A stretch of 64,000 nt of DNA from an uncultured bacterium (GTDB taxonomy: Bacteria > Patescibacteriota > Minisyncoccia > Phycocordibacterales > GCA-2401445), in NCBI GenBank assembly GCA_937952265.1, contig CALFYW010000055.1:58478-122477 (forward strand). The letters are read 5' to 3'. Shown piece by piece: positions 1 to 64,000 of this stretch (positions are counted from its first letter, which is position 1; every line of letters starts with the position of its first letter). A program made the position numbers and the translations under genes. The notes below the pieces were generated by a model, which saw only the letters and a list, made by a program, of their open reading frames with translations, searched no databases and was not told the DNA's origin.

Positions 1-173
1 ACTGAAACTGGTGGGGTAAACTACTACACCCTGCGCGGCAAGCCATTGTCGACATCTTTCAATTTCATCAGGAGCAGCATGCCGCGACACCCCAGCCGAG
101 CTATCCACTTCTCGAGATCTATCTCGCGGTCGGAGCAGAATTTCAAACTCGATCTCGTTTGACGTCGCCATCC

Positions 174-1562
174 TTATAATACTGCCTCAACCGCGCGTAA
201 CGCGTCAACGAGTCCGAATCCGGTGGCGCCGTCTGGGCCTGGCGCCGCATTTCGCCCATGGGCATTGGTCCCGGTCGTAATATCCCGCGCCGTATATTTG
301 AGAAGATTCCGGATTTCGAGGGGCGTCAGGTCGGGATCGATTTCCTTTAACAATGCACAGACTCCGGCAACCATTGGGGAGGCTGCCGAGGTTCCGCTAA
401 AGGCGCCCCATCCGCCGCCTCGTTCCAATACAGCGTTCTGCTCAACGGGAAGAATGATGTAGTCCGCAGTTGGAGGAATACCGCAAAGTCCGCAAATATC
501 AGGGGTCTCACGGCCGGGAAACCACGTGGAAGCAAAACCGCTGGTGTACGGAGTGGCTGCGTATTGTAGTTGATCGTTGACGACAACACCACCGACAGAG
601 AGCACTTCCGGCATACTCCCGGGAAAGCCAAAATGTCCGTTGCCAGCGGAGAAGCAAACGGTGATCCCGCGGCTAACCGCATCCAAAACTGTGAGGTAGA
701 GCGGACGCAACCAGTTTGGCATCCCGGTGCCGGGCAGATCTACACTATACCCCCAACTGCACGTTATGACGCTCGGGCGCAGTTCAATCGCCGTTTTCAT
801 TGCGAGAGTTGGATTTCCCATTTTGAGGCCGATAAAGTTGATTCCTGGCGCTGTGGCCAATAAGTTTGCGCATTCACCGGTTCCATGGCCATGCGGATCT
901 GTTGCATGATCGAGGACGTCCGGGGCGGCAACCGAGAGAAAGTTGTATCCTTGATCAAGAAAGTATGGATGCTCGTAAAAACCGGTATCCGGCATCACCA
1001 CGCGGACCCCCTTTCCCGTGATACCACGACGATGGACGGCACTCGCGTTCATTATCTGCGCCACGTCATTTGGAACTCGAAGGCGGAACTTGTCCGTCCA
1101 ATAGGGTGGAATCGGTCGTTCATTGGCAAACAGTATGGGGTCATGCTGGATATATGCACGATCAATCAACTGATCGAGGCCGTCAACCGACGGCAACGCC
1201 CATGGGTCACTGCTTACCGGTGACTGCATGACATACTCTTTGGAAACTTTCGCCTGCTTCGGAGGACGGTGTTCACTGATTCTCGTTGAAAAGAATGATT
1301 CGAACTTTTTCCCTGGACACGTAGCCGAAATGCTAAACTCACCAACATGATGGACCGTAATCCCGTTGCGCTGCAGTTTTCTCGCGACCTCAACAACTTT
1401 ATCCTTCGGTGGACGATAGTCGTCGAGGTTAACCACTGTTGGAAAAGCATTCTCCGCGAATACCGATTTTTGTCCGGATTCCGGCGTTACGACGACTTCG
1501 AAGTTCACGCTTTCCCGGCGAATTGATGTCGTTGATTTGGATTGCTTGCGTTTTGCGGGCAT
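174..1562 (-). CDS. Subtilisin-like serine peptidase (S8 family), no signal peptide, with N-terminal propeptide-like region
   Basis: Catalytic motifs in S8 order: Asp in VVMPDTGF, His in DPHGHGTGEC, Ser in SGTSAASPMVAG. N-terminus MPAKRKQSK is charged and not hydrophobic, so no Sec signal. A region resembling an I9 propeptide precedes the catalytic domain. Confidence 0.8.
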   Translation of the reverse strand: MPAKRKQSKSTTSIRRESVNFEVVVTPESGQKSVFAENAFPTVVNLDDYRPPKDKVVEVARKLQRNGITVHHVGEFSISATCPGKKFESFFSTRISEHRPPKQAKVSKEYVMQSPVSSDPWALPSVDGLDQLIDRAYIQHDPILFANERPIPPYWTDKFRLRVPNDVAQIMNASAVHRRGITGKGVRVVMPDTGFYEHPYFLDQGYNFLSVAAPDVLDHATDPHGHGTGECANLLATAPGINFIGLKMGNPTLAMKTAIELRPSVITCSWGYSVDLPGTGMPNWLRPLYLTVLDAVSRGITVCFSAGNGHFGFPGSMPEVLSVGGVVVNDQLQYAATPYTSGFASTWFPGRETPDICGLCGIPPTADYIILPVEQNAVLERGGGWGAFSGTSAASPMVAGVCALLKEIDPDLTPLEIRNLLKYTARDITTGTNAHGRNAAPGPDGATGFGLVDALRAVEAVL

Positions 1563-1844
1563 TTTTGTTTCCTCCGATTTTGACTCAACCCCGAAGGGCT
1601 ATACCAATATTGAGTCAGGTTCATGGGTCCATCGATCCGATCTCAAATCTCATCCTGTTTCGCCAACTCAAAGACAAGGATCAAATTCCCCTGTGCCTCG
1701 AAGGTCGCGACGAGTTTCCTCGCTTGATTTCGGGATGCCTGAGATACGCAGGCTTGTCGAACTGCTTTCTCCAAGTTTGCGGTTGCAGCGAGGTCCAGCT
1801 TCTCTAAGTGAATGTCTGTTTGAATTGGCATTTTACGAAGTGGT

Positions 1845-2498
1845 TTATGGGATGATTATGATTCCTTGCGTTTTCAACGAGTTAAAGATCTCGTCCAAGT
1901 TTTGCTTGGAGGGTTGCGACGGCTTTCCATCCTGAAAGCTGTCCCAGTTTGGGAATCCGACAGACGTCACTGCCGCTTCGATAGTTGGTCGCATGTCGGG
2001 ATTCTCAATATAGACTTCAGCCAGTTTTGCTTTTCGCTCTCGAATGTCAGCGTCGACTGACTGAATCGATTCAAGTGCCATCAGTGCTTTCACTGATCCT
2101 TCGTCGATCTTTCCGTCTTGGTCCCGCAGGAAGAGACTTGCAGCACCGGGCTGCTCAACCGCGTTCTTCCCAACGGCTAAGCGCTGATAGATTCCGGCGT
2201 CGCTATTGAATATTCCATTGAATCGTATTTCCATTAAGACATCGGGGACGTCGAGCGCGCCAGATCCACTGTCACCCGCATCTTCGGTTGCATCGCGATT
2301 CGTCGGTACCAGGGCGAGCTCCGCCCGGTTATACCCGAGCTTGCCTTGAGGGGATTGATTGGCCGGATTCTGCTGGAGTTCGAGGCCGATGACGGTTCCG
2401 GTAGAGGCTACCACCATCTGACGCTGGTTTGTGCACCCGGATCCAAGTGCGAGTGAGATCAGCAGCATTCCGACCGGATAGAGGTAAAGGGTTTTCAT
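1845..2498 (-). CDS. Hypothetical lipoprotein (start at internal Met MKTLYLYPVGMLLISLALGSGC)
   Basis: Lipobox L-G-S-G-C follows a hydrophobic signal segment. The ATG at 2498 is in frame. It lies between the second lipoprotein gene and the S8 peptidase on the same strand. Confidence 0.45.
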   Translation of the reverse strand: MKTLYLYPVGMLLISLALGSGCTNQRQMVVASTGTVIGLELQQNPANQSPQGKLGYNRAELALVPTNRDATEDAGDSGSGALDVPDVLMEIRFNGIFNSDAGIYQRLAVGKNAVEQPGAASLFLRDQDGKIDEGSVKALMALESIQSVDADIRERKAKLAEVYIENPDMRPTIEAAVTSVGFPNWDSFQDGKPSQPSKQNLDEIFNSLKTQGIIIIP

Positions 2499-2538
2499 GA
2501 TTGAGTCTAATCCTCTGTATCGACTTTCAATTCTTCGA

Positions 2539-2973
2539 CTATTGTTCGTGATTAAGGTTTTCGGGTATTTGCTCGCTTTGGACACTGAGTCTTCCAAATG
2601 GTCGATGTTCAACTGAAACCCGGACATCTGAACTCCGTGAAGGAACTGTCGTTACCAGTGAACTATGATAGCCGACGGATGCTGTCGGCCCCGAATGATC
2701 AGTGTAACTGGCCCCAATCGCATGCTGGTTTGAAACCACTACTGACGAATTGTTCTTGGGCTTTGAGAGGGATACCCAGCCAAATCCAACAATAATGAAA
2801 CGAGCCCGCTCCTCACTGTTTTCCAGGGGAATTGCCACACCGCCACCGTCGGCAATCCGATTCTTGGGCGCCTGACACCCAGAGGATACCATCCACACGG
2901 CGAACAACATGATGGTAAGCAGAACTTCACGGAGGATTCTGCCACCGCCCTCGAGCCACGAGGCACTTTCCAT
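2539..2973 (-). CDS. Hypothetical small lipoprotein
   Basis: Signal peptide plus lipobox (LLTIMLFAVWMVSSGC). Same orientation as the downstream lipoprotein and the S8 peptidase. Start chosen at MESASW; the ORF track extends to 3009. Confidence 0.35.
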   Translation of the reverse strand: MESASWLEGGGRILREVLLTIMLFAVWMVSSGCQAPKNRIADGGGVAIPLENSEERARFIIVGFGWVSLSKPKNNSSVVVSNQHAIGASYTDHSGPTASVGYHSSLVTTVPSRSSDVRVSVEHRPFGRLSVQSEQIPENLNHEQ

Positions 2974-3406
2974 TTGTGTTACCGATGGTGAGTGGTAGTG
3001 GATTTTCACGGGCCCGGCGGTTGTTCCGTATCGATATACGTCAAATCCCGTAGAATCCTTTCAAACAAAGGATGCGATGGCCCGGATTCAATAACGCACC
3101 GACCTCCGTGTAGCTTCGGTTCCCAGAAGAATGGGACGATTTCTTAAATCCTCTGAAAGAAACTCCTATTTTGACACGTATATCTGTTCTGACGGCGTCC
3201 TCTCAACACGGCCCATGAGCGCTGTCGGGGCTGTGCTAAGAAGTGGGTGGCGGGAAAACTTTGTCGAGACCGGTTGAAAGCCTTGGACGCGTTCCTCCCG
3301 GATAGGCGCCTCGTTTCGATCAGAATCCCGGGATACGCATGGTTCAACAGATTCCAATAGAAATATTTGAGCACGTGGTCATAACCAGAACAGGACGGAG
3401 GATCAA

Positions 3407-5386
3407 ATGGCAGCAAAACCTTTAAAGTTTGGGAATTCACCGCGGACATTCGATGCTCGTCCGGATACCATTGATTTCCGCGATCGGATGTTTGTCCCGA
3501 CACTCGTTGCAGTTCCGCAAGCAATCGCGCTTGCGGCCTACAAAGAAGTAAAGTGCCCAGTTCTAAATCAGGGAACAGAGGGAGCGTGCACGGGCTTCGG
3601 GCTCGCCGCTGTCGTGAATTTTCTCCTCCGTCGCCGGAATCCTGCCGACACAACCGAGGTGAGTCAGAGAATGCTTTACGAAATGGCCAAGCGCTATGAT
3701 GAGTGGGAGGGTGAGGATTACAGTGGGTCGTCAGCGCGTGGCGCCATGAAAGGCTGGCACAAACACGGTGTATGCACGAGTGACCGCTGGCCCTATTCAC
3801 CCGGTCGGAATGACAGCGGATTGACACGGGAACGAAGCCTGGATGCCATAGACCGGCCGCTCGGCGCGTATTTCCGCGTAAACCATCGCGACATCGTCGC
3901 AATGCACGCCGCATTGACCGAGGTGGAGATTCTTTACGCAACGTCAATTGTCCACGAAGGCTGGAGTCGCGTCGCCGGGAACGGGGATATTCCGTTCGAT
4001 CCGAGATCCACGGGAGGCCATGCGTTTGCAATTGTGGCATTTGATCGTCAGGGATTCTGGATTCAGAACTCCTGGGGGGAGGGATGGGGATTGGATGGTT
4101 TCGCACGGATCAGCTACGATGATTGGTTGCAGAATGCAACCGACGTTTGGGTTGCGCGGCTCGGCGCACCAATCGAGCTGGACTCAGCGCGCTCAGTGTC
4201 GATCGGAACAAATGTCCACTCGGGAAACCCAGAAGCGTATACGGCATATGAACTGCGACCGCACATCGTTGCGATCGGAAATGATGGAAAGTTGCGGTCG
4301 CATGGAGCCTACGGAACCGACGAGAACGCCGTGAACGAGCTGTTTGGGCGCTCACTTCCCGAGATTACCGCAGCCTGGAAGAAGAAGCGAATCTTGCTTT
4401 ACGCGCATGGCGGCCTTGTCTCCGAGAAGTCTGCCCTGCAGACCCTCTCCGAGAATCGCGAAGCACTTCTCGAGAATGAGGTTTACCCCATATCCTTCAT
4501 TTGGAAGTCGGACTTTTGGACGACGCTCAAGAATATTCTGAACGACTCCTTGCGTCGTCGAAAGCCCGAGGGGTTACTTGACGCGACCAAGGATTTTCTG
4601 TTGGACCGATTAGACGACGCGCTCGAGCCAATTGCACGGCTTACGACGGGTAAGATGCAATGGGATGAGATGAAGGAAAACGCACTCGCCGCTACCGAGT
4701 CGGCCAACGGTGGTGCATCGATCCTGCTCAAACGATTGGAAACGCTTTTGAAAGCGGATCCAACGTGGGAGATTCACCTTGTTGGCCATAGCGCAGGATC
4801 GATCTTCCTTGCCCCAATCGTTCAATTGATCACCGGATCGGGAAGAATTGCGGCCGGTCTTTTGAAAAACCGTTCCGGGTTAGGCCGCAGCATCCAGAGT
4901 CTCAGTCTCTGGGCTCCGGCATGTACGATTGAGCTTTTCAACGCATATTATTCAAAACCACTCAAGGAACAGAAGATCCGCGACTTTGCGTTGTATACCC
5001 TAACGGATCGGGCAGAGCAGGACGATCACTGTGCGAGGATATATAACAAGTCGCTGCTGTATCTGGTGTCGAATGCGTTTGAAGATAAACCGAGGATCCC
5101 ATTGTTTCGCGATGGAATTCCCATACTCGGTATGGAGAAGTTCGTAAGTCAAGATGCTCGATTACAGCAATTGCTCAAACTGAAGCACTGTCGAATGATT
5201 CTCTCACCTGACGGGAGTGCAGCGAATGCAACCTCGCACGGGGGATTTGATGATGACCGAGCCACCAAGGAGTCAACGTTTGCGAGAATCCAGGGAAAAC
5301 GCAGTGTATCACTCGGTGGAATCGCGCATCTCGGAACGGCGAGTGTTCGCGAGCGGAGGCGGCGACTGAACGATGGAACGATTTAG
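3407..5386 (+). CDS. Fusion protein: N-terminal papain-like cysteine peptidase (C1 family) and C-terminal alpha/beta-hydrolase (serine esterase/lipase-like)
   Basis: Papain triad signatures: NQGTEGACTGFG (Cys), GGHAFAIVAFD (His), NSWGEGWG (Asn-Ser-Trp-Gly). The C-terminal half carries YAHGGLV and the nucleophile-elbow GHSAGS (GxSxG). No signal peptide. Confidence 0.65.
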   Translation: MAAKPLKFGNSPRTFDARPDTIDFRDRMFVPTLVAVPQAIALAAYKEVKCPVLNQGTEGACTGFGLAAVVNFLLRRRNPADTTEVSQRMLYEMAKRYDEWEGEDYSGSSARGAMKGWHKHGVCTSDRWPYSPGRNDSGLTRERSLDAIDRPLGAYFRVNHRDIVAMHAALTEVEILYATSIVHEGWSRVAGNGDIPFDPRSTGGHAFAIVAFDRQGFWIQNSWGEGWGLDGFARISYDDWLQNATDVWVARLGAPIELDSARSVSIGTNVHSGNPEAYTAYELRPHIVAIGNDGKLRSHGAYGTDENAVNELFGRSLPEITAAWKKKRILLYAHGGLVSEKSALQTLSENREALLENEVYPISFIWKSDFWTTLKNILNDSLRRRKPEGLLDATKDFLLDRLDDALEPIARLTTGKMQWDEMKENALAATESANGGASILLKRLETLLKADPTWEIHLVGHSAGSIFLAPIVQLITGSGRIAAGLLKNRSGLGRSIQSLSLWAPACTIELFNAYYSKPLKEQKIRDFALYTLTDRAEQDDHCARIYNKSLLYLVSNAFEDKPRIPLFRDGIPILGMEKFVSQDARLQQLLKLKHCRMILSPDGSAANATSHGGFDDDRATKESTFARIQGKRSVSLGGIAHLGTASVRERRRRLNDGTI

Positions 5387-5962
5387 ACTGCCACACATGT
5401 TCGTTCCGATTACGGCGGTTGAACTCTCGCGAAGCGTTTTCACCAGTCCCTGGCTAAGGCGGTTCTTCGGTTCTGCAAAATGCTCACCCGGATGGGACTC
5501 GGAAGGCCTTGCTACTCTGCGTACCGACTGGCTGCATCAACGGCCAGCTGCCAGGCGGTGGTGCTGGACGGAAAGATGGTCCGCGACCACATCGGTTTGC
5601 TCATTCTGGCCTAGCGGCGGCGCTTCTGGGAAAGCTACTTGCGCTGCACGGCAACTAATCATGGCCGACACCCGCTGAGCGAGCCGCATTGCTCTGGCAG
5701 CCTCGCACGATTCAAACTCATTTTGGTTATGGTTCCCGCCAGCCGTCGGAGAGGGGCGGTGGAGCGGGTTGTCGCGGTATCGGCCGATTCTCCTCAGGGG
5801 GTGGATTAAGGGAAATAGGGATATTGTCCGATGGTCATTCAGGGTTGTTAATGATAGATCTTTAAGTTTGATTCACGTGCGCGAATCAATCATCCTCCGA
5901 CCTTGGGCTCAGCGTAACGAAAGGTTTTCTTGGTCAGCATGAAAATTTTACAAAACGGCTAT

Positions 5963-5990
5963 TGACGCGGGTTGAGTTTTCGGATATGAC
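5963..5990 (+). promoter_or_regulatory. Candidate sigma70-like promoter (TTGACG, 16-nt spacer, TATGAC), followed by GGAGG and a 6-codon mini-ORF (MKNRVF, 6009..6029)
   Basis: Read directly: ttgacg cgggttgagttttcgga tatgac aaattGGAGGagactgctATGaaaaatcgtgtcttttga. Sits in the 870-bp AT-richer spacer upstream of the HTH/ImmA pair. Confidence 0.25.
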
Positions 5991-6253
5991 AAATTGGAGG
6001 AGACTGCTATGAAAAATCGTGTCTTTTGAGCACGTTTTGTTGCTTGGCTCCGAAGGGCTTTCCTTCGAAGCCGAGTTGCATTACGGAAACCTTCGATCCA
6101 TATGCCCCTACTTGCCCGACCTGCTCTTCAGGAACAGATCCGGTATTGCTCCCCCCCTATACCACGCCGCCAACGCTAGAATTCTTTGCTGAGTCTGATA
6201 TGATAGGATATGGAAGCTGTTGAAAATGAAAAACTTAAATATGGAGCACGAAA

Positions 6254-6730
6254 ATGATGACCAAATCGAAGCTATATGTTGATGAGTATTTCGGCGGTAA
6301 AGAGAGTGTTCGCAATCGACTCTCCGACGCAATCCGCCAAGCACGGAAGCGCGAAGGATTCACGCAAGCTGCTCTCGATGAACTCTGTGGATTCGGTGAG
6401 GCCGAAAAAACGATTCAGATAGGGGATAAGCAATTCTCGTCGAAGGCTCGTGCACGCCTCAGTGATACAAAAGCTATCGAAGATAATCCGAACTTATTGA
6501 GAAGCCAGCACGTTAGTTTGGCAACGGCAGCTTTGGGTCTTAGGCTAACCGAAGTTTTACCATTGACTCTTTCCGGAGAACAAAGACGGACTGTTGCCCA
6601 AGAGATGCGTACAGGAAAGGGTGCCGGCGTGTTATATGGTTCAAGTGGACCTGACCCCGATGACATTCCTTTGGAATCTCAAGCGGAGCTTCATGTTCTC
6701 TTACGAGTGCTTTCGGAGATTGACGACTGA
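6254..6730 (+). CDS. XRE-family HTH-like regulator (partner of the ImmA/IrrE peptidase)
   Basis: HTH-like segment LSDAIRQARKREGFTQAALDELCGF. Lies immediately upstream of and co-directional with a HEXXH ImmA/IrrE-type gene. Confidence 0.45.
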   Translation: MMTKSKLYVDEYFGGKESVRNRLSDAIRQARKREGFTQAALDELCGFGEAEKTIQIGDKQFSSKARARLSDTKAIEDNPNLLRSQHVSLATAALGLRLTEVLPLTLSGEQRRTVAQEMRTGKGAGVLYGSSGPDPDDIPLESQAELHVLLRVLSEIDD

Positions 6731-6778
6731 GCAAAATCTGAGTTGACCCAGCGTCGACCAATTGAATAACATCGTTAG

Positions 6779-7351
6779 ATGTTACCACACCTCGACGACT
6801 ACCACTCATGTGCCAAGGAAGCCTGCGTTTACGCGCAGGCTTTTATTTCGAGCAGCTATTATACGAATAGTAAATTTGCCGAATTCGTAGAATGTGGTCC
6901 CGGCAGTCCGCATTTGCGCTATTGGCTACTTTCGATAATCAATTTTATTACAGACGTTACAGGAATAAGGATTCTCTTTGGCCCTTTACCGGTGCGCGGC
7001 TATGGCTCCTGGTTGTGTTTATCTGACGGTGATGATTATGCCGTTGTTGTCGACGAGTCACAATTGAATATCTGGGCGCAAGAATCTGGGATGCCGGCAA
7101 AGATCCAAGCAATTCGTTCAATCGTCCATGAATTAGGACATTTTATCTTGTCCCAAAAGCTTCCAGCTCGATCCGGTTCAACGTCAGATCCTGGAAGGAT
7201 TGGAGTTCCCATAAGATCGGTCCGTCCCATTGAAGAGGAAAAGGCTTGGATATTCGCATTCGTCTTCTTTGCAGTAATAAATGGTCACTATGCGCGAAGT
7301 TCGCGCGAGCTGCCCCGGAATCGCGATGACGGTTGCAAAGTATTTGTTTAA
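6779..7351 (+). CDS. ImmA/IrrE-family (COG2856-like) zinc metallopeptidase
   Basis: HEXXH motif in SIVHELGHFIL. Size of about 190 aa and pairing with an upstream XRE-HTH gene are typical of ImmA/IrrE anti-repressor proteases in mobile elements. Confidence 0.55.
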   Translation: MLPHLDDYHSCAKEACVYAQAFISSSYYTNSKFAEFVECGPGSPHLRYWLLSIINFITDVTGIRILFGPLPVRGYGSWLCLSDGDDYAVVVDESQLNIWAQESGMPAKIQAIRSIVHELGHFILSQKLPARSGSTSDPGRIGVPIRSVRPIEEEKAWIFAFVFFAVINGHYARSSRELPRNRDDGCKVFV

Positions 7352-7452
7352 TCTGGAGGAAGCCAGCAAGTGCGGCCTTGGCCGGCAGGCGCATGACATA
7401 TTTCGGATATCTCTTTTTCGCGCGGTGTGTCTGGAAGCAGCACTGTCGGGAT

Positions 7453-8766
7453 TCAGTCAATCGGCTCATTGGGCGAAAGACTCCGTGCGCTGAAGGGAAG
7501 TGTCATCGCGCCGTCGATCAAGAGTTTGATGACCACCTCATAGTTTGGCAAATTGACAATATCCCGGATCACAAAACGCGACAGAAACTCCCGTTCAAGA
7601 ACCTCCGCGTCCGCGCTTCCAACACGAAAGCAAATTAGGGTTCCGACGTTTCCGAGAATGGCGTCCCTTATCGAGAGTTCAAGTTGCGAAAGGAATTGGT
7701 GAGCGAGAATGAGGTTCAAGCGGTATTTCCGCAACTCGGATAGAAGGGTCACCAAGCTTGGTGTGGTGAAGTTGTGGAATTCATCGAGATAGAGGTAGAA
7801 ATCTCGGCGACCCCACTCGGGTTTGTTTGAACGTGATAGTGCCGCCAAACCGAGGCTTGAGACCAGAAGCGCACCAAGGAGGGTCGAAGCATCCTCGCCA
7901 ATCTTCCCCTTGGCGACGTTGACCAGGAGGATCTTTCCCGTATCCATGGCGGTTCGCGGGTTGAATCCACTGCGAACTTGAGTAAGGATCCGGTTTACGA
8001 AAGGGTTGCCGAGGAACGCCCCCACCTTGTTCTGGACCGGTGCGATGGCCTCGGCCCGCAAGCGGGGCGGGTACCCTTCAAACTCACGGAGCCAAAATTG
8101 CCGGACCGGCTCGTTTCGGGAGCTCCGTGCCACGGCAATCCGGAATTCCTTGTCAGTGAGAAGCCGCAGGATATCCGCCATGGTTGCGTCCGGGTAGTCG
8201 AGGAGTGCATGGAACGAGTTGCGGAGGATGTGCTCCAGGCGCGGTCCCCAGGAATCAATCCAAAGCTTGTTGAATATCTCAAGAATTCCGGATGCAGCCA
8301 GGGCGCGTTGTTCCTGCGGGATTGACGCAAGGGGATTGAAGCCGAGCGGCTGCGGCGAACTAGCGTCGAAGTAGATGAGGTCGCCGGCGCGATCCTTCGG
8401 GATTTCCCGCAGGATTTCTTCGGTCAGATCGCCATGAGGATCGACGAGCGCAAGGCCCTCGCCGCCTTTAAGGTCCTGCCGGATGAATGTTTTGAGTAAC
8501 GTCGACTTTCCAGTTCCGGTCTTGCCAATGACGTAGCAGTGACTGCGGCGGTCACCTCGCCGGATGCCGACCAGGCGCCCACGATTCCGGAAGGTTGTCC
8601 GGGCAAAATATGTGACGTCATTGTCGCGCTTCTTCCACGGCAGCATTGATCCACGGTGACGGTTGTTTGCCGCCAGGCCAAGGGTGTCCGTGCTGCCGGC
8701 GATGACACGTGGCGCTCCCTTGTACTGAATCACCCCACTCTTACACTGGAGCGTGGAATAGGGCAT
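7453..8766 (-). CDS. TrwB/TraD/VirD4-like type IV coupling protein ATPase domain (soluble, no N-terminal TM segment)
   Basis: Walker A CYVIGKTGTGKSTLL is followed by ALVDPHGD (compare TrwB GATGTGKS...IVDPNGD). Walker B is LYLDEFHNF. Start set at the internal Met (MPYSTLQ, ATG at 8766). The longer ORF-track N-terminus (to 9390) is Arg/Ser/Ala-rich and overlaps the divergent SWIM gene. Confidence 0.55.
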   Translation of the reverse strand: MPYSTLQCKSGVIQYKGAPRVIAGSTDTLGLAANNRHRGSMLPWKKRDNDVTYFARTTFRNRGRLVGIRRGDRRSHCYVIGKTGTGKSTLLKTFIRQDLKGGEGLALVDPHGDLTEEILREIPKDRAGDLIYFDASSPQPLGFNPLASIPQEQRALAASGILEIFNKLWIDSWGPRLEHILRNSFHALLDYPDATMADILRLLTDKEFRIAVARSSRNEPVRQFWLREFEGYPPRLRAEAIAPVQNKVGAFLGNPFVNRILTQVRSGFNPRTAMDTGKILLVNVAKGKIGEDASTLLGALLVSSLGLAALSRSNKPEWGRRDFYLYLDEFHNFTTPSLVTLLSELRKYRLNLILAHQFLSQLELSIRDAILGNVGTLICFRVGSADAEVLEREFLSRFVIRDIVNLPNYEVVIKLLIDGAMTLPFSARSLSPNEPID

Positions 8767-8812
8767 CGCAGACGCGCTGCCACGGAAAACAACGTGATCC
8801 CTTACAAGCACC

Positions 8813-9661
8813 ATGAAAGCTGAAGAACTCATGCAACGACAAGCACGAGCGGCGGAGGAGCCGTTCGTCATCACGAAGACCGAGCACGGATACCGTGTCT
8901 GCTCGCCTCGCTCGCCGGGAAACCAATACCTTGTCACTGATACGGGCGACGAGGTCACCTGCACGTGTCCGGACTTTGAACGGAATGCGGCGGATCCGGA
9001 ATGGCGCTGCAAGCACATGATTGCGGTTGCGGCGCAGACCACGGGAGCGAAGGCGGAACAAGCGGGCGACGCATCGACGGCGCATGTGGCCGCCAACACC
9101 GGTCGCGAACCGCATCGCGGGAACGGGAACTCCACGGAATCACCCGCTCTCTCTCGAATCCTTATTAAACGAAGCGTGAGCCCGGATGGGCACATTGATT
9201 CCTTGTCGGTTGAATTCTCCGCGCCACTTAGAAGCCCTGCGGCAGAAGGGATTCGGGAAGAAGCCAAATCGATCCTTCGGATCCAATCTGACATCATCGC
9301 GGATTTCCTTGCCGCGAATCGACCTCGCCGGAGCGAGGAACGAGTGAACGGCGGAGGAGTGGGGCCCGTGGAAGCACGGCTCCTTAGCATTTCCGGAATG
9401 GAAGGCCGCTACGGTCGCCGCCTGTTTCTCAATGTGCTGGTGAACGGGCGCATTGCCAAGCTCTTCGGAAGCCACAAGCAACTCGCTGACGCCCTCGATA
9501 ACGCGGGCTTCGGCGAATTCGGGCAGCAGATTGCTGAAGGCGTTGAGCTCAACCTCCCCTGTCGTGTGGTCACCAAACCGACGCCGGATGGTCGATTCCT
9601 CAATGTCGAGAAGGTGTTGCCACCGAGTAACGGGTCTGGCACTTCCGGAGGTTCGCAATGA
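8813..9661 (+). CDS. SWIM zinc-finger domain protein
   Basis: CxCx(n)CxH signature: TCTCPDFERNAADPEWRCKHMIAV. Its stop overlaps the next gene's start (ATGA). Confidence 0.5.
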   Translation: MKAEELMQRQARAAEEPFVITKTEHGYRVCSPRSPGNQYLVTDTGDEVTCTCPDFERNAADPEWRCKHMIAVAAQTTGAKAEQAGDASTAHVAANTGREPHRGNGNSTESPALSRILIKRSVSPDGHIDSLSVEFSAPLRSPAAEGIREEAKSILRIQSDIIADFLAANRPRRSEERVNGGGVGPVEARLLSISGMEGRYGRRLFLNVLVNGRIAKLFGSHKQLADALDNAGFGEFGQQIAEGVELNLPCRVVTKPTPDGRFLNVEKVLPPSNGSGTSGGSQ

Positions 9662-10494
9662 TCGCAGCACTTCTGCGAGACCCGGATGAAGCACGGGTTG
9701 CCCGGCTTCCCCGGGCACTCTCGCATTCGCGGATCAATCGCTACCTCCTGTGCCCCGAGCAATACCGCCTCTACTATATCGAGCGGCTCCGGCCAAAGAT
9801 TCCGGCAGCCACACTCGTATTTGGGCAAATCATTCATCAGGCAATCGCCTCGTTCCTCACCCGTGAGCGTGATCCGGTCTCGGAATTCAACGAGAGCTGG
9901 AACTTGGTCAGGGGAATTCTGCTCAAATATCCGGAGCGGAGCTCCTGGGAGAAGCTCAACACCATTGGCGAGGCCCTGGTGACGAAGTTTCTATCAGAGG
10001 AACTTCCGCGCTTGGGCGTTATCCGAGCGGTCGAGACGCCGTTTGAGCTTGCGCTCTTAAATCTCGACATCCCGTTGGTGGGATTCATTGACCTCATTCG
10101 CGAGAAGAACGGTCACGTCGGCATCGTTGACTTCAAGACCGCTGCCTCCACCTACAAGCCGGGGGATGCGGCGCTCTCAGATCAATTGACCGCCTATCAA
10201 CTCGCGGTCCCGGACGCCACAGAGCTTGCGCTTTGTGTGCTGGTCAAGACGAAGAAACCAACGATCGAGTGGCACGTCACCACGCGAACGGATCAGCAGT
10301 TGGGGGAATACCTCGACAAGGCGGCGTATGTCGCCCAATCGATAGCCCGGTCCCGCTTCTATACCCGACCCGGAATGTGGTGCGCATGGTGCGATTACCG
10401 CCCCGTATGCGTCGGAGACCACGCCACCGCGCGGGAAACCCTTATCGAGCTCACCCCGAGCGAGGATGAGGGGAGAAATGGGACGCGTGTATGA
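9658..10494 (+). CDS. PD-(D/E)xK superfamily nuclease (RecB/Cas4-like, C-terminal Cys cluster)
   Basis: IVDFKT (D...K core motif) and C-terminal WCAWCDYRPVC are typical of Cas4/AddB-type nucleases. Translationally coupled to both flanking genes. Confidence 0.5.
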   Translation: MIAALLRDPDEARVARLPRALSHSRINRYLLCPEQYRLYYIERLRPKIPAATLVFGQIIHQAIASFLTRERDPVSEFNESWNLVRGILLKYPERSSWEKLNTIGEALVTKFLSEELPRLGVIRAVETPFELALLNLDIPLVGFIDLIREKNGHVGIVDFKTAASTYKPGDAALSDQLTAYQLAVPDATELALCVLVKTKKPTIEWHVTTRTDQQLGEYLDKAAYVAQSIARSRFYTRPGMWCAWCDYRPVCVGDHATARETLIELTPSEDEGRNGTRV

Positions 10495-10952
10495 GTATCG
10501 ATCCGTGCGAATACAAGGTCATTCGTTTGCGGGAGTGTCCGGTGCCCACCGAGCTCGCCCGGTGCGAAACCCCGGAGCACGCGGTCGCGTACTGGAACCT
10601 GCACATTGGCCCGCCCCCGTATTTCAATCCGGAATGCGAGTGCTTCGTCGTCCTCATGCTCAATTCACGCCATCGCGTCAAAGGGCATGCGCTGATATCA
10701 ATCGGCACCGTGGATACGCTCCTGGTCTCCGGACGGGAAGTATTCCGGACGGCCGTGATCGTGAGCGCCGCCGCGGTCGTGCTGATGCACAATCATCCGA
10801 GTGGCGACCCCACCCCGTCCGAGGCCGATATCAGAGCAACGCGTGACCTGGTTCACGGCGGGAAGGTCCTTCGCATTGAGGTGCTGGACCACGTCATCAT
10901 CGGTCGAGACAACCGAACATCGTTGCGCGAGCTCGGCTACCTCTACATGTAG
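10491..10952 (+). CDS. RadC-like JAB/MPN domain protein
   Basis: JAMM motif HNHPSGDPTPSEAD. Size about 150 aa. Confidence 0.8.
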   Translation: MSIDPCEYKVIRLRECPVPTELARCETPEHAVAYWNLHIGPPPYFNPECECFVVLMLNSRHRVKGHALISIGTVDTLLVSGREVFRTAVIVSAAAVVLMHNHPSGDPTPSEADIRATRDLVHGGKVLRIEVLDHVIIGRDNRTSLRELGYLYM

Positions 10953-11284
10953 CCCCCGCCCCGGTGTGAATAACTCACAGCCTCGTCTGAGCAATCAACG
11001 GGGCCTTTTTCTTGCGAACGACGGTGGGTGGGTGATTCACTGGTGCCTCCGTCACCGCAGGGATCGAAACCCTCCAAGCGAATGAGAAAGAGGTGGGCCA
11101 CCGCGTGGGGATAGCCGTGCGATCGGAAAAACGAAACCGCAGCGGCTTGATCGCCTGAAACCACGACCGCCAAGCGTCCCAACTCCTCCACGAATGCGAC
11201 AATGAAGAACGGGAAATCCCGATGCGTCGCGGAGATGGTAAACCGCAGATAATCAGGTAGGTCCGCAGGCGGGATCGTCTTCAT
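10943..11284 (-). CDS. Hypothetical protein
   Basis: ORF with a reasonable N-terminal composition but no recognisable motif. The C-terminal part is low-complexity. Confidence 0.2.
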   Translation of the reverse strand: MKTIPPADLPDYLRFTISATHRDFPFFIVAFVEELGRLAVVVSGDQAAAVSFFRSHGYPHAVAHLFLIRLEGFDPCGDGGTSESPTHRRSQEKGPVDCSDEAVSYSHRGGGYM

Positions 11285-11373
11285 GCCGCAACGTTATGGG
11301 AGTGAATCGTGCCGTGCCGAGAAAAACTCACCGACCTTCGTGCGACAATTATGAGCGCCGGCTCGTCGATTCC

Positions 11374-11958
11374 TCAATCGTTGGTCGCTTGACGCACGAT
11401 TTCAGCCAAATCGAGGTCCATGGCGTCGGTCAAGCGCAGCAACGTATCGAGGCTCGGGATTCGCAAACCTCGTTCGACGTAGCTTACCATCTGCTGAGAG
11501 AGCCCCGCGCGCTCCGCCAACGCGGTCATGGAAAGATTCTGAGCAATGCGCGAGGCTCGCAGCAGTCTGGCAACATTTGCGCAAACCCTTGCTCGGCGGT
11601 CATTTACTGGCACGGGCAAGATGTATGCGCCGTGCGAGTTGACAACACACCTAATAATAGTTAGGGTAAGAGCGCTATGTTTCTTCGCCGACTCGGACCC
11701 GACCCGCACGCCAATGGCGCATCCACCCCGGCACTTCAAAACTGCCCGGACATCTTTGAACTTGAGAACGGTGATTTCGCCATCATCGGTATCGACATGA
11801 CGGCGGACGGCAGGCCGCGCCTGCCCCCGAGTGCCGGCTGCGGTCCCGACGAGCGAATTGTCTGGATCCCGCGCCGCATTCTCGTCAACGCGAAGGGGGA
11901 TATTCCTGATTCGGTGTAGGAGCACGCTGCCATCCCCTTTCCTCCGACACCCACCCAA
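11374..11958 (-). CDS. XRE-family HTH protein (HTH at the C-terminal end of the ORF; true start uncertain, probably much shorter than the ORF)
   Basis: C-terminal 60 aa LRASRIAQNLSMTALAERAGLSQQMVSYVERGLRIPSLDTLLRLTDAMDLDLAEIV matches the XRE HTH pattern. No in-frame ATG lies just upstream of the domain, and the N-terminal extension is compositionally odd. Confidence 0.35.
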   Translation of the reverse strand: MGGCRRKGDGSVLLHRIRNIPLRVDENAARDPDNSLVGTAAGTRGQARPAVRRHVDTDDGEITVLKFKDVRAVLKCRGGCAIGVRVGSESAKKHSALTLTIIRCVVNSHGAYILPVPVNDRRARVCANVARLLRASRIAQNLSMTALAERAGLSQQMVSYVERGLRIPSLDTLLRLTDAMDLDLAEIVRQATND

Positions 11959-11969
11959 GGGTATACTGG

Positions 11970-12434
11970 GTGGGTATTGGGTTGTGGCTTGCGGAGCACT
12001 GGTTTTCCCTCCTTCAAAGCGCCGGAATTATCGGCAGCCTCATTTTCACTGGCGCCTCACTCCGGATTGATGCACGTGCCCGTCGAACCAGCAATCTGAT
12101 CGCCATCAGCCGCCAACATCGCGATATCTGGACGGAAATCCTCCGACGCCCTGACCTGCTTCGCATCCTTTCTCCACGAGGACGTGTTGAAACCGCGAAA
12201 ATCTCCGAATCCGAAGAAGCATTCGTCACGCTCCTCATCCACCATCTGGCAAGCGCCTATGACGGTATTCGGTTCGGATTGATCACCGAACTTGATGGGC
12301 TGCAACGCGATGTCGCGCAGTTCTTCGCGCTCCCCATCCCTCGCAAGGTATGGGAGCGGATCCGCCCGTATCAGAATATGGAATTCGTGCGCTTCATGGA
12401 TCACACGATCGGGCCACCCACCGAACCGCGGTAG
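11970..12434 (+). CDS. Hypothetical membrane protein
   Basis: N-terminal hydrophobic helix and plausible composition. Conflicts with an antisense ORF at 12057..12515, which is judged less likely. Confidence 0.25.
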   Translation: MGIGLWLAEHWFSLLQSAGIIGSLIFTGASLRIDARARRTSNLIAISRQHRDIWTEILRRPDLLRILSPRGRVETAKISESEEAFVTLLIHHLASAYDGIRFGLITELDGLQRDVAQFFALPIPRKVWERIRPYQNMEFVRFMDHTIGPPTEPR

Positions 12435-12539
12435 CGCGATCGCCGCGCTACCGGATCTCCGCAAATCGTAGCGCTCGGCTCCATAAAAAAGGCCCTCTTG
12501 ATGATCTTTCAGCAAAAGGGCTCCTTGGCTCGGAATGAA

Positions 12540-13448
12540 TCATTCCGAGAATTCGTTCACTGCCATGAGGCGACCGGTCGGATTTGCTTCCACCTCTCCC
12601 TCGTCACCGCCGACTGCGGCGAATTGGTCGAGCAGGCGGTGGATCACCCGCGTCCGTGCTGGTAAGCGCCACAGATCGCCTTTGATGGTCTCGGTGGCTG
12701 CATTGAACAATCGCCATGCGGTTTTACCACACTGGACAAACTCCGGATGCCGCGGCTCACGCCATTCCCGGATTACGCGAGGAATGTCCGAGACATTCAA
12801 CGCACCGGCGTCCCACAGGCGGACCACCAGGTCGTGAACGTCGTGGTCGGAAAGCGCGGTTTGCCGATAGCGCTCAAACGTTTCCGACTGCGCGGCAAAG
12901 CGCTCCGGAAGGCTCACCACCGTCTCGCTGATGATCCAGGACAAATCGCGCAACAAGTTCGCGGTATGCTTCCGTGCGAACGTGACCGCTGACCCTTGAA
13001 AGGACAGATTGTCACACACGAACACGGTTGCGCCGATGCAAAGCCCTGCGGAAACCGATTTGTCGTAGGAATTGCGCAACCCCAGGACGCATCCATAGTC
13101 AGAGCCATTCGCTCCGGGCAACTCGACCTGGAGAATCCCGAATAGCCGGTTACCGTCGCGGCCCAGCGCCAACCGCTCGTCGCGAATCGTGATCCCCTCA
13201 ACCGCAAGCTGCTTTTCGATCCGCACAATCAAAGATTCGTACGGGAGGGGAACATAGGTCCGCGTTGCGGTCGGAATCGGCACCCCAAACACTTCCTCGC
13301 GCGAGGCGAGCTCGGCACCGCAGTGGAGAACGAGCCCCTTCATTTCGATCCTCCTTTGGCCAGAATCCTGGCAACCCAGTGGGTGAACATACGTGTCAAC
13401 TTCATCATCATCCTCCTTATCAATTGGTTGTGAACAGCGTGAATCCAT
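12540..13448 (-). CDS. Hypothetical protein, possibly DUF932-like (family found on conjugative/integrative elements); alternative start 13343
   Basis: About 300 aa with good composition and an LRNSYDKS motif. The DUF932 family assignment is from memory only and was not verified. Confidence 0.35.
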   Translation of the reverse strand: MDSRCSQPIDKEDDDEVDTYVHPLGCQDSGQRRIEMKGLVLHCGAELASREEVFGVPIPTATRTYVPLPYESLIVRIEKQLAVEGITIRDERLALGRDGNRLFGILQVELPGANGSDYGCVLGLRNSYDKSVSAGLCIGATVFVCDNLSFQGSAVTFARKHTANLLRDLSWIISETVVSLPERFAAQSETFERYRQTALSDHDVHDLVVRLWDAGALNVSDIPRVIREWREPRHPEFVQCGKTAWRLFNAATETIKGDLWRLPARTRVIHRLLDQFAAVGGDEGEVEANPTGRLMAVNEFSE

Positions 13449-14265
13449 CCGCCTCTCACGACTGGATGGGATGGGTATCGAAGAACCTTCGAACTCTCGC
13501 CATCATATCGCCACCCGGCTGACACGAAAGAGCGGGAAACGTGCTGGAAACCGCAGGTCGCCACATCATTGAACTACGGCGCCACGTCAACCCCTGGCGC
13601 GACCCGTCGGCAAGATCTGGTTGATCTTGCAGAAATCCTGCGAAGCAGGATTGACCCGCACCGTTACCACGCTTTTTTCCGTAAAAGACACCTAAGTATC
13701 ACGCCATGCTAACAACTGCCTAATCTCGAATCGATTACACCCCGATATTTCGAGCGGCGAATCCACTCGTAAACACCGTTTCTACAAATTCAAATTTTCT
13801 AAAACAAAACTTTGCTATTGTGAGATGCCTGTGATGAAATGGAAGCATGTCGAATCCGATTGCCGCACGCCCAAGGTTCGGAATCGAAATCGAGGGTGGG
13901 ATTCCCTTAAAGAATGTGTGTGTTTCTCCCCGGAAGCTCCCGTTTACACTTATGAATAATTGCGATTCTCAATTCTCCACAGATTTCGTGAAAGATCGGG
14001 TCAGTTTCTGGCGTATTTATACCGAGCGGCGATGTCGCAATTCTTCCGGCCGTTCGCTATTTACTTGGACGACTCAGATTGCTCCGCAACCAATAGCAGC
14101 GCGATGATTGAAGGCAAGTTCGTCATAGATCGATTATTTCAGCATTTGTTCCCTCAAACACGTCGTATCGTTCGTCGCCCTACTTGTTGTGGCGACGGCT
14201 CATTCCGGTTGCAAATCAACCGAGTGTGAAGTGCAACCGGAAAACTTCTCGCCTCCCCAAGCTCT

Positions 14266-17200
14266 ATGAAATTAAATATCCCTTTCACGCTCTTCTTCGT
14301 GATCGCGCTCGCTCCGCTGATCACGGCACAAGGGCGACGCACTGCTCCTGAAACCCTGATTTCAAGGGGGCAATACGAAATTCGTGAACGCGGGCCACAT
14401 CACAACAAAGTCGGTCGTGAGATCGTTGTGCGTGATCAGTCCGGTGAGATCGTGACCCGCGAGCAATCCTATGTGGAACTCGCCACCGGAATGAACTTTC
14501 TGGATGAGGGGGAGTGGAAGCCGGCGGATCCCACCATTGAGCTTTTCGAAGGCGGAGCAATTGCGCGAAACCTCCAGCAGAAAATAATCTTCTCACCAAA
14601 CATCTTGGACGAGGATGGGACGATTGACTTTCAAACTCCGGACGGACAGCGCCTTCGCGCTGCACCGCTCGCCCTCGCCTATTTCGACCCGGTGACAGGC
14701 CAGGACGCGATTATTGCGGTTGCGAAGGACTCAGTGGGTGAAGTGCATGGCGAAAGCAGGGTCGTGTATCCTGATGCGTTCGACGGTGTTGAGGCAGACG
14801 TGATCTACGACCTCCGTATCTCCGGCTTCAGCCAGGACGTTATTCTGCGCGAGCAAATTCCGCCAGCCGAGGATTTCGGCCTAAACTCGGAGTTCGCCCG
14901 ACTCGAGATTCTGACTGAATTTCTGGAGGCACCGCGACCTCAAAAAGAGGAGCGTATCCTCTGGAGAGTTGAGGATCCCGTGCTCCGTGGAATCATGGCG
15001 ACCCCGGATTTTGTCGATGAGGAATTGGTTTTTGGACAAACGCGCTTTGGTCCTGGTCGAGCATTCTCAAACAACCAAGCAGGTCTTGATTCGCCGGTAG
15101 ATGAGGCCGCGACGCCGGTAGGAAAGCGATGGGTCGAAGAGGATGGCCGAATGATCCTCTTCGAATCTGTCGATTTTCAATCCATCTTGCCAATGTTGGA
15201 TCAACTGCCTGCTCGTCAGCAGGCGCGAATTGACTTCAACGAGATTGACCGACCGGAACTGCTGGCCTCATCGAGCCCTGATCGCACCGTTCCTCGGCGC
15301 CCGGACCTCAGTGAATCCGAATTCCGGGGAATACAAATCGCCGACATCTCCCGTCACCGCCCCGGGGTAATTCTCGATTATACGACCATCGATGCAACGC
15401 AGACGGACTACACCTTCAAGGGCGACACCACGTATTATATCAAGGGTTCAATTCACTTGTACGGAACGACCACGCTCGAGGGCGGCACCGTAATCAAATT
15501 CGATAAATACAACTCTGGAAGTTCATACTATACTCGACTGTACGTAAACGACGGATTTGTCTGTAATACAGACTTTTACCGCCCAGCAATTGTCACTGCA
15601 CGTGATGACGATACCGTCGGTGAAATCCTTTCGGAAAGCGACGGAACGGTTGATGCGCCAGGGCATTATGGATATTACGGATTTCATTTCAACACTCCAA
15701 CCAGTGATATCTCGCTCCACCACGTTCATTTTCGAAACACACTGGTTGCGTGCCTGTTCTACAAGGCTTCAACAAACACCCACTCGTTAAAACATGTTAC
15801 GTTCACTCAATGCCGCTACGGGATATATGCGAACGATACTGATGTTGAGGTTGGGAATATCCTAATCGACGACGCTTACACAACGGCATTCTGGGGACGG
15901 GATACGGCAACGATTGATGCGGAGCACGTAACTGTTCATGACGCCGCGCAGATTTTTTATGACCAAGACGCCAACTCCACGTTAAACCTTACAAATTCAC
16001 TTTTGGTTGATGTCACGACAACCACCCACACCGGTTCAGAGACGAACGTTGAAATTATAGCGAGCGCAGCAGGATTGTTTCAATCCGTGGGTGTCGGCGA
16101 CTTTTATCTTGCTCCCGGAAGCCCATATCGCGATGCCGGAACCACAAGCATCGATGCCACGCTCGCATCGGAACTGCGAACGTTAACGACGTATCCACCG
16201 GTGGAACTCGAAGGGGACATTACGGAAGACACGACACTCTACCCACACGTCGAACGAGACATGGGAATTCCTGACTTGGGATACCATTACACCCCAATTG
16301 ACTATGCGCTCTTCGTTGTCGTAAAAGACTCAACCCTTACTATCAATCCTGGAACTGTGATCGTTCCGCACAACTACGGGTCCATTGAACTCCAAGACGG
16401 TAGTCACCTCGAAGCCGTGGGAACAGTCTCACAACCCATTCAATTCGCTCGCTACTACGCCTCTCAGGAGCAACCGGCGGAATGGGTAAACCATGGATAT
16501 CCAGAGCGGTCAATCATTTCCCGAAACGACGGAAGTAACACACCAACCGCGAATATTCGATTCGCGAACTTCAACGGAATCAGTGGCGGTGGATACACGT
16601 TCTACCTTGACAACTCATGGTGGAAAATCCAAACGCTGGATTTGGTAGATTGCCAGATTTATGGAAACGAATCGCCATTTTCAGGCGGCCAAAGTCCCTA
16701 CTCAAACATAACCATCAAGAACTGCCTGTTCGTTCGGGCCTTAGCCAAGTTCACTCATTGGGGTGTCCGTGACGTTTACAACAACCTATTCTCGGGCGGA
16801 ACCACCCACGTTGAACGGTGGAGCGCCGGCGCGGGAACGTGGACCTTCAAGGATAATTCATTTCACAGCACCGCACTCACAGACGTCTACGGTGGAACAA
16901 GCAACAGCTACAATGGTTATCTGGGCGCAAGTCAAGGCACCTTAAGCAGTTCCTCAGGGAACGACGAAACTGCAACGACGTTCACCTACGATTCCGGGCA
17001 ACTGGGTCGGTTCTATCAGAATAGCACTGATCTCCTTGACGAGGGTAGCCAAGCAGCAGGAGCCGCGGGTCTGTTTCACTTCACTACGGAATCGGACAAT
17101 AGCAAGGATACGGGCACGGTGGACATCGGATACCACTACGTCGCGGTGGACAGCACAAGCGGCGAACCTGACGACACAGACGGCGACGGAATACCCGATT

Positions 17201-17319
17201 ATCTTGAGGATGCCGATGGCGACGGCAACCACGACAGCGGAACGGAGACGGATTGGGAAGAATCTGAAAACGGAACAACGGGGACGACAGGCCTGTTGGT
17301 TTTCACGATCCTGGAGTAG
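14266..17319 (+). CDS. Large secreted repeat protein (Sec signal peptide; probable beta-helix-like repeats; acidic Ca-binding-like D-x-D-G-D repeats at the C-terminus)
   Basis: Signal peptide MKLNIPFTLFFVIALAPLITAQG. Length 1017 aa. C-terminal DTDGDGIPDYLEDADGDGNHD resembles thrombospondin-type-3/calcium-binding repeats. Confidence 0.55.
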   Translation: MKLNIPFTLFFVIALAPLITAQGRRTAPETLISRGQYEIRERGPHHNKVGREIVVRDQSGEIVTREQSYVELATGMNFLDEGEWKPADPTIELFEGGAIARNLQQKIIFSPNILDEDGTIDFQTPDGQRLRAAPLALAYFDPVTGQDAIIAVAKDSVGEVHGESRVVYPDAFDGVEADVIYDLRISGFSQDVILREQIPPAEDFGLNSEFARLEILTEFLEAPRPQKEERILWRVEDPVLRGIMATPDFVDEELVFGQTRFGPGRAFSNNQAGLDSPVDEAATPVGKRWVEEDGRMILFESVDFQSILPMLDQLPARQQARIDFNEIDRPELLASSSPDRTVPRRPDLSESEFRGIQIADISRHRPGVILDYTTIDATQTDYTFKGDTTYYIKGSIHLYGTTTLEGGTVIKFDKYNSGSSYYTRLYVNDGFVCNTDFYRPAIVTARDDDTVGEILSESDGTVDAPGHYGYYGFHFNTPTSDISLHHVHFRNTLVACLFYKASTNTHSLKHVTFTQCRYGIYANDTDVEVGNILIDDAYTTAFWGRDTATIDAEHVTVHDAAQIFYDQDANSTLNLTNSLLVDVTTTTHTGSETNVEIIASAAGLFQSVGVGDFYLAPGSPYRDAGTTSIDATLASELRTLTTYPPVELEGDITEDTTLYPHVERDMGIPDLGYHYTPIDYALFVVVKDSTLTINPGTVIVPHNYGSIELQDGSHLEAVGTVSQPIQFARYYASQEQPAEWVNHGYPERSIISRNDGSNTPTANIRFANFNGISGGGYTFYLDNSWWKIQTLDLVDCQIYGNESPFSGGQSPYSNITIKNCLFVRALAKFTHWGVRDVYNNLFSGGTTHVERWSAGAGTWTFKDNSFHSTALTDVYGGTSNSYNGYLGASQGTLSSSSGNDETATTFTYDSGQLGRFYQNSTDLLDEGSQAAGAAGLFHFTTESDNSKDTGTVDIGYHYVAVDSTSGEPDDTDGDGIPDYLEDADGDGNHDSGTETDWEESENGTTGTTGLLVFTILE

Positions 17320-17362
17320 GCATCGGGCTGAGGCCGTAAACCGGCTAAAACGATTCAATAAT

Positions 17363-20300
17363 ATGAGAGCACCACACGTTTTGACCGCTGTTGCGGTGTC
17401 CCTGGGACTTTGGTTTGCAAGTCCGATGCAGGCACAGATTTCATGTACGGACTGCCTTGTCGAATTCAAAACGGCGTTCGCCAAAAGGCCCAAAGTTGGT
17501 AAATTCGCCTATGTCTTCAATAATCTTCCCAAACGAGAAGTATACAAAACCTACACATACGAGAGCCTCTGGGAGGAAAACTATGATGGAGACATGGGTA
17601 CATCAAAGAACTGGAATGCTAAGTGGGAACAAGCTGAAACACATAACTATGACCCTGATGACTTTACTTTAATCTCGGGATCAACCTACGAATGCCAGAA
17701 TTACAGTACCACATCGACCATCACCGACGAGGTCCATAAAACAACTGTTACAGTTGCTGAAGATGGTTCTGAGACTGAGGAGAATGTAATTGCAACGTAC
17801 AACTTCTCAACCGATACTTGGGATAGCAGTTGCAAGAAGGACTTTTTTCACGACCCCAACGACAACTGCTACAATGACATGAGCTTTGGGGGGCTTACAA
17901 AAGTAGTGGGAACAGCGAGCGATGATAGTCCTGCAGATACGGCCACAACTCACACGGTGATAACCGATTACGCACGTTACTCCGGTTACGAACGAAAAAC
18001 AACAATCACCGAAACCCTCAGCGATGAGTATACCACAGACGAACTTATTGATAATTTAAACGCTGATCTGGATACAGCACTTGCCAGCGCAGGCTGGACC
18101 GGATCCGGATCATCCTCGCTTTATTTGCCATCCAGCGAAGCTTGTGCTGAGGCCGACAAGATGATCTATCGCTTCAAACTACCTGCCGCAGAAGCCGATG
18201 TGGAGTATGAGATTTCGTGGCAGGAGGTTTTCCGGCGAGACGGTGGTACAAGTAGCGCTACTGACAAGAGTGAAATCGTGGTTGGTGAGGGCGGTTTAAC
18301 CTATGGAATTGAACATACTGGAGAAGTTCCTAGCGAAAACGGAATAGTCACGGTAGAAAACATCAGCGTTGAAATCCATTCGAACGGCGGGACAAACGGC
18401 GGCGGAGGCCCGCCGGGAAGCGGGAGCGTGGGTTTCGGAGGCGGGAGCAGCAGTTATGGCGGCGATATTGGCTGTGGGCCATGCGCGGGCGGAGGCATTG
18501 GTATTGGGAACGGCGCCTTTGCGTCAATAAGCATGGGACAAACTGGATTCGGACGGTCTGCTGGGAACATCTATTTCGCAACTGCGACAGCTACACCCGT
18601 AATGGCGAAACCGAAAATCCTCTTTTACAATGTCGAACGACCGGACATCGACATTGTCCGCGTCGAGGGTGATATTCATCAAATTAAGACCCATCAAGTT
18701 CTAGCGCACGTCGATATTATAAACGACTATAAGTTCGAAATACAATTTTACTATGATAGCGATGTCGGAACAAAAAGCGGGGAAACGTATCCGCTTATTA
18801 ATTTTCCCACGCCTTTCGTAACCTGGCGATTTGAGAATCCGGATGCCTCGCCAACTATCTACAATAAGCTAAAGGTTACCGAGATTCGCGGCGTGATTTC
18901 ACGAGTATGGGAATATACCTATTCGAGCGGGAGCAATCACACCTGGGTGTTAACAAAACCCGGCAGCATTCAGGAGGAAGAGCTGGTTTGGAGTGCGGAT
19001 GGGCAATCTCCTGCGACGCGCGAAGTTACGATAGAATTCCGTAAACCCGCTGGAGCCAACGAGTTAGTGATATACAGAAAGTATCAGGAGTATTCGTGGG
19101 GCGAAGGAATGATAGAGGAATCAATCGGAGAAGGTGCTGAAAAGCAGACAACCACCTACACCTATCTTTCAACTGCTCTTTATGGGTCCGCAAGACCGGT
19201 TGAGAAAATTGTCCATCACGATGGTTCTTGGCAATGGTTTACCTATACCGGAGATAATTTGCCGTCGATTGTTTACTCATCTTACGGGAATCAAGCGCCA
19301 ACCACCACGGCGTCCTTATGTCGAAAAGTCGAATATAACTATACCTCACCGTCCGGCAGCGGGGACGTTGCAACTATTAATCCGCGATCGGCGCGAATAG
19401 TTGACGAATATGTCTTGGGCGAACACGTGAGTCGCCGCTTCACAATTTTTCGAAATGGTGAACGCCTGGACATCGTTTGTCAGACCGTATCCACGAGCAC
19501 CACGTGGAATGCGGGTGACAATCTTGTTACAACCACTACGTATTACACAAGCGGAGCCAACGAAGACCGTGTAAAGTCCATCGAGTATCCTGATGGAACA
19601 GCAGAGCTCTACACGTATTCAGAGAGCACGAATTTTACGACAAACGTATCGCGAGGCGTACCAAACACCAGTCCACCGACCGCGATAACTGACGGAACCA
19701 CCACAACAACAGTTGTTAATGAGGCTGGGTTTTTGGTGTCGCGAACTGTTGTGGACATCGGTTCATCGAAAACGCTTTCCAGCGAAACCTACGATAATCA
19801 CGATGAGTTCGGCAGACCGCAGGAAACTGAATACCTTGACCTAACAACGACCGAAGCGAACTTTAGCTGCTGCGGAATCGACAACACCGTAGGCAAGGAT
19901 GGACTGGTCACCAGCTACTATTACGATGACCTAAACCGGCAAATTGCGTCCTTGGCCAACGGAATTCTACACACCAACGTGCTGAACTCGGTTGGAAACG
20001 TGCTTGTTCAAATTCGCAAGGGAACCGACAGTTCAGAGATAGTGCTCAATCAATCCGCCTACGACACCGCAGGCCAAACAATTACGGTGACCAATGCGCT
20101 GGGCGGGATTACCAGTATTGTCTACGAGATTGAGAATTCGCGGCAGAAGATCACTACCACTTACCCCGACAGTGGTCAGCGGGTGGAATATTACTATCGC
20201 GATGGACGCGTCGAGAAGGTATACGGCGATGCGACTACATCACCGGTTAAATACGTTTACGGCGTCGAGGACCATGCAGGCGTGGACCGGGAGTATAGAA

Positions 20301-23300
20301 AGGAAATCAAACTCACGTCCACAGGAAGTGACACATCCGAATGGACAAAAACGTACTTTGATGCCGTGGGCCGTGAGTTTAAAACCGTTTTTGCGGATTC
20401 AACAACCGGAACAGAAGCCGATAATCCATACAGCCAGCGATTTTACAACAGTTTGGGGCAACTGTCTAAGACCAGAGATCCCGATGGGGTCATCACGCTT
20501 TACGTGTATGACGCTAAAGGAGAGTTGGTCCGTCAAGTGGCTGACTTGGACCAGGATGGCGTCATCGATACAAGCGGAACCGACCGAATCAGTGACCTCG
20601 TTGACGATATCGTCAGCTATTCGAGCACCGATGTGATGGTGCAGACGAACTTTGTCTTCACAACCAATACATCGAGCGTAACCAATAAGGTGTCCATTTC
20701 ACGGCGATCCACCGACGGGTTAAAGAGCTGGCAGAGCGTTTTTAAGGACCAGTCCACCGAGGTCATCACAAGCTCGCAGACCGTGTATCCCGGTAGTGGA
20801 GTGCGCACCGAGACCACGACCTACCCGGACAGTTCCAGTGTGGTTAAGTCCTATTCCTACGGTCGGTTGTCGACCGTCACGCGCAAGAACTCATCAGGCG
20901 GGCAGGTGACGAAGGCCACCTACGCCTACGACGTCCACGGTCGAGTGAGTTCAATCACAGATGAGCGCAACGGGGCGACAAAGTATTTCTACAACAAAGC
21001 CGATCAGGTGACAAACAGCGTCTCGCCCGCAATCGGAATCGGTCTCGTACAACAGACGCAGACGGCCTACGATTCCCAAGGCCGCGTTATCGCGGTGACA
21101 CAGCCTGACGGGACGATTACGGAGAACGAGTATTTCGAGAACGGCCTGATTTCAAAAACATTCGGGTCGAGAACCTATCCGGTCGAATACACCTATGATG
21201 ATCAAGGTCGACTTAAGACAATGAAAACCTGGAAGGACTATTCAGGAGCATCGGGCGCAGCGATAACGACCTGGAATTATGATCCGTATCGGGGATGGTT
21301 GACGTCCAAGGATTATCCGGACAGTTCCTCTGGGAGTGCTGGAACGTTGGGCCCGACCTACACCTACAAACCAAGTGGCCGATTGGATTCGCGGACTTGG
21401 GAGCGGTCCGGTGTGCTGACGAAAAGCTATCACTACAACTCGGCGGGGGATCTTGACTCGATCGTGGACGGCGAAACGACGGAAAGAACGTTTTCCTACG
21501 ATCGGCGAGGTCGACTGCAAACGGTAGCCTTCAACGGGATCACAACGACATTTTCATATAACGATGCGAACCAAAAGCTCAGCGAGAGCTATTCTGGTGG
21601 CAGTTTGGACGGTTTATCTGTCCACTCGGGATACGATTCTGAGCTCGACAGGATTTCATTGACATCAAAAGACGGTTCAACAACATTGGACACAACAACC
21701 TACACTTACGATACCGCTGGGCGCATCTCGTCGGTAACAAGCGACACACATCCAGCAATTTATGGATATTTAGGAGATTCGAGGTTGATCGAAACCGTAA
21801 CGTTCAAAAACGACGCGTGGAGCGACCGCCTAATCACCACGCGCACATTTGATAAACTAAATCGCTTAACGGCAATTGCATCCGAGCCAGTCGGGGGGGC
21901 TGCATCAAGTCTCCCGCTGAGCTATGCCTACGATTATAATCAGGCAAATCAGCGTGTTCGCCGCACTGACGCCAACGGGTCCTATTGGGTTTACATTTAC
22001 GACAAGCTGGGGCAAGTGATTTCGGGCAAACGCTACTGGGCGGACGGATTTCCAGTGGACGGACAGCAATTTGAATACAGCTTTGACGATATCGGAAATC
22101 GACAGGAAACCGGCGGACGCGAGTCGGCGGAATCCACATATACCTCGAATTACTTGAACCAGTACTCACAACGCACAGTATCGGACAAGGTTGACGTGCA
22201 CGGAATCGCGAATCCGACCGCAAGCGTCACGGTCAACTCCAATACGGCGGATCGAAAAGGGGAGTACTTCCACTATCCCCTCACTGTCAACAACAGCTCC
22301 ACAGCGCAATATCCAACGGTGACGGTAACATCGAACTACGGCGGCACCCAGAGCAGCTCTGGCGAAGTGTATGTTCCCCAAACACCTGAGTCATTCAGCT
22401 ACGATGATGACGGGAACCTAACCGCCGACGGGAGGTGGACCTACACATGGGATAATGAAAATCGCTTAACCGAAATGAAGCGCGACGTGGCAAGCCCGGT
22501 GGGTGCACGGCTCCGAATGACCTTCGAGTATGATTACCAGGGACGGCGAATACGGAAGCGCTTTTATACCTACAGTGGCTCATGGGTGGAACAAACCGAC
22601 ATGCTATACCTTTACGATGGTTGGAATGTGATTGCCGAGCTGAATGCGAACAGCGGCAACGCAAAGATTCGCACCTACATGTGGGGTATTGATTTAAGCG
22701 GGTCTGAACAAGGTGCGGGCGGTGTTGGCGGGCTGCTGAAGATCAAGGACTACACCAGTGGCACCAAACACTACTTTGTCGCCTACGACGGAAATGGTAA
22801 TGTCATGGGTCTTGTTGATGCGGCCGATGGAAGCGTTGACGCCGTGTATGAATACGGTCCCTTCGGGGAGCCGCTGCGAGCGACGGGTAGTGCGGCCGCG
22901 AACCCTATAAGATTTTCAAGCAAATACGCTGACTCTACCTCTGGCTTGCTTTACTACGGGTACAGATACTACAACCCGCAAACAGGGAGGTGGCTGAACC
23001 GGGATCCGATTGGGGAGGAAGGGAATTCGAACGTTTACGGATTCGTGAATAACAATTCGCTTTCTCAGGTCGATCTTCTCGGGCTTTGCAGGTGTTCAAT
23101 CATTGAGCCGTTGACCGTTCGCCTTGAAATTCCCGACCATTACAGAGCAATATCAAGAATAGAAGGAAAAGGTCCAATTTGGGACGGAGACGACGCTCAG
23201 GTAATGTTCACTATGAAGGCCGTATTCGCCAATGAGTGCTGTGAGTTCCGCCAAAAGCTGCGAAGTCATATTAGATATGACGGTGAAGTGAAGAGGAGGA

Positions 23301-23614
23301 GCGACAAAGAGTTCAAGGAAGACAAAGATATTTATTCAGGAAAGGGGTTCTCGAGGGAGAATGATCCTGGAGATTACGAAACACGTCCCGACGGGAGCGT
23401 AGTGTTTTCGTCAGATGATTGGCCCGGTGGTGCAGGCTACGCGGAAGGCAGGGAAGTTAGCGTTTGGATGAGTTTTATAGGGTATATCGTTGACATCTGT
23501 CCGCCATATTCCTACGAGTCTCCGATGCTTATGCCGAATAGCTCAAAATACTACGGTTTTATGGGCTATGGGACATCGCCGTCGATTACCGTCAAGACAT
23601 GGGGGTTCCAGTGA
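17363..23614 (+). CDS. RHS/YD-repeat polymorphic toxin (full-length rhs), signal peptide, C-terminal variable toxin domain after DLLGL
   Basis: Signal peptide MRAPHVLTAVAVSLGLWFASPMQAQ. Many YD repeats (YYYDDLNRQ, YEYDYQGRR, and others). RHS core end YGYRYYNPQTGRWLNRDPIGEEGNSNVYGFVNNNSLSQVDLLGL is a DPxGL variant, with D at 23072. A 176-aa non-repeat C-terminus follows. The ORF-track start at 17036 overlaps the upstream gene, so the start was reset to the ATG at 17363. Confidence 0.9.
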   Translation: MRAPHVLTAVAVSLGLWFASPMQAQISCTDCLVEFKTAFAKRPKVGKFAYVFNNLPKREVYKTYTYESLWEENYDGDMGTSKNWNAKWEQAETHNYDPDDFTLISGSTYECQNYSTTSTITDEVHKTTVTVAEDGSETEENVIATYNFSTDTWDSSCKKDFFHDPNDNCYNDMSFGGLTKVVGTASDDSPADTATTHTVITDYARYSGYERKTTITETLSDEYTTDELIDNLNADLDTALASAGWTGSGSSSLYLPSSEACAEADKMIYRFKLPAAEADVEYEISWQEVFRRDGGTSSATDKSEIVVGEGGLTYGIEHTGEVPSENGIVTVENISVEIHSNGGTNGGGGPPGSGSVGFGGGSSSYGGDIGCGPCAGGGIGIGNGAFASISMGQTGFGRSAGNIYFATATATPVMAKPKILFYNVERPDIDIVRVEGDIHQIKTHQVLAHVDIINDYKFEIQFYYDSDVGTKSGETYPLINFPTPFVTWRFENPDASPTIYNKLKVTEIRGVISRVWEYTYSSGSNHTWVLTKPGSIQEEELVWSADGQSPATREVTIEFRKPAGANELVIYRKYQEYSWGEGMIEESIGEGAEKQTTTYTYLSTALYGSARPVEKIVHHDGSWQWFTYTGDNLPSIVYSSYGNQAPTTTASLCRKVEYNYTSPSGSGDVATINPRSARIVDEYVLGEHVSRRFTIFRNGERLDIVCQTVSTSTTWNAGDNLVTTTTYYTSGANEDRVKSIEYPDGTAELYTYSESTNFTTNVSRGVPNTSPPTAITDGTTTTTVVNEAGFLVSRTVVDIGSSKTLSSETYDNHDEFGRPQETEYLDLTTTEANFSCCGIDNTVGKDGLVTSYYYDDLNRQIASLANGILHTNVLNSVGNVLVQIRKGTDSSEIVLNQSAYDTAGQTITVTNALGGITSIVYEIENSRQKITTTYPDSGQRVEYYYRDGRVEKVYGDATTSPVKYVYGVEDHAGVDREYRKEIKLTSTGSDTSEWTKTYFDAVGREFKTVFADSTTGTEADNPYSQRFYNSLGQLSKTRDPDGVITLYVYDAKGELVRQVADLDQDGVIDTSGTDRISDLVDDIVSYSSTDVMVQTNFVFTTNTSSVTNKVSISRRSTDGLKSWQSVFKDQSTEVITSSQTVYPGSGVRTETTTYPDSSSVVKSYSYGRLSTVTRKNSSGGQVTKATYAYDVHGRVSSITDERNGATKYFYNKADQVTNSVSPAIGIGLVQQTQTAYDSQGRVIAVTQPDGTITENEYFENGLISKTFGSRTYPVEYTYDDQGRLKTMKTWKDYSGASGAAITTWNYDPYRGWLTSKDYPDSSSGSAGTLGPTYTYKPSGRLDSRTWERSGVLTKSYHYNSAGDLDSIVDGETTERTFSYDRRGRLQTVAFNGITTTFSYNDANQKLSESYSGGSLDGLSVHSGYDSELDRISLTSKDGSTTLDTTTYTYDTAGRISSVTSDTHPAIYGYLGDSRLIETVTFKNDAWSDRLITTRTFDKLNRLTAIASEPVGGAASSLPLSYAYDYNQANQRVRRTDANGSYWVYIYDKLGQVISGKRYWADGFPVDGQQFEYSFDDIGNRQETGGRESAESTYTSNYLNQYSQRTVSDKVDVHGIANPTASVTVNSNTADRKGEYFHYPLTVNNSSTAQYPTVTVTSNYGGTQSSSGEVYVPQTPESFSYDDDGNLTADGRWTYTWDNENRLTEMKRDVASPVGARLRMTFEYDYQGRRIRKRFYTYSGSWVEQTDMLYLYDGWNVIAELNANSGNAKIRTYMWGIDLSGSEQGAGGVGGLLKIKDYTSGTKHYFVAYDGNGNVMGLVDAADGSVDAVYEYGPFGEPLRATGSAAANPIRFSSKYADSTSGLLYYGYRYYNPQTGRWLNRDPIGEEGNSNVYGFVNNNSLSQVDLLGLCRCSIIEPLTVRLEIPDHYRAISRIEGKGPIWDGDDAQVMFTMKAVFANECCEFRQKLRSHIRYDGEVKRRSDKEFKEDKDIYSGKGFSRENDPGDYETRPDGSVVFSSDDWPGGAGYAEGREVSVWMSFIGYIVDICPPYSYESPMLMPNSSKYYGFMGYGTSPSITVKTWGFQ

Positions 23615-24549
23615 GTAAACGATTCGATTCAATATTACGTGGCCTTACGATAGGACAAATTGCTGTATTGAGCACGATGTGGCAGACAGTCGGGCAGAGC
23701 GCGTTAGAGTTGCCTAATGTCCAGAAGTTCCTGGACGCTGCAAATTTAGTCGTTCTCGGTTCGAGTCAAGACGTATTCAAACCCGGCGGTCGAAGTCTTT
23801 TCTGGAGACGACTTGAGCAGCCAATTGTGCTTAAAGGAGAATTCGATCCCACTCATGTTCTCTGGTATGGCTCGACGAAAGAGCGATTCATAGATCAAGG
23901 TTTTTGGGATGCGGGAAAGGTGCATCTGGTATTCCTGAGCCACCGCGTAGATGGGGTTTTTGACACAGCGGGCGATGAGATGTGGGCGCTGGTCGATTTG
24001 GGTGATGGAAAATCGGGAATTCTAGAGATTTGTAGTTCATCAAAGGATATACTACCTCGTAAATCTGGCAGCGTAATGCCTGAGTATGGTGGTAGTGAAG
24101 CGCTAATATCTACGCTATTGACAGAGTCCGACGAGATGAAACGCGTCTTGGCCATAGTTAATTTACACCGATTGAAAGCGAAGGACCGGCGGACCAGAGA
24201 TGCCCTAGTGAGTGCGTTAAGAGACAGGAGTTTTCTTGTAAGATTGTTCGCTGTGCAATCAATGGAAATGTTTAGAGGGCAAGAGGAGCAAATCGTTCCA
24301 CTACTGATCGAAATGCTCAAAGATGAGTACGGAGAGGTGAGGGCGGAATCCGCGAGAGTCTTGATGGGTTTTGGTAATCGTGCAAGGGATGCTCTTGAAC
24401 CGTTGAAGGCTGCATTGAAGGAGGACGGATTAGCAATCATGCAGCAAGCAATTGAGAGGATCGAAACGGACGAATCCGCTGTTGAATCGGGCAAGGGGAA
24501 CAGCGAAGGGGAGGGTCGTGGGCAGGATAGTCAAGGAGCCGTGCCGTAG
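23599..24549 (+). CDS. Putative cognate immunity protein (HEAT/ARM-like repeats)
   Basis: Starts 16 bp before the rhs stop (ATGGGGGTTCCAGTGA). Repeats of the form LVRLFAVQSM...LIEMLKDEYGEVRAESARVL are HEAT-like. Lower GC than the rhs core. Confidence 0.5.
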   Translation: MGVPVSKRFDSILRGLTIGQIAVLSTMWQTVGQSALELPNVQKFLDAANLVVLGSSQDVFKPGGRSLFWRRLEQPIVLKGEFDPTHVLWYGSTKERFIDQGFWDAGKVHLVFLSHRVDGVFDTAGDEMWALVDLGDGKSGILEICSSSKDILPRKSGSVMPEYGGSEALISTLLTESDEMKRVLAIVNLHRLKAKDRRTRDALVSALRDRSFLVRLFAVQSMEMFRGQEEQIVPLLIEMLKDEYGEVRAESARVLMGFGNRARDALEPLKAALKEDGLAIMQQAIERIETDESAVESGKGNSEGEGRGQDSQGAVP

Positions 24550-24795
24550 CGCAAAGATCGCAGGGAGGCTACGGCGCCGGACTGATTTGTGAGTGCACCA
24601 AGACCGCCGGTATTCGTCTGTTTCTATAAGCGTCACCCATTAGGGCGAACGGTCAAGAGGCAAAAAGTTGTTAGCTCCGAACTTTTGTGTCCGGTAGTCG
24701 CGCGCCATGAAGCGCCAGCTTTGAAGGGGCTGGATTCGATCCTGCGTTCTTGTCACTGATTTCGAATCGTCCCGTAGGAGTGGCGCGAGAATACC

Positions 24796-25143
24796 GTGGC
24801 AACTTCAAATCAGGAGGAATACTACTTATATTGGTATGTGACAAACTGTCCAACGAGCAAGACGGATTCATTTGGGTTGCGTAGCTCATCAAGGTCATTC
24901 TGGGCGACGATTTTCGGCCTTTTGGCCGGTTTATTTGGTTGTAAGCCATCCATTCCAAGGCTTCCTCAGAATCCCGGAATGGGTGATCTTGAGAAGGCTG
25001 CGTTGCAAAGGATTTGGGCTGCTTGCAGCAAAGGAAAGAACCCTGCACCAGGAGATTGTGAGATTGTCTGCGCACCATTTCATGAGGGTGGTATAACACC
25101 GTATTTAACCTGTCTTGAACAATGCGACAATTGCTGGAAATAG
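24796..25143 (+). CDS. Minimal orphan rhs C-terminal remnant with a small Cys-rich toxin-like domain
   Basis: N-terminus EEYYLYWYVTNCPTSKTDSFGL matches the RHS core end pattern Y-x-Y-x-x-N-x-P-x(4)-D-x-x-G-L. It is followed by a hydrophobic segment (FWATIFGLLAGLFG) and a Cys-rich tail. Confidence 0.4.
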   Translation: MATSNQEEYYLYWYVTNCPTSKTDSFGLRSSSRSFWATIFGLLAGLFGCKPSIPRLPQNPGMGDLEKAALQRIWAACSKGKNPAPGDCEIVCAPFHEGGITPYLTCLEQCDNCWK

Positions 25144-25526
25144 TTTCTGTCGCCGTTGCAATCATCGCCTGTGCTTTTTGCATTTGGCAATTCTATGCCA
25201 AGAATAGCTTATATAATTACCGGAAACTCGACTTAAACGGTGATGGATTTGCCGAAACAAAATCTGAGCGTTACTTTCACAGTGACCGGTTGATACTTCG
25301 GGTTTTGAGCGATTCTCGAGAAGGATCTGCGGATATATCCGGTGCGATCTTCTATCCATCCAGCGAAATTTCGATAGTAATAGGCGCGCAGGAGGATGAG
25401 GATCACCTTGGATTTTTCCAAATCCGTAGCGGAACGAACGTTATAAGAATCCGCCGGGACTTTGATGGAACACTTCGGATTCTTGAAGAGTTCGAAGAGG
25501 CACACATTCACTTCCCGGAACACTGA
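25122..25526 (+). CDS. Putative immunity protein for the minimal orphan (membrane-anchored)
   Basis: N-terminal TM helix IVSVAVAIIACAFCIWQFY. Position directly downstream of, and overlapping, the orphan toxin ORF. Confidence 0.3.
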   Translation: MRQLLEIVSVAVAIIACAFCIWQFYAKNSLYNYRKLDLNGDGFAETKSERYFHSDRLILRVLSDSREGSADISGAIFYPSSEISIVIGAQEDEDHLGFFQIRSGTNVIRIRRDFDGTLRILEEFEEAHIHFPEH

Positions 25527-25543
25527 GCGCGATAACACGAAGG

Positions 25544-26149
25544 GTGCTTACAGTATATGATGATGTCAATCAATTGACCAGCACGTTCGGGGCGCGAAGC
25601 TCAACTCTATACGATTGGGAAACACGCTACGCCGCATATCGGTGGGATGAAGAGACCGGTCTCTATCAAGTGCGTTATCGATATTTGCATCCGACACTGG
25701 GCAGGTGGTTGAGTCGGGATCCGCTTTTCGAAGCCGATCATGTCAATATGTTTTCCTACTGTCACAATCGACCCACTACAAGCTCCGACCCAACCGGATT
25801 AAAATGCATCTTGCTCTCGAACGGAATGGTCTACGACACAAAGAAGCAGCGTGTCGTTTTTTGGAGTGGAGATGCAAAGGCGACACACGACTTTATTTGG
25901 GAATGCAACGTTCGCTCTAAGCTTCCAGTCTTGGGTGTGTGTTTTATCTTTCTCGGCTTTATTGAACCTGACGACCCAGCTTGGTGCACCTACCAGTGTC
26001 CAAGTGATTATCCGAAAACGCATTGGATTCGCTTGGAGCCTGGACAAGAAGTTTGTCCCGATGAGATCGAAATTGACGACGAGGTTTGCATCGAGGGTAT
26101 CGGAAATCCGGATCCACCCGGTCTCCCGCCTGGTCGAGTTCCCATTTGA
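25544..26149 (+). CDS. Orphan rhs C-terminal fragment (RHS core end plus alternative toxin domain)
   Basis: YRWDEETGLYQVRYRYLHPTLGRWLSRDPLFEADHVNMFSYCHNRPTTSSDPTGL aligns with the main rhs core end (GRWLNRDPIGE...DLLGL). A different C-terminal domain begins at about 25802. No N-terminal RHS body. Confidence 0.75.
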   Translation: MLTVYDDVNQLTSTFGARSSTLYDWETRYAAYRWDEETGLYQVRYRYLHPTLGRWLSRDPLFEADHVNMFSYCHNRPTTSSDPTGLKCILLSNGMVYDTKKQRVVFWSGDAKATHDFIWECNVRSKLPVLGVCFIFLGFIEPDDPAWCTYQCPSDYPKTHWIRLEPGQEVCPDEIEIDDEVCIEGIGNPDPPGLPPGRVPI

Positions 26150-26170
26150 GACCCCCATCTGAGGTGAAAT

Positions 26171-26689
26171 TTGAGCATCTCTCTTTTACCAGCCAACAGA
26201 AAGCCCGCTAGACTTTTCTTCGAACCGCAAAGTCGCTGCCTCTTGCTTCAGGCGCGATGTGAGGAGCCTAAAGGCGTTCCATTCGAGCTTTATTCGAGAA
26301 ACCTAGGAGAATCTACCTATAAACGAATAGTATTCGAGTCGCGTGATTTGTCCGTCAAAGATGTTTTAGTTATCTCGGGACAAGCAAGCGCTTTCATATC
26401 AATAACAAAGTGGGCAAATGGCGCGGGAGTATTTTGGGGCCTTTATGAGTTGAACCTCAACTCGATTACGTGCTCAAGGCGAATTTTTAAATCGGATCTG
26501 CAACTACCAAAGAGTTTTGATTCTGTTTCGGTTCCTTGCCTCTTAGAAAGCGATCGAGACGGGCAACTACTCGTGTGCGTTGCCGGGCTAAAGCGGAATA
26601 AGAAACTTATTGGATATTTTCTCGCGGAAATCGACACTGTTTCGTTTAAACTCTCGACCGTCGATTCTTTACAATCTCCGTTTGGATGA
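26171..26689 (+). CDS. Putative immunity protein of the orphan rhs-CT
   Basis: Position immediately downstream of the orphan toxin tip. No recognisable motifs. Confidence 0.35.
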   Translation: MSISLLPANRKPARLFFEPQSRCLLLQARCEEPKGVPFELYSRNLGESTYKRIVFESRDLSVKDVLVISGQASAFISITKWANGAGVFWGLYELNLNSITCSRRIFKSDLQLPKSFDSVSVPCLLESDRDGQLLVCVAGLKRNKKLIGYFLAEIDTVSFKLSTVDSLQSPFG

Positions 26690-26873
26690 AGAATTGTTGA
26701 ACGTGGTAAGAACTCAACCGTGGTTCTCGGTTTCTGACCTGTTTGGTTGATTTCTTCCGAGATCTCGGGTAGAGCTCTTCGGCTGTTTCGTAGGAGCGAG
26801 CGTCCGGTGTCCAGGAATGTTCAGATATCCGCTATTTTAGTGGCCAAAACCGGAAGAGTTGAATAGATCCTAG

Positions 26874-28694
26874 ATGGACAATAATCCGTTTCAGACCCGT
26901 GTTCCTTCTATATGCGGCAATCCGCAGCTGCGCACACCGCAGCAGGAAGCCTATGAACAACTTGCCGCTTTTGCTGGGGAAGATAACCGAAATGAACGCG
27001 AGATCGGAATCGTTCTGCCCGTTGGATGCGGAAAGTCTGGCCTCATCACGTTGGCGCCCTTTGCGTTCCGTGCGAAACGAACGCTCGTCGTAGCGCCGAG
27101 CGTCAAGATCGCTGAACAGCTTCACCACGATTTCGACCCTGCGCGCCAGGACATGTTCTACGTCAAGTGCGGGGTCTTGAATAGTCAACCGTATCCGGAA
27201 CCCGCCGAGATCCGCGGCAAGGCGACGAATCGGGCGGACCTTGTGGAAGCCGATGTTGTGGTGACGAACATTCAGCAGCTTCAGGGCGAGGAAAACCGCT
27301 GGCTTCCGAACCTTCCAGACGACTTCTTTGACCTTATTCTTTTCGACGAAGGACATCACAACGTCGCGCACAGCTGGAACACGTTAAAGGAGAAATTCCC
27401 CACCGCGCGGATCGTTAATTTCAGCGCGACGCCGCTGCGCGCGGACGGCCAGCTCATGGCCGGGCGCATACTGTATTCGTATCCGGTGTTCCGGGCGATC
27501 CAGGAGGCTTACGTCAAGCGCCTGAAGGCGGTTGTTCTGAATCCCCGGACGCTACGCTTTGTCCGACGCGAGGACGGGCAAGAGCTCGAAGTCGACCTTG
27601 ACGAGGTTCGCCGCCTGGGCGAACAGGACGCCGATTTCCGGCGAAGCATTGTGACTTCAACCGAGACGCTGAACACCATTGTCGATGCCTCGATCCGGGA
27701 ATTGGACAAGCGACGCAAGGCAGCACACGACAATCGGCTGAAAATCATTGCTTCGGCTCTTAATTATGAGCATTGCCGGCAGGTCGTCGAGGCTTACCGG
27801 GCGCGCAGCCGTCGCGCCGACTATGTGCATTCCCGCGAGGACAGTGCCGCGAACGATCGCGTGATGCAGCGACTTGAGAATGACGAGCTCGATGTCATCG
27901 TCCAGGTCCGCAAACTCGGCGAGGGGTTCGATCATCCGTATCTTGCTGTTGCCGCAGTGTTCAGCGTGTTCGCGAACCTGTCCCCTTTCGTTCAGTTTGT
28001 CGGTCGCATAATGCGGGTCATCGAGCAAAACGCGCCGGGGAATGTCCTCAACTACGGAACTGTGGTGTTCCATGCCGGGGCCAACGTGGCCAGCCGTTGG
28101 GAAGACTTCCAGCAATACAGCGAGGCCGACCGGAAATTCTTCGACCAGCTTCTGCCGCTCGAAGATCTCGATTTCGGGTCTTCCCACGAGCTGGAAGTCG
28201 AGCCTGAACCGCGTGACTTCGGCGACGGGAAAAGCGTCGATGTACGCGGACAAACGGGCGTTCGACTTGAGGAAATTCCGCTGATCGTGGAAGACGCAGA
28301 AGCCCTGGAAGCGCTGCGAGTTCTGCAGGAGAAGGGCTACACGTCCGACGAAGTGAAGCAGGCGTACGACGAGCTGGAGCCTGTACCAGTGACGCGGGTG
28401 CGGCAGCGGCAGGCGCTGCGCGATGGCCTCGATATGCGTGTTCGCACTGAAACAGCCCGCGTTCTCGCTGAACGTGGCGTCAACGCAGAGGGCCACGACC
28501 TCGACCGCCAGCGGCTCGGCAGGACGAACTTTGTAGTCATAAAGTCCGCCATTGACCGCCAGGTTAATTCGGTAGCCGGAAGGCAGACCGGCGAACGCCA
28601 CGAATTCACGCGCCAGGATCTTGATGCGATCAATGACGATTTCGCGGGAATCGTTGAGAGAGCGGTCAACGAAGTTTTCAATGGCACGAACTAG
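26874..28694 (+). CDS. SF2 DExH helicase (type III restriction Res-subunit-like N-terminal domain plus helicase C domain) with an uncharacterised C-terminal extension of about 200 aa
   Basis: Motif I VGCGKSG, motif II LILFDEGHH, motif III FSATP, helicase-C KLGEGFDHP, motif VI FVGRIMR. Confidence 0.75.
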   Translation: MDNNPFQTRVPSICGNPQLRTPQQEAYEQLAAFAGEDNRNEREIGIVLPVGCGKSGLITLAPFAFRAKRTLVVAPSVKIAEQLHHDFDPARQDMFYVKCGVLNSQPYPEPAEIRGKATNRADLVEADVVVTNIQQLQGEENRWLPNLPDDFFDLILFDEGHHNVAHSWNTLKEKFPTARIVNFSATPLRADGQLMAGRILYSYPVFRAIQEAYVKRLKAVVLNPRTLRFVRREDGQELEVDLDEVRRLGEQDADFRRSIVTSTETLNTIVDASIRELDKRRKAAHDNRLKIIASALNYEHCRQVVEAYRARSRRADYVHSREDSAANDRVMQRLENDELDVIVQVRKLGEGFDHPYLAVAAVFSVFANLSPFVQFVGRIMRVIEQNAPGNVLNYGTVVFHAGANVASRWEDFQQYSEADRKFFDQLLPLEDLDFGSSHELEVEPEPRDFGDGKSVDVRGQTGVRLEEIPLIVEDAEALEALRVLQEKGYTSDEVKQAYDELEPVPVTRVRQRQALRDGLDMRVRTETARVLAERGVNAEGHDLDRQRLGRTNFVVIKSAIDRQVNSVAGRQTGERHEFTRQDLDAINDDFAGIVERAVNEVFNGTN

Positions 28695-28902
28695 ATCACT
28701 TATTGAACAGGCACGGGTCGATGAGGCCATACGAGCGCACAACTGTCAGGCCAACGCCCGGCACCGGATTCAGAAGGGCGAAAAGCGTCTGAAGGTCCGT
28801 AACGGTCGGAGCTGGGACCATTATTGCTTGGAATGCGCCCGAACGATCGTCGGGCGTGACATCGACAAGCTGGAAGAACTATCCGGAGACTTGGCGCCCT
28901 GA
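28681..28902 (+). CDS. Small DksA/TraR-like zinc-finger protein (degenerate first Cys pair)
   Basis: Start ATG at 28681 overlaps the helicase stop. LIEQARVDEAIRAHNCQ...YCLEC resembles the TraR/DksA C4 finger but carries only one canonical CxxC. Confidence 0.3.
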   Translation: MARTRSLIEQARVDEAIRAHNCQANARHRIQKGEKRLKVRNGRSWDHYCLECARTIVGRDIDKLEELSGDLAP

Positions 28903-29021
28903 AAACACGGTCTGCTAGAGCGGCCTAGGTGCCAAGATAATCTTTGGAATGTTGCTACGAGCTTTAGCACTGATCTATTTTCCAAGCCCGACCTGAACCT
29001 CATCTTCGATTTGTAAATAGC

Positions 29022-29588
29022 ATGGGGAAGTGCTCTTACTGTGGAAAACAAGAATCGGATAGTTCAATCACGTGGTGTAGCGAATGTGGATCTGAGGTCT
29101 TCGTTGCGGATTATGACTGGAATCCGGATAACAACAGCTCTGCAGAGAAGCGGAACGGTAGGGTTTTTGCGTTAGCGACTTGTGCAGTGGTAATGCTTGT
29201 CGCGTTTTTGCTGGTGTCAGGATTGGTTCTCTATATGGTCCGCGACACGCTATCCATTCCTATTTGGCTCGCTGATCCCGTCGTCAAGACTGCAGTACGC
29301 CGGGTCGCAACGGATAAGAAGGAAATTGTTACTCTAGTGAATTACGACGCATTCGACTATGAATTTATAAATATCCTAACGAGCACAAGAGTGCTTAGTT
29401 TAGAAGATTCGACGTCGGAGATCCTGCTTCACGATATTCCTCTCACTTCAATTTCCGATGCGTATTTGGATATAAAGGATAATCGGTACTTGATCATCGA
29501 GACTGAAGGTGGTACGAACCACGCGATCTTTTTCGTAGGATCGCCCGATGGCTTCCTGCGCGCATTGCGGAGCGCGATTGAGGAATGA
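29022..29588 (+). CDS. Zinc-ribbon membrane protein of unknown function
   Basis: N-terminal CSYCGK...CSECGS zinc ribbon, one TM helix (FALATCAVVMLVAFLLVSGLVLYMV), and a C-terminal domain of unknown function. Confidence 0.4.
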   Translation: MGKCSYCGKQESDSSITWCSECGSEVFVADYDWNPDNNSSAEKRNGRVFALATCAVVMLVAFLLVSGLVLYMVRDTLSIPIWLADPVVKTAVRRVATDKKEIVTLVNYDAFDYEFINILTSTRVLSLEDSTSEILLHDIPLTSISDAYLDIKDNRYLIIETEGGTNHAIFFVGSPDGFLRALRSAIEE

Positions 29589-29640
29589 GATTTTGTTTCC
29601 TCAACCCCAAATGACAATGCACTCGGAGACTGATCTACGC

Positions 29641-30141
29641 TCACGCCTCTAAACGATTGAACGTCACAGCAAGCGAAACGGCATCAAACGCGTTCATCCT
29701 ATAATCCTCACCCATCCATGGTCGCCGCCTTGGTGGAACATACGGGGCAAGTTCTGGGAAGCGATGTCCGAGTGCGAGCGCAATTTCACGCTTCGTTCCC
29801 CGCGGCCCGACAATGGCGGTCTGAATGTCGGCGCGAGAAAACTTAGCGGTCCGAACTCCACTCGATGCGGCGAGCCGGCGAAGCTCTCCAATTAAGAGCT
29901 GCACCCGGAGACACCTGCGGGAACCGTCTCCGGCAAAATCCTCGAGCACCAGGATTTCTGGGGAATAGAATTTGATCAATCTCCGGACCTTGCGACAAGT
30001 CTGTGCGGTCTTATCCTCCGGAGTTCCATTTATCCCCCAATCAACCAACGTTTTCGGTCCCTCAAGGACCGCGTAGCCGAACCCTCGACAACCAGGATCA
30101 ATCGCGAGAACACGTGAATTGTGCATTTTCACCCGCCTCAT
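29641..30141 (-). CDS. RuvC-like (Holliday-junction resolvase fold) nuclease
   Basis: N-terminal LAIDPGCRGFGYAVLEG parallels RuvC GIDPGSRVTGYGV. An acidic ILVLED motif follows. Confidence 0.45.
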   Translation of the reverse strand: MRRVKMHNSRVLAIDPGCRGFGYAVLEGPKTLVDWGINGTPEDKTAQTCRKVRRLIKFYSPEILVLEDFAGDGSRRCLRVQLLIGELRRLAASSGVRTAKFSRADIQTAIVGPRGTKREIALALGHRFPELAPYVPPRRRPWMGEDYRMNAFDAVSLAVTFNRLEA

Positions 30142-30497
30142 GATGTTGTTTGGGCGTGTGATTCGATCGCCTCGATGATCGCGGTTAAAAGTTCGAGCTT
30201 TCGTTGAGTTACAGCGCTTGGTTTGTCGCGTTTGATCCGCCGGATGAGGGCCCGGATCCGCCGTGCTAATCGGTTTTCCACCTTCTCATGCGTTCCCGCA
30301 TACAATTCACGCACCGGCGTCCGGAATAGAATCTCCAGGGCGAGCCCCGTTTCCAGTTTGGGTTGTTGGCTAAACCGTTCGTAGCGACACACTTTGGATC
30401 CGCATTGCGTTCCAAGAAGGTAGGCAACTTCCTCTTGTGAAAGGCCGCTTCGCCTTCGGTGCGCCTTGAGATAGTTGGGTAAACGCGAGGAATCCAT
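30138..30497 (-). CDS. XRE-family HTH regulator
   Basis: LKAHRRRSGLSQEEVAYLLG...CRYERF...LETGLALEILF fits the XRE HTH pattern. The ATG at 30497 is in frame, and the stop overlaps the RuvC-like start. Confidence 0.5.
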   Translation of the reverse strand: MDSSRLPNYLKAHRRRSGLSQEEVAYLLGTQCGSKVCRYERFSQQPKLETGLALEILFRTPVRELYAGTHEKVENRLARRIRALIRRIKRDKPSAVTQRKLELLTAIIEAIESHAQTTS

Positions 30498-30791
30498 GGA
30501 GATTTCGAATGTTAGGGAAGTCGAAGTGGCTTCAATTCCATTGTAAACCGGTGCTCGGTCCGACAAAGGAGTGAATTCTTGCGGAATCACGCAAGATCGG
30601 ATCACCACAACCGCGATCAGGACCTCAGCAAGCGGTCTTGGGTGGACTTGGGGGACTTTGGGGATGTCACCACGGACACGACGACTGGCGCCGGCCCGTA
30701 TTTTCGGGCTGTTTGCCCCGCGTGACTTCGCTCAACGCACCCGGAAGAACGTCCCCAATGTCCCCAACGTCCACCCGTGTTCTCCACGTGC

Positions 30792-32129
30792 TTACGCATC
30801 GTGGAGTTTCTCGATTCCGTACCGATCGTAGAGCCGCTTTAACTTCGGGCACTCGTCCGGTGGAATCACGAAAAGCCCGTGACTTTTCCGTGTCTTCACG
30901 TGCAATCGGGACCGGAGAACGCCGCCAATCCAACGCTGCGTGATCTTTCGGTCATAATCCTCACCGTGAAGTTCGCTGAATCGCTGGGTGATCTCGCCGA
31001 CAGAGAGGCGTGGATTTTCTCTCTCACCCGCGATATCACGAATGATCGCGAGAATTTCAGCCTCGGTATCCAGGCCCCGCTCAGCCACCATGTCCTGGTG
31101 GTGTTCTCGCAACACGTTCCGCAACGACGCGCGTAGGTCGGAATCGTCAATGATCGAGAGGAGGGGCGCGAACACTTGGTTCAGTCTGGGCTCAATTCTC
31201 CGGTCAATCAAATCCTCGGAAATGTTCGATTTCCCCAGGTTCCGGAAACGAAAGAGCAGCAGCTTGTTCCGCAATGCCAGCGCCTCTGCTGCGTGCGAAG
31301 CTGGAAGGTTGATGGGAATATCCTCGCGCATCGTGTGCTGCCCCATGTCTTCGGTCAAAAACCGGCTTTCGAGCGCGCGATCTTCAAATGAGCGACGAAC
31401 CGCCACAAGTTTGGGCCCGAACACCTGGTAAGCTCTCGGATTGTATTCGCCCTTTCCATTGCCTTCGCTGCGAAGTACCGGAAAACCCTTCGCATTCCCG
31501 TTGTTGAGGATCTTCGACAGCTCGTTCTTCTCGTCGCTCATCCGGAAGTCGCTCTCGTCGATGATGAGCGTCCCTCCGATCGAGTCGAGGATCCGGAACA
31601 GCGGGGAGGTCGTTGAAGCGCCGCTCGCGAAAATTGGCTTGTAACAAAGCGACCCCACGGTGAGCAAGAAGCGGGTTTTGCCGCAACCAGGCTCCCCACG
31701 GGCGCGCAGGTACGGCAACTCATTGAATTGGTCGTGAACCCAGGTGAAAAGAACATAAAAAGCCGCGATCTGCTCAAATACGGGGCTCAAATCAACATAG
31801 CGGTGAATGAAGCAGCGAATCTCGTCAACAAGAGCTTGTTCTGAGTCATACTCCTCTGGTCCAGTAGGCAAGAGCACAATCTGATTCTTGATCAGGTTGT
31901 TCTGCGCCGAATACGGGACAAGCCGGAGCAGTGGATCCACCGGGACCGTGTCATGGATCTCCCACACGCCGCTCTTCCATCGAACGAAGGCGCTCTGTTC
32001 GCGAATCCTGTTGTAGATCATCTCAATCACAGATCCGTCCGGGAACGATGCCGAGACGGTAGGGACCTTTCGCTCAAGCTTTCGGAAGTCCACCCCTTTC
32101 TCCGGCGGAAAGTCAGGCATAGCATGCAT
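30792..32129 (-). CDS. P-loop NTPase, putative replication/mobilisation ATPase of the element
   Basis: Walker A GEPGCGKTRFLL and Walker B LIIDESDF. Heads an operon with the HTH and RuvC-like genes, divergent from the recombinase. Confidence 0.45.
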   Translation of the reverse strand: MHAMPDFPPEKGVDFRKLERKVPTVSASFPDGSVIEMIYNRIREQSAFVRWKSGVWEIHDTVPVDPLLRLVPYSAQNNLIKNQIVLLPTGPEEYDSEQALVDEIRCFIHRYVDLSPVFEQIAAFYVLFTWVHDQFNELPYLRARGEPGCGKTRFLLTVGSLCYKPIFASGASTTSPLFRILDSIGGTLIIDESDFRMSDEKNELSKILNNGNAKGFPVLRSEGNGKGEYNPRAYQVFGPKLVAVRRSFEDRALESRFLTEDMGQHTMREDIPINLPASHAAEALALRNKLLLFRFRNLGKSNISEDLIDRRIEPRLNQVFAPLLSIIDDSDLRASLRNVLREHHQDMVAERGLDTEAEILAIIRDIAGERENPRLSVGEITQRFSELHGEDYDRKITQRWIGGVLRSRLHVKTRKSHGLFVIPPDECPKLKRLYDRYGIEKLHDA

Positions 32130-32321
32130 GATCGGCTTGATCGTTGTGAGGGAACGTTGAATTCATTGTCATTATATCGCATTCTCCATTAACGGCGAAG
32201 CTCCAAAAGTGGGGATTTCTTGCGCTCGGTATCAATTGGAACTCGACATGAGTTAGAACCCTGCCACTCGCAACAAGTACTCACGTCTTCCGGAGCGCTC
32301 GTGACAGGCTATCCTAAAAAG

Positions 32322-32501
32322 ATGCGTCTTTCAGAAGCTGCAATTAAGAAGTTCCGTGAGATTTATCGCCGCGAATATGGCGTGGATATCTCGCCGGAAC
32401 GAGCGGAAGAAATGGGAATCCGCTTGCTTGAACTGACGCAACTCCTGCTACAGAATCCCAACCCCGACGAACGTAGCGATGATTCGGTTATTAAAGGCTG
32501 A
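32322..32501 (+). CDS. Small hypothetical protein (possible recombination directionality factor)
   Basis: A 59-aa ORF located between the divergent ATPase operon and the serine recombinase. No motif seen; placement is the only evidence. Confidence 0.2.
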   Translation: MRLSEAAIKKFREIYRREYGVDISPERAEEMGIRLLELTQLLLQNPNPDERSDDSVIKG

Positions 32502-32574
32502 GATAGTTGACTCGAAACTCTCATGTACGTTACGCTGTACACCTCTCGGGGTTTGAATTCCTTTCTCGTTATCT

Positions 32575-34290
32575 ATGGCTTCGTTCATCATCTATTGTAG
32601 AAAATCTACCGAATCAGAAGATCGCCAAGTACTATCCATTGAATCTCAGGTGAACGAGATCCGTGAACTTGCCCGGAAGCTCGGGATTTCCGTATCAACC
32701 GTTCTTACGGAATCTAAATCCGCGAAGGCGCCTGGTCGCCCGATCTTCAACGACATGATACAACGCGTTTACCGCGGAGAGGTTCAAGGGATTCTATGCT
32801 GGAAACTTGATCGCCTTGCGCGCAATCCCGTTGATGGGGGATCCCTCATCTGGGCACTCAAACAGCATGGCCTCCAGATCATCACCCCTACTCAGCGTTT
32901 CAGCCAAATCGAGGATAATACCATTCTGATGTATGTTGAGTTCGGGATGGCACAGAAATATGTTGATGATCTCAGCCGGAACGTGAAGCGCGGGCTCAAA
33001 ACAAAAGCTGAGAAGGGCTGGTGCCCGGGGCTCTCTCCCTTGGGGTATCTCAACGTCGTCACAAAGTCCGGTGAACGTCAACTAGTCATGGATCCCGACC
33101 GCTTTCATATCATTCGCCGAATCTGGGATCTTATGCTTTCGGGTAACTACTCAACCACAAAGATCCTTGAGATCGCCAACGGAAGCTGGGGATTGCGCAC
33201 GCGCCCAATGCGCCGACAAGGGGGAAAGCCGTTGGCACGCAGTGGCCTGTATCGGCTCCTCTCCAATCCCTTCTACTATGGCTCCTTTGAATACCCCCGG
33301 AATTCTGGCTCATGGCACCGCGGGAATCACGAACCAATGATCACTCAAGCGGAATTCGACCGAGTCCAAATCCTTCTTGGGAAGAGGACCTCCAATTCCC
33401 CACGAAATACCTGTCGGTTCACCTTCAGCGGCATGATCCATTGTGGTGAATGTGGCGGAGCGGTCACGGCCGAGGAGAAACACCAAATCATCTGTAGCTC
33501 CTGTCGAGTGAAGTTCGCGCGCGGAAACCGTGATCAGTGTCCGGAATGCAACGTTCGCATTGATCGTATGGAGAAACCCATTCTCCTCCATTACGTCTAT
33601 TACCACTGTGCCAAAAGCAAGAATCCCCGGTGTCGACAACGGGGAATTGAAACAAAGAAGCTCGAACGGCAGATCCACGAGTTCCTTCAAAGGCTCGAGC
33701 TTGCGAGTGAATTCCGTGACTGGGCGCTCGATTTTCTAGAAGCGTTATCGGAGAACCAATTCACCAATGCGCAGGTCGTTCGCGCTTCGCAGGAAAATAC
33801 CCTTCGGACGTGCCTTAAACACCTTGACGGACTGATCACGCTTAAGACAGCTCCGGAGAACGCTCAAGGAAACCTCATTTCCAACGAAGAGTATGCGCGT
33901 CAACGCAGCACACTCTTATCTCAGAAACAATCCTTGGAAGATGCGCTCTCTAAAAAACCGCCAACTTCAATCGATATCCGAAACGCTGCTATCTCGGTGT
34001 TTGACTATGCCGATACAGCAGCAAAGCGTTTCAAATCTGGTGACGCATCCACCAAACGAGCAATACTCACGCGCGTTGGTTCGAACCTACGACTAACCGA
34101 CAAAATGCTCAGTATTGAAGCCACGGATCCCTTTCATATATTCCTCGAATACCAGAAAGGCTCTGAACATGAAAACGATGAGTTCGAACCTGACTTTCAT
34201 GGCTCTGTTGAGTGGGATTTGGAGCGCTTTGAACCATATCGTCCTATTGGGCTCCGGCGGCAGGATTCGAACCTGCGACCAATCGGTTAA
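32575..34290 (+). mobile_element. Large serine recombinase (resolvase/invertase catalytic domain, recombinase domain, zinc ribbon, coiled coil)
   Basis: N-terminal IIYCRKSTESEDRQVLSIESQ carries the catalytic Ser in the YxRxST context. A Cys4 zinc ribbon CGECGG...C is present, and length is about 570 aa. The ORF's last roughly 15 codons read through the tRNA-Asn 3' end, so the true stop may lie earlier. Confidence 0.85.
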
Positions 34291-34323
34291 CAGCCGACTG
34301 CTCTACCACTGAGCTACACCGGA
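34249..34323 (-). tRNA. tRNA-Asn (anticodon GUU)
   Basis: Reverse complement folds as a cloverleaf: acceptor UCCGGUG/CGCCGGA (U1-A72 as in E. coli tRNA-Asn), D-arm GCUC-AGUGGUA-GAGC, anticodon stem GUCGG/CCGAU with loop CUGUUAA, T-arm GCAGG-UUCGAAU-CCUGC, discriminator G. The 3' tail reads GCCCA, one extra C relative to CCA. Confidence 0.8.
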
Positions 34324-34368
34324 ATAGCATGTGCATTGTAGCCATAAAAAGCGAAATGCGCAAATGTA

Positions 34369-34887
34369 TTGTGCCTCGAATGGTATGCTTTTGGAAACAA
34401 AAATGGTAGTATAATGGTATATATGGAAGGGAATCGGGACAGTCTTATTATTGACAGTTCAGCATTCTCTCACTCGGGTAATATACCTCCTCGTTATACT
34501 TGTGACGGAAAAAATATTTCTCCGCCCCTTGCTTTTTATGGTATTCCTGAAGGAACCACTTCACTCGTCTTGATTATGGATGATATCGATGCGGTGGCGG
34601 GCGTTTGGGATCATTGGATTGTCTTTAATATTCCTCCGAGTACAAATGTTATAGAAGAGGGGAGAGAGCCATCAGGGGTCGCCGGCGCCCGCACTGATGG
34701 TGAAAAAGGGTACTATGGGCCATGTCCTTCAGATGGAAAAGAGCACCGATATGTATTTCGAGTATACGCCCTCGATACACGGCTCGACCTTCCTGAAGGA
34801 GCAACGAAAAACGAAGTACTCTCTTCTCTTGAAGGACACTGTATTGCACAAGCAACACTAATGGGTAAATTTCGACGTGGCATATGA
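34369..34887 (+). CDS. PEBP/YbhB-YbcL family protein (start probably at MVYMEG, 34414)
   Basis: IPPRYTCDGKNISPPLAFYGIPEGTTSLVLIMDDIDA plus the downstream CDGH-type region. Confidence 0.7.
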   Translation: MCLEWYAFGNKNGSIMVYMEGNRDSLIIDSSAFSHSGNIPPRYTCDGKNISPPLAFYGIPEGTTSLVLIMDDIDAVAGVWDHWIVFNIPPSTNVIEEGREPSGVAGARTDGEKGYYGPCPSDGKEHRYVFRVYALDTRLDLPEGATKNEVLSSLEGHCIAQATLMGKFRRGI

Positions 34888-35114
34888 GTGAGAAGCATAT
34901 TCGGGTACTTGTTGAGGCAGGGTCAAAACATGATGAGGTAAGCGCGCTTTCGACGCATTTTCTGGTGAAGGTTAAAGAATCGCCAGCAGGGAATCAGGCA
35001 AATCGGAAAGTGGTAGGGCTTCTTGCAACGTATTTTAATGTTCCTACGAATGCAGTACATATTGTTTCCGGGCACCATGCGTCCCGAAAGACAATTGCCA
35101 TTAAAAGAGCCTAG
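34884..35114 (+). CDS. DUF167 (YggU-like) protein
   Basis: About 76 aa with ...ESPAGNQANRKVVGLLATYFNVPTNAVHIVSGHHASRKTIAI, fitting the DUF167 pattern. Confidence 0.65.
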   Translation: MSEKHIRVLVEAGSKHDEVSALSTHFLVKVKESPAGNQANRKVVGLLATYFNVPTNAVHIVSGHHASRKTIAIKRA

Positions 35115-35152
35115 TGTGATGTTCGATTATTCTTAAATGTATAACTTATTTT

Positions 35153-35515
35153 ATGGTCAATATTAAAGCTACGAACATTGAGTTAACTCCCGCAATTACC
35201 TCCTACGTTGCAAAAAAACTTCAGTATACGCGTAAATTAGTTGATCTTGATAGTGGAAAGGTAACGGCGCTACTTGAAGTAGGGAAGACCACGAAGCATC
35301 ATCGCTCCGGAGATATCTTTCGCGCAGAAATTAACTTAAAGGTTGCGGGGAAGCAGTTTCGAGCGGTTGCGAAACGGGATGATCTCTATGCCGCAATTGA
35401 CGAGATGAAAAACATCTTGCTTGCTGAATTAAAGCGCGACAAAGAGGCGCGTATTACTTCTGTAAGAAAGGGAGGCGCGAAGTTAAAATCAATGATGCGT
35501 AGTCTTAAAGAGTAA
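35153..35515 (+). CDS. hpf: Ribosome hibernation promoting factor / RaiA family
   Basis: INIKATNIELTPAITSYVAKKL...FRAEINLKVAGKQFRAVAKRDDLYAAIDEM is the canonical short-HPF sequence pattern. Confidence 0.8.
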   Translation: MVNIKATNIELTPAITSYVAKKLQYTRKLVDLDSGKVTALLEVGKTTKHHRSGDIFRAEINLKVAGKQFRAVAKRDDLYAAIDEMKNILLAELKRDKEARITSVRKGGAKLKSMMRSLKE

Positions 35516-35537
35516 TTAGTGGTACCATATCGAGTAT

Positions 35538-36203
35538 ATGCATTTGCGACAAAAAATACACCCATTATTTACGTGGATCTTCCTTATTATCAGTGCGGTG
35601 TGGACAGGGTATCTCTATCAGTTAGTCGATCGTTTTTCTGATTATAGCCAAGAGCTTATCGCACCGTTGCCAGTTGTTTCAATTGGTTCTGTTCCGCTTA
35701 CTATCCATAATACAAATTCAGCTATGTCTACCGCTATTTTAAAAACGTCATTAGGGGATATTACTCTTGAACTGTTTCCTGACAAAGCACCCAAGACAGT
35801 CGAGAATTTTTTGACGCTTGCTCGAAGTGACTTTTATGATCAGACAAAATTCCACCGCGTGATTCCTGATTTTATGATACAAGCAGGAGACCCTAATACT
35901 CGCGGAGATGAGGTGTCCACCTATGGAACAGGCGGGCCTGATTATGTATTTGAAGATGAGATACATAACGTTCCAATTACTCGTGGTATTCTTGCGATGG
36001 CGAACCGAGGCCCGAATACGAATGGTAGCCAGTTCTTTGTTGTGACGGCGGAAGCAACACCATGGCTTGATGGGCTGCATACGGTTTTTGGGAAGGTGGT
36101 AGAAGGTATGGATGTCGTTGACCGTATTAGCCACGTGAAGACCACCGGCCCTGATCGGCCAATTGAACCGGTAGTCTTAATGGACGTGATCATTGAAGGC
36201 TAG
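35538..36203 (+). CDS. Cyclophilin-type peptidyl-prolyl cis-trans isomerase with an N-terminal membrane anchor
   Basis: FHRVIPDFMIQAGDP, GTGGPDY, MANRGPNTNGSQFFV. Confidence 0.85.
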   Translation: MHLRQKIHPLFTWIFLIISAVWTGYLYQLVDRFSDYSQELIAPLPVVSIGSVPLTIHNTNSAMSTAILKTSLGDITLELFPDKAPKTVENFLTLARSDFYDQTKFHRVIPDFMIQAGDPNTRGDEVSTYGTGGPDYVFEDEIHNVPITRGILAMANRGPNTNGSQFFVVTAEATPWLDGLHTVFGKVVEGMDVVDRISHVKTTGPDRPIEPVVLMDVIIEG

Positions 36204-36206
36204 TTG

Positions 36207-37073
36207 TTAAACCTTCATTTGTTTAGAGAATAGTTCAAATGGAATTTCTCTTTTTCCTTCTGGAATGACACGCTCGATAATAAGCTGATTATCTTGGTAT
36301 GATGCCTTTGTAATGATAACCCGAAGGGGTTTGTGGTGTTGATGTATAAAAAAGAACGGACGTAGTGAGGAAGATTGGAATGCTTGAATTTTGAGAAAGT
36401 TTTTATACGGATCTGCGTCACGCGAGATAAGGGCATCCTCTTTCGTAAATTTTTTGGTGTAGGTCGCCTTGGTTTCGTCTTGGGGGACTGCTTTAATTTC
36501 GCCTTGTATCCATGCGGGCAGTGTCTTTTTTAAGAGCATCGCGCCTTTTCGCGCGAGCATTTCTTCAAGCGCTGGAGCGGGAGGCCAAGATTCAATCGTT
36601 ACTTTTTCTTGTGCGATAATAGGGCCATGGTCCATTTTTTCATCCATTACCATGAGAGAAACCCCTGTCTTTTTTTCATCATTTAGAATTGCAGATTGAA
36701 TTGGAGAAGCACCTCGAAGTCTTGGAAGGAGCGAGGGGTGTATATTTATCGCCCCATGAGTAGGGAGCGTAATAATTGATTGAGGAAGTATCCTACCAAA
36801 AGATGCCACGACAAAGAGTGGGTGTTGGGTAAGCGCTGGACACGATTCAAGAATTGAGGATTTTTTCGGGGGATCACACAGTGGGATATTTCGCTCTTGT
36901 GCCCAACGCTTAACTTCTGAAGGGGTTATGCGCAGGTTGCGTCCTTGTGGCGTATCAGGCTGTGTCACGACGAGTGCGGGGAGTAACCCCTCTTTTTCAA
37001 GCTCTTCTAGAACAACCACTGACATTCGCGAGGTTCCAAAAAATGCAAAAGATGGTATCAACGGGTGAGACAT
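36207..37073 (-). CDS. fmt: Methionyl-tRNA formyltransferase
   Basis: N-terminal FAFFGTS...VVTQPDTPQGR, and INIHPSLLPRLRGASPIQSAI. Lies directly downstream of def. Confidence 0.85.
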   Translation of the reverse strand: MSHPLIPSFAFFGTSRMSVVVLEELEKEGLLPALVVTQPDTPQGRNLRITPSEVKRWAQERNIPLCDPPKKSSILESCPALTQHPLFVVASFGRILPQSIITLPTHGAINIHPSLLPRLRGASPIQSAILNDEKKTGVSLMVMDEKMDHGPIIAQEKVTIESWPPAPALEEMLARKGAMLLKKTLPAWIQGEIKAVPQDETKATYTKKFTKEDALISRDADPYKNFLKIQAFQSSSLRPFFFIHQHHKPLRVIITKASYQDNQLIIERVIPEGKREIPFELFSKQMKV

Positions 37074-37078
37074 AGGTG

Positions 37079-37633
37079 TTATGAGGGGGTGTTTTGTGCT
37101 CGGTCATCCGGAGGAATCTCCTGGAGTTCTTGAGCATGGTCGATAAAAAGCACGCCATGTAAGTGGTCGATTTCATGCTGAAAAATTTGGGCACGTAAAC
37201 CACTTGCGCCTTCACGAAAAATTTTTCCATATTCATCATAGGCCTCGATAGTGACCTGTTGTGCTCGGGATACTTTTCCGTATAGCCATCGAACACTTAA
37301 ACACCCCTCTTCCACATATTGTTTTTTCCTTGATTTTTTAATGATTCGAGGATTAATGAAAACACGATGATCTTTCGGAGGATCTTTTTTCACCTCCTCA
37401 TCAGTACGAAAGGAAGGATGGCGCCCAAATTGTATCTTTTCTGATATGATAAAGATTTGAAGCGAAATACCAATTTGTGGCGCAGCAATTGCAACGCCAT
37501 CTTCTTGGGTTCGTAATGCACGTTGCATATCCTGGATATATCCTTGTATAGCACTGCTCTGTATCTCGTGACGCGCTACTTCACGCGCGTGAAGACGTAG
37601 TGTCGGGTGTTCTTTTGAGAGAATTTTTTTCAT
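37079..37633 (-). CDS. def: Peptide deformylase
   Basis: GVAIAAPQIG, EGCLS, QHEIDHLHG motifs. Confidence 0.9.
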   Translation of the reverse strand: MKKILSKEHPTLRLHAREVARHEIQSSAIQGYIQDMQRALRTQEDGVAIAAPQIGISLQIFIISEKIQFGRHPSFRTDEEVKKDPPKDHRVFINPRIIKKSRKKQYVEEGCLSVRWLYGKVSRAQQVTIEAYDEYGKIFREGASGLRAQIFQHEIDHLHGVLFIDHAQELQEIPPDDRAQNTPS

Positions 37634-37812
37634 GCCTGCTGATAGGTGTTTCTTTGTGGTGTAATGGTAAGAAAATATAAGAGAAAACCTCGGATCCTTC
37701 TCTTCAGGTAAACAAGCGGGGGATTACCCGGAGCATGGCGAGGGAAGAAGGGATCCGAGGGGTGGGTTCTAGAGATTACTATATAAGATTTTTAAAAGGC
37801 TGTCTATTTTTG

Positions 37813-39693
37813 TTAACGCAAGTTCTGTGGATCAACATTAATCGTATAGTAAGGGGGGAGTTCTTTGAGGAGAGAAAAGATGTCCGTCTCTTTAATTTCT
37901 TGATGCGGTATACGCAGTAAGATAGTAATCATTCCTTTTCCTTTCTCATTCCTCATTCCCGAAAACATTTCAATAGATTCTGGATTGATCCACGTTTCTA
38001 TTTTCTGTTTCAGAGAATCAAGATCCTCAGGTGTTCCAGGCGTGCTTATCTTAATTAAGAGGGAGAACGGGGGATAATTAAATTGCTTTCGCATTTCTTC
38101 TTCGGCACGATAAAAATCGATCATATTTCCTCTCAGAGCGTGGTCAAGCACTGCATGCGCGCGTTGCCTGGTCTGAAGTATAAAAGAACGTTGCGTGATC
38201 GATCGGAGTTTGATGATAATACGAAACACCCGTTCATTCATTCGAAAATCAGGAATTGCAAAAAGGCTATCAAGTGAGACCACCGCGGTATTTTCAAGAG
38301 TGTGTGAGATATGGGAAATTGCCATCTCCGTGCCAAGAAGTATGCTTCCTGGAGCATTAAAAAATTTCTCCATCTCCTCATTGATTTTTTTGCTCGTAGT
38401 GGTTGTATCCCCATCAATCCGGAACAGTGCTACCTGAGGGAACCATTCTTTAAGCGTTTCTTCAACGAGCTCAATACCAATACCTAAAGGCTCAAGTTTC
38501 CACCCATCACAGGTTCGGCAGGTGACTCGGCTGCTCCATGAGCGTCCACAGTGATGGCATAGAAAAATGTTTTCCCGAGGTCGCTGGTAGAGTACGACAG
38601 GAGTATCACAGTGCTCGCAGGTATGGGTAGTTCCACAATCTCCGCATACGGTAATCGGAGCAAATCCTTTTCGAGAAACAAGGATAAAGAGGTGCTCATT
38701 ATGTTCTTTGGTGTGGGTAATGAGTTCAGCAAGCTTCCCACTTATGAGTGAGAATCCCTCTTTTTGATCAAGGGGGCGCATATCGATAATTTCTGACTGA
38801 GCAGATGAGAGTGATCGAAATTTTGGCGGAGCAATTTCTCCAAGTTCACCGTCATGGTATCTTGAAATAGTTTCAACTCGCATCACCATATCCCCAAATA
38901 CCAAATTCGCACGCATCTCCTCTGAGAGAAACTCTGCAAACGTTCTAATATCAATAAAGGGGCGCTTCAGGGTTTTATAGGCTCGAGAACCTTCATTTTC
39001 GATGATAATGGTTCCAATATCTTCTCGGGGAATCGCAAGGAAGCTTCCGGTCCCGATGATTAACACCGGATGTTCCTCAGTGATAATTTTCTTCCAGAGG
39101 GAGAGAATTTCTTTTTTACTAATCCCGCTATGAAGGATATACGTGAACTCTTCGATACCTCGCTCGAGAAACACGCGAATACGCTCAATGTCATGAGTGG
39201 TGGGGAGGCAGAAAAAAACAGAAGCGTTGCGCGCAAACGATTCCCGAATAAGGCTTTTGTAATGCGCAATTCTCTCTTCATCGTCAGCTTGGAGGATAAA
39301 TTTGTGGTACCGATCGTTCAATCTTTTTTTGTGGCCGATTTTTTTCGGAAGATTTTTATAATTGTCGTAGATGACTTTGGGCACCATACTTGCCAGAACA
39401 CTTCCGGTTGAAGCGACGGTGTAGTTGCTCATTCGTTTAGATGTCTTAAGGAATGCTTCAGAGAGAACTTGTTGTGCTGATCCAGAAGCAATTTTCTTGA
39501 GCATAAAGCCCTGCGAGCGAAGCTCACTCTTATGCGCTTCCGCGGGGTGAGACTCAATCACAAGCGCGGGGACCCGCTTGCTTTTTAAAGGTACTAAAAC
39601 CATTGCGCCGGGAGCGATATCATCCGAGCTAAAGTATTGCAATATCTCTACACCGATACCACGGCTGATTGGTATGACGTCAAGAATTTTCAT
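37813..39693 (-). CDS. priA: Primosomal protein N' (PriA helicase)
   Basis: Helicase motifs plus the characteristic Cys-rich zinc region CGDCG...CEHCD...CHHCG...CRTCDG. Confidence 0.8.
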   Translation of the reverse strand: MKILDVIPISRGIGVEILQYFSSDDIAPGAMVLVPLKSKRVPALVIESHPAEAHKSELRSQGFMLKKIASGSAQQVLSEAFLKTSKRMSNYTVASTGSVLASMVPKVIYDNYKNLPKKIGHKKRLNDRYHKFILQADDEERIAHYKSLIRESFARNASVFFCLPTTHDIERIRVFLERGIEEFTYILHSGISKKEILSLWKKIITEEHPVLIIGTGSFLAIPREDIGTIIIENEGSRAYKTLKRPFIDIRTFAEFLSEEMRANLVFGDMVMRVETISRYHDGELGEIAPPKFRSLSSAQSEIIDMRPLDQKEGFSLISGKLAELITHTKEHNEHLFILVSRKGFAPITVCGDCGTTHTCEHCDTPVVLYQRPRENIFLCHHCGRSWSSRVTCRTCDGWKLEPLGIGIELVEETLKEWFPQVALFRIDGDTTTTSKKINEEMEKFFNAPGSILLGTEMAISHISHTLENTAVVSLDSLFAIPDFRMNERVFRIIIKLRSITQRSFILQTRQRAHAVLDHALRGNMIDFYRAEEEMRKQFNYPPFSLLIKISTPGTPEDLDSLKQKIETWINPESIEMFSGMRNEKGKGMITILLRIPHQEIKETDIFSLLKELPPYYTINVDPQNLR

Positions 39694-39735
39694 GAATGAA
39701 GGGCATATGAGCGATGAAGAGGGTGGGGCCTAAAC

Positions 39736-40521
39736 CTAAAGATGAATTTCTGCAACAAGCTCAGTTCCATCAAGCAGATAGAGCCTACTACTTGTTGCGG
39801 AGACCTTCATAAACCGCACCTCACCTCCTTTATAGACAGGTTGTCGGTTTTGTGTTCCTCGAGTATCAATTTCAAGGGCATATATTCCGTTTTGGTCTCC
39901 AATAAGCAAGAGGTGATCTTCTTCTTTAAAGAAGTCGATATTATTAATCTCACCAATGATATCTCCGGTAGGTATGTTTCGGGTTAATTGGCAGGGGGTA
40001 TTTTGAGCGCAAAACCACTCGGGTGGTTTCCGTTCAGGGAGCCATGATGCCTTAAGTGCCCCATCTTCAATCCAAATGGCAACATTTCCTGAAGGTGAGA
40101 TTCGTCGTGTGTTTGTAGGGGGTTTGATATTTCGGAGCGTTGCTTTAATTGTTTGGTATTCAGGGTCTCCCGTAGGAATCAAAAGGCCGGTAGTATTTTT
40201 TTTAATCAAAAAAGGGAAGAGTGTCGTGGGGGTTTCAGGGTGTGGGGTTATGGTTTTAACCCATGGCCAATATTTGTCTTCTGCAATAAGAACCGTATGT
40301 TTTTTTTCGGTTGAGAGCTCAAAGCTAAGCTCTTTTTCAGTATCTCGATGTCTTTGTTCCGAAGTATCGATGAAGACACGTGCATCTGCCTCGGGGAGTG
40401 TAAAGCGTACGACCCCTTTGGGAGTTCGGTTGAAAACAAGGAGGGAGATACTCCCTATAATTGCAATACCAATAAATATCCACAGAATCCGATAAAATAG
40501 AGGCTTTCGTCTTGGTTCCAT
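39736..40521 (-). CDS. Hypothetical membrane-anchored protein
   Basis: N-terminal TM helix (ILWIFIGIAIIGSISLLVF). No motif recognised. Confidence 0.35.
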   Translation of the reverse strand: MEPRRKPLFYRILWIFIGIAIIGSISLLVFNRTPKGVVRFTLPEADARVFIDTSEQRHRDTEKELSFELSTEKKHTVLIAEDKYWPWVKTITPHPETPTTLFPFLIKKNTTGLLIPTGDPEYQTIKATLRNIKPPTNTRRISPSGNVAIWIEDGALKASWLPERKPPEWFCAQNTPCQLTRNIPTGDIIGEINNIDFFKEEDHLLLIGDQNGIYALEIDTRGTQNRQPVYKGGEVRFMKVSATSSRLYLLDGTELVAEIHL

Positions 40522-40572
40522 GAGTATATAGTTCCAGAAATGGAGAGAAAATTCAAATCAGCGCGGCGTGTC

Positions 40573-42114
40573 CTATTTACCAGCCGATAACAGAGTAATT
40601 TTTGCGCCAAGTGAGTTAAGTCGAGCGATAATATCCTCATAGCCTCGATTGATGCTGTAGATATTGCGAAGTGTCGATACTCCTTTTGCCGCGAGCATAC
40701 CAATAAGGATAATAGCTCCAGGTCGAAGGGCGGGCGGAGTAATTACTTCATTCGCGATTAGATTCGTGGGGCCGGTAATATAGATTCGGTGTGGATCCGC
40801 AAGAATAGTTTCTGCTCCGAGTTTATCGAGTTCTTTGTAATAAATTGCCCGTTCCTCATAAACCCAATCGTGAATAAAGGTTTGACCTTTTGCCTGGGTT
40901 GCAATCACCGCAAAAAAAGGAAGGTTGTCGATATTGAGCCCTGGGTACGGGCGCGATTCTATTTTCTCTTCAAGGGCGCTTAGCGTACTCGGAAATGTCT
41001 TTATGTCTACCAGATTCGTTTTTTCATTAAGTGCTTTATACCTTTTAAGAATGGTGTATTTAAATCCCATTTTCTCGAGTTTCAGAAGCTCGAGTTCAAG
41101 GAAGTCGATAGGGCATCGGCGGATGGTGATGGCGGATCGAGTTACAATTGCTGCGGAGAGAAAGAACATCGCTTCAATCGGGTCTTCGCTCACCGCATAG
41201 GTAATATCAGTATTAATATCGGGTTTTCCTTCTATCGTAAGTGTGGTCGTACCAATTCCTTGAATAGTAACTCCGAGAGTCTCCAAGAAGAAACATAAAT
41301 CTTGCACTTGGTAATTTGCCGATGCAAATTTGATTACGGTTTTCCCAGGGATACGAGCCGCCGCCATAATGGCATTTTCGGTAACGGTATCACCAGATTC
41401 ATACAGCACTACTTCATTGGGGGTGAGTGTGTGGCGACTGATATGGTAATCTTCTTCTTTCGAGACAATAGAGACCCCAAATCGCTCAAGCGCAAAAAGG
41501 TGGGGCTTAACCGTGCGTGAGCCAAGTTTACATCCACCCGGGTGGGGTAGTGAGAATTTCTTAAAATAATGAATAAGCGGCCCAAAGAGGAGCGCAATAC
41601 TGCGTGTACGGACCGCAGAGGCGCGATTGATATGTGTGATGTCGATATGATCTGGCGGAGTAATTTCCATTGCACTGTCGTTCCATCGAACTATGACACC
41701 GATACTTTCGAGCACTTCAACAAGCCGAAACACCTCTTCAATACGTGGCATGTTCTTGAGCGTGGTCTTTCCTTGGTTGAGTAGTGAGGCAGCCATAAGG
41801 GCAACCGCACCATTTTTTGATGTCTTAATGGTTACCTCGCCTTTAAGTTTATGTCTCCCTTCAATTTGAATATTAATCGCATCATTACCGAGAGTGATCA
41901 CAGGTGTGTTGAGGGCACTACTTACCCGCGCAATCATTTCAGTGCTCATATTTTGCTCACCTCGCTCAATACGGGCAATCGCGCTTTGGGTGGTTTGAAC
42001 GCGTGTCGCGAGTTCGTGTTGCGTAATTCCTTTTTTGTCACGAATCCTCTGAATCCTCTCTCCCAGGGCTTCTGACCCTGGGGTGAGCACCTCTTTTCTA
42101 ACTCCTTTTTTCAT
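40573..42114 (-). CDS. murA: XRE-HTH domain fused to UDP-N-acetylglucosamine 1-carboxyvinyltransferase (MurA)
   Basis: Residues about 15-75 form an XRE HTH (LGERIQRIRDKKGITQHELATRVQTTQSAIARIERGEQNMSTEMIARVSSAL). The remainder aligns with MurA along its length (KLKGEVTIKTSKNGAVALMAA..., C-terminal NRGYEDIIARLNSLGAKI). Start set at MKKGV (ATG at 42114); the ORF-track extension to 42156 runs through a palindrome. Confidence 0.8.
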   Translation of the reverse strand: MKKGVRKEVLTPGSEALGERIQRIRDKKGITQHELATRVQTTQSAIARIERGEQNMSTEMIARVSSALNTPVITLGNDAINIQIEGRHKLKGEVTIKTSKNGAVALMAASLLNQGKTTLKNMPRIEEVFRLVEVLESIGVIVRWNDSAMEITPPDHIDITHINRASAVRTRSIALLFGPLIHYFKKFSLPHPGGCKLGSRTVKPHLFALERFGVSIVSKEEDYHISRHTLTPNEVVLYESGDTVTENAIMAAARIPGKTVIKFASANYQVQDLCFFLETLGVTIQGIGTTTLTIEGKPDINTDITYAVSEDPIEAMFFLSAAIVTRSAITIRRCPIDFLELELLKLEKMGFKYTILKRYKALNEKTNLVDIKTFPSTLSALEEKIESRPYPGLNIDNLPFFAVIATQAKGQTFIHDWVYEERAIYYKELDKLGAETILADPHRIYITGPTNLIANEVITPPALRPGAIILIGMLAAKGVSTLRNIYSINRGYEDIIARLNSLGAKITLLSAGK

Positions 42115-42122
42115 AGTAAAAG

Positions 42123-42144
42123 TATATAGCATATATGCTATATA
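42123..42144. promoter_or_regulatory. 22-bp perfect palindrome TATATAGCATATATGCTATATA immediately upstream of the HTH-murA start; candidate operator
   Basis: Read directly from the sequence. Lies about 9 bp upstream of the ATG at 42114, in the 120-bp divergent spacer between murA and mreB. Confidence 0.45.
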
Positions 42145-42240
42145 TGCAAACCTCATTAGCTCTCTTACATACCCCCCCTTCTTATTTTATAGGTTTAATG
42201 CTTGTTTTTTCGTATCTTACCTATGCTATAATAGGTGTTC

Positions 42241-43257
42241 ATGAGCTTTTTTTCTTCAAAACTGGGGATTGATTTAGGAACGGCAAATACTTTGGTATTT
42301 TTACCCGGCAAAGGAGTGGTGCTTACGGAGCCCTCGGTTGTCGCGGTATCAGAAATAGATAACCGTATTCTTGCGGTAGGACTTGAGGCTAAGAGTATGA
42401 TCGGCAAGACTCCAGAAAGTATCATTGCATACCGTCCCATGAAAGATGGTGTTATCGCTGATTATCGAGTAACTGAAGCAATGCTTCGATACTATATTGG
42501 CAAGGCGCTTGGAAAATTGAATTTCTTTAAACCAGATGTGCTTGTCTCGGTTCCCGCGGGAGTAACATCAACTGAACGGCGTGCGGTAATTGAAGCTGCG
42601 ATAAAAGCAGGAGCTAAGAACGCGTATGTGGTTAAGGAACCCATTCTAGCCGCGATTGGTGCTGGTATTCCAATTCATGAGGCTCGCGGGCATATGATCA
42701 TTGATATTGGTGGTGGTACAACCGATGTTGCGGTTATTTCGCTTGGAGGAATTGTATCTTCAACGTCAGTGAAATGCGCGGGAAACCGAATTGATGCGGC
42801 AATCGCGGATTATATTAAAAGAACCTTTAACCTTGCGATTGGAGACCAAATGGCTGAAGAAATAAAAATCAATGTGGGATCCGCGGTACCACTCGAGGAG
42901 GAACTTTCAACCATGGTAAAGGGAAGAGACTATATCACGGGCATGCCCCGCACGACCGAGATTCGAAGCAATGAAATTGTCAAAGCAATCTCTCGTGAAT
43001 TACGGGAAATGATTAAAGCAGTAAAGGATGTGCTTCAAGAGACTCCTCCAGAGCTTGCCGCTGATATTATTGATCAGGGTATTACCATGACCGGTGGTTC
43101 ATCTCAGTTGCGAAATCTCACCGAGTTAATTTATCGTCGTACCGGTGTAAAGGCGGTACTTGCACCTGATCCTTTCTACTGTGTTGCTCGCGGCACGGGG
43201 GTTGCGCTTGAACACCTTGATGTTTACAAGAAGAGTATTATCTCAAAACGTAAATAA
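42241..43257 (+). CDS. mreB: Rod shape-determining protein MreB (copy 1)
   Basis: LGIDLGTANTLVF...EPSVVAV and actin-fold motifs throughout. Confidence 0.9.
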   Translation: MSFFSSKLGIDLGTANTLVFLPGKGVVLTEPSVVAVSEIDNRILAVGLEAKSMIGKTPESIIAYRPMKDGVIADYRVTEAMLRYYIGKALGKLNFFKPDVLVSVPAGVTSTERRAVIEAAIKAGAKNAYVVKEPILAAIGAGIPIHEARGHMIIDIGGGTTDVAVISLGGIVSSTSVKCAGNRIDAAIADYIKRTFNLAIGDQMAEEIKINVGSAVPLEEELSTMVKGRDYITGMPRTTEIRSNEIVKAISRELREMIKAVKDVLQETPPELAADIIDQGITMTGGSSQLRNLTELIYRRTGVKAVLAPDPFYCVARGTGVALEHLDVYKKSIISKRK

Positions 43258-43261
43258 GAAT

Positions 43262-43966
43262 ATGGAGGCACGTGCTAGACTCCACGAACTCATCCCTTCG
43301 CCCCCCGCGCTTCATCACGCATACCTTATTACTGGTATGTCTAAAGACCGAGCGCGCCAAGAGTTTGAGGAGTTTACCCACACACGCTGTGGCATGCCGT
43401 TTAAAGGGAATCCGGATGTATTGTTTTTTGAATTTATTGCGCTAGGAATTAGTGATAGTCGGATGCTCTATGGGCGCGCGATAGTAAAACCGATCCAGTA
43501 CCATCAAAAGCTCATCGGTATTTTTTTTGAAAGTATGACCCTTGAGGCGCAAAATGCGCTGTTGAAGCTTTTTGAACATCCTCCGCTCGGCACACATTTT
43601 TTTCTTTTTGGAAGTGAGGATGAATTGATTCCAACACTCAGTTCTCGGCTTTATTCCCTTCGAGTAAGAGAAGCACGGGTGGACGCTTCTGATACCGCGC
43701 ATGATTTTCTTCAGAGCAGTGTCTCAAAGCGTATGGAGTTGGTAGAGACATTATGTCGATCACTTAAGAATGAATCAAAAAGCAAACGAGAAGTGGGTAT
43801 CTTCCTCGAGACACTCGAGCGTCTCATGTATGAGAAAAATAAAACACAGTTGCCAGTTAAAACATTGTTCGAAATCCAAAAAATACGAAGCTATCTTTTT
43901 GATCGGGGAGCATCGGTAAAGATGCTCTTAGAATATCTCGCGCTGACCTTACCTCGGGTCCATTGA
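43262..43966 (+). CDS. holB: DNA polymerase III delta' subunit-like (HolB)
   Basis: HHAYLITG replaces a functional P-loop, as in delta-prime. An SRC-like box LSSRLYSL is present. The ATG at 43262 lies 5 bp after the mreB stop. Confidence 0.55.
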   Translation: MEARARLHELIPSPPALHHAYLITGMSKDRARQEFEEFTHTRCGMPFKGNPDVLFFEFIALGISDSRMLYGRAIVKPIQYHQKLIGIFFESMTLEAQNALLKLFEHPPLGTHFFLFGSEDELIPTLSSRLYSLRVREARVDASDTAHDFLQSSVSKRMELVETLCRSLKNESKSKREVGIFLETLERLMYEKNKTQLPVKTLFEIQKIRSYLFDRGASVKMLLEYLALTLPRVH

Positions 43967-43998
43967 ATTCTGTGAGGGTTTGGTTACAATAAGTAGGC

Positions 43999-44550
43999 AT
44001 GGCATATTCATTTACACAACTTGATAAAGAGATTCAGGAGAGTGTTGTCTGGCTTTCTCAAGAAATGGGAAATATCAGAACAAGTAGGGCAACCCCCGCA
44101 CTCCTCGATAGCGTTCGGGTGCTTGCGTACGGCGTACAAATGCCGTTGAATCAAGTCGCCACGATTTCAATTGAAGATCCGCGGACATTGCGTATTGCTC
44201 CTTGGGATCAGGCACAGTTGAAAGAGATCGAACGAGCAATTATGCTTGCCGATCTTGGGGTGTCGGTAGCGCTTGATGATACCGGTGCCAGAGTCTCATT
44301 CCCTGAATTGACTGCTGAACGCAGAGAGGCGCTGAAGAAAATTGCAAAAGAACGCCTCGAAGAAGCGCGAAAACGTCTTCGTCAGATTCGTGATGACGTG
44401 TGGAATGATATTCAAGAGAGTGAAGCACAAGGAATATTAAGCGAGGATGAGAAATTTCGTTGCAAGGACGAGATGCAAAAGCGGATTGATAAGGGCAATG
44501 GCTCGCTTGAGGATCTATTTTTTCGAAAAGATAAAGAGATCAGTCAGTAA
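43999..44550 (+). CDS. frr: Ribosome recycling factor
   Basis: 183 aa, with ...LDSVRVLAYGVQMPLNQVATISIEDPRTLRIAPWDQ... Confidence 0.9.
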   Translation: MAYSFTQLDKEIQESVVWLSQEMGNIRTSRATPALLDSVRVLAYGVQMPLNQVATISIEDPRTLRIAPWDQAQLKEIERAIMLADLGVSVALDDTGARVSFPELTAERREALKKIAKERLEEARKRLRQIRDDVWNDIQESEAQGILSEDEKFRCKDEMQKRIDKGNGSLEDLFFRKDKEISQ

Positions 44551-44555
44551 ACGCT

Positions 44556-45653
44556 ATGAGTGTTATCATTTTTATTATTATTCTCGCAGTCTTAGTGCTG
44601 GTTCATGAGATCGGGCATTTTCTCACTGCAAAGAATTTAGGAATACGAGTAGATGAATTTGGTATCGGGTTTCCTCCAAAATTAATGAGTAGGAAGGTGG
44701 GGGAGACTCGCTATTCCTTGAACCTCATTCCGTTTGGAGGATTTGTTCGAATTTTTGGGGAGCAGGTTACTGAAGATATGAAAGATTCTCCTGATTGGTC
44801 ACGCAGTTTCCCCGCAAAGCCTCGTTGGGCTCAAGCTATCGTGCTTTCCGGTGGGGTTGCTTTTAATATGTTATTCGCGTGGCTTCTCTTTGCGGTTGGT
44901 TTTATGGTGGGGTTTCCTACCTCAGCCTCCTTAGAAGGAGGTGAGAGGGTGGCTCAACCACAAACGATGATACTTGAAGTGGTGTCCAACTCTCCTGCAG
45001 AAGAAGCAGGTTTAAAGTCAGGAGACAGTATCCTTTCTTTGTCTCAAGGAGAGATGTCGCTTGATGCGGTTAATGCGCCCATTGAAGATATTCGAGCGTT
45101 TATCAATAGCGCAGGTACCCAAACACTTAACGTAACTATCGAACGAGGAGAGACAACTCAGGATGTATTGCTCATACCGCGCGAAGACGTGGTCCCTGGG
45201 CGTTTTGCGATCGGAGTTTCAATGGATAAAATCGGCATTCTCAAATTACCTTGGTGGAGCGCGATCATCGAAGGCGCCAAATCAACCTTCTCATTATCAG
45301 CCGCGGTGGTCATTGGCCTTTTTCAATTTTTTACTGATGCGTTTTCAGGAGGGGCAGACCTCTCGCAGGTAACAGGTCCCGTTGGAATTGTCTCTTTGGT
45401 TGGTGACGCATCAACACTCGGATTTGTATATCTGCTTGGTTTTACGGCATTCATTTCAGTACATTTGGCGGTAATCAATCTCGTCCCTTTTCCCGCGCTT
45501 GATGGAGGACGGCTCCTCTTTGTACTGATCGAAGCGTTAAAAGGATCTCCGATTAAAGCACGTATTGCTAATACCTTGAATACCATTGGATTTATCCTCC
45601 TCATTATGCTTATGTTATTCATCACGTATCAAGATATCCTACGTCTTTTTTAA
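44556..45653 (+). CDS. rseP: Site-2 protease RseP-family zinc metalloprotease with PDZ domain
   Basis: HEIGHF HExxH in the first TM segment, a PDZ-like middle region, and a C-terminal LDGG motif (LVPFPALDGGRLL). Confidence 0.85.
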   Translation: MSVIIFIIILAVLVLVHEIGHFLTAKNLGIRVDEFGIGFPPKLMSRKVGETRYSLNLIPFGGFVRIFGEQVTEDMKDSPDWSRSFPAKPRWAQAIVLSGGVAFNMLFAWLLFAVGFMVGFPTSASLEGGERVAQPQTMILEVVSNSPAEEAGLKSGDSILSLSQGEMSLDAVNAPIEDIRAFINSAGTQTLNVTIERGETTQDVLLIPREDVVPGRFAIGVSMDKIGILKLPWWSAIIEGAKSTFSLSAAVVIGLFQFFTDAFSGGADLSQVTGPVGIVSLVGDASTLGFVYLLGFTAFISVHLAVINLVPFPALDGGRLLFVLIEALKGSPIKARIANTLNTIGFILLIMLMLFITYQDILRLF

Positions 45654-45733
45654 GAGGTGTACTGGTTTTTTGGAATTAATAGGGGTCTCCCGTCAAGTAT
45701 TTCTTTTTTAGTTTTTACGGTAAGATAGTAGGA

Positions 45734-46987
45734 ATGAAGCAATCTGCGCTTTTTACAAAAACGCGTCGCAGTGCGCCAGCAGGTGAAGAAGCAAAAAATG
45801 CTTCCTTGTTGATTCGAGCGGGATTTATCCATAAGGAGTCCGCAGGAGTATACGCAATGCTTCCTCTTGGTTTGCGGGTGCTTTCCCGAATTAGTGAGCT
45901 GATTCGGTCTCATATGAATGGGATTGGAGGGCAGGAAGTATTACTTACCGCACTCCAAGATCAAGAGGTGTGGAAGAAGAGTGATCGTTGGGATAGCAAA
46001 TCGGTAGATGTGTGGTTTAAAACAGTGCTTAACAATAAGACTGAAATGGGGCTCGGATTTACGCATGAAGAACCGCTTACCGAGCTTCTCACTAATCATA
46101 TCCAATCGTATCGAGATCTTCCCGCGTTTGTCTACCAGATTCAGCATAAATTTCGAAATGAACTTCGGGCAAAAAGCGGTATGCTTCGTGGTAGGGAATT
46201 CTTGATGAAAGACCTGTATTCTTTTGTACGAAACCCAGAAGAACACAATGCATTTTATGAAAAAATAACCGAGGTATACCGGAAGATTTTTGACGAAGTC
46301 GGTATTGGGAAACACACTTTCTTTACTTTTGCTTCTGGAGGGAGTTTTAGTAAATATTCACACGAATTTCAGACGATCTCAGACGCGGGGGAAGATGTAA
46401 TTTTTCTTGATCGGGATAAAGGTATTGCTATTAATAAAGAGGTGTACACTGAAGCCGTAGCTCAAGAGCTCGGCCTCGACCCGGAGAAGATTACTGAAGA
46501 GAAATCAATTGAGGTAGGAAATATTTTCAGTCTCGGCACGCGTTTCTCTGAAGCATTGAACCTCTCTTTCGTAGACGAAAAAGGAGTGCGTCGTCCCGTA
46601 ATTATGGGAAGTTATGGTATTGGGGTAACTCGTATCATGGGTGTTGTGGCTGAAGTGCTTGGTACTGAGAAAAGCATGGTGTGGCCCAAACGTATTGCAC
46701 CGTTCTCTCTCCATTTGATTTCGTTGGGGAACGATGAGGTAGTACAGAGGAAAGCGGTTGAGCTTTATGAAAAACTTGGTGGAGATCAGGGAAGTGTTTT
46801 ATTTGATGATCGGGATTGTCCTCCGGGAGAGAAGTTTGCTGATGCTGATCTTATTGGCATCCCGTTTCGAGCAATTGTTAGTGAAAAAACATTACGCAAG
46901 GAATCTGTAGAATTTTTTGATCGGCTTCAAGATCAAAAAAGCATAGTGCCATATCAGGTATTTCTCGATCAGTTTTTAGATCACTGA
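45734..46987 (+). CDS. proS: Prolyl-tRNA synthetase (short form without insertion/editing domain)
   Basis: Class II motifs and the N-terminal LFTKTRRSAPAGEEAKNASLLIRAGFI. 417 aa. Confidence 0.85.
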   Translation: MKQSALFTKTRRSAPAGEEAKNASLLIRAGFIHKESAGVYAMLPLGLRVLSRISELIRSHMNGIGGQEVLLTALQDQEVWKKSDRWDSKSVDVWFKTVLNNKTEMGLGFTHEEPLTELLTNHIQSYRDLPAFVYQIQHKFRNELRAKSGMLRGREFLMKDLYSFVRNPEEHNAFYEKITEVYRKIFDEVGIGKHTFFTFASGGSFSKYSHEFQTISDAGEDVIFLDRDKGIAINKEVYTEAVAQELGLDPEKITEEKSIEVGNIFSLGTRFSEALNLSFVDEKGVRRPVIMGSYGIGVTRIMGVVAEVLGTEKSMVWPKRIAPFSLHLISLGNDEVVQRKAVELYEKLGGDQGSVLFDDRDCPPGEKFADADLIGIPFRAIVSEKTLRKESVEFFDRLQDQKSIVPYQVFLDQFLDH

Positions 46988-46990
46988 AAT

Positions 46991-48058
46991 ATGGCACGTA
47001 ACGTGATAAAAAAATTTATCCATTCCCTCTCGAATGATATTGGGATTGACCTGGGTACCGCAAATACCCTGGTGTATTTGCGTGGGAAAGGGATTGTGCT
47101 CAATGAGCCGAGTGTGGTCGCCGTAAATCAAAAGACTGGTACGGTGGTCGCGGTAGGTAATCAGGCGAAGTCAATGATTGGGAGAACTCCTGGGCACGTG
47201 GTCGCGGTGCGCCCGCTTGTTGATGGAGTGATTTCTGATTTTGAGGTAACTGAAGAGATGATTGCATATTTGATAAATAAGACCCAAGGCAATAATCGAA
47301 AATTTTTTGGTCCTCGTGTGGTTGTCGGTGTTCCTTCAGGTATTACCAACGTAGAGACTCGGGCTGTTCGTGATGCCACAAAAAATGCAGGTGCTCGGGA
47401 AGTTTATATTGTTGAGGAGCCTATGGCAGCAGCAATTGGGGTTCGTCTTCCGGTTCGGGATCCGGTAGGAAGTATGATTGTCGATATTGGGGGCGGCACC
47501 ACAGATATCGCGGTTATTGCGCTTGGGGGAATTGTTCGGTCAAAAAATATTCGTATTGCGGGAGACAAATTTAACCAAGATATTATCTCCTATATTCGAA
47601 GTGAGTTTAAGATTTTGATCGGTGAACGTACGGCGGAAGATATTAAGATTTCAATAGGAGCGATCGTTGAATCAGAAGATGGGCCCCTTGAGGCCGCGAT
47701 ACGAGGTCGTGACTTAGTTACCGGTCTTCCTCGGGAAGTGGTAATTACCGACTCTGATATTCGGGAAGCAATCTCGCAATCGATGAATACGCTCGTTGAC
47801 TCGGTAAGGGAAGTACTTGAAACCACCCCACCAGAAATGCTTTCGGATATTATGCATCGAGGCTTACATCTTGTTGGTGGAGGAGCGTTGATAAGGGGCA
47901 TTGGGCCTCTGTTAGAAGAATTTTTAAAAATCCCTATCTACATTGATGAAGATCCCATGACTGCGGTAGCCCGAGGGACGGGGGTTATCCTTGAAGATAT
48001 TGAAGGTTTTCAGGATGTCTTTATTGTAAACGAAGATGACCTACCTCCAAAAAAATAG
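46991..48058 (+). CDS. mreB: Rod shape-determining protein MreB (copy 2)
   Basis: IGIDLGTANTLVYLRGKGIVLNEPSVVAV. Paralogous to copy 1 and sits at the head of the mreCD-mrdA operon. Confidence 0.9.
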   Translation: MARNVIKKFIHSLSNDIGIDLGTANTLVYLRGKGIVLNEPSVVAVNQKTGTVVAVGNQAKSMIGRTPGHVVAVRPLVDGVISDFEVTEEMIAYLINKTQGNNRKFFGPRVVVGVPSGITNVETRAVRDATKNAGAREVYIVEEPMAAAIGVRLPVRDPVGSMIVDIGGGTTDIAVIALGGIVRSKNIRIAGDKFNQDIISYIRSEFKILIGERTAEDIKISIGAIVESEDGPLEAAIRGRDLVTGLPREVVITDSDIREAISQSMNTLVDSVREVLETTPPEMLSDIMHRGLHLVGGGALIRGIGPLLEEFLKIPIYIDEDPMTAVARGTGVILEDIEGFQDVFIVNEDDLPPKK

Positions 48059-48881
48059 TAAAAATTCTCGATCGTATTTACGAGTGGTATTTATCACCCT
48101 CCTCTTTTTAAGCGGAGTGTTTTTCTTGGGAGACACGTTACGGTCGATTGTCCGAGAAGGAATTTCCTTTGTCGCGGTGCCGATTTGGCGTGGTGAACAA
48201 GAGGTTTTTAACTATCTTGGTGGATGGTGGGGTATCTTAGCCTCAAAGCACACTCTTCTTGCAGAAAACAATGAACTCTCTAAAGAGATCCAGGATCTCC
48301 GTATCAGATTACTTGATCGTACTATTTTACGTGAAGAGAACCTACTTTTAAAAGAAGCTCTTGGAAGAATTGACTATGAGAAAAAGACATTGGCGACCGT
48401 GCTTGCAAATCCGTCTCGATCACCTTATGACACATTGATTCTTGATGCTGGAAAGCGAGATGGAGTTTTACTCGGAGATCTCGTGATTGCTGGTGATTCA
48501 GTGATTATCGGTTCGGTATCTCGGGTATCGCAGACGACGAGTGTTGCAGTACTTTTCTCTGCTCCTCAGGTGGTAACTGATGTAATTGTGGGAGGTGATA
48601 TTCGAACCCAGGCATATGGAAGAGGTGGTGGGAATTTTGAGATTCGGGTACCGCGTGATCAGGAAGTTTCTATTGGTGCACCAGTTATTTTTCCACTCCT
48701 GTCACCAAAAGTTTTTGGTTTTATTGAAGAGGTGTATGTGAGTCCCGCCGACTCTTTCCAGACATTGCTTTTTCAGATGCCGGTAAATGTGTTCATGCTT
48801 GAGAGAGTATATCTCATCCCTTCTAGCGGTGTCGCTTCAGAATTAGAGAGTTATTCGGAGCATCTTCGGAGTGAAGAATAA
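48036..48881 (+). CDS. mreC: Rod shape-determining protein MreC
   Basis: N-terminal TM, a coiled coil (LLAENNELSKEIQDLRIRLL), a beta-rich C-terminal domain, and position after mreB. Confidence 0.75.
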   Translation: MTYLQKNSKNSRSYLRVVFITLLFLSGVFFLGDTLRSIVREGISFVAVPIWRGEQEVFNYLGGWWGILASKHTLLAENNELSKEIQDLRIRLLDRTILREENLLLKEALGRIDYEKKTLATVLANPSRSPYDTLILDAGKRDGVLLGDLVIAGDSVIIGSVSRVSQTTSVAVLFSAPQVVTDVIVGGDIRTQAYGRGGGNFEIRVPRDQEVSIGAPVIFPLLSPKVFGFIEEVYVSPADSFQTLLFQMPVNVFMLERVYLIPSSGVASELESYSEHLRSEE

Positions 48882-48884
48882 GTT

Positions 48885-49139
48885 ATGGTGCGTATTATTT
48901 TAACCACCCTGTTTTTTATAAGTATTGTTTTGTTTCCCTGGTGGGTAACGCTTATCTTTGCGTGTTTCCTACTCATAAGCGTTGATCGCCCATTTGAGCT
49001 TGTGGTAGGAGGAGTGGGTATGGACATTCTCTATAGCGGTGGTGGCGAGGGGGGTATTGTCTGGCTTGCTACCATTATCGGCATACTCTTCTTTATGCTC
49101 TCACGGATCATTCGATCCCGATTACGTTTAAGCTCCTGA
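48885..49139 (+). CDS. MreD-like small membrane protein
   Basis: 84-aa protein with two TM segments in the mreD position between mreC and PBP2. Shorter than typical MreD. Confidence 0.35.
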   Translation: MVRIILTTLFFISIVLFPWWVTLIFACFLLISVDRPFELVVGGVGMDILYSGGGEGGIVWLATIIGILFFMLSRIIRSRLRLSS

Positions 49140-49165
49140 CGCGGGGCCTATGTTATGATAAAGAC

Positions 49166-50929
49166 ATGTATCGGCACGGTTTAGGTCGAAGGAGGGCGGG
49201 ATATTCAAATCAAGATATTGCTCCCGATGAAATTTTTCTCGACTCTCATAATCTTCCAAATTTTGACACCCACCAATTTCAGGGTCGCATTGAGCGCCCC
49301 CTGAATCAGCGGAGTTTTATTTTTTTAGGGATTGCTTTTTTCATTGCGGGAGTAATTTTCTTGTGGCAATTATGGAATTTACAGGTAGTAAATGGAGAGG
49401 CATACGCTTCACGTAGTGAAGCAAATCGCCTTCGGAACGCACTCATCTTTGCCGAACGAGGGGTAATTTATGATCGACACGGAGAGGAATTAGCGTGGAA
49501 TGTTCCTTATGAGGAAGAGAATTTTGCACGGCGCATGTATGCAAAACTCCCAGGACTTTCACATGTCCTTGGATATGTTGGATATCCTGCGAACGATACC
49601 TCAGGAGTGTATTATCAAGAAGAGTATATTGGATATGATGGCGCGGAGCGAGCATTTAACGATCTCATTGGTGGATCAAACGGATTACAAATCATTGAGA
49701 CTGATGCATTTGGTAATGTTGAATCTGGTAATACACTGCGTCCTCCCGAGGATGGGGATAGCGTGACGCTCTCGATTGACAGCAAATTGCAATCAGCATT
49801 CTTTGAACGTATACAGCAAACCGCGCGCGACCGAGGTTTTGAAGGAGGCGCCGCTATTATGCTTGACGTAACAAACGGAGAAGTACTCGCGTTAACAAGC
49901 TTTCCAGAATATGAGTCGCAGGTATTGACTGATGGTGTCGATGTCGACGCAATTAATACGTATCGCTTAGAGAAAGATACTCCATTTTTAAACCGCGCAA
50001 TTTCTGGACGCTACATTCCAGGTTCGATTATAAAACCATTTGTCGCGTTAAGCGCGCTTGAGGAAGGGATTATTGCTCCTGAAAAAGAAATTTTAAGCAC
50101 AGGCGCCCTCACCATACCAAACCCCTATTTCCCAGATCAGCCGTCCGTATTTCGAGACTGGAAAGTACATGGGTGGGTAGATATGCGTGAAGCGATCGCG
50201 GTATCCTCGGACGTGTATTTTTATCAAATTGGGGGTGGGTACGAAGGTCAGGAAGGTCTTGGGATTGAAAAGATTGAAAACTATATGCGACTATATGGAT
50301 TTAGCGAAAAAACCAACATTGAATTGGACGGTGAAATAGAAGGGATTATTCCTACACCCGCGTGGAAAGCGCAACATTTCGAGGGTGAGCCGTGGCGTCT
50401 TGGAAATACCTACCATACCGCCATTGGGCAATACGGTTTTCAAACCACCCCGATTCAGGTTGCGCGTAGCGTCGCGCTTCTTGCAAACGGTGGAGAGCTT
50501 ATTTACCCGACGTTACTAAAAGGAGAGGGTAAATCAGTTGAACGGAGCGTAACCGTTAATCCAGAACACCTGAAGGTCGTCATAGAAGGAATGCGAGACG
50601 CCGTACTCACCGGAACCGCATCCGCGCTTTCTTTGCCAGAAGTCGCTATTGCCGCAAAGACGGGAACCGCAGAAGTTGGTCTATCCAAGCAATCTGTCCA
50701 TTCCTGGGTTGTCGGATTCTTTCCTTACGAGAAACCGCGATATGCGTTTGTGGTTTTAATGGAAAAAGGTCCAAGTACGAACCTTGTTGGAGCGTCTTCA
50801 GTGATGCGGTCAGTTCTTGAATGGATGTATGCACATACTCCATACTACCTAGAAGGGAGGGATGCTCCACAAAATGCTTCTTTGCAAAAAGACCACGAAT
50901 CCCCCCAAGGGGTGTTGGTTGACTTTTAG
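49166..50929 (+). CDS. mrdA: Penicillin-binding protein 2 (elongasome transpeptidase)
   Basis: SxxK in GSIIKPF, SxN-like SSD, KTGTA, an N-terminal TM, and position after mreBCD. Confidence 0.85.
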   Translation: MYRHGLGRRRAGYSNQDIAPDEIFLDSHNLPNFDTHQFQGRIERPLNQRSFIFLGIAFFIAGVIFLWQLWNLQVVNGEAYASRSEANRLRNALIFAERGVIYDRHGEELAWNVPYEEENFARRMYAKLPGLSHVLGYVGYPANDTSGVYYQEEYIGYDGAERAFNDLIGGSNGLQIIETDAFGNVESGNTLRPPEDGDSVTLSIDSKLQSAFFERIQQTARDRGFEGGAAIMLDVTNGEVLALTSFPEYESQVLTDGVDVDAINTYRLEKDTPFLNRAISGRYIPGSIIKPFVALSALEEGIIAPEKEILSTGALTIPNPYFPDQPSVFRDWKVHGWVDMREAIAVSSDVYFYQIGGGYEGQEGLGIEKIENYMRLYGFSEKTNIELDGEIEGIIPTPAWKAQHFEGEPWRLGNTYHTAIGQYGFQTTPIQVARSVALLANGGELIYPTLLKGEGKSVERSVTVNPEHLKVVIEGMRDAVLTGTASALSLPEVAIAAKTGTAEVGLSKQSVHSWVVGFFPYEKPRYAFVVLMEKGPSTNLVGASSVMRSVLEWMYAHTPYYLEGRDAPQNASLQKDHESPQGVLVDF

Positions 50930-50993
50930 GGGGAGTAAGATACACTAAAGTACGCTATAAACTAAGTTCTATATTGAATAATGATGTATTGGT

Positions 50994-51461
50994 ATGGAAA
51001 AAGGAAAAGAATATCTAACGCAAGAGAAATTTGACGAACTTTCGGAGGAGCTTGATCACCTTCGCCGTGTCAAGCGTCGGGAGATTGCTGAAAACTTAGA
51101 ATATGCGAAGTCATTGGGTGACCTTTCTGAAAATGCAGAATACCATCAGGCGCGTGAACAGCAAGCAACCGTGGAAGAGCGAATTACTACTTTGGAGAGC
51201 ATTCTTCGTTCAGCCGAAATTGTCTCCGTGCACCACAGTGATGTGGTTGAGGTGGGTTCGGTGGTAGTAGTTCAGAAAGATGGAACGAAAGAGCGGAAAA
51301 CATATCAAGTAGTAAGCCCGGAAGAGTCTGATATTGCCGCAGGGAAAATATCGTATCGATCTCCTCTAGGAGAAACCATGCTTGGAAAGAAAAAGAAAGA
51401 AAAATTTATATTTAATACTCCGAGTGGAAAAATGCAGTATACGATCCTTGATATTCAGTAA
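50994..51461 (+). CDS. greA: Transcription elongation factor GreA
   Basis: 155 aa. LTQEKFDELSEELDHL...DLSENAEYHQAREQQA is the classic GreA coiled-coil. Confidence 0.85.
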   Translation: MEKGKEYLTQEKFDELSEELDHLRRVKRREIAENLEYAKSLGDLSENAEYHQAREQQATVEERITTLESILRSAEIVSVHHSDVVEVGSVVVVQKDGTKERKTYQVVSPEESDIAAGKISYRSPLGETMLGKKKKEKFIFNTPSGKMQYTILDIQ

Positions 51462-51485
51462 TCGCAAAATTTTGTTTTAAAAAAC

Positions 51486-51511
51486 ACCATCCCTTGAGGG
51501 GATGGCGTTTT
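51486..51511 (+). terminator. Rho-independent terminator after greA
   Basis: CCATCCC-ttgag-GGGATGG stem-loop followed by CGTTTTT. Confidence 0.5.
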
Positions 51512-51554
51512 TAGATGTATTGTCAGCTATCGGGAAATAGTTTACCATCGACAT

Positions 51555-53153
51555 ATGATTTGGACAGATCATATCATTAAAGATATCCACGCTCGGTATG
51601 AATCCTTGATTGCGAAGAAGGTGCCGTTAGTGATTCGAGACGAGAAGACCATTTCAGGAAGGGTGCACGTGGGGTCTTTGCGGGGAGTTGCGGTTCACGG
51701 AACGATTGACGAGCTCTTGGCTCGGGAAGAGGTCGCTCACACGTTTCTCTATGAACTAAATGATTTTGATGTCTTCGATAGTATTCCTGAATATTTAGAT
51801 AAAAAAAGCTACGAACCATATCTCGGAGCACCACTCATGAATGTTCCTTTTCTTGGAGAGGAAGGGAGAGGGGCGAAGTATCCAGAATATTTTGGAGGAG
51901 AATTTCAAAGCGTGATTGAAGAAAATGGATTTCATCCTTCTTATTATTGGGCGAGTGAGCTCTATCGATCGGGTAAAATGAATGAGGTAATACGTACCGC
52001 ATTAGAACAAAAAGATCTGATACGTGAAATCTATAAGGAGGTGTCAGGGTCAATTAAGCATGAATCATGGCTTCCCGTGAGTGTGATTTGTGAACAATGT
52101 GGTAAGATCGCCACCACGCAAGCAGAAACCTTTGATGGAGTACGTGTTGGCTATCGATGTCGGAAGGATGCCGTATCGTGGACTCATGGCTGTGGGTATG
52201 AAGGCAGCAGATCTCCTTTTGATGGGAATGCGAAGCTGTTGTGGAAGGTTGAGTGGGCTGCAAAATTCAAGGTGCTTGATGTGCACGTTGAGGGCGGGGG
52301 AAAAGATCATTCAACGAAAGGTGGGGCGCGCGATGTTGCAAATCATATCGCCGAGAAGGTATTTCACCACAATCCTCCTATCGATATTCCTTATGAATTT
52401 TTTCTTGTGGGTGGGAAGAAGATGTCATCCTCAAAGGGTCGTGGCGCTTCAGCGCGTGAGGTAAGTGATATGCTCCCCCCGCACTTACTGCGCCTTGCAA
52501 TGGTCGGAAAAGATATCAATCAAGCATTTAATTTTGTGCCGGATGGCGACACCATTCCTTTGTTATATGATCTCTACGATGAATTAGCGGAAAATTATTT
52601 TGCAGGTAATGATGATGACCGATCGCGAATATTCAGGCTCATTCACGCGCCTCACCAAGAACAAGGTCTGGTAAAGCGCTTCTTGCCACGATTCTCGCAG
52701 GTTGCTTTTCTGATTCAGATGCCACATATCGATTTTGATCAAGAGATGGAGCGCCTCAAAGGCGATGTACTCTCACTAGAGGATCAAGGAGAAATTGCGA
52801 GTCGAGCACAATATGCAAGCACGTGGCTTACTCATGGAGCCCCTGATAAATATCGATTTGAACTCGCACTTAATTATCTTCCAGAAGGCGTTTCGAATCT
52901 CTCGGATACCCAAAAGCAGGCGCTCGGAGAAATCGCGCGGCTGGTCGAATCTCAAACTCAATTTGACGGACAAGAGCTTCATACCGCACTTCATGAGGTA
53001 AAAAATAATTCAAATCTTTCTCCGAAGGAATTTTTTGAAGGAGTATACGTGAGTTTTCTTGGAAAAAATTATGGGCCGAAGGCAGGGTGGTTTTTAAGTG
53101 TGCTTGATCGAGATTTTTTAATTAAGCGCCTAAAAGAAGCAAGCGTGGCGTAA
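51555..53153 (+). CDS. lysK: Class I lysyl-tRNA synthetase (LysK-type)
   Basis: HIGH-region variant GRVHVGSLRG (compare class I LysRS VHIGN), KMSSSKG (KMSKS variant), and a Cys cluster CEQCG...CRK...CGYEG. Confidence 0.65.
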   Translation: MIWTDHIIKDIHARYESLIAKKVPLVIRDEKTISGRVHVGSLRGVAVHGTIDELLAREEVAHTFLYELNDFDVFDSIPEYLDKKSYEPYLGAPLMNVPFLGEEGRGAKYPEYFGGEFQSVIEENGFHPSYYWASELYRSGKMNEVIRTALEQKDLIREIYKEVSGSIKHESWLPVSVICEQCGKIATTQAETFDGVRVGYRCRKDAVSWTHGCGYEGSRSPFDGNAKLLWKVEWAAKFKVLDVHVEGGGKDHSTKGGARDVANHIAEKVFHHNPPIDIPYEFFLVGGKKMSSSKGRGASAREVSDMLPPHLLRLAMVGKDINQAFNFVPDGDTIPLLYDLYDELAENYFAGNDDDRSRIFRLIHAPHQEQGLVKRFLPRFSQVAFLIQMPHIDFDQEMERLKGDVLSLEDQGEIASRAQYASTWLTHGAPDKYRFELALNYLPEGVSNLSDTQKQALGEIARLVESQTQFDGQELHTALHEVKNNSNLSPKEFFEGVYVSFLGKNYGPKAGWFLSVLDRDFLIKRLKEASVA

Positions 53154-53184
53154 CAATAAGTGAGTGTTACGAAAGGAGAAAAAG

Positions 53185-53207
53185 CTGGGGAGGGCCCCAG
53201 TTTTTTT
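53185..53207 (+). terminator. Rho-independent terminator after lysK
   Basis: CTGGGG-aggg-CCCCAG followed by TTTTTTT. Confidence 0.6.
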
Positions 53208-53244
53208 ACGCGTGGCTGACTGTGGATAAGTAGAATTTGCAATA

Positions 53245-53290
53245 GTGGGATGAAGTGTAATAAAATATCACTTGAGTGGGAAATAGTGGG
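53245..53290 (+). promoter_or_regulatory. MraZ-box-like direct repeats (GTGGG x3; two spaced exactly 10 bp) upstream of mraZ
   Basis: aaTAGTGGGAtg at 53245; gAGTGGGAAAtAGTGGGAAAc with GTGGG at 53276 and 53286. Confidence 0.5.
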
Positions 53291-53431
53291 AAACTTGTAC
53301 ATACAAAGTTGTCACACGCTCAATTTTTGGCTCTTTTCTTTTTTGTTCTTTTTTCATACTCATCATTCATTATGAAAGGAGCCGAAAATTGAGCGTGTGT
53401 ATACACACAATAACTTTCTCATTATCGAGGT

Positions 53432-53866
53432 ATGTTTATCGGAGAATACACACATACCATTGACGAAAAAAAACGATTATCGCTTCCCGTAAAATTTCGA
53501 AAGGAATTAGGGAAGCGAATCGTGGTGACTCCGGGTCTTGACGGATGCCTCTTTGTTTTTGCCATTAACGAATGGGAACGCATCTCGTCAAGACTTTCCG
53601 AGTCATCGATGCTTCAAGCTGATGCACGGAGTTTTAATCGCTACATGTTTGGCGGAGCAGTTGAGGTTGAGGTAGATGGAGTGGGGAGAATCTTAGTTCC
53701 TGATTTTCTGCGTGATCGAGCTCGATTAAAAAACCGAGTAGTGATTATCGGCGTACAAGGGCGCGTTGAGATATGGAATGAAAAGTCGTGGCGCGACTAT
53801 AAGAGCATCGTAGAAAAACAGGCTGATACACTTGCAGAGAAACTTGGTAATGTAGGTGTTCTCTAG
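53432..53866 (+). CDS. mraZ: Transcriptional regulator MraZ
   Basis: MFIGEYTHTIDEKKRLSLPVKFR... duplicated MraZ/SpoVT-AbrB fold, at the head of the dcw cluster. Confidence 0.9.
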   Translation: MFIGEYTHTIDEKKRLSLPVKFRKELGKRIVVTPGLDGCLFVFAINEWERISSRLSESSMLQADARSFNRYMFGGAVEVEVDGVGRILVPDFLRDRARLKNRVVIIGVQGRVEIWNEKSWRDYKSIVEKQADTLAEKLGNVGVL

Positions 53867-53912
53867 AAAATCCTCATTCATCACCTTATTTTTGATTTTA
53901 AATGTAAGGCGT

Positions 53913-54815
53913 ATGATGAATTACCATTTGAGCGTGCTTCTGGAAGAGTCTTTCAAAGGGCTTCAAATAAAGGCCGGAGATGTTTTTTTTGATGGGACGG
54001 TTGGTGATGGGGGAATGGAACTAAAGATTTGCCAAGAGTATGGGAAAGAAGTGTTACTCATAGGTACGGACCTTGATCGTGAAGCTCTGCTTCGCGCAAA
54101 AACAAGGATTGAACACGCGGGATGCAAACCTCAGTTCGAACATGCAAATTTCCGAGACATTGATGTAGTGCTTCAAAAGCTCGGAATCAAAAAGATTAAT
54201 TGCGCGTTCTTTGACTTAGGTATGAGTTCTTTTGAGATCGATGCTTCTGGAAGAGGTTTCTCTTTTCAGAAACGCGAACCGCTCATCATGACACTCGATG
54301 ATCGTCCAACTGAAGAGGCGCTTACTGCCCGTGAGATTGTTAATAAATGGGATGAAGCACATCTCGTTGATATCTTGCGGGGATACGGAGAGGAGCGTTT
54401 TGCAAAACGCATTGCTCGGGCTATCGTCGAATATCGAAGAGAAAAGGCGATTAAGGAAACCCATGAGCTGCGAGACATCATAATTTCAGCAGTGCCGTTT
54501 TTCTATCGACGCGGAAGGATCAATCCCGCAACCAAAACCTTTCAAGCTCTGCGTATTACCGTCAATGATGAAATCCGATCTCTGAAAGAAGCGCTTCGAA
54601 AAACATTCACCATGCTTCAAGCGGGAGGTAGGATCGCCGTTATCAGTTTCCACAGCATTGAAGATCGCACCGTCAAAAATTATTTTAAAGACCTTGCTCG
54701 TTTTCGTGACGCAGTAGTACTTACCAAAAAACCAATCGTGCCAAGCGCGGAAGAAGTAGAAAAAAACCCTCGTGCACGAAGTGCAAAACTCCGAATTATC
54801 GAAAAAAGAAAATGA
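53913..54815 (+). CDS. rsmH: 16S rRNA (cytosine1402-N4)-methyltransferase RsmH (MraW)
   Basis: YHLSVLLEES...FFDGTVGDGG (SAM-binding). ATG at 53913. Confidence 0.9.
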   Translation: MMNYHLSVLLEESFKGLQIKAGDVFFDGTVGDGGMELKICQEYGKEVLLIGTDLDREALLRAKTRIEHAGCKPQFEHANFRDIDVVLQKLGIKKINCAFFDLGMSSFEIDASGRGFSFQKREPLIMTLDDRPTEEALTAREIVNKWDEAHLVDILRGYGEERFAKRIARAIVEYRREKAIKETHELRDIIISAVPFFYRRGRINPATKTFQALRITVNDEIRSLKEALRKTFTMLQAGGRIAVISFHSIEDRTVKNYFKDLARFRDAVVLTKKPIVPSAEEVEKNPRARSAKLRIIEKRK

Positions 54816-55108
54816 AAAAAATTTATTTCAAAAAAACATATATCGCATCACTCGTCTGGATTTTAAGCGGGTTTGTTCTGGTGAGCGCTTTATTCTACCT
54901 CTATCTTTTAAATGAGACAGTTAAGCATGTGGTCGCTCGGCAAGAGGCAGAGCGTACCCTCGCATCACTTGATGAAGTGGTTGCAAATCGCGAGGTGTCG
55001 TATTTAACGAAGCGAGAACTCATCACACTTGAATACGCGCACGCCCAAGGGTTTGAGGAAGCGTCTGACGCGCTCTTTATCACGAGACCGTTCTTTGGTA
55101 GGCGCTAG
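54812..55108 (+). CDS. FtsL-like small bitopic membrane protein
   Basis: 98 aa with one TM helix, in the ftsL position between rsmH and ftsI. Confidence 0.45.
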   Translation: MKKIYFKKTYIASLVWILSGFVLVSALFYLYLLNETVKHVVARQEAERTLASLDEVVANREVSYLTKRELITLEYAHAQGFEEASDALFITRPFFGRR

Positions 55109-55122
55109 TGTATTAATGAGGT

Positions 55123-56856
55123 ATGAAGTTTAAATTTCTTTTTCGGATACGTGTAGTATCTGCCCTAATATTTCTTTTTGCGTTAGTGTTGATTGGGCGT
55201 TTGTATAGTGTGCAGATTGTGCATGGCGGGGCATATAGTAAGCAGGCCGACCGCCAATACCTTCGTTCGCAAAATTTATCATTTGAGCGAGGGGCAATTT
55301 TTTTTAATGATCGAGATGGAAAAGCGGTACGAGGCGCATCTTTGCAATCAGGTTTTACCCTTGCAATTAACCCCTCTCGCCTTACAAACCTCGAAGAGAC
55401 GTATCAGAAGTTAAACACCGTCGTAGCGATTGATCGAGAGCTTTTCTTCACACGCGCAGAAAAGAAAGACGATCCATATGAAGAAATCGTTCATCAGCTT
55501 GAGGATACCCATGCGAAACGGATTCGAGAAATGGACTTGCCGGGTGTTTCTCTGTATCGAGAAGAATGGCGATATTACCCAGGAAAATCACTTGCTTCAC
55601 ACGTGCTGGGGTTTTTAGGATTTAACGAAGAAGGTGAATTGGGTGGGCAGTATGGGCTTGAACGATATTATGACTCAATACTTTCGCGAGAAGACGACCG
55701 TCTCTACGTGAATTTTTTTGCGGAAGTCTTTGGAAGCATTGATCGCATCCTTTCAAAGCAAGAGAATCGGCGAGAGGGTGATCTTCTGCTTACTATTGAG
55801 CCTTCCGTACAACGAATGCTTGAAAGTACCTTGGGAGATATTCAAGAATCTTGGCGGAGCAGTGAGACTGGAGCGGTAATCATTGACCCAGAGACCGGTG
55901 GAGTCTTTGCGTTGGGTGCGGTTCCAAACTTTGATCCCAATACATTTAACGAAGTGGATAATCCTTCATATTTCTCCAACCCTATTGTTGAACGAGTGTA
56001 TGAGATGGGTTCAATTATTAAGCCGATTACCTTAGCAATTGGGCTTGAAACGGGTGTTATTCAAGAGAAGAGCACCTATCTCGATCGAGGAAGCATTGTG
56101 GTGGATGGAGTTTCAATTTCAAATTATGACGGAGTTGCTCGAGGGGAGGTGCCGATGCAGGAAGTATTAAACCAGTCTTTGAATACGGGAGCTATTACTG
56201 TCGCTCAAAAAATCGGCAATGACCGTTTCAGAGACAGTCTCTACGAATTCGGGTTTGGAGAAGAGAGCGGTATTGATCTTCCGAACGAAGCCTCTGGCTT
56301 GGTTGATAATCTTTCAAGCAATCGAAATATTGAATATGCAACAGCTTCTTTTGGGCAGGGAATCGCGCTCACCCCTATTGCTACCGTGCGCGCGCTTTCG
56401 GCGCTTGCAAATGGGGGAGTGCTCATCACTCCGTATGTGGTAAAAGAGATTGATTACACATTCGGCCTTGATCATACCAGAAAGCCAGATCGTGGGACTC
56501 GAGTGATTAGCGAAGAAACATCAGCGACCATAACACGGATGTTGGTGAAGGTGGTTGATGAAGCGCTTCTCCAAGGAAGTCTCTCTCTCCCGCAATACAG
56601 TATTGCGGCAAAAACCGGAACCGCGCAACTTGCACGGGAGGATGGGAGCGGATATGACGATGAACGCTTCCTCCATTCATTTTTTGGATATTTCCCCGCA
56701 TATGAGCCGCGATTTTTGGTATTTCTCTATACACTGAAGCCAGAGGGTGCTCGATATGCTTCTGAGACCCTCACCACACCATTTATGGATATTGCGAAAT
56801 TTCTCATAAACTACTATGATATTCCACCTGATCGCTCACTTCAGGAATCACTATGA
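55123..56856 (+). CDS. ftsI: Penicillin-binding protein FtsI (PBP3-type transpeptidase)
   Basis: GSIIKPIT (SxxK), SISNYD (SxN), KTGTAQ, and an N-terminal TM. Confidence 0.85.
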   Translation: MKFKFLFRIRVVSALIFLFALVLIGRLYSVQIVHGGAYSKQADRQYLRSQNLSFERGAIFFNDRDGKAVRGASLQSGFTLAINPSRLTNLEETYQKLNTVVAIDRELFFTRAEKKDDPYEEIVHQLEDTHAKRIREMDLPGVSLYREEWRYYPGKSLASHVLGFLGFNEEGELGGQYGLERYYDSILSREDDRLYVNFFAEVFGSIDRILSKQENRREGDLLLTIEPSVQRMLESTLGDIQESWRSSETGAVIIDPETGGVFALGAVPNFDPNTFNEVDNPSYFSNPIVERVYEMGSIIKPITLAIGLETGVIQEKSTYLDRGSIVVDGVSISNYDGVARGEVPMQEVLNQSLNTGAITVAQKIGNDRFRDSLYEFGFGEESGIDLPNEASGLVDNLSSNRNIEYATASFGQGIALTPIATVRALSALANGGVLITPYVVKEIDYTFGLDHTRKPDRGTRVISEETSATITRMLVKVVDEALLQGSLSLPQYSIAAKTGTAQLAREDGSGYDDERFLHSFFGYFPAYEPRFLVFLYTLKPEGARYASETLTTPFMDIAKFLINYYDIPPDRSLQESL

Positions 56857-58157
56857 AATCAATTTTTAAAAAGATCATTGTGTGGGTCCTCACACTCGAA
56901 GCACGCGCGGTGCTTTGGAAGTATAAGCCAAAGATCGTTGCAATAACTGGAAGCGTGGGGAAGACCTCAGCAAAGGACGCGATCTTCTCAGTTATTTCAA
57001 ATGAGTTTTTTACTCGCAAGAGCGAGAAGAGTTTCAATAGCGAGCTTGGTGTTCCTCTCACCATTCTCGGGTGCCCTAACGGGTGGTATAACCCAATTCA
57101 GTGGACACAGAATATCCTACAAGGGGTAAAGCTTCTGGTAATGAAAAGTCGATATCCTGAGTGGCTCATTCTTGAAGTAGGCGCTGATCGCCCTGGAGAT
57201 ATTGCTCGTATTGGGCGTTGGCTCAAGCCTGATGTGGCTGTGGTAACCTATGTTGGGGCGAAGATTCCGGCGCATGTTGAATTCTTTAAAAATCCTGAAG
57301 AACTTTTTGAAGAAAAAAAGAAATTAGTATACGCGTTAAAACCAACCGGCACCCTTATCTTAAATCACGATGATCGAATCGCGTTTGGATTTCGTCGGAT
57401 ATTTTCAGGGAACATTATCTCTTACGGCTTTAACGAACACGCGGCAATTCGCGCGCTTAATGATGAATTTGTTTATCAGAAAACTCCTGAAGCAGGAGTT
57501 CGTGGTATTGGGTTTAAAATAGAAGCGGATGGAAATGTGATTCCTGTTATGCTTCAAAACATATTAGGGCGACAGCATATCTACGCAGCATTGGCAGGAT
57601 TTGCGGTGGGAGTTTTGCATGGTATAAATCCAGTAAAAATAAGCCAGGCGCTTCAACAATATGAGACACCGCCAGGGCGAATGCGCCTCGTGCCGGGAAA
57701 GAAGGAGACTCTGATTATCGATGATACATATAACGCATCACCTGTTGCGGTTGAAGCGGCGCTTGATGCTATGTTACGCATTGAGGCTTCAGGCAGAAAG
57801 ATCGCGGTATTAGGGGATATGCTTGAGCTCGGGCAATATTCTGGGGATGCGCATCGAACGATTGGAGAGAAAGTGGGCGCCTGTGTCGATATACTAGTAA
57901 CGGTTGGTATACGCGCGAAAATGATCGCGCACTCCGCACAGGAGCATGGTTTTAAGAAACGTTCAATAAAGAGCTTCACCGATCTTGATGAAGCGTGTAG
58001 CTGGCTTAGCAAGAATATAAAAAAAGGTGATTTAGTACTTATTAAAGGTTCGCAAGGAATGCGTATGGAGCGTATCGTAGCCCTACTCCTCGCCGATTCA
58101 GCTGAAGCATCGCGCCTCTTGGTACGCCAAGACGCCGAGTGGAAAAAGAGAGTTTGA
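56853..58157 (+). CDS. murF: UDP-MurNAc-tripeptide--D-Ala-D-Ala ligase (MurF)
   Basis: KIVAITGSVGKTSAKDAI P-loop and the MurF-typical NSELGVPLTIL. Confidence 0.75.
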   Translation: MKSIFKKIIVWVLTLEARAVLWKYKPKIVAITGSVGKTSAKDAIFSVISNEFFTRKSEKSFNSELGVPLTILGCPNGWYNPIQWTQNILQGVKLLVMKSRYPEWLILEVGADRPGDIARIGRWLKPDVAVVTYVGAKIPAHVEFFKNPEELFEEKKKLVYALKPTGTLILNHDDRIAFGFRRIFSGNIISYGFNEHAAIRALNDEFVYQKTPEAGVRGIGFKIEADGNVIPVMLQNILGRQHIYAALAGFAVGVLHGINPVKISQALQQYETPPGRMRLVPGKKETLIIDDTYNASPVAVEAALDAMLRIEASGRKIAVLGDMLELGQYSGDAHRTIGEKVGACVDILVTVGIRAKMIAHSAQEHGFKKRSIKSFTDLDEACSWLSKNIKKGDLVLIKGSQGMRMERIVALLLADSAEASRLLVRQDAEWKKRV

Positions 58158-58418
58158 TTCTGTAGTTTAGTATTTCTTTGAAGCAGCTACGTCTCTTCTG
58201 ACCACTATGCTACGAAAAATCATTATGAAAGATGAACAGTAAAAGTTTTACGTTCCACAATACTCTTCTTTGGAATTTGGACTTCGTCAACATAACCCCG
58301 ATTTCCTATAGTAGAAGCAAGATGCACCTCTTTTTCATTTTCGTTGACAAGGATCCCAACTACAGATAGATTTATTTCTGCAATTCTCCAGGATATATAT
58401 TCAGCGTGAATATCAAAA

Positions 58419-58763
58419 TTATTTTTCAAGTTTTTCTATCTTAGTAATAAATGATCTCGGAATATAATAGAAGGAAGCTTTCTCTTGAGGATGATTATGT
58501 ACTGAATCAGTTAATGTGATTGTCTCGGGATTTTTAAGGATGATGTATCGATCTGTTTCCTTAATTAAAGTACCCTCGGAAAGCATCTTGGTAAGTCGTC
58601 GATCTGCTTCTCCTCGATACTTATGTACATCGTTCCAATAGACTGCGACGTTTTCCATGATTATGCAATAGGAGCAACTGAAAGAGGAGTAGCTTGTAAG
58701 AGAGATTTTTTTGGAATAATTAATCCAGTCATATAGGGTGATGCGCCAGTACTCTTGCTCCAT
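58419..58763 (-). CDS. Hypothetical protein (one of three short, mutually overlapping minus-strand ORFs at 58223..58918; possibly a disrupted gene)
   Basis: Low-GC ORFs with no motif. 58661..58918 overlaps in another frame, which would be consistent with a frameshift. Confidence 0.2.
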   Translation of the reverse strand: MEQEYWRITLYDWINYSKKISLTSYSSFSCSYCIIMENVAVYWNDVHKYRGEADRRLTKMLSEGTLIKETDRYIILKNPETITLTDSVHNHPQEKASFYYIPRSFITKIEKLEK

Positions 58764-59394
58764 ACGAGTCCCACGTCAATAAAATCGGAAGTCATTGCAG
58801 CTAGTCGACCAAGTGTCTTCTGTGGTAGCGGTGGTGAAAGGGGGTTTGCGGTATACGAAAAAGAAGCATCTTCATATTCAAAAAGATAATAACGACCTAC
58901 CTGTAATGTTGATTCCATACATGGCTAGTATATAAAAAAAGTACACACCACTCAATCAACAGAACAGAGTGGTGTGTATCATGGCTACTACCAATTACGG
59001 TGTACCCTACTTTCCTTTCGGAAAGAGTTTTACACCACGGACCGGAGTTCTGTTTGCCCAAGAGGGAGCTGACTTAAAAAACCCACGGTCTGATCCACTT
59101 CTGGCTCCAGAATCGGTGTGGGCATCATGGTGCGCACGAGCTGTTTCTCTGCTCGATGAACCAGTATCTCGAGCGGCATCCTTTTCTGTATACTTACTCA
59201 TTATAACCTCAGCTTGTTGATGGTTGAGATATTGTCGTCATCCAAGTACTGAATGATCCCTTCCTCATCTGAGGATCCCATGGTCATTATATCGTAGTAG
59301 ATGTTCTTTGAGCCAAGATAGAGCCCTATGGGGACGATCCCGCAGTTACTAATTATTTTGCTCCATGTATTCTCAAAATAATAAGTTCACACGA

Positions 59395-59428
59395 TCAAAA
59401 AGCACTAGCAAAGGCTAGTGCTTTTTGA
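59395..59428. terminator. Bidirectional rho-independent terminator (AAAAA-GCACTAGC-aaagg-GCTAGTGC-TTTTT)
   Basis: Perfect 8-bp inverted repeat flanked by an A-run and a T-run, immediately 3' of the minus-strand tRNA-Glu. Confidence 0.6.
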
Positions 59429-59431
59429 TCG

Positions 59432-59505
59432 TGTGACCCTACGGGGAATCGAACCCCGATTACCGGCTTGAGAAGCCGATGTCCTAACCGTTAGACGATA
59501 GGGCC
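59432..59505 (-). tRNA. tRNA-Glu (anticodon CUC)
   Basis: Reverse complement GGCCCTA-TC-GTCT-AACGGTTA-GGAC-A-TCGGC-TTCTCAA-GCCGG-TAAT-CGGGG-TTCGATT-CCCCG-TAGGGTC-A gives a cloverleaf with anticodon CTC. CCA is not encoded. Confidence 0.8.
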
Positions 59506-59579
59506 TTTGCTATATATGAATCTTTTTTACTCGCAATATTGGCAAGTATATGGTAGGAAAGAGCAAAGGGCAATAGGAA

Positions 59580-60104
59580 ATGAAAAAGCATATTGTATCC
59601 AAAAAATTTTTCTTAAGCGACGATACTGTGGTTGTCGCTCACTCCCTTATTGGGAAGTTTTTGGTTTCTGAGTTGGGACAAGAAAGGGAAGCTTATATGA
59701 TTACTGAGGTTGAAGCGTATGATGGGTTCCACGACCGAGCATCCCATGCGTATCGAGGAAAGACTCCACGCAATAGCATTATGTTTGGTGCGGCGGGATA
59801 CTGGTATGTATATCTAGTGTATGGAATGCATCATATGCTCAATGTTGTTACGGGAAGTGTTGGGTACCCGGGAGCAGTTTTGATTCGAGGTCTTGCGGAA
59901 ATGAATGGGCCAGCGCGACTCACCAAAAAGCTTAGTATTACCCGTGCAATGAATGGTACCCGTGTGGGAAAATCGAGTGGGCTGTGGATTGAAGATCGTG
60001 GAATCCAGATTCCAAATGCACGCATCCAAGCGCTTCCGCGTATTGGAGTGGCGTATGCGGGAGCGCTATGGGCAGGGAAGCGCTATCGGTTTCGGCTTCG
60101 GTAA
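59580..60104 (+). CDS. mpg: DNA-3-methyladenine glycosylase (Mpg/AAG family)
   Basis: HAYRGKTPRNSIMFGAAGYWYVYLVYGMHHMLNVV is highly characteristic of the MPG family. Confidence 0.85.
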   Translation: MKKHIVSKKFFLSDDTVVVAHSLIGKFLVSELGQEREAYMITEVEAYDGFHDRASHAYRGKTPRNSIMFGAAGYWYVYLVYGMHHMLNVVTGSVGYPGAVLIRGLAEMNGPARLTKKLSITRAMNGTRVGKSSGLWIEDRGIQIPNARIQALPRIGVAYAGALWAGKRYRFRLR

Positions 60105-60436
60105 ATTATGGTGGGGAACGAAAAAAGCTCCTGCATGAGAGACGTATATGCAGAAGCTCTTTGTTTATGATTTTTACCTGTTGTGTCAGTGTGCTTTCCG
60201 ACACACATGGCGACGGAAGAAACGAGTCTTCGTATGTCGCTCCATCTCGGGCACTCCATCAAGGGGTGGAGTCGGATTCGATTCAGGGCTGAAGGTACCA
60301 CCCCCGATGAGCGGGTGGTGTTTCGGTGGTCGGTAGTAGGATTTATGGTCTCTCATAATACTAGCTCCAAGGAAGAATATTACGCTTGTTATCCCTACTT
60401 GTCAAGCAGGGGACTTTTGAGCAAGTTGTGGATAAC

Positions 60437-60889
60437 TTATCCGAGCTCTGCTTCAACAACTTTTCTTACCAATGTGCCGTCGGCCTTATTGGCAACCTCT
60501 TTCATCACTGCGCCTATGAGCATTCCCATTTTGGTTTTGTCCGTAATGCCTAAGCTTTCTTTTTTTTCTTTTACGATAGCGGTAATTTCAGCTTCGCTCA
60601 TCTGGGGAGGTAAGTAGGTGAGAAGGAGCGCTTGCTCTCGTGCTTCTTTTTCCGCGAGTTCTTTTCGATTTCCGCGGTTAAATTGGTCAATTGCATCCTG
60701 GCGTTGCTTAACCGCACGCCGAATTACCTCAAGGGCTTCATCGTCATTTAATTGTCCATCGGGCTTTTTCCCTTTCTCAACGAGGGCGTTGGTAAAGGCA
60801 GAAAGCATTCCTCGAAGTACTGAAAGTTTTTCGGTATCACGACTTCTGAGTGCATCCTGGATTTCTTTCTTTATTTGTTCATGAATCAT
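60437..60889 (-). CDS. GatB/YqeY domain protein
   Basis: MIHEQIKKEIQDALRSRD...LSVLRGMLSAF...TYLPPQMSEAEI. ATG at 60889; the ORF-track N-terminal extension was rejected. Confidence 0.8.
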   Translation of the reverse strand: MIHEQIKKEIQDALRSRDTEKLSVLRGMLSAFTNALVEKGKKPDGQLNDDEALEVIRRAVKQRQDAIDQFNRGNRKELAEKEAREQALLLTYLPPQMSEAEITAIVKEKKESLGITDKTKMGMLIGAVMKEVANKADGTLVRKVVEAELG

Positions 60890-60963
60890 ACCTGATAAGA
60901 TAGCATAAAAAGATGATGGGCTCCAGCTTGATTGAAATTTCGCTTCGAGTATATAATAGTGGT

Positions 60964-61671
60964 ATGGAAAAAGAACCTTCAGTTTTTTTCTCGAGTCTTT
61001 TTGAACAGAGAAAGACCGTGGATACATTATTGGAAGAAAGTAGGACTGATGAAGATTTTTATATCTTCCTTTCTTTTGCATCATTTATTACAACGTTAGG
61101 TCTTTTGCTTGATAATGCGGTCATTGTGATCGCCGCAATGCTCATCGCGCCGCTACTGTTTCCTATTCTTGCGCTTGGTATGGGTATTGTTACCTCAAGT
61201 CGTTTCGCAATACAGCGTTCATTCACGGTGCTCTTGAAGTCGATTGCGGTTATTCTTGGAATTTCTGCCATTACCGCATTTCTCGTCTCTGGAAGCTATG
61301 ACACCTACGGCGGGAATCAGATTGTGATTGCGAGTACTCCAGATATTATCTTTTTCCTCGCTGCTTTTTTGGCGGGATGTATTGCCGCTTATACGTGGGT
61401 TCGACAGAATGTTTCCGCAAGTCTCCCAAGTGTCGCAATGACGGTCTCGCTCGTAACCCCTTTAGCTACGGTTGGGATTGCGGTTTCCATACTTTCTCGC
61501 GAGATGTTTACTGGCGCGCTTATGCTTTTCTTGCTCAATCTTCTTGCCATCGTCGTATCAAGCACTATCATTTTTTCACTTTTTGGATTTTCTCGATTGC
61601 AAAAGTGGCAGGATAAAAAAATAGAAGAGGAAAAGAAGGAAGAAGAAAATATACCACAAGAATCAGTATAG
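60964..61671 (+). CDS. DUF389-like multi-pass membrane protein
   Basis: Four or more TM helices. LLDNAVIVIAAMLIAPLL resembles the DUF389 hydrophobic core; assignment unverified. Confidence 0.4.
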   Translation: MEKEPSVFFSSLFEQRKTVDTLLEESRTDEDFYIFLSFASFITTLGLLLDNAVIVIAAMLIAPLLFPILALGMGIVTSSRFAIQRSFTVLLKSIAVILGISAITAFLVSGSYDTYGGNQIVIASTPDIIFFLAAFLAGCIAAYTWVRQNVSASLPSVAMTVSLVTPLATVGIAVSILSREMFTGALMLFLLNLLAIVVSSTIIFSLFGFSRLQKWQDKKIEEEKKEEENIPQESV

Positions 61672-61740
61672 TCTTTCGCGGGGTTTAGTAACCAGGTTTC
61701 AGGCCTCAGTGGGAGTAGTGAGATATTCGTTTTTTATGCA

Positions 61741-64000
61741 TGAGTCGCGAATCTTTATTTGAAAAAAAATGGTATCAGGAGACCTTGGGTCACGTCGAAG
61801 CCGCGTTTAATACGTCGGGGAATCATGGTCTCTCAACTCAAGAGGCAGAAAAGCGTCTACAAAAAAAAGGGTTAAATGTACTTCGAGAAAAACATGAGTT
61901 TTCGTGGTGGGTAAAAATATATCGGGAATTAAAGAATCCGCTGGTTATTATTCTTTTGGTCGCGAGCCTGCTCACGTTGTTTTTAGGTGAATACCTTGAC
62001 GCCGCACTCATTTTTATTGCCGTTGGGGTTAATGTGGTGATCAGTCTTTTTCAAGGAGAACGCGCGTCACACGCGTTTGCTCGGCTCAATGCTTCACAGG
62101 AGAAGTATGCAATGGTCATACGCGACGGGAAGCGTTTGCGCATCCATGCCGAATATATCACTGAGGGTGATTTGGTAGTGGTAGAGGCGGGGCAGTATAT
62201 TCCAGCAGACCTTCGGTTAGTAACTGAAAAAAATTTAACCGTAAATGAAGCAGCGCTTACTGGGGAGTGGGTGGAAGTATCGAAAGATACCCAAGTACGC
62301 GCTGGTAATGTGCCGCTTGCGGAACAGTCTAATATGGTCTGGCGAGGAACTTTTGCGGTGAGTGGTTATGCAACCGGTATCACGACCGCAACCGGTATTA
62401 AGACCGAAATAGGAAAAATCGCAGAAAGCTTAGGAAATGTGCGGGAGCGGCTTACCCCAATCCAGCTTAATATTCGGAATGTTGCACGTTTTTTGGTGTG
62501 GGTCATGGTGGTATCTGTTCTCCTCGTGCTTGTATTTGGGGTTATTCGTGATCAGAGTCTAATTAATCTTATACGGCTTGGGGTGGCAATTGCAGTCGCG
62601 GTAGTGCCTGAAGGGCTCCCTGCGGCGGTTACGGTGGTGTTGGCGCTCGGTATGGAGAAGATTCTTCAACGTGGCGGCTTAGTAAAAAGTCTACTCGCCG
62701 CGGAAACGTTAGGGAGTACCACGATTATCTTAACGGATAAAACCGGCACCTTAACGCAGGGAAACATGAAGGTCTCCGGAATCTTTGATGGAGCTTCTTT
62801 GCAGAAAAAAGACCATCACCCAGATGAGAATCTTGCATTGCTTGAAACGGCGATCCTTGCTTCTGACGCGTTTGTTGAAGCGGGGACCATAAAGAATGGA
62901 GAGGAACTCGACGGAGTGGTGGTGCATGGTAGGCCGATTGAACGTGCGATCATTCGTGAAGGGCTTTCAAAAGGAATTACGCAAGATATGCTTCGTGAGA
63001 ATAAACCGCAAGTCGATTTTCTCGCGTTTGAATCTCGGCGCCCCTTTGCGGCTTCGCTTACCAAGCGTGGTAAGGGAATGTATCTTGCGATTTCAGGTTC
63101 TCCAGAATTCTTATTATCACATGCGGGGCATTACCAGGCGCATCATCGGCGTGTGAAAATTACTGAAAGAGCTCGAAAATCATTTGAAGAGTTCCAGAAG
63201 AAAGAGAGTCGTACGGGAAGGCGCTTGATCGGAATCGCGTATAAGCGGGTCTCATGGAAGGAGATCCCTGAAGCACATACTAAAGAGAAGGTTGAAGAAT
63301 TGCTTGAAGGGATTGTATTCATGGGATTTATTGCGTTTAGTGATACGATCCGGAAGGATGTGCCGGATTCGATCCGGCTCGCGAGAAGTGCGGGAGCTCG
63401 AGTATTAATGCTTACCGGAGATAATCCCGAAACAGCACGTACCATTGCAGAAGAGGTGGGTATTGTGCGTTCTGGAGAAGCTCCTCATGTCCTCACGGGC
63501 GCTGATCTCGAAAAGCTCTCCGATAAAGAGCTTTTCCAATCTCTTAAGACGACGAATGTTTTTGCCCGAGTACTTCCTGCTCAGAAATTGCGTATTTCGC
63601 ATGTATTAAAAAATCACGGAGAAGTGGTTGCGATGACGGGTGATGGGATCAATGACGCACCAGCATTACGCAGCGCGGATATTGGGATTGCGGTGGGAAG
63701 CGGGACCGATGTCGCGAAAGAGTCGGCAGATCTCGTGCTTTTGCACGACAGTTTTTCTGTCATTGTGTATGCGATCGAAGAAGGAAGGAGAATCATTGAT
63801 AACCTAAAGAAAATTCTTGCATTTCTGCTCTCTACGAGCTTTGGGGAGATTTACGTTGTGATCGGCGCTTTTTTGATTGGCGGACCACTGCCAATACTTC
63901 CTACCCAGATTTTATGGATCAATATTGTTGGAGGGGGATTAATTAGTTTTGGCTTTGCGTTTGAAGAGAAAGAACCCGACATTATGAAGCGAAGTCCTCG
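61741..64000 (+). CDS. P-type cation-transporting ATPase (P2-type, Ca2+/cation; partial, C-terminus beyond the window)
   Basis: Translation from ATG 61741 gives MSRESLFEKKWYQETLGHVEAAF...GLSTQEAEKRLQKKGLNV (cation-ATPase N-terminal domain). DKTGTLTQ at about 62737 and TGDGINDAPALRSADIGIAVG at about 63640. Not in the ORF track because no stop occurs before the window end. Confidence 0.85.

Follow-up and report, generated by a model that had tools for sequence, protein, structure and literature searches.

In the window, a 64,000-nucleotide stretch of DNA from an uncultured member of the Patescibacteriota, a small ATPase of the TrwB/VirD4 class is encoded divergently from a pair of genes for a SWIM zinc-finger protein and a Cas4-like nuclease. 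This three-gene arrangement is found again in dozens of unrelated genomes, far beyond chance, and is the conserved unit inside an integrative, probably mobilizable element. The ATPase is the hallmark gene of a widespread and so far undescribed family of integrated mobile elements; as about 70% of the ATPase loci do without the SWIM-nuclease pair, that pair is an optional module of the family.

The ATPase and its divergent intergenic region

The genes at this end of the element, with the region from which they diverge, are:

7453-8646, minus strand: T4CP-like ATPase, 397 aa, a soluble TrwB/VirD4-like P-loop ATPase
8647-8812: divergent intergenic region, common to the ATPase and the SWIM operon
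8813-9661, plus strand: SWIM zinc-finger protein, 282 aa
9658-10494, plus strand: Cas4/AddB-type PD-(D/E)xK nuclease, 278 aa, with four Cys
10491-10952, plus strand: RadC-like JAB-only protein, 153 aa
12540-13448, minus strand: DUF932 protein (Pfam DUF932, 9e-8)

The first four genes had been delimited in a preliminary description, and the open reading frames bear it out: ATGA overlaps are present at both the SWIM/nuclease and the nuclease/RadC junctions, and GKTGTGKS, VDPHGD, the SWIM CxC...CxH and the nuclease C-terminal CxxCxxxxxC are all found in the translations. The exception is the divergent gap, given there as 46 bp, which presupposes an ATPase start at ATG 8766. Most likely the start is ATG 8646, giving 397 aa; from the upstream ATG 8766 the protein would have 437 aa, and in the public gene call it has 453 aa. 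More than 100 homologues have 390-400 aa, their alignment beginning at Met 8646, and in most relatives the stretch equivalent to 8647-8766 is non-coding spacer of 136-160 bp with a conserved DNA motif, which makes 166 bp the most likely size of the gap.

The motif, a dyad of ~43 nt (AAGG..TTGCCGgaa.CGGCAA..CTTG; 54 loci aligned), has a degenerate copy in the spacer of the window at 8679-8721, read on the minus strand. Of its proposed pairs 79% form, with weak covariation; alifold predicted no structure for it and Rfam gave no match. A search with nhmmer placed it in 10/22 of the loci that have SWIM and in 2/55 of those that do not, and further copies adjoin serine-recombinase genes in three loci (L034, L035 and L043). 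It looks like an operator of the divergent control region.

The description of the ATPase as soluble and T4CP-like holds up. Three Pfam models match above their gathering cut-offs (TrwB_AAD_bind, 36.7 bits against 20.5; TraG-D_C, 29.4 against 22; T4SS-DNA_transf, 21.6 against 20.1), GKTGTGKS and DEF are invariant among 24 homologues, and a profile search of the PDB returns TrwB (5.5e-9) and also DotL. In the AF2 model (pLDDT 77, pTM 0.79), Walker A and Walker B are separated by an all-alpha insertion, with helices at about residues 111-236; Foldseek places DotL (1.4e-9), TrwB (3.4e-9, TM about 0.6) and Cagbeta (TM 0.69) foremost, with HerA (1.8e-8) slightly behind. The Walker NTPase domain models, together with the all-alpha insertion and the closest fold, are those of a type IV coupling protein. 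A membrane anchor was not found: a scan of the N-terminal 250 residues gave no hydrophobic 19-mer, the protein has no TM segment, and homologues of 390-400 aa are too short to house an N-terminal TM anchor. The equivalog and subfamily cut-offs of the NCBIfam TraD/VirD4 models are not reached (best SXT_TraD, 44.9 bits against 366). At present, databases label the protein merely ‘type IV secretion system DNA-binding domain protein’.

Other families were considered. Assignment to HerA/FtsK or another family, which the preliminary description had named as the finding that would undo its own, led to no reclassification, with the caveat that the HerA fold margin is small. As a HerA helicase, the ATPase matches DUF87 with 25.1 bits on residues 75-114 only, PADLOC HerA matches cover ~40 residues, and there is no NurA, SIR2 or other effector partner gene. 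As the mad8 component of MADS, an eight-gene operon that includes a methyltransferase, kinase and specificity subunit, it matches by the profile alone (1.7e-20), with no methylase or kinase adjacent; because that PADLOC profile was built from HHpred/PDB alignments, the match is generic.

The ATPase family comprises more than 7,600 protein clusters that are 50-65% identical across many phyla (its members occur in Acidobacteriota, Verrucomicrobiota, Planctomycetota, Patescibacteria, Proteobacteria and Clostridia), an identity much above that usual for coupling proteins. Since it is nearly missing from viral contigs (4 matches) and plasmids (7 records), it resides in chromosomally integrated elements.

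The SWIM-nuclease pair and its companions

The SWIM protein has three parts. Residues 1-84 form the SWIM domain (Pfam SWIM, 20.4 bits against a cut-off of 19.6), in which the CxCxnCxH residues C50, C52, C66 and H68 of the zinc finger are invariant among 30 sequences; residues 115-169 form a beta-hairpin and a long helix, in which the best-conserved motif, KRSVSPDGRIDSLSVEF, lies; a putative OB-fold spans residues 186-270. This OB domain has similarities to the SSB-like plasmid protein PrgE, to phage SSBs, and to DUF669 and LEF-3. At the level of sequence, no homology to known annealases or SSBs was detectable, and PADLOC gave no match.

The nuclease had been described as Cas4/RecB-like with a C-terminal Cys cluster, and so it proves (Pfam PDDEXK_1, 106 bits, 3e-30; Cas_Cas4, 8e-5). 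Its catalytic and Cys residues are invariant (C32, D145, D158-x-K160, Q176...Y180, C242, C245 and C251), giving the D...(D/E)xK and QxxxY motifs and the one N-terminal and three C-terminal Cys of the Cas4/RecB family; the four Cys form a putative 4Fe-4S cluster. CRISPR-associated Cas4 proper was rejected (TIGR00372, 31.5 bits where the cut-off is 65; cas genes are absent from the neighbourhood), as was a MobC (Replic_Relax) relaxase (hhalign probability 0.4%; no PF13814 match).

One way to understand the pair is as a phage-style recombination module, an SSB or annealase with a 5'-3' exonuclease like lambda Red or the Sak4-SSB-exonuclease sets, serving to replicate, recombine or repair the element once it is excised; the ATPase would then be its motor or an independent replication or segregation ATPase. 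The nuclease matches PHROG ‘exonuclease’ families at 2e-21, the OB domain is similar to DUF669, LEF-3 and phage SSBs, and the two genes are translationally coupled as exo/annealase pairs are; the RuvC-like resolvase and P-loop NTPase of the element, described below, also suggest DNA-replication or recombination functions. We regard this account as unlikely.

The third gene of the operon stands apart. The RadC-like protein (Pfam RadC, 122 bits, 1.5e-35; metal motif HNHPSGDPTPS, HxHxxxxxxxD) is the JAB half only, aligning to positions 109-211 of the 212 in the model for full-length RadC; as full-length RadC (UPF0758) it was rejected, with 122.1 bits below the cut-off of 180 and the N-terminal helix-hairpin-helix region missing. 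The preliminary description had taken SWIM, nuclease and JAB proteins together for a functional unit and had proposed a neighbourhood survey of the trio as a block. In that survey the block divides: in SWIM-centred loci the nuclease lies directly 3' of SWIM wherever this could be assessed (48/48), and RadC directly 3' of the nuclease in only 6/41. RadC is found anywhere in 13/29 loci of at least 8 kb, otherwise varying in position or absent. It is a facultative companion, outside the conserved core. The suggested profile searches (TrwB_AAD_bind/T4SS-DNA_transf, PDDEXK_1 and RadC) all gave matches.

The ATPase is what belongs with the pair instead: it lies divergently upstream of SWIM in 36/39 SWIM-centred loci. 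Seen from the ATPase, the linkage is looser; the pair is present in only ~30% of ATPase-centred loci, and in those without it the place of the pair is taken by DUF932, RadC, an orphan methylase, a MobC relaxase or a larger ATPase paralogue. DUF932 homologues occur in 22/86 ATPase loci (best match 4.9e-113, in the Verrucomicrobiota locus L021). With RadC, orphan methylases and ParB_N proteins, DUF932 makes up a set of leading-region-type companion genes. The mobile-element setting with leading-region or anti-restriction-type neighbours, also part of the earlier description, is thus upheld by DUF932 in the window and by an orphan methylase, DUF2958 or DUF3768 in relatives.

It could be supposed that there is no functional unit here, the genes being merely neighbours inherited jointly in one element lineage. 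The SWIM-linked ATPases do cluster for the most part in a single broad region of the ATPase tree, such that the recurrence could be largely vertical co-inheritance. However, order, strand, ~140-bp spacing, SWIM/nuclease overlap and spacer motif are all kept at 42-65% protein identity across phyla while all the surrounding genes vary, and a few cases (L025, L032/L038 and L066) are phylogenetically scattered; we consider this supposition very unlikely.

The integrated element

Only two blocks of the window are common to relatives, 7453-13448 and 29641-34290. The second is an integration block at 29.6-34.3 kb that adjoins a tRNA gene:

29641-30141, minus strand: RuvC-like resolvase (weak RuvC matches in Pfam, NCBIfam and PHROG)
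30138-30608, minus strand: HTH (XRE/RstR-like) regulator (HTH_31, 1.8e-4; RstR-like, 5e-5)
30792-32129, minus strand: P-loop NTPase, 445 aa (GSGKT ... IIDEAD)
32575-34290, plus strand: large serine recombinase (integrase; Pfam Resolvase, Recombinase and Zn_ribbon_recom)
34248-34324, minus strand: tRNA-Asn(GTT) (ARAGORN)

The order RuvC-like, HTH, P-loop protein, serine recombinase is found again in L048, L055, L058, L059 and L062; in L042, L048 and L055, the series runs from the recombinase through to the RuvC-like gene and then to the ATPase. The RuvC-like gene has homologues in 19-20 loci, where this order is kept, with the HTH regulator next to it. The P-loop NTPase has no Pfam, NCBIfam, PHROG or PDB match; in a 14-sequence alignment its mean column identity is 52%, and it is always beside the serine recombinase. 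The latter is XisF/Ccr-like in NCBIfam and has homologues in 30 related loci; its 3' end overlaps tRNA-Asn by 43 nt. At ~34 kb the GC content drops from 0.50-0.60 to about 0.44. With a recombinase at the border, abutting tRNA-Asn at a GC break, the region has the form of a serine-integrase element, and tRNA-Asn, at the right edge of the high-GC island, is the likely integration site. A left border was sought and not found. Between the two ends lies cargo that includes an RHS toxin and a helicase.

No relaxase, T4SS gene or oriT was found in the window, and no VirB4-type gene in any +/-10 kb neighbourhood examined. Of the 55 related loci that extend for 5 kb or more on each side, 4 have Replic_Relax within 6 kb of the ATPase. 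In L011, L025, L067 and L079 a MobC-type relaxase (Replic_Relax) occurs with a second T4CP-like ATPase, and this neighbour is a different, larger paralogue of the small ATPase; the small ATPase may therefore not be the coupling protein.

A second perspective supposes that ATPase, SWIM-OB protein and nuclease are self-contained defence or counter-defence cargo, in which a hexameric translocase of HerA/T4CP type feeds foreign DNA to the nuclease, as in HerA-NurA and HerA-SIR2. Defence genes do abound in the neighbourhoods (OLD-like, AAA_13, TIR, type I RM, PLD-helicase and toxin-antitoxin); the three genes are tightly linked and appear in differing carrier contexts; HerA nearly equals the T4CPs as a fold match, and mad8 is the best PADLOC match of the ATPase. 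But PADLOC and the other searches gave no matching system, as the preliminary description had also recognised none; the SWIM protein is unmatched, the mad8 match is generic and the other MADS genes are absent. Moreover, most ATPase loci are without the pair, the ATPase tracks the integrase block and not the nuclease, its very high conservation is unusual for immune genes, and the slot is otherwise occupied by establishment or anti-restriction-type genes. On balance, a defence role is improbable.

Proposed roles and known systems

The reading we prefer, held tentatively and with a little less than even confidence, takes the region as one end of an integrated mobile element with a TrwB/VirD4-class ATPase and a SWIM-OB and nuclease pair. 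The serine recombinase would excise the element first; the ATPase, as a cytoplasmic, hexameric, DNA-dependent ATPase, would engage the element DNA and deliver or translocate it, most plausibly coupled to a helper conjugation pore, as in IME- and CloDF13-type elements with a coupling protein of their own; binding of the single-stranded intermediate would fall to the SWIM-OB protein, and the trimming or resection of its ends, in aid of re-circularisation or establishment, to the nuclease. RadC and DUF932 would then be interchangeable accessories of establishment or anti-restriction type. Several observations weigh against this preferred reading: coupling proteins typically have a membrane anchor, which this ATPase lacks, relaxase, T4SS and oriT are missing, the HerA fold margin is small, the triad occurs also in non-recombinase contexts, and the cross-phylum identity is unusual for coupling proteins.

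The contexts in question are a multi-copy, transposon-like rve+AAA unit with MazE, and a CPR (Berkelbacteria) contig on which the triad stands alone beside ABC-transporter and housekeeping genes. A further, rather doubtful prospect is that the ATPase, SWIM-OB protein and 4Fe-4S nuclease make up an undescribed, self-sufficient three-protein DNA-processing machine (ring translocase, ssDNA-binding factor and end-processing nuclease), carried by several unrelated kinds of mobile element in at least 8 phyla for a purpose other than classical T4SS coupling. If so, that purpose might lie in immunity or counter-immunity of a new kind, or in some step of DNA transfer or establishment that needs no pore.

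The ATPase apparently marks a family of integrated elements that ranks among the more widespread of those still unannotated in environmental bacteria, in phyla in which conjugation and element mobility have barely been studied; a coupling-type ATPase with neither anchor nor nearby secretion system prompts one to ask by what route such elements move. The invariant SWIM-OB/Cas4-like pair makes a small, clean and testable module; the ATPase is a practical marker for finding and delimiting islands that carry toxins and defence genes.

Among known systems, the T4CPs TrwB (R388), VirD4, DotL and Cagbeta share the Pfam domains and alpha insertion of the ATPase and are its best sequence and fold matches; the ATPase differs in its missing anchor, its length of only 397 aa, the lack of an adjacent relaxase or T4SS, scores far below every NCBIfam TraD/VirD4 equivalog cut-off and unusual conservation across phyla. 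HerA-NurA and HerA-SIR2 (Nezha) likewise pair an ATPase of the FtsK-HerA superfamily with a nuclease, HerA being a close second in the fold search; here, however, the DUF87 match is to the P-loop region only, NurA and SIR2 are absent, ATPase and nuclease are encoded on opposite strands, and the ATPase is often present where the nuclease is not. CP4-57 and similar enterobacterial integrative elements carry clusters of DUF932, anti-restriction and RadC genes. Like these, the window combines DUF932 with a JAB-only RadC on one integrated element; it differs in integrase type and backbone and has no ArdB/KlcA-type gene or CbtA/CbeA pair.

Streptococcal IMEs of class 8 have a serine integrase, their own VirD4 and a MobC (Replic_Relax) relaxase of PD-(D/E)xK fold (PMC5357655), and some plasmids encode a T4CP of their own together with a MobC relaxase (PMC5704250). 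These IMEs and the CloDF13-type mobilizable plasmids (PMC5357655, PMC5704250, PMC3424549) likewise combine, compactly, a T4CP-like ATPase with a nuclease of the PD-(D/E)xK superfamily, the integrative ones with a serine recombinase, and some relatives of the present element hold Replic_Relax and a T4CP-like gene. By contrast, the window has no Replic_Relax, its nuclease is of Cas4/AddB type, and its small ATPase is distinct from the MobC-adjacent paralogue. The phage modules (lambda Exo/Beta; Sak4 with its cognate SSB, DUF669, and exonuclease) have an OB-fold SSB-like protein, a translationally coupled RecB-family exonuclease and an adjacent RecA-fold ATPase (PMC5928155), an arrangement to which the putative OB domain, the coupled nuclease and the neighbouring ATPase of the locus would correspond; the locus adds a SWIM finger, its ATPase is of another family, and its module is not found in phages. 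From plasmids, the SSB-like protein PrgE of pCF10 offers a likeness to the OB domain of the SWIM protein.

Genes of the cluster and their linkage

Four genes lie at the positions that the preliminary description assigned to them, as the open reading frames (ORFs), Pfam assignments each above the curated cut-off and the ATGA overlaps at both the SWIM/nuclease and the nuclease/RadC junctions bear out:

8646 (probable start) to 7453 (end of frame), minus strand: ATPase; Pfam TrwB_AAD_bind (36.7 bits), TraG-D_C (29.4) and T4SS-DNA_transf (21.6)
8813–9661, plus strand: SWIM protein, 282 aa; Pfam SWIM (20.4 bits)
9658–10494, plus strand: PD-(D/E)xK nuclease, 278 aa; Pfam PDDEXK_1 (106 bits)
10491–10952, plus strand: RadC/JAB protein, 153 aa; Pfam RadC (122 bits)

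The gap of 46 bp once described between the divergent genes presupposes that the ATPase starts at the ATG at 8766, and has to be revised. Homologues are 390–400 aa long, with the alignment beginning at the Met codon at 8646; in relatives, the counterpart of 8647–8766 is a non-coding spacer of 136–160 bp that contains a conserved DNA motif. These comparisons argue that the ATPase most likely has 397 aa and faces a divergent spacer of 166 bp. At 453 aa, the gene call in the public record runs into the start of SWIM and probably extends too far.

The spacer motif is an element of ~43 nt, aligned across 54 loci as AAGGcggg.a..TTGCCGgaa.CGGCAA......g.CTTG; in SWIM-bearing loci its end lies a constant ~26 nt upstream of the ATPase start codon, and the window's own copy (8679–8721, minus strand) is degenerate. 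Searches with nhmmer detect it in 10 of 22 SWIM-bearing loci vs 2 of 55 others; three loci have a copy beside the serine recombinase gene, ~5.6 kb (L034), ~8.7 kb (L035) and ~9.8 kb (L043) from the ATPase start. The motif is dyad-symmetric; of the pairs proposed for it, 79% form. A structured RNA was considered and rejected: RNAalifold predicts none, Rfam has no match and covariation is weak. The simplest reading is a shared, putative operator or promoter element; scans of the region for sigma-70 promoters and terminators gave background levels.

ORFs were called in 80 ATPase-centered genome loci and 80 SWIM-centered metagenome loci and classed by iterative profile searches. Strict criteria place the nuclease gene immediately after SWIM, in the same orientation, in 45 of 48 assessable SWIM-centered loci; ORF-extension artefacts account for the remaining three, making the association effectively 48/48. 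The ATPase is divergent, upstream and adjacent in 31 of 39 SWIM-centered loci; in five more it is within 4 kb, one gene intervening, and three lack it. RadC directly follows the nuclease in just 6/41; it occurs somewhere in 13 of the 29 SWIM-centered loci that span 8 kb or more, frequently past the ATPase on the opposite flank. Seen from the ATPase, in the 55 loci with at least 5 kb on each side, the neighbors are the nuclease (18), SWIM (15), a larger paralogous ATPase (15), DUF932 (14), a serine recombinase (13), RadC (9), an orphan N6/N4 methylase (8) and Replic_Relax (4).

On these counts SWIM and nuclease form an obligate unit, which rarely occurs apart from the ATPase; the ATPase itself is often found without them, and RadC is a facultative neighbor. 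The unit formerly proposed, a trio of SWIM, nuclease and JAB genes, must therefore be redrawn as a divergent ATPase and SWIM–nuclease triad with RadC optional; the other parts of that interpretation, the ATPase call and the mobile-element context, stand. Order, strand, spacing and overlap are fixed across SWIM-linked loci, while all other neighbors change. Most SWIM-linked ATPases fall in one broad group of a neighbor-joining tree, with a few scattered exceptions, which suggests that much of the recurrence is lineage inheritance, kept over large divergence.

The proteins and their distribution

The ATPase had been described as a soluble relative of type IV coupling proteins (T4CPs), and Pfam, profile and structural comparisons agree. 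With a profile of 24 homologues, TrwB (5.5e-9) and DotL are the only meaningful solved relatives. In the AlphaFold model (pLDDT 77, pTM 0.79), an all-alpha segment of about residues 111–236 is inserted into the RecA-like core between Walker A (G41–S48) and Walker B (D288–E289). The Foldseek ranking is headed by DotL, TrwB (TM ~0.6) and Cagbeta (TM as high as 0.69). No membrane-spanning segment was found in the protein, and it reaches none of the NCBIfam TraD/VirD4 cut-offs. By sequence and predicted fold, then, it is T4CP-like and lacks a membrane anchor. HerA follows close behind in the Foldseek ranking, and a perspective in which ATPase and nuclease work as a HerA–NurA-like machine of defense or counter-defense draws on that proximity; we consider it unlikely.

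The strongest PADLOC match, mad8, raised membership of the MADS system, which was rejected: none of the other MADS genes is there, and the mad8 profile is a generic one. These profiles derive from HHpred alignments to PDB, so the match is uninformative.

The SWIM family is small, with 860 members at E≤1e-3 and 202 at E≤1e-30 in a library of 1.84 billion representatives, and constant in architecture (260–310 aa, no fusions). Its AlphaFold model divides into three: an N-terminal SWIM domain, predicted with confidence, in which C50, C52, C66 and H68 are invariant; a beta-hairpin and long helix bearing the most conserved motif, KRSVSPDGRIDSLSVEF; and a C-terminal barrel of five strands, likewise predicted with confidence, which has helices between strands 3 and 4, the OB topology. 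The nuclease, to judge from its invariant residues (C32, D145, D158-x-K160, Q176...Y180, C242, C245 and C251), carries all the Cas4/AddB hallmarks; it does not reach the Cas4 equivalog cut-off, and no cas gene is nearby. The idea that it is itself a MobC-type relaxase was discarded, profile comparison with Replic_Relax showing no similarity.

Phage exonuclease PHROGs match the nuclease. Together with the OB barrel, this match is what would commend another account, a phage-style recombination module of single-strand binding protein (SSB) and exonuclease. We rate this account, too, as improbable. Viral contigs gave only 4 ATPase matches among 2.9 million; a phage or satellite origin was rejected on that scarcity, the PHROG matches being generic or of unknown function. 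A plasmid origin fares similarly: the ATPase occurs in 7 of 72,556 PLSDB records, at 44% identity at best, and the SWIM protein has no match there.

Elsewhere the ATPase family is very large, with more than 7,600 clusters (90% identity) at E<1e-5; in a collection of one genome per species, at least 583 stretches matched by pattern carry a gene for a relative. Identity of 50–65% extends across Acidobacteriota, Verrucomicrobiota, Planctomycetota, Patescibacteria, Alpha-, Beta- and Gammaproteobacteria, Clostridia, Nitrospirota and others. Since it is nearly absent from viral contigs and plasmids, the family belongs to elements integrated in the chromosomes of mostly uncultured bacteria. Cultured carriers do exist, among them Bradyrhizobium sp. 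DASA03120 (locus L057) and a Sulfitobacter with plasmid NZ_CP081110. Searchable literature yielded no description of the module or element family, and nothing relevant on this gene combination.

The element in the window and its relatives

Just two blocks of the window have counterparts in related loci:

7453–13448, block A: ATPase, SWIM protein, nuclease, RadC and DUF932 (the last at 12540–13448, minus strand)
29641–34290, block B: RuvC-like resolvase, HTH regulator, 445-aa P-loop protein, small ORF and large serine recombinase

Three relatives (L042, L048, L055) have the compact order serine recombinase, P-loop protein, HTH, RuvC-like and then ATPase; in the window, 16 kb of cargo separates the blocks (a 1,017-aa protein, RHS toxin, HEAT protein and ResIII helicase). 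At 14266–24549 this cargo includes the secreted-looking 1,017-aa protein, a 2,192-aa RHS-repeat toxin and the HEAT-repeat protein; RHS proteins also occur in six related loci. The 445-aa P-loop NTPase (30792–32129, minus strand; GSGKT ... IIDEAD) is conserved and always beside the serine recombinase. Searches of Pfam, NCBIfam, PHROGs and PDB gave nothing for it, and it may serve the element as replication protein or helicase.

The 3' 43 nt of the serine recombinase ORF (from 32575) overlap a tRNA-Asn gene on the opposite strand (to 34324), at a junction where GC drops from 0.50–0.60 to 0.44. This run of the ORF into the tRNA at a GC break suggests that part of tRNA-Asn comes from the element end. 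No left border was found: no tRNA-derived or other long direct repeat matches the other end, and a Pkinase-WD40 gene flanks both the window element and one relative, at just 37% identity. GC is 0.50–0.60 over 1–34300 (the island) vs 0.44 over 34300–64000 (core genes), and is still ~0.58 in the 10 kb left of the window (11.4–21.4 kb of the wider locus, L088); either the island exceeds 45 kb or the genome is compositionally patchy.

Beyond the end of the ATPase, an HTH protein followed by a 190-aa protein with an HELGH motif (6254–7351, plus strand) resembles an ImmR/ImmA-type repressor/anti-repressor pair; neither protein has a Pfam match or is conserved in relatives. Farther out are a papain-like C1 peptidase fused to a large unknown C-terminal domain (3407–5386, plus strand), a subtilase (174–1562, minus strand) and, just outside the window, an Endonuclease_NS gene (L088, 12567–13475); these may be variable secreted-enzyme cargo. 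One relative (L178) has an S1-P1 nuclease at the equivalent position.

Defense and toxin cargo of the relatives includes RHS, OLD-like, AAA_13, NACHT, type I RM, TIR and toxin-antitoxin genes. ParB_N proteins occur as well; large ones with an HTH (~600–650 aa) are encoded in seven related loci, including L020, L023, L039 and L055. Genes of this type are common on conjugative elements.

Two further ATPases accompany the family. A second T4CP-like ATPase of 520–750 aa adjoins a MobC-type relaxase (Replic_Relax) in L011, L025, L067 and L079. In 19 of 80 loci (L013, L015, L016, L018, L022, L027, L036, L038, L041, L053, L075 and L078 among them) a soluble T4CP-like paralogue of 860–1,090 aa comes directly after the small ATPase, 1.3–6.5 kb downstream of it. 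It matches phrog_5156 and joins an N-terminal domain of unknown type (250–400 aa) to the ATPase domain; the one ~1,040-aa representative scanned (L018) ends in an excisionase-type HTH_17, not seen in the shorter L060 protein. The window has neither Replic_Relax with a second ATPase nor the 860–1,090-aa paralogue.

The triad also travels in other company. In L090 and L091 (~4.8–13.1 kb) it forms part of a unit of ~8 kb that also encodes an rve transposase, an AAA_22 ATPase and a MazE antitoxin. Two different places hold identical copies of this unit, whose SWIM protein is on at least 20 contigs; the unit looks like an IS21/Tn-like carrier. In a CPR genome the triad stands alone.

Possible role of the triad

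The association of ATPase with SWIM–nuclease is widespread, clean and testable. What the genes encode, their folds, their linkage and the mobile-element setting are established; whatever goes further we infer. The reading we tentatively prefer, at somewhat short of an even chance, is an integrative and probably mobilizable element. The soluble ATPase would handle element DNA after excision; the SWIM-OB/nuclease pair would bind and trim a single-stranded or linear intermediate; RadC and DUF932 would be interchangeable, establishment-type accessories.

Several observations weigh against a part in conjugation: the ATPase has no anchor; neither a relaxase nor a T4SS gene was found in the window, and no VirB4 or other T4SS gene in any neighborhood of the relatives examined; where MobC is present, a different paralogue adjoins it; and the triad is also carried by the multi-copy rve+AAA transposon-like unit and alone in the CPR genome. 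These observations keep both the HerA–NurA-like machine and the SSB/exonuclease module alive as less likely readings.

CloDF13 is an example of a mobilizable plasmid with its own VirD4 coupling protein and MobC relaxase. The mobilizable-element reading is favored because its logic is closest to that of mobilizable elements bringing their own coupling protein and a relaxase of PD-(D/E)xK fold: mobilizable plasmids in which a self-encoded VirD4 coupling protein goes with a MobC relaxase (PMC5704250), and streptococcal class-8 integrative mobilizable elements, which combine serine integrase, MobC and VirD4 (PMC5357655), Replic_Relax being the MobC family, with the PD-(D/E)xK fold (PMC5357655, PMC3424549).

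Follow-up and report, generated by a model that had tools for sequence, protein, structure and literature searches.

Probable attR of an element at the 3′ tip of a tRNA-Asn gene in a Paceibacterota chromosome, with an attachment site that appears to lie inside the element's own serine recombinase gene

Gene content of the window

The window, i.e., the whole stretch of 64,000 nucleotides that was analysed, is divided into two parts of different composition by a tRNA-Asn gene (Table 1). The GC content is 0.529 at positions 1-34247 and 0.445 at positions 34325-64000; in 1-kb windows it is 0.530 ± 0.037 on the left and 0.444 ± 0.017 on the right (Mann-Whitney p = 1.5e-11), while GC3 of the long ORFs is 0.49-0.70 left of the break and 0.32-0.43 right of it. 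The tetranucleotide profile likewise switches from the 30-35 kb bin to the 35-40 kb bin. The composition break that the original prediction placed at about 34.3 kb was thus confirmed, with both the windowed GC and the tetranucleotide profile switching at the tRNA-Asn region. The description of the left side as "GC-rich" holds in so far as its GC is higher than that of the right flank, but it is relative only, the element having about 0.47-0.60 GC and the CPR host 0.44. The right flank is Patescibacteria (Paceibacterota) housekeeping DNA, and every named best match of its PriA belongs to the Patescibacteria; the left flank is mobile-element DNA.

Table 1. Coordinates of genes and attachment-site features in the window.
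Feature	Position	Strand	Basis or remark
Subtilase S8	174-1562	-	Pfam
Papain-family C1 peptidase	3407-5386	+	Pfam
T4SS coupling-protein-like ATPase (transfer/anti-restriction-like block, 7453-13448)	7453-8814	-	TrwB_AAD_bind, 34.9 bits; NCBIfam far below curated cut-offs
SWIM protein (same block)	8831-9661	+	Pfam/NCBIfam
PD-(D/E)XK nuclease (same block)	9658-10494	+	Pfam/NCBIfam
RadC (same block)	10491-10952	+	Pfam/NCBIfam
HTH (same block)	11374-11958	-	Pfam/NCBIfam
DUF932 (same block)	12540-13448	-	Pfam/NCBIfam
1017-aa protein (toxin block, 14266-24549)	14266-17319	+	
RHS/YD-repeat protein (toxin block)	about 17363-23614	+	Pfam RHS_repeat
HEAT-repeat protein (toxin block)	23599-24549	+	Pfam HEAT_2
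ResIII/DEAD-box helicase (cargo)	26874-28694	+	PF04851, E 2e-26
RuvC-like nuclease	29641-30141	-	weak RuvC match; conserved module
HTH protein	30138-30497/30608	-	weak HTH_31 match; conserved module
445-aa protein, LSR-proximal module	30792-32129	-	homologues beside LSRs
Small ORF, 66 aa, directly upstream of the LSR	32301-32501	+	gene call; no Pfam match
Large serine recombinase (LSR), 571 aa	32575-34290	+	PF00239, PF07508, PF13408; catalytic residues; PDB relatives; AF2 model
P arm of attR (3′ coding end of the LSR body)	34171-34247	+	family alignment, junction register
tRNA-Asn(GTT)	34248-34324	-	ARAGORN
Predicted crossover region, attR core GGGCT (+ strand), tRNA positions 76-72	34249-34253		register of L017 and L068
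Host (Paceibacterota) flank: PEBP, DUF167, HPF, cyclophilin, fmt, def, priA	34423-39693		Pfam; synteny with L102

Several genes of the left flank recur beside related recombinases. Gene calls (L001, L010, L012, L095, L099 and L104) place an ORF of 54-87 aa in the same position upstream of the LSR in relatives, and the 66-aa ORF of the window is a putative regulator or directionality factor. The 445-aa protein has no Pfam or NCBIfam match; its identity is 68% over 205 aa with an ORF of L026 that adjoins the LSR, and 55% over 425 aa with such an ORF of L095. Homologues of the RuvC-like and HTH proteins adjoin LSRs in L010, L077 and L105, and RHS proteins are found next to related LSRs in L012, L026 and L104/L105. 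Neither a relaxase nor VirB4, among the parts expected of an ICE, was present among the window ORFs scanned, the element being only partly in view, and the same ORFs gave no Phage_integrase match. The two peptidase genes at the left edge (174-5386) are still GC-rich and still inside the tract.

The large serine recombinase

The last gene of the left flank encodes a large serine recombinase (LSR) with the organization of the serine integrases, i.e., a Ser-type catalytic domain followed by recombinase and zinc-ribbon domains. The Resolvase domain (PF00239, E 4e-22) covers residues 5-148, while Recombinase (PF07508) scores 30.5 bits with a cut-off of 21.1 and Zn_ribbon_recom (PF13408) 29.9 bits with a cut-off of 25.3; all three matches are above the Pfam cut-offs. 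Residues R9, S11, D79, R80 and R83 are invariant in the family alignment, as are the cysteines at positions 290, 293, 307, 310, 322 and 325. Relatives of known structure are 3g13, SPbeta SprA/YokA (SprA, 9dxh) and TP901-1 Int (3bvp). The AF2 model predicts two long helices after the ribbon strands (residues 378-425 and 437-459, pLDDT about 80-90), which in this model form a coiled-coil motif inserted in the zinc-ribbon domain. More than 7500 homologues were retrieved, the closest being only 55-56% identical.

Residues 1-558 correspond to the family body. Codons 560-571 (LRRQDSNLRPIG and the stop) are read from the strand opposite to the tRNA acceptor and T arms, with the stop TAA lying antisense to the anticodon loop, and the final 43 nt of the ORF overlap the 3′ part of tRNA-Asn, so that the reading of the LSR ORF through the tRNA 3′ end, as originally described, proved to be correct. 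The window LSR lacks the natural C-terminal tail of the family, in which a hydrophobic motif is conserved (VYxFF, or in one subfamily LIYAHFKKEF). Residues 529-571 are predicted to be disordered by AF2, and therefore the split would take away no folded domain.

Relatives with both junctions

The relation between the recombinase gene and the attachment site was analysed in relatives for which both junctions are available. In L017, a Paceibacterota contig of 813 kb holds a complete element of 7 kb, and GC steps from about 0.25-0.35 to 0.5 at about 700-740. Its LSR (6001-7740) ends in tRNA-Gln, and the missing tail was located at 723-929 (tail HMM, E 2e-14). The L017 body (aa 1-559) is 84% identical to aa 1-559 of P0047, a full-length protein of 595 aa, and the detached tail is 80% identical to P0047 aa 560-589. 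Moreover, the attP reconstructed from L017 matches a real intact sequence in L099, the two loci having 78% nucleotide identity. From these alignments with P0047 and L099, the attP of L017 can be placed inside the integrase ORF, between LSR codons 559 and 560, and the gene is partitioned by integration, its body lying at one end of the element and its last ~36 codons at the other. The LSR body of the window ends at the same codon and in the same register.

The sequences shared by the two junctions are short: attL and attR of L017 have only TGCTG (5 bp) in common, and a second pair of junctions, in L068, has the core CTGTGC. These 5-6 bp correspond to tRNA positions 71-75. The outer motif of the P′ half-site lies 3-4 bp further from the core than that of the B′ half-site. 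A tRNA 3′ half supplied by the element, in the manner of tyrosine integrases, was rejected, as the P′ copy of L017 (CTGAGAGGACTGGAC) is unable to pair with the tRNA 5′ strand and the L017-L099 similarity switches at the core.

The same arrangement recurs widely in the family. A minus-strand tRNA gene abuts the 3′ end of the LSR in 20 of the 80 related genome loci (14 of the 20 have CPR labels), and the targets are of seven kinds, i.e., Gln, Asn, Trp, Asp, Tyr, Ser and Leu. The LSR ORF runs into the tRNA in all 18 junctions inspected for this feature. In 19 of 19 junctions inspected, and in L095, the T loop is read in one common frame (D/E/G-S/L-N) and the complement of the discriminator is the first base of a codon, the chance of one shared frame being about (1/3)^19; in the window, L017, L039, L068 and L095 this codon is the third after a conserved Pro. 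L095 carries a 54%-identical LSR at another tRNA-Asn, and the same junction is seen again in L104 and L105, which come from two assemblies. Among the loci labelled as Verrucomicrobia, not one has its LSR beside a tRNA. Of the top 119 family members, about 100 have an intact tail and lie inside long GC-rich contigs; therefore, integration through this attP is not the sole state of these elements. Full-tail copies, and also copies of the tail alone, occur in complete Verrucomicrobia genomes, e.g., near 7-30 kb of OY760937.1. A prophage reading was rejected, since only two family matches occur among 2.9 million viral contigs.

The tRNA-Asn gene and the window junction

The tRNA-Asn gene lies on the minus strand and therefore points its 3′ end toward the GC-rich side, in agreement with the original prediction. 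Nucleotide 1 of the tRNA body is at 34323 and the discriminator G73 at 34252; the 3′ end reads ...CCGCCGGAG-CCCA, and since positions 34251-34248 are CCCA, the gene has no encoded CCA end. In the JGI metagenomes an exact search with the 72 nt of the gene gave no match, while a 36-mer search gave four loci. The window gene and four metagenome tRNA-Asn genes are identical at 67 of 72 positions and have a G.U pair of the anticodon stem in common; in the acceptor stem the window tRNA shows a compensatory change of the 5-67 pair from C-G to G-C relative to four sister tRNAs, and a change of the 6-66 pair from G-C to U.G.

In the register of L017 and L068, the predicted core of the window has element DNA on its left and the host tRNA on its right. 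The P arm includes the family-conserved Pro557 (34243-34245) and TTCGAACCTG (34183-34192, codons F-E-P). The suggestion that GCCCA marks the att junction would agree with the crossover at tRNA positions 74-75 that is predicted from the relatives. In L102, a CPR contig from a JGI project with the order tRNA-Asn-HPF-fmt-def-priA-murA-mreB in synteny with the window, the sequence starts 22 nt beyond the tRNA and reads ...GTCCTACTGGG followed by CTCC, versus ...GTCCTATTGGG followed by CTCC in the window; the two P-arm ends match at 10 of 11 bases. L100, L101 and L103 contain the same tRNA with terminator hairpins directly after it, and therefore represent empty sites; the comparison with unoccupied sites that had been proposed at the outset could thus be made with three relatives.

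An assembly chimera, in which two unrelated genomes were joined in a shared tRNA-Asn and the adjacency of LSR and tRNA belongs to another organism, had been raised as an alternative and now appears highly improbable. The sample is indeed a metagenome assembled by de Bruijn graph, the composition switches exactly at the tRNA, and Logan unitigs from three runs end within the tRNA, at 34305 and 34288; such ends indicate that other sequences in the sample have 30-mers in common with tRNA-Asn, and other tRNA-Asn genes of the community account for them better. However, the stretch shared between these ends is only 18 nt long, which does not suffice for a single join of two sequences at k = 31. The 5-67 pair is changed on both strands with respect to the four sister tRNAs, so that the host-side and LSR-side strands belong together, and the 5-67 and 6-66 changes link the two halves of the tRNA, which makes a chimeric join inside it very unlikely. 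Furthermore, the JGI assembly has the same junction in another CPR lineage, at its syntenic tRNA-Asn (L102), about 20 other loci have the junction in the same codon register, and no Verrucomicrobia-labelled locus has a tRNA adjoining the LSR. In two runs, unitigs cross from the LSR into the tRNA and cover 58 nt of it, with no branch at the crossover. A reading of the 34305 and 34288 ends as an 18-bp block of attP/attB identity was also rejected, because the junctions of L017 and L068 put the crossover at the 3′ tip of the tRNA, and because a block of 30 shared nt is required at k = 31.

The far end of the element was searched to the left. A copy of the 3′ part of tRNA-Asn is present neither in the window nor in the next 10 kb (L005) or the further 5.6 kb (L098), and a search for direct repeats in the window, L005, L004 and L098 returned only chance 11-mers (three, versus about 1.5 expected). 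Searches for the detached LSR tail with tblastn, with the motif D[DE][VA]R[TA] and with the tail HMM, built from 94 tails, likewise gave no match in the window or in the adjoining 15.6 kb on the left; the same HMM does detect the tail of L017, as described above. Since attL was not found within this range, the crossover of the window genome is assigned by analogy. A long direct repeat, as originally expected upstream, is absent from the 15.6 kb, and in the relatives attL and attR share only the 5-6 bp described above; by analogy with them, the far-end marker to expect would be the detached 3′ tail of the recombinase gene and not a tRNA repeat, the tRNA body being unduplicated.

Proposed integration mechanism and state of the element

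Taken together, position ~34250 is probably the attR of an element that was inserted by its own LSR at the 3′ tip of tRNA-Asn in a Paceibacterota chromosome, with attP located within the recombinase gene. The core of the original prediction, an element integrated at the 3′ end of a tRNA gene and bearing its integrase beside the att site, is therefore supported by the ~20 loci, by L102, by the empty sites and by the acceptor stem. The entry of the ORF into the tRNA would not be an incidental feature, as it would occur because attP sits inside the recombinase gene.

According to the proposed mechanism, the attP of this LSR family would lie between codons 559 and 560, with the end of the gene body as P arm and the coding sequence of the last ~36-70 residues, which would imitate the tRNA acceptor and T arms, as P′ arm. 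[quoted passage not shown] Strand exchange may take place within the shared 5-6 bp core (tRNA positions 71-75), the dinucleotide 74-75 being its probable site. After integration the whole tRNA body would be intact and host-derived, while its 3′ trailer and terminator would be replaced by the antisense of the LSR gene; the integrated LSR would lose its natural tail and end in a tRNA-antisense peptide, here GLRRQDSNLRPIG, and the detached tail would mark the far end, attL. We infer that the same crossover made the window junction, that this dinucleotide was the one exchanged and that the truncated enzyme still works.

An old, fixed insertion, in which the tail-less LSR is inactive as in the archaeal "suicidal" integrases and the element has become an immobile genomic island, is unlikely. 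It would account for the loss of the natural C-terminal tail and its conserved hydrophobic motif, and it is consistent with the lack of attP or attB variants among the sequences seen and of a detected relaxase or VirB4 in the window. However, the LSR ORF is intact and keeps all family-invariant residues, the composition of the element has not drifted toward that of the host, and only the tail was lost, which the model predicts to be disordered; the closest homologue, at 55-56% identity, does not permit the age to be judged from relatives.

Extent of the GC-rich tract

The GC-rich tract is at least 50 kb long, the Logan contig ending 15.6 kb left of the window, and it may be composite. The window corresponds, in reverse orientation, to 124640-188639 of NODE_26 (247,116 bp) in ENA ERZ869940, the source runs being SRR7515930-SRR7515933. 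Between about -3.8 kb and 34.25 kb the GC of the tract is heterogeneous (0.47-0.60), further left it is uniform (0.56-0.61), and an AT-richer gap lies at 11800-12800 of L098. The far-left genes, with the same GC of 0.56-0.61, code for an ECF sigma factor, a PEGA protein, a GT9 LPS heptosyltransferase and a WD40 kinase, and this part looks like Gram-negative chromosomal DNA; the best named match of the GT9 heptosyltransferase is from Limisphaerales. These features, together with the occurrence of close relatives of the LSR module in GC-rich Verrucomicrobia-like contigs and with the end of the Logan contig, would fit a somewhat doubtful alternative, in which attR is real but the tract is not one CPR insertion, consisting instead of tandem or nested elements, or the assembly crossed, from a point within the CPR-integrated element, into another copy or the flanking chromosome of a GC-rich (Verrucomicrobia-like) genome present in the sample. 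Against it, no second recombinase or detached tail is present in the 50 kb examined, no full tail follows the LSR body as an alternative path in the Logan unitigs of those runs, and such cargo is possible in large elements.

Relation to known integration systems

The LSR shares its domain order, i.e., a resolvase catalytic domain with a Ser nucleophile, a recombinase domain, and a zinc ribbon with a coiled-coil insert, with the serine integrases of phages and other elements (SPbeta SprA/YokA, Listeria A118/LI Int, TP901-1, Bxb1, phiC31, CcrAB and XisF). As in these systems, the att sites of the relatives are short and have few bp in common, and the offset of the outer motif between P′ and B′ echoes the difference in attP/attB spacing of LI integrase. 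Unlike the known serine integrases, this family targets the tRNA 3′ tip, has attP inside the integrase ORF and resides in CPR hosts, and unlike the phage enzymes it is almost absent from viral contigs. Serine integrases had been regarded as avoiding tRNA genes. In a survey of 2020, only 14 of 297 cases were serine integrases that use t(m)RNA genes, a use termed previously unreported (PMC7192596).

The closest parallel for the position of the att site is given by the SSV-type integrases of archaeal viruses and plasmids, whose gene is partitioned on integration into a tRNA gene; self-disrupting recombinases have been reviewed as found only in archaea (PMC8371274). The likeness to these "suicidal" enzymes (SSV1, pTN3, pT26-2) concerns the att site within the integrase gene and its partition at the tRNA; however, the SSV-type enzymes are archaeal tyrosine recombinases whose split removes essential parts, whereas in the LSR family a bacterial serine recombinase exchanges only a tail of ~12-70 residues that is predicted to be disordered. 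In Myxococcus phage Mx8, the attP of IntP is in the 3′ end of int and integration at a tRNA gene alters the C-terminus of the integrase; Mx8 Int is a tyrosine integrase, with a longer core and the classical duplication of a tRNA 3′ segment. The classical tRNA islands of tyrosine integrases (Islander/TIGER) also combine an integrase next to the tRNA 3′ end, a composition break and a still functional tRNA, but the present family differs in having a serine recombinase, in the lack of a second copy of the tRNA 3′ segment at the far end, and in a crossover at the discriminator/CCA position instead of the anticodon or T loop. No description of an attachment site inside the recombinase's own gene was found for bacteria or for serine integrases.

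It can be tentatively proposed that these are the first bacterial serine-type integrases with the att site in their own gene, in which a tRNA-mimicking P′ would be encoded as a disordered tail, carried by broad-host-range elements (GC about 0.5, RHS-toxin cargo) at the CCA end of at least seven CPR tRNA species; nearly the same modules occur unsplit in GC-rich Verrucomicrobia-like genomes, and the elements might thus move genes between the ultra-small episymbionts and large, free-living bacteria, perhaps their hosts. Such enzymes would contradict the confinement of self-splitting recombinases to archaea, and would exemplify the co-evolution of attP and attB half-sites, one half-site doubling as a protein-coding tail. 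Genome engineering relies heavily on serine integrases, and if a clade recognized the acceptor and T arms, which are conserved universally, and cut at the CCA position, almost any genome would offer it natural landing sites. For the CPR bacteria, whose mobile elements are poorly known, the finding would mean that they can carry insertions of tens of kb with toxin and transfer genes, the nearest relatives of which are in another phylum.

Composition break and tRNA-Asn junction

The contrast predicted from the sequence, GC-rich DNA on the left and AT-rich DNA on the right of the window, is borne out: GC content is 0.529 at positions 1-34247 and 0.445 at 34325-64000 (0.530 +/- 0.037 and 0.444 +/- 0.017 in 1-kb windows; Mann-Whitney p = 1.5e-11), long ORFs have a GC3 of 0.49-0.70 versus 0.32-0.43, and the tetranucleotide profile changes from the 30-35 kb bin to the 35-40 kb bin. 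The facts stated in the original prediction all prove correct. The minus-strand tRNA-Asn(GUU) was found at this switch (Table), and the ORF of the large serine recombinase (LSR), the sole long ORF abutting it, indeed runs through the tRNA 3' end, with its final 43 nt antisense to the 3' portion of the tRNA. The window corresponds to 124640-188639 (reversed) of ENA ERZ869940 NODE_26, a 247-kb metagenome contig.

Coordinates of the main features (LSR strand: same strand as the LSR)
Feature	Locus	Position	Strand	Basis or context
tRNA-Asn(gtt)	window	34248-34324	-	ARAGORN
LSR, 571 aa	window	32575-34290	+	Resolvase, Recombinase, Zn_ribbon_recom, all > Pfam cut-offs
TTCGAACCTG, first copy	window	34183-34192		LSR codons F-E-P
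TTCGAACCTG, second copy	window	34266-34275		tRNA T loop and stem
HTH-MurA-like gene, 527 aa	window	40573-42156	-	host part
tRNA-Glu(CTC)	window	59433-59505	-	host part
RHS/YD-repeat toxin	window	14266-24549 (block with the 1017-aa and HEAT-repeat proteins)		few kb from LSR
RHS/YD-repeat toxin	L012	1-1644		few kb from LSR
RHS/YD-repeat toxin	L026	175-2781		few kb from LSR
RHS/YD-repeat toxin	L104/L105	1-7567		few kb from LSR
LSR	L017	6001-7740		terminates in tRNA-Gln
Detached tail	L017	723-929	LSR strand	5.2 kb upstream of LSR start
Core-plus-tail	L099	14848-14930	LSR strand	GC-rich, Verrucomicrobia-like
Core-plus-tail	L018	~9192	LSR strand	GC-rich, Verrucomicrobia-like
Core-plus-tail	L049	~9413	LSR strand	GC-rich, Verrucomicrobia-like
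Core-plus-tail	L064	~9273	LSR strand	GC-rich, Verrucomicrobia-like
Core-plus-tail	L092	~7934	LSR strand	GC-rich, Verrucomicrobia-like
Core-plus-tail	L035	~6101	LSR strand	GC-rich, Verrucomicrobia-like

Placed by the register shared with relatives, the crossover would lie at 34249-34253; the tRNA body (34252-34323) would be wholly host DNA, the DNA left of about 34250 would belong to the element, and the unusual G73-CCCA would straddle the junction. The tRNA 3' end reads ...CCGCCGGAG-CCCA, so the GCCCA tail of the original prediction is present; its suggested role as a junction marker fits this crossover, which is not proof. Across junctions, positions 74-76 are CA, CCA or CCC according to the element, with the exception of L095, which has T at 74. 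No terminator-like site was found after the window tRNA on the minus strand, hence tRNA transcription could run antisense into the LSR gene; empty sister sites carry hairpins directly after G73.

A split recombinase gene in a complete relative

The locus L017, within an 813-kb Paceibacterota contig, shows a GC step from about 0.25-0.35 to 0.5 at ~700-740, and next to this step encodes MLRGLDDVRAYGHKAERAAALIYAHFKG, which is the family tail, i.e., the C-terminal residues after codon 559 (HMM E 2e-14). Compared with the full-length homologue P0047 (595 aa), the L017 LSR body (aa 1-559) shows 84% identity to residues 1-559 and the separated tail 80% to residues 560-589; at the DNA level, L017 5366-7695 matches 9411-11695 of the P0047 locus, L099 (78%), and L017 739-818 matches L099 11679-11758 (86%). 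Since body and tail match successive parts of P0047 and L099, the break in the L017 gene falls between codons 559 and 560.

The L017 attL (...CATTTAAAA TGCTG AGAGGACTGGACGATGTTCGAGCC) and attR (...GTCCAAACG TGCTG GGGGACTTGGACTCGAACC) have only the core TGCTG in common, and the attP rebuilt from them is almost the same as the actual L099 sequence (GTCCAAACG TGCTG GGAGGACTGGACGATGTTAGAACC). This core corresponds to tRNA positions 75-71 and so covers two bases of the trailer, the discriminator and two bases of the acceptor; a second junction pair, at the tRNA-Tyr of L068, has the core CTGTGC. The P' arm resembles the tRNA (GGAC...T(T/C)(A/C)GA(A/G)CC versus GGAC-TCGAACC), with an outer motif set 3-4 nt farther out than its B' counterpart, and an inverted GTCC is present in the P arm. 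This arrangement is the half-site logic of serine integrases, and the wider P' spacing echoes the attP/attB difference described for LI integrase.

The 10-mer TTCGAACCTG occurs twice in the window, 83 nt apart; the LSR copy includes E538 and P539, both invariant in the family. Homologues retain (A/T)TCGAACCTGA at this copy, even in third codon positions, suggesting that the DNA itself is constrained.

Recombinase family and tRNA targets

All sequence criteria tested identify the enzyme as a genuine large serine recombinase. It has more than 7500 homologues, the closest only 55-56% identical; most are 595-632 aa long, i.e., with an extra C-terminal tail of consensus ...S-x-x-P-x-x-L-G-x-x-D-D-V-R-T...(V/I)Y-x-F-F (LIYAHFKKEF in one subfamily). 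An AF2 model of the window LSR (mean pLDDT 68) contains the catalytic domain, long E helix, recombinase domain, zinc ribbon and coiled coil; with residues 529-571 predicted to be disordered (pLDDT about 30), the split would cost no folded domain.

In a survey of one genome per species, which yielded 80 loci, a minus-strand tRNA abutted the LSR 3' end in 20 (Gln 6, Asn 5, Trp 3, Asp 3, Tyr 1, Ser 1, Leu 1), 14 of which carry labels of the candidate phyla radiation (CPR); no Verrucomicrobia-labelled locus of this survey had such a tRNA. The ORF enters the tRNA in all 18 junctions inspected among these 20 loci, and the frame of entry is the same in 19/19 junctions inspected, plus L095, a coincidence with a chance of about (1/3)^19 for 20 independent junctions. 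In all these, the T loop is translated as D/E/G-S/L-N and the discriminator complement is a codon first base; this codon is the third after a conserved Pro in the window (CCT ATT GGG CTC CGG, P557 I G L R) and in its closer relatives L017, L039, L068 and L095.

The majority of family members have an intact tail and lie inside GC-rich contigs. In several of them, another core-plus-tail stands alone on the LSR strand, 1.3-4.5 kb downstream (Table), and similarity begins exactly at its core; such a copy may represent the attL of an adjacent element, a satellite that carries a tail, or a further site of recombination. In L062, a 34-nt direct repeat, GCTAACCTACAGGGACGATGTTCGAACCTAAAAT, is found at ~3556, at the stop of an LSR ending ...RDDVRT, and 2.1 kb downstream at ~5701.

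Continuity of the junction

A 36-mer of the window tRNA retrieved four metagenome loci with a tRNA-Asn 67/72 identical. Acceptor pair 5-67 is G-C in the window versus C-G in the four sisters, and pair 6-66 is U.G versus G-C, while an anticodon-stem G.U is common to all; the two strands, 5' on the host side and 3' on the side of the LSR, thus co-vary and are therefore parts of one tRNA gene, which argues against an assembly chimera of two genomes joined at tRNA-Asn. Logan unitigs from two runs extend from the LSR 58 nt into the tRNA and do not branch at the crossover, and the unitig ends at 34305 and 34288 leave only 18 nt in common, a poor fit to one join of two genomes at k = 31. The same junction is seen at the start of L102 (JGI Ga0136601), 22 nt beyond its tRNA-Asn (TGGGACATTCTGTCCTACTGGG|CTCC), in a contig where tRNA-Asn, HPF, fmt, def, priA, murA-like and mreB are syntenic with the right flank (28-40% aa identity); furthermore, the L095 LSR (54% identical) lies at another tRNA-Asn, and L104/L105 show the tRNA-Gln junction in two assemblies. 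A chimera is thus very improbable. The empty sites that the original prediction called for exist, L100, L101 and L103 having an unoccupied tRNA-Asn.

Unitigs from three runs (L009, L002, L003) end inside the tRNA, at 34288 or 34305, and not at the element boundary, as does L096, from an unrelated run, for L095; the samples hence hold other tRNA-Asn genes with common 30-mers.

Extent and gene content

As foreseen, the left end is not in the window; the DNA stays GC-rich beyond position 1, over a tract of at least 50 kb. Neither a detached tail nor a tRNA fragment was found in the window or in the tract to its left (L005, +10 kb; L098, to -15.6 kb), so that the expected upstream repeat of the tRNA-Asn 3' end has no copy to -15.6 kb. 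L098 1-11780, 15.6 to 3.8 kb left of position 1, contains genes for an ECF sigma factor, a protein with a PEGA domain, a WD40-repeat Ser/Thr kinase and a GT9 LPS heptosyltransferase/mannosyltransferase; the last shares 55-61% identity with many proteins of ~850 aa, and its best named match is Limisphaerales. These LPS-type genes are odd cargo for a CPR cell and, with their uniform GC of 0.56-0.61, lend some weight to the tentative alternative that the tract is composite, or that the assembly path switches copy inside the element. Element GC is about 0.47-0.57 whatever the host (L017, L026, L099, L105, window), higher than in the CPR flanks (0.25-0.45) and lower than in the L099 flank (0.63); this composition seems proper to the elements and not a donor genome's.

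Right of the junction lie genes for PEBP, DUF167, HPF, cyclophilin, fmt, def, priA, an HTH-MurA-like protein and MreB; the named best matches of PriA are all Patescibacteria/Paceibacterota (43-48% identity), hence the host is a CPR bacterium. The HTH-MurA-like protein fuses an N-terminal Cro/C1-type HTH to an EPSP-synthase/MurA-type domain, and the corresponding place in L102 is taken by an ORF of 507 aa. The second tRNA, tRNA-Glu, has no recombinase nearby.

Genes to the left specify a coupling-protein-like ATPase, PD-(D/E)XK nuclease, RadC, DUF932, HTH proteins, a 1017-aa protein, an RHS protein of ~2100 aa, a HEAT protein, a ResIII helicase, a RuvC-like protein, two secreted-type peptidases and the LSR. 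No relaxase or VirB4 was found among the window ORFs scanned, and the ICE label is therefore unjustified. Giant RHS/YD-repeat toxins near the LSR (Table) occur also in CPR-contig elements, and that of L104/L105 ends in Colicin-DNase/WHH; the window HEAT-repeat protein, downstream of the RHS protein, could be an immunity protein.

Relation to known systems

A survey of 2168 genomes found t(m)RNA genes as serine-integrase targets in 14/297 cases, a use described as previously unreported and still needing proof (PMC7192596), and a review confines self-gene-disrupting recombinases to archaea, with their SSV-type tyrosine integrases (PMC8371274). The published full texts searched, an incomplete collection, contain no description of serine integrases at CPR tRNA genes, nor of a serine integrase with attP inside its own gene. 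Disruption of the own gene is common to the SSV-type and the present elements, but the former are tyrosine integrases of archaea, whereas the present enzyme is a serine recombinase in a CPR host; Mx8 IntP is a tyrosine-integrase analogue in bacteria. The window alone is an island boundary of ordinary look; it is at the family level that the mechanism is unusual.

What the first reader, a model, noticed from the sequence alone, without database searches (positions are those of the whole stretch)
40573..42156. MurA carrying an N-terminal XRE helix-turn-helix, with a 22-bp perfect palindrome abutting its start codon
The first enzyme of peptidoglycan synthesis (MurA) is translated as one polypeptide with a canonical XRE DNA-binding domain. 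The open frame is continuous from MKKGV through the HTH into the MurA N-terminus (KLKGEVTIKTSKNGA...). Nine bp upstream of the start is TATATAGCATATATGCTATATA, the kind of dyad an XRE dimer would bind. This suggests direct transcriptional feedback by a cell-wall enzyme. HTH-enzyme fusions exist (for example BirA, PutA), but I am not aware of this one for MurA. The palindrome also sits in the short divergent spacer shared with mreB.
Basis: partly seen in the sequence, partly recalled or inferred. Interest (0 to 1): 0.6.

Follow-up and report, generated by a model that had tools for sequence, protein, structure and literature searches.

The report
Cell-wall enzyme MurA fused to its own repressor
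The first enzyme of bacterial cell-wall synthesis is here made as one protein with a DNA-binding head. Comparison with hundreds of related genomes indicates that this head sits on a palindrome inside the gene's own promoter, so the enzyme most likely controls its own production. I found no paper describing this arrangement.

Summary
Window 40573-42114 (-) encodes a 513-aa protein with an XRE helix-turn-helix (aa 17-72), a short linker, and a full MurA with every catalytic residue. The perfect 22-bp palindrome lies at 42123-42144, 8 nt before the ATG.

The fusion is not an artefact. All 120 listed homologues share it, and a capped scan found at least 582 relatives in species-representative genomes, mainly Patescibacteria. 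It also occurs in cultured Nonomuraea.

The 16-bp core ATA(G/T)CATATATG(A/C)TAT lies upstream of 67 of 74 fused genes. It is absent from all 7 unfused orthologues, which represent about 3 separate HTH losses. It occurs only once elsewhere in 661 kb of flanks. It fills the -35/-10 spacer, and its right half forms an extended -10. The ATG follows within 13 nt in 37 of 67 loci, which implies leaderless mRNA.

The same palindrome and HTH subtype mark Gp49-toxin/XRE-antitoxin modules, a class in which autorepression by the antitoxin has been shown experimentally. A divergent subfamily keeps the HTH and operator but has lost the catalytic residues. It sits beside ordinary murA, murB and Mur-ligase genes.

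Best reading: a bifunctional enzyme and autorepressor. No binding experiment exists.

The parts
40573..42114 (-). HTH-MurA coding sequence (513 aa plus stop), starting at MKKGV
   Evidence: ORF list; Pfam HTH_3 plus EPSP_synthase; NCBIfam MurA; 65-72% identical full-length homologues with the same architecture
41899..42066 (-). XRE/Cro-C1 helix-turn-helix domain (aa 17-72). The recognition helix is TTQSAIARIE, with Q43, S44, R48, E50, G52, Q54 and N55 invariant in the family
   Evidence: The closest solved relatives are DNA-binding XRE proteins: C.BclI, ClgR, CylR2, SinR and 434 repressor. The AF2 model shows four helices at 12-28, 32-39, 43-50 and 58-67
41878..41898 (-). Short linker (aa 73-79) joining the HTH to the first MurA strand
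   Evidence: AF2 model: lower pLDDT over residues 68-79, and the first strand is 80-85; alignment A1
40576..41877 (-). MurA (UDP-GlcNAc 1-carboxyvinyltransferase) domain, aa 80-513. K100, N101, R171, C195, R200, D311, D396, R422 and R464 correspond to E. coli K22, N23, R91, C115, R120, D305, D369, R371 and R397
   Evidence: PDB MurA matches down to E 1e-55; these residues are invariant in alignment A1 and tabulated
41530..41532 (-). Codon of the catalytic Cys195 (PGGC loop)
   Evidence: Alignments; the flexible loop has low pLDDT at residues 195-198
42123..42144 (.). Perfect 22-bp palindrome, the proposed operator. The conserved 16-bp core ATAGCATATATGCTAT is at 42126-42141
   Evidence: unique; 0 of 100 shuffles. 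The core is conserved in 67 of 74 fused loci and absent from 7 of 7 unfused loci. The same 18-mer occurs in Gp49/XRE toxin-antitoxin loci
42123..42131 (-). Extended -10 element TGcTATATA, formed by the gene-proximal half of the palindrome
   Evidence: Column counts across 67 loci give TG, any base, then TATAnT, with the final T present in 61 of 67; extended -10 scan; an alternative -10, TATACT at 42121-42126, was called by the scanner
42145..42150 (-). -35-like hexamer TTTGCA abutting the palindrome
   Evidence: Promoter scan; a TTGnnn element sits at the same place in relatives
42115..42122 (-). 8-nt gap between operator and ATG with no Shine-Dalgarno sequence. The predicted transcript is leaderless or nearly so
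   Evidence: Sequence. The gap from the 16-bp core to the ATG is 13 nt or less in 37 of 67 loci, with a mode of 9. This step is inferred; no 5'-end data exist
42241..43257 (+). Divergent mreB (context only, not shown to be regulated), with its own TGCTATAAT at 42224-42232, 8 nt before its ATG
   Evidence: mreB is divergent and directly adjacent in 38 of 80 related loci, and lies downstream in the same orientation in 8

Best explanation
The gene encodes a bifunctional protein: an active MurA enzyme that is also the repressor of its own gene. The N-terminal XRE helix-turn-helix most likely binds as a dimer to the palindrome at 42123-42144. That palindrome occupies the spacer between a -35-like TTTGCA and an extended -10 (TGcTATATA) of the murA promoter. 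A bound protein would therefore keep RNA polymerase off the promoter. As MurA protein accumulates, transcription of murA falls, which would hold the committed step of peptidoglycan synthesis at a set level. The mRNA is probably leaderless, because the ATG lies 8 nt after the -10.

Shown by sequence and comparison: the fusion is real, the catalytic residues are intact, and the operator is conserved, lies over the promoter and is coupled to presence of the HTH. Inferred: actual DNA binding, dimerisation, the direction of regulation (repression), and the leaderless start. More speculative: that the ligand state of the MurA domain (UDP-GlcNAc, PEP or UDP-MurNAc) tunes DNA binding. The HTH and operator most likely came as a cassette from a HigA-like antitoxin of a Gp49-family toxin-antitoxin module.
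For: 1. The fusion is real and conserved. All 120 listed homologues carry HTH_3 plus EPSP_synthase at 65-72% identity. A capped scan of species-representative genomes gave at least 582 confirmed relatives.

2. The enzyme looks intact. All MurA catalytic residues are invariant. Unfused orthologues at 66-70% identity share the mreB-murA-priA synteny, so this is the housekeeping copy.

3. The operator is specific. ATA[GT]CATATATG[AC]TAT (2 mismatches or fewer) lies within 200 nt upstream in 66 of 80 related loci, with only 1 other hit in 661 kb. Most of the 7 apparent exceptions carry degenerate copies.

4. Operator and HTH are coupled. Counts are 67/7 (HTH with/without operator) against 0/7 (no HTH), Fisher p = 1e-6. 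The unfused genes fall in 3 separate places in a tree of the MurA domains. They keep the extended -10 half but have lost the distal half-site.

5. The geometry fits a repressor. The core is symmetric, but the final T of the -10 hexamer is conserved only on the gene side (61 of 67). A -35-like TTG sits 15-18 nt upstream of the -10.

6. Both half-sites change together. ATAGC..GCTAT goes with a 'TTQS' recognition helix (33 of 41) and ATATC..GATAT with 'TSQS' (15 of 20).

7. There is independent support from other genes. An unbiased scan for the exact 18-mer in metagenomes returned 120 loci. Of these, 81 place it next to this HTH subtype or its toxin partner: 8 HTH-MurA and 73 Gp49-toxin/XRE-antitoxin modules. 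A Clostridium plasmid RelE/ParE-HTH operon has two tandem copies upstream. Gp49/Xre modules are autorepressed by the antitoxin in reporter experiments (PMC5906591).

8. Distant relatives keep the pair. The operator is kept upstream of the Nonomuraea paralogue in a 70% GC genome, and upstream of 6 of 6 genomic contexts tested for the catalytically dead HTH-MurA-like regulators that flank murA, murB and Mur-ligase genes.

9. The closest solved HTH relatives are DNA-binding autoregulators.
Against: There is no experimental evidence of DNA binding, dimerisation or repression. MurA enzymes are generally monomers (own knowledge), and the linker is only about 7 residues, so it is unclear how two HTH heads reach one palindrome. 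The proximal half of the palindrome is also a promoter element, so part of its conservation does not need a bound protein. The coupling statistics and the residue/base covariation are not corrected for shared ancestry beyond about 3 independent loss events. Antitoxins with a different residue ('TKQS') use the same 18-mer, so position 42 is not a simple specificity determinant. The TIGR01072 equivalog cutoff is not reached (322.8 against 392.7 bits). Only a 64-kb window is available, so a second murA elsewhere in this genome cannot be excluded.
Confidence: 0.72

Rival explanations
1. The palindrome is only a strong promoter (extended -10 plus spacer) or a structure-forming DNA element. The HTH then has a non-DNA role, such as tethering MurA to MreB the way the RodZ HTH binds MreB.
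For: The proximal half of the palindrome matches TGnTATAAT. murA-mreB adjacency is conserved, with mreB directly divergent in 38 of 80 loci and downstream in the same orientation in 8. The RodZ HTH is of the XRE type (own knowledge). The palindrome folds as a DNA hairpin better than shuffled sequence (z = -3).
Against: The distal half-site lies in the promoter spacer, where sequence is not normally constrained. It is conserved only when the HTH is present, and it decays in all 7 unfused orthologues although they keep the -10 and the mreB neighbour. The RodZ-type model HTH_25 scores only 12 bits (E 0.16, cutoff 24.6), against 50 bits for HTH_3. No transmembrane segment follows the HTH. The palindrome also accompanies this HTH subtype in loci with no mreB or murA.
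Confidence: 0.07
2. The operator is mainly controlled in trans by free HigA-like antitoxins that recognise the same palindrome, and the fused HTH is an evolutionary leftover.
For: The identical 18-mer is used by many Gp49/XRE toxin-antitoxin modules, so cross-recognition is plausible.
Against: The DNA-contact residues of the fused HTH are invariant across hundreds of lineages and even in the pseudoenzyme subfamily. The operator disappears when the fused HTH is lost. No Gp49 toxin or second HTH of this type occurs in the window or in 661 kb of related flanks.
Confidence: 0.08
3. The protein is chiefly a transcription factor that uses the MurA fold as a ligand sensor, and real MurA activity resides elsewhere in the genome.
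For: A related subfamily is exactly this. It has lost C115, R120, R91 and R397 equivalents but keeps the HTH and operator, and it sits next to a canonical murA.
Against: The window protein keeps every catalytic residue. It occupies the same mreB-murA-priA position as unfused murA in sister lineages. No other MurA is seen in the 64-kb window.
Confidence: 0.08
4. The fusion is an assembly or sequencing artefact that joins a small HTH gene to murA.
For: The contig has low coverage (about 5.8x in the record name). The window differs from the public contig at 6 bases in 17.7 kb.
Against: The same continuous frame is present in hundreds of independent assemblies, including closed Nonomuraea genomes. 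None of the 6 differences lies at the HTH-MurA junction.
Confidence: 0.01

Closest known systems
BirA (biotin protein ligase / bio operon repressor), the classic 'trigger enzyme'
   Same: One polypeptide carries an N-terminal DNA-binding domain and an active enzyme of the pathway it regulates. It binds a palindromic operator that overlaps the promoter.
   Different: BirA has a winged HTH, and its dimerisation is driven by the reaction intermediate biotinyl-AMP. Here the HTH is of the XRE type, the enzyme fold is EPSP-synthase-like, and the target is the protein's own gene. Any ligand control is unproven. (BirA facts are from own knowledge.)
PutA (proline utilisation flavoenzyme / put repressor)
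   Same: An enzyme with an N-terminal DNA-binding domain represses its own gene from a divergent intergenic region.
   Different: PutA uses a ribbon-helix-helix, regulates both putA and putP, and switches by membrane association. Here the divergent mreB appears to have its own promoter. (PutA facts are from own knowledge.)
HigA2-type XRE antitoxins of Gp49 (HigB2/Tad) toxin-antitoxin modules, e.g. A. baumannii HigBA2
   Same: They share the HTH subtype (T-x-Q-S-x-[IV]-[AS]-R-[ILM]-E-x-G) and the same palindrome. In 27 sampled loci they share the same TTGACA-operator-TATAAT promoter with a start codon a few nt downstream. Autorepression by the antitoxin has been shown experimentally (PMC5906591).
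   Different: The antitoxin neutralises a toxin encoded in the same operon. No Gp49 toxin is present near HTH-murA, and the domain attached to the HTH is an enzyme.
Controller (C) proteins of restriction-modification systems (C.BclI, C.AhdI)
   Same: They are the best sequence matches among solved structures (E 1e-6). They are small XRE dimers that bind palindromic boxes in their own promoters.
   Different: C proteins are stand-alone, about 80 aa, and act as both activator and repressor. They have no enzyme domain.
Known MurA control mechanisms: ClpCP/ReoM proteolysis in Firmicutes and UDP-MurNAc feedback inhibition
   Same: They regulate the same step, the committed reaction of peptidoglycan synthesis.
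   Different: Those mechanisms act after translation. Here control would be transcriptional and built into the enzyme. (From own knowledge; not tested here.)

Membership tests
MurA (UDP-N-acetylglucosamine 1-carboxyvinyltransferase) | Full-length match to curated MurA models | tested here: met
   NCBIfam PRK09369 scores 330.2 bits against a cutoff of 297. Pfam EPSP_synthase covers positions 2-416 of 417. The TIGR01072 equivalog cutoff is not reached (322.8 against 392.7). PDB MurA chains match down to E 1e-55.
MurA (UDP-N-acetylglucosamine 1-carboxyvinyltransferase) | Catalytic and substrate-binding residues (E. coli K22, N23, R91, C115, R120, D305, D369, R371, R397) | tested here: met
   K100, N101, R171, C195, R200, D311, D396, R422 and R464 are present and invariant in the fused clade. 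The mapping to E. coli numbering rests on the PDB alignments and own knowledge.
MurA (UDP-N-acetylglucosamine 1-carboxyvinyltransferase) | Orthology to the housekeeping murA | tested here: met
   The same mreB / murA / (TM protein) / priA neighbourhood is seen in fused and unfused relatives at 66-70% identity. Only 64 kb of this genome is visible.
MurA (UDP-N-acetylglucosamine 1-carboxyvinyltransferase) | Enolpyruvyl transfer activity | not testable with these tools
   This needs an enzyme assay or complementation.
XRE / Cro-C1 HTH DNA-binding domain (PF01381) | Domain match above the curated cutoff | tested here: met
   HTH_3 scores 47-50 bits against a cutoff of 23. The AF2 model has helices at 12-28, 32-39, 43-50 and 58-67.
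XRE / Cro-C1 HTH DNA-binding domain (PF01381) | A cognate palindromic site linked to the gene | tested here: met
   The operator is present in 67 of 74 HTH-bearing loci and in 0 of 7 HTH-less loci. It is essentially absent elsewhere. The same pair occurs in toxin-antitoxin loci.
XRE / Cro-C1 HTH DNA-binding domain (PF01381) | Dimerisation and sequence-specific DNA binding | not testable with these tools
   Only single-chain structure prediction is available. This needs EMSA, footprinting or SEC-MALS.
Trigger enzyme (bifunctional enzyme and transcription regulator) | An intact enzyme and a DNA-binding domain in one polypeptide | tested here: met
   (at sequence level).
Trigger enzyme (bifunctional enzyme and transcription regulator) | Regulatory output depends on the enzyme's substrate or product state | not testable with these tools
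   The only hint is indirect: pseudoenzyme relatives keep the MurA fold, the HTH and the operator.
RodZ-like MreB-binding HTH | HTH_25-type domain followed by a transmembrane segment | tested here: not met
   HTH_25 scores E 0.16 and 12.2 bits against a cutoff of 24.6. The HTH is followed directly by MurA with no TM segment.
HigA-type antitoxin of a Gp49/HigB2 toxin-antitoxin module | An adjacent Gp49/RelE-family toxin gene | tested here: not met
   There is no Gp49-like ORF in the window or in the flanks of 80 related loci. The HTH and operator are shared with such antitoxins, so the relationship is one of descent, not membership.

The most novel reading that the evidence does not exclude
HTH-MurA proteins form an undescribed family of cell-wall regulators in which the MurA fold acts as a sensor of the UDP-sugar or PEP pool and gates an XRE head captured from a toxin-antitoxin module. 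In Paceibacteria the protein is both the enzyme and its own repressor. In a sister subfamily it has become a catalytically dead, dedicated regulator of divergent murA-murB and Mur-ligase/ddl operons. Because free antitoxins use the identical operator, toxin-antitoxin activity and cell-wall precursor synthesis could be transcriptionally cross-wired.
Probability: 0.3. Interest if true: 0.8.

Novelty: new variant of a known kind. Interest (0 to 1): 0.62.

Why it matters
MurA catalyses the committed step of peptidoglycan synthesis and is the target of fosfomycin. The ways it is known to be controlled all act after translation. An enzyme that measures its own concentration, and possibly its substrate state, at its own promoter would be a new and very economical solution. 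It would operate across a large part of the uncultivated Patescibacteria, whose small genomes are thought to carry few regulators (own knowledge). The family offers three experimental handles: a simple, highly conserved operator; a version in cultivable Nonomuraea; and natural pseudoenzyme derivatives that separate sensing from catalysis. It also illustrates how a toxin-antitoxin promoter-operator-HTH cassette can be recruited to a core housekeeping gene.

Tried and rejected
1. Sequencing artefact: rejected, because the fusion is conserved in hundreds of assemblies.

2. RodZ-like MreB tether: HTH_25 gives only 12 bits and there is no TM segment. The operator also tracks the HTH in loci without mreB.

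3. General promoter consensus of the organism: only 12 extended -10-like sites occur in 64 kb. Only murA and mreB have one 8 nt before a start codon. The mreB promoters of relatives do not resemble the operator.

4. A second operator-controlled gene (a regulon) in the window: the best other matches have 3 mismatches (47261 and 51571). The 47261 match lies inside the second mreB-like gene; the location of 51571 was not examined.

5. Known RNA element in the spacer: there was no Rfam match below E 0.4.

6. Literature: seven full-text searches covered MurA with HTH, XRE, CPR or Patescibacteria, the Pfam names, the operator sequence itself, and Gp49/HigA operators. None found a description of the fusion or of this operator. 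Two papers that looked promising were unrelated.

7. Taxon of the pseudoenzyme subfamily: cluster look-ups returned no source names, so it remains unassigned. Its nearest relatives are Patescibacteria proteins.

8. My first count of '34 of 120' 18-mer loci next to HTH-MurA was wrong, because HTH-only matches were included. The corrected count is 8.
Full report
**1. What is in the window**

The minus strand between 40573 and 42156 is one open frame. Its sensible start is the ATG at 42114 (MKKGV), which gives 513 aa. The public gene call for the same contig starts at the same residue.

Pfam places an XRE-type HTH_3 at aa 21-72 (E 2e-12) and EPSP_synthase at aa 85-498 (E 1e-47). NCBIfam names the enzyme part MurA: PRK09369 scores 330 bits against a cutoff of 297. 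Solved MurA structures match down to E 1e-55.

TATATAGCATATATGCTATATA lies at 42123-42144. It is a perfect palindrome and is unique in the window even with 3 mismatches; none of 100 shuffles contained a match. Eight nt separate it from the ATG. It lies in the 126-bp spacer shared with a divergent mreB (42241-43257, +).

**2. The fusion is real, and the enzyme looks active**

A protein search returned 8000 scored relatives. All of the best 120 carry both domains, are 65-72% identical over the full length, and come from Patescibacteria/Paceibacteria assemblies annotated simply as MurA. A capped scan of one genome per species gave at least 582 confirmed relatives, and 80 loci were fetched.

In an alignment of 45 members, the HTH residues T31, Q32, Q43, S44, A47, R48, E50, G52, Q54 and N55 are invariant. 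So are the MurA residues K100, N101, R171, C195, R200, D311, D396, R422 and R464. These correspond to E. coli K22, N23, R91, C115, R120, D305, D369, R371 and R397.

The AF2 model (pLDDT 85.9) shows a four-helix HTH over residues 12-67, a lower-confidence linker at 68-79, and then the MurA fold. Unfused orthologues at 66-70% identity occupy the same mreB-murA-priA neighbourhood, so the fused gene is the housekeeping murA of these lineages. No second MurA or similar HTH is present in the 64-kb window.

**3. The palindrome is a conserved site coupled to the HTH**

The best inverted repeat upstream of the gene is the same sequence in relatives that share only 60-70% protein identity. The core ATA[GT]CATATATG[AC]TAT, allowing up to 2 mismatches, lies within 200 nt upstream in 66 of 80 loci. 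Only one other hit occurs in all 661 kb fetched.

Seven loci encode MurA without an HTH, and none has the motif. Seven HTH-bearing loci miss the threshold, but most of them show degenerate copies such as ATCGCTCATATGCTAT or ATAGCGCCTATGCTAT. Including the window, the table is 67/7 (HTH with/without operator) against 0/7 (no HTH), Fisher p = 1e-6.

A neighbour-joining tree of the MurA domains places the HTH-less genes in three separate positions inside the fused clade. The HTH was therefore lost about three times, each time together with the motif. In those genes the gene-proximal half survives as TGnTATAnT, while the distal half has decayed.

**4. Anatomy of the site**

Column counts over 67 instances give an 18-bp symmetric site, TATA(G/T)CATATATG(C/A)TATA. 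An extra T, conserved in 61 of 67, occurs only on the gene side. The proximal half therefore reads TG-n-TATAnT, an extended -10. A TTG-type -35 sits 15-18 nt upstream of the -10. In the window the scanner calls TTTGCA, 18 nt, TATACT.

The operator thus fills the spacer and the -10, which is the classic position for a repressor. The start codon follows the 16-bp core by 13 nt or less in 37 of 67 loci, with a mode of 9 nt. In the window it follows the 22-bp palindrome by 8 nt, with no Shine-Dalgarno sequence. I infer a leaderless or near-leaderless mRNA.

The half-sites change together. ATAGC..GCTAT goes with a 'TTQS' recognition helix in 33 of 41 cases, and ATATC..GATAT with 'TSQS' in 15 of 20. 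This fits co-evolution of a dimer and its site, but it is confounded by shared ancestry.

**5. Independent evidence from unrelated genes**

- Eight are HTH-MurA genes.
- In 27 (plus 4 cut by contig ends) the palindrome sits in a TTGACA-operator-TATAAT promoter. It lies 7-42 nt (81 nt in one locus where the toxin ORF start was mis-called) before a Gp49-family (HigB2/RelE-like) toxin gene, which is followed by an XRE antitoxin.
- In 42 it spans the junction between a Gp49 toxin and its antitoxin.

The antitoxin recognition helices (GTTQSAVARIE.G.QN, GTKQSVISRLE) keep Q43, R48 and E50. One antitoxin is about 60% identical (my estimate by eye) to the fused HTH over about 40 residues.

A Clostridium tyrobutyricum plasmid RelE/ParE-HTH operon has two tandem ATATCATATATGGTAT copies upstream. 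Gp49/Xre modules are autorepressed by the antitoxin in reporter assays (PMC5906591). No Gp49 toxin lies near any HTH-murA. The simplest history is that a HigA-like HTH, with its promoter and operator, was captured in front of murA.

**6. The wider family**

A search of 1.84 billion representative proteins with the first 120 residues found 198 hits at E 1e-10 or better. A large share of the 150 best listed are single-stretch fusion-type matches; the rest are unrelated multi-HTH repeat proteins. Two results stand out.

First, cultured Nonomuraea (Actinomycetota) carry an HTH-MurA in a cluster of 246 member sequences, and the catalytic Cys is kept. In N. phyllanthi it follows a formyltransferase/enoyl-CoA-hydratase gene and precedes an integrase. 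A palindrome of the same family, ATCTCATATGTGAGAT, begins 28 nt (ends 12 nt) before its start, in a 70% GC genome.

Second, at least 12 distinct clusters encode HTH-MurA-like proteins that keep Q43, S44, R48 and E50. They have lost the GGC loop and, in nearly all members, the R120, R91 and R397 equivalents.

- In six of the eight loci fetched (five distinct contexts) they lie divergently next to a canonical 437-452-aa murA, usually with murB or Mur ligases. Where the downstream gene is visible it is a Mur ligase or ddl. In L214 the protein instead follows murB and a RelA/SpoT gene in the same orientation, and no canonical murA is visible.
- Each of the six distinct contexts has the operator directly upstream. 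One example is TTGACA-AT-ATATCATATATGATAT in a 60-nt intergenic region.

These pseudoenzymes argue that regulation is a core function of the family and that the MurA fold can act as a sensor.

**7. mreB**

mreB is divergent and directly adjacent in 38 of 80 loci. It is divergent but further away in 19, and downstream in the same orientation in 8. The gene pair is therefore conserved.

However, mreB has its own promoter-like element close to its ATG. In the window this is TGCTATAAT at 42224-42232. In relatives that element does not resemble the operator, which lies 43-190 nt away. Co-regulation of mreB is possible only where the two genes are tandem, and elsewhere it is unsupported.

**8. Rivals**

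- A RodZ-like, MreB-binding role for the HTH is disfavoured: HTH_25 scores 12 bits, there is no TM segment, and the operator tracks the HTH.
- Control purely in trans by free antitoxins is disfavoured, because the fused HTH is conserved and is lost together with the operator.
- A sensor-only role is disfavoured for this protein, because its catalytic site is intact and its synteny is that of murA.
- An artefact is excluded.
- No Rfam family matches the spacer.

**9. Novelty**

Seven literature searches found no description of the fusion or the operator. Enzyme-repressor fusions are a known kind (BirA, PutA, NadR; own knowledge). A MurA-XRE autorepressor with toxin-antitoxin ancestry and pseudoenzyme derivatives is a new variant of that kind. 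All functional statements remain inferences from sequence and comparison.

Noticed in passing
window 40719; also 46812, 46849, 47996, 48002, 48005: The window differs from the public contig (ENA ERZ869942 NODE_268, locus L001) at 6 bases in 17.7 kb, and all 6 change the protein. At 40719 the public version has TGA (a stop at codon 466 of HTH-MurA, giving a 465-aa product), where the window has GGA (Gly), the residue type seen in homologues. The other five fall in a class-II aminoacyl-tRNA synthetase gene (Pfam tRNA-synt_2b plus HGTP_anticodon) and a second mreB-like gene.
   Followed up: partly
window 42241-43257 and 46991-48058 (both +): Two MreB/Mbl-family genes lie within 6 kb of each other. 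One is divergent from HTH-murA and the other is further downstream.
   Followed up: no
window 42220-42235: The mreB promoter-like element CCTATGCTATAATAGG resembles one operator half-site and is itself a small inverted repeat. murA and mreB are the only two genes in the window with an extended -10 located 8 nt before the ATG. Relatives do not conserve this resemblance.
   Followed up: partly
L007, L018, L026, L028, L034, L052, L061, L064, L068 and others, 20-38 nt upstream of the operator; also toxin-antitoxin loci L083, L154, L172, L181, L190: A DnaA-box-like TTATCCACA (1 mismatch or fewer) lies just upstream of the operator/-35 in 12 of 66 murA loci, where about 1 is expected by chance. It also occurs in several Gp49 toxin-antitoxin promoters that carry the same operator. 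It is not present in the window.
   Followed up: partly
L082, L089, L099, L100 and about 38 more metagenome loci: In one abundant Gp49-toxin/XRE-antitoxin family the 18-bp palindrome spans the toxin stop codon and the antitoxin start codon. It may be an internal operator or promoter for the antitoxin, or a coupling hairpin.
   Followed up: partly
L205 (Nonomuraea phyllanthi CP045572.1, 5667057-5680586): An HTH-MurA paralogue occurs in a cultured actinomycete, downstream of a LuxR-type regulator and a fused formyltransferase/enoyl-CoA hydratase gene and upstream of a phage-type integrase. This looks like an island, and its function is unknown.
   Followed up: partly
L207-L214: Catalytically degenerate HTH-MurA-like proteins lie next to canonical murA, murB, Mur ligases and a Ddl-peptidase C39 fusion. 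In L214 the protein follows a RelA/SpoT-family gene instead.
   Followed up: partly
window 39736-40521 (-): A 261-aa ORF with an N-terminal hydrophobic segment and no Pfam match lies between murA and priA. Weak homologues (28-35% identity) occupy the same position in 9 related loci.
   Followed up: no
window 32575-34290 (+): A 571-aa serine recombinase (Resolvase/Recombinase/Zn_ribbon_recom) lies about 6 kb from murA. It may mark a mobile element.
   Followed up: no
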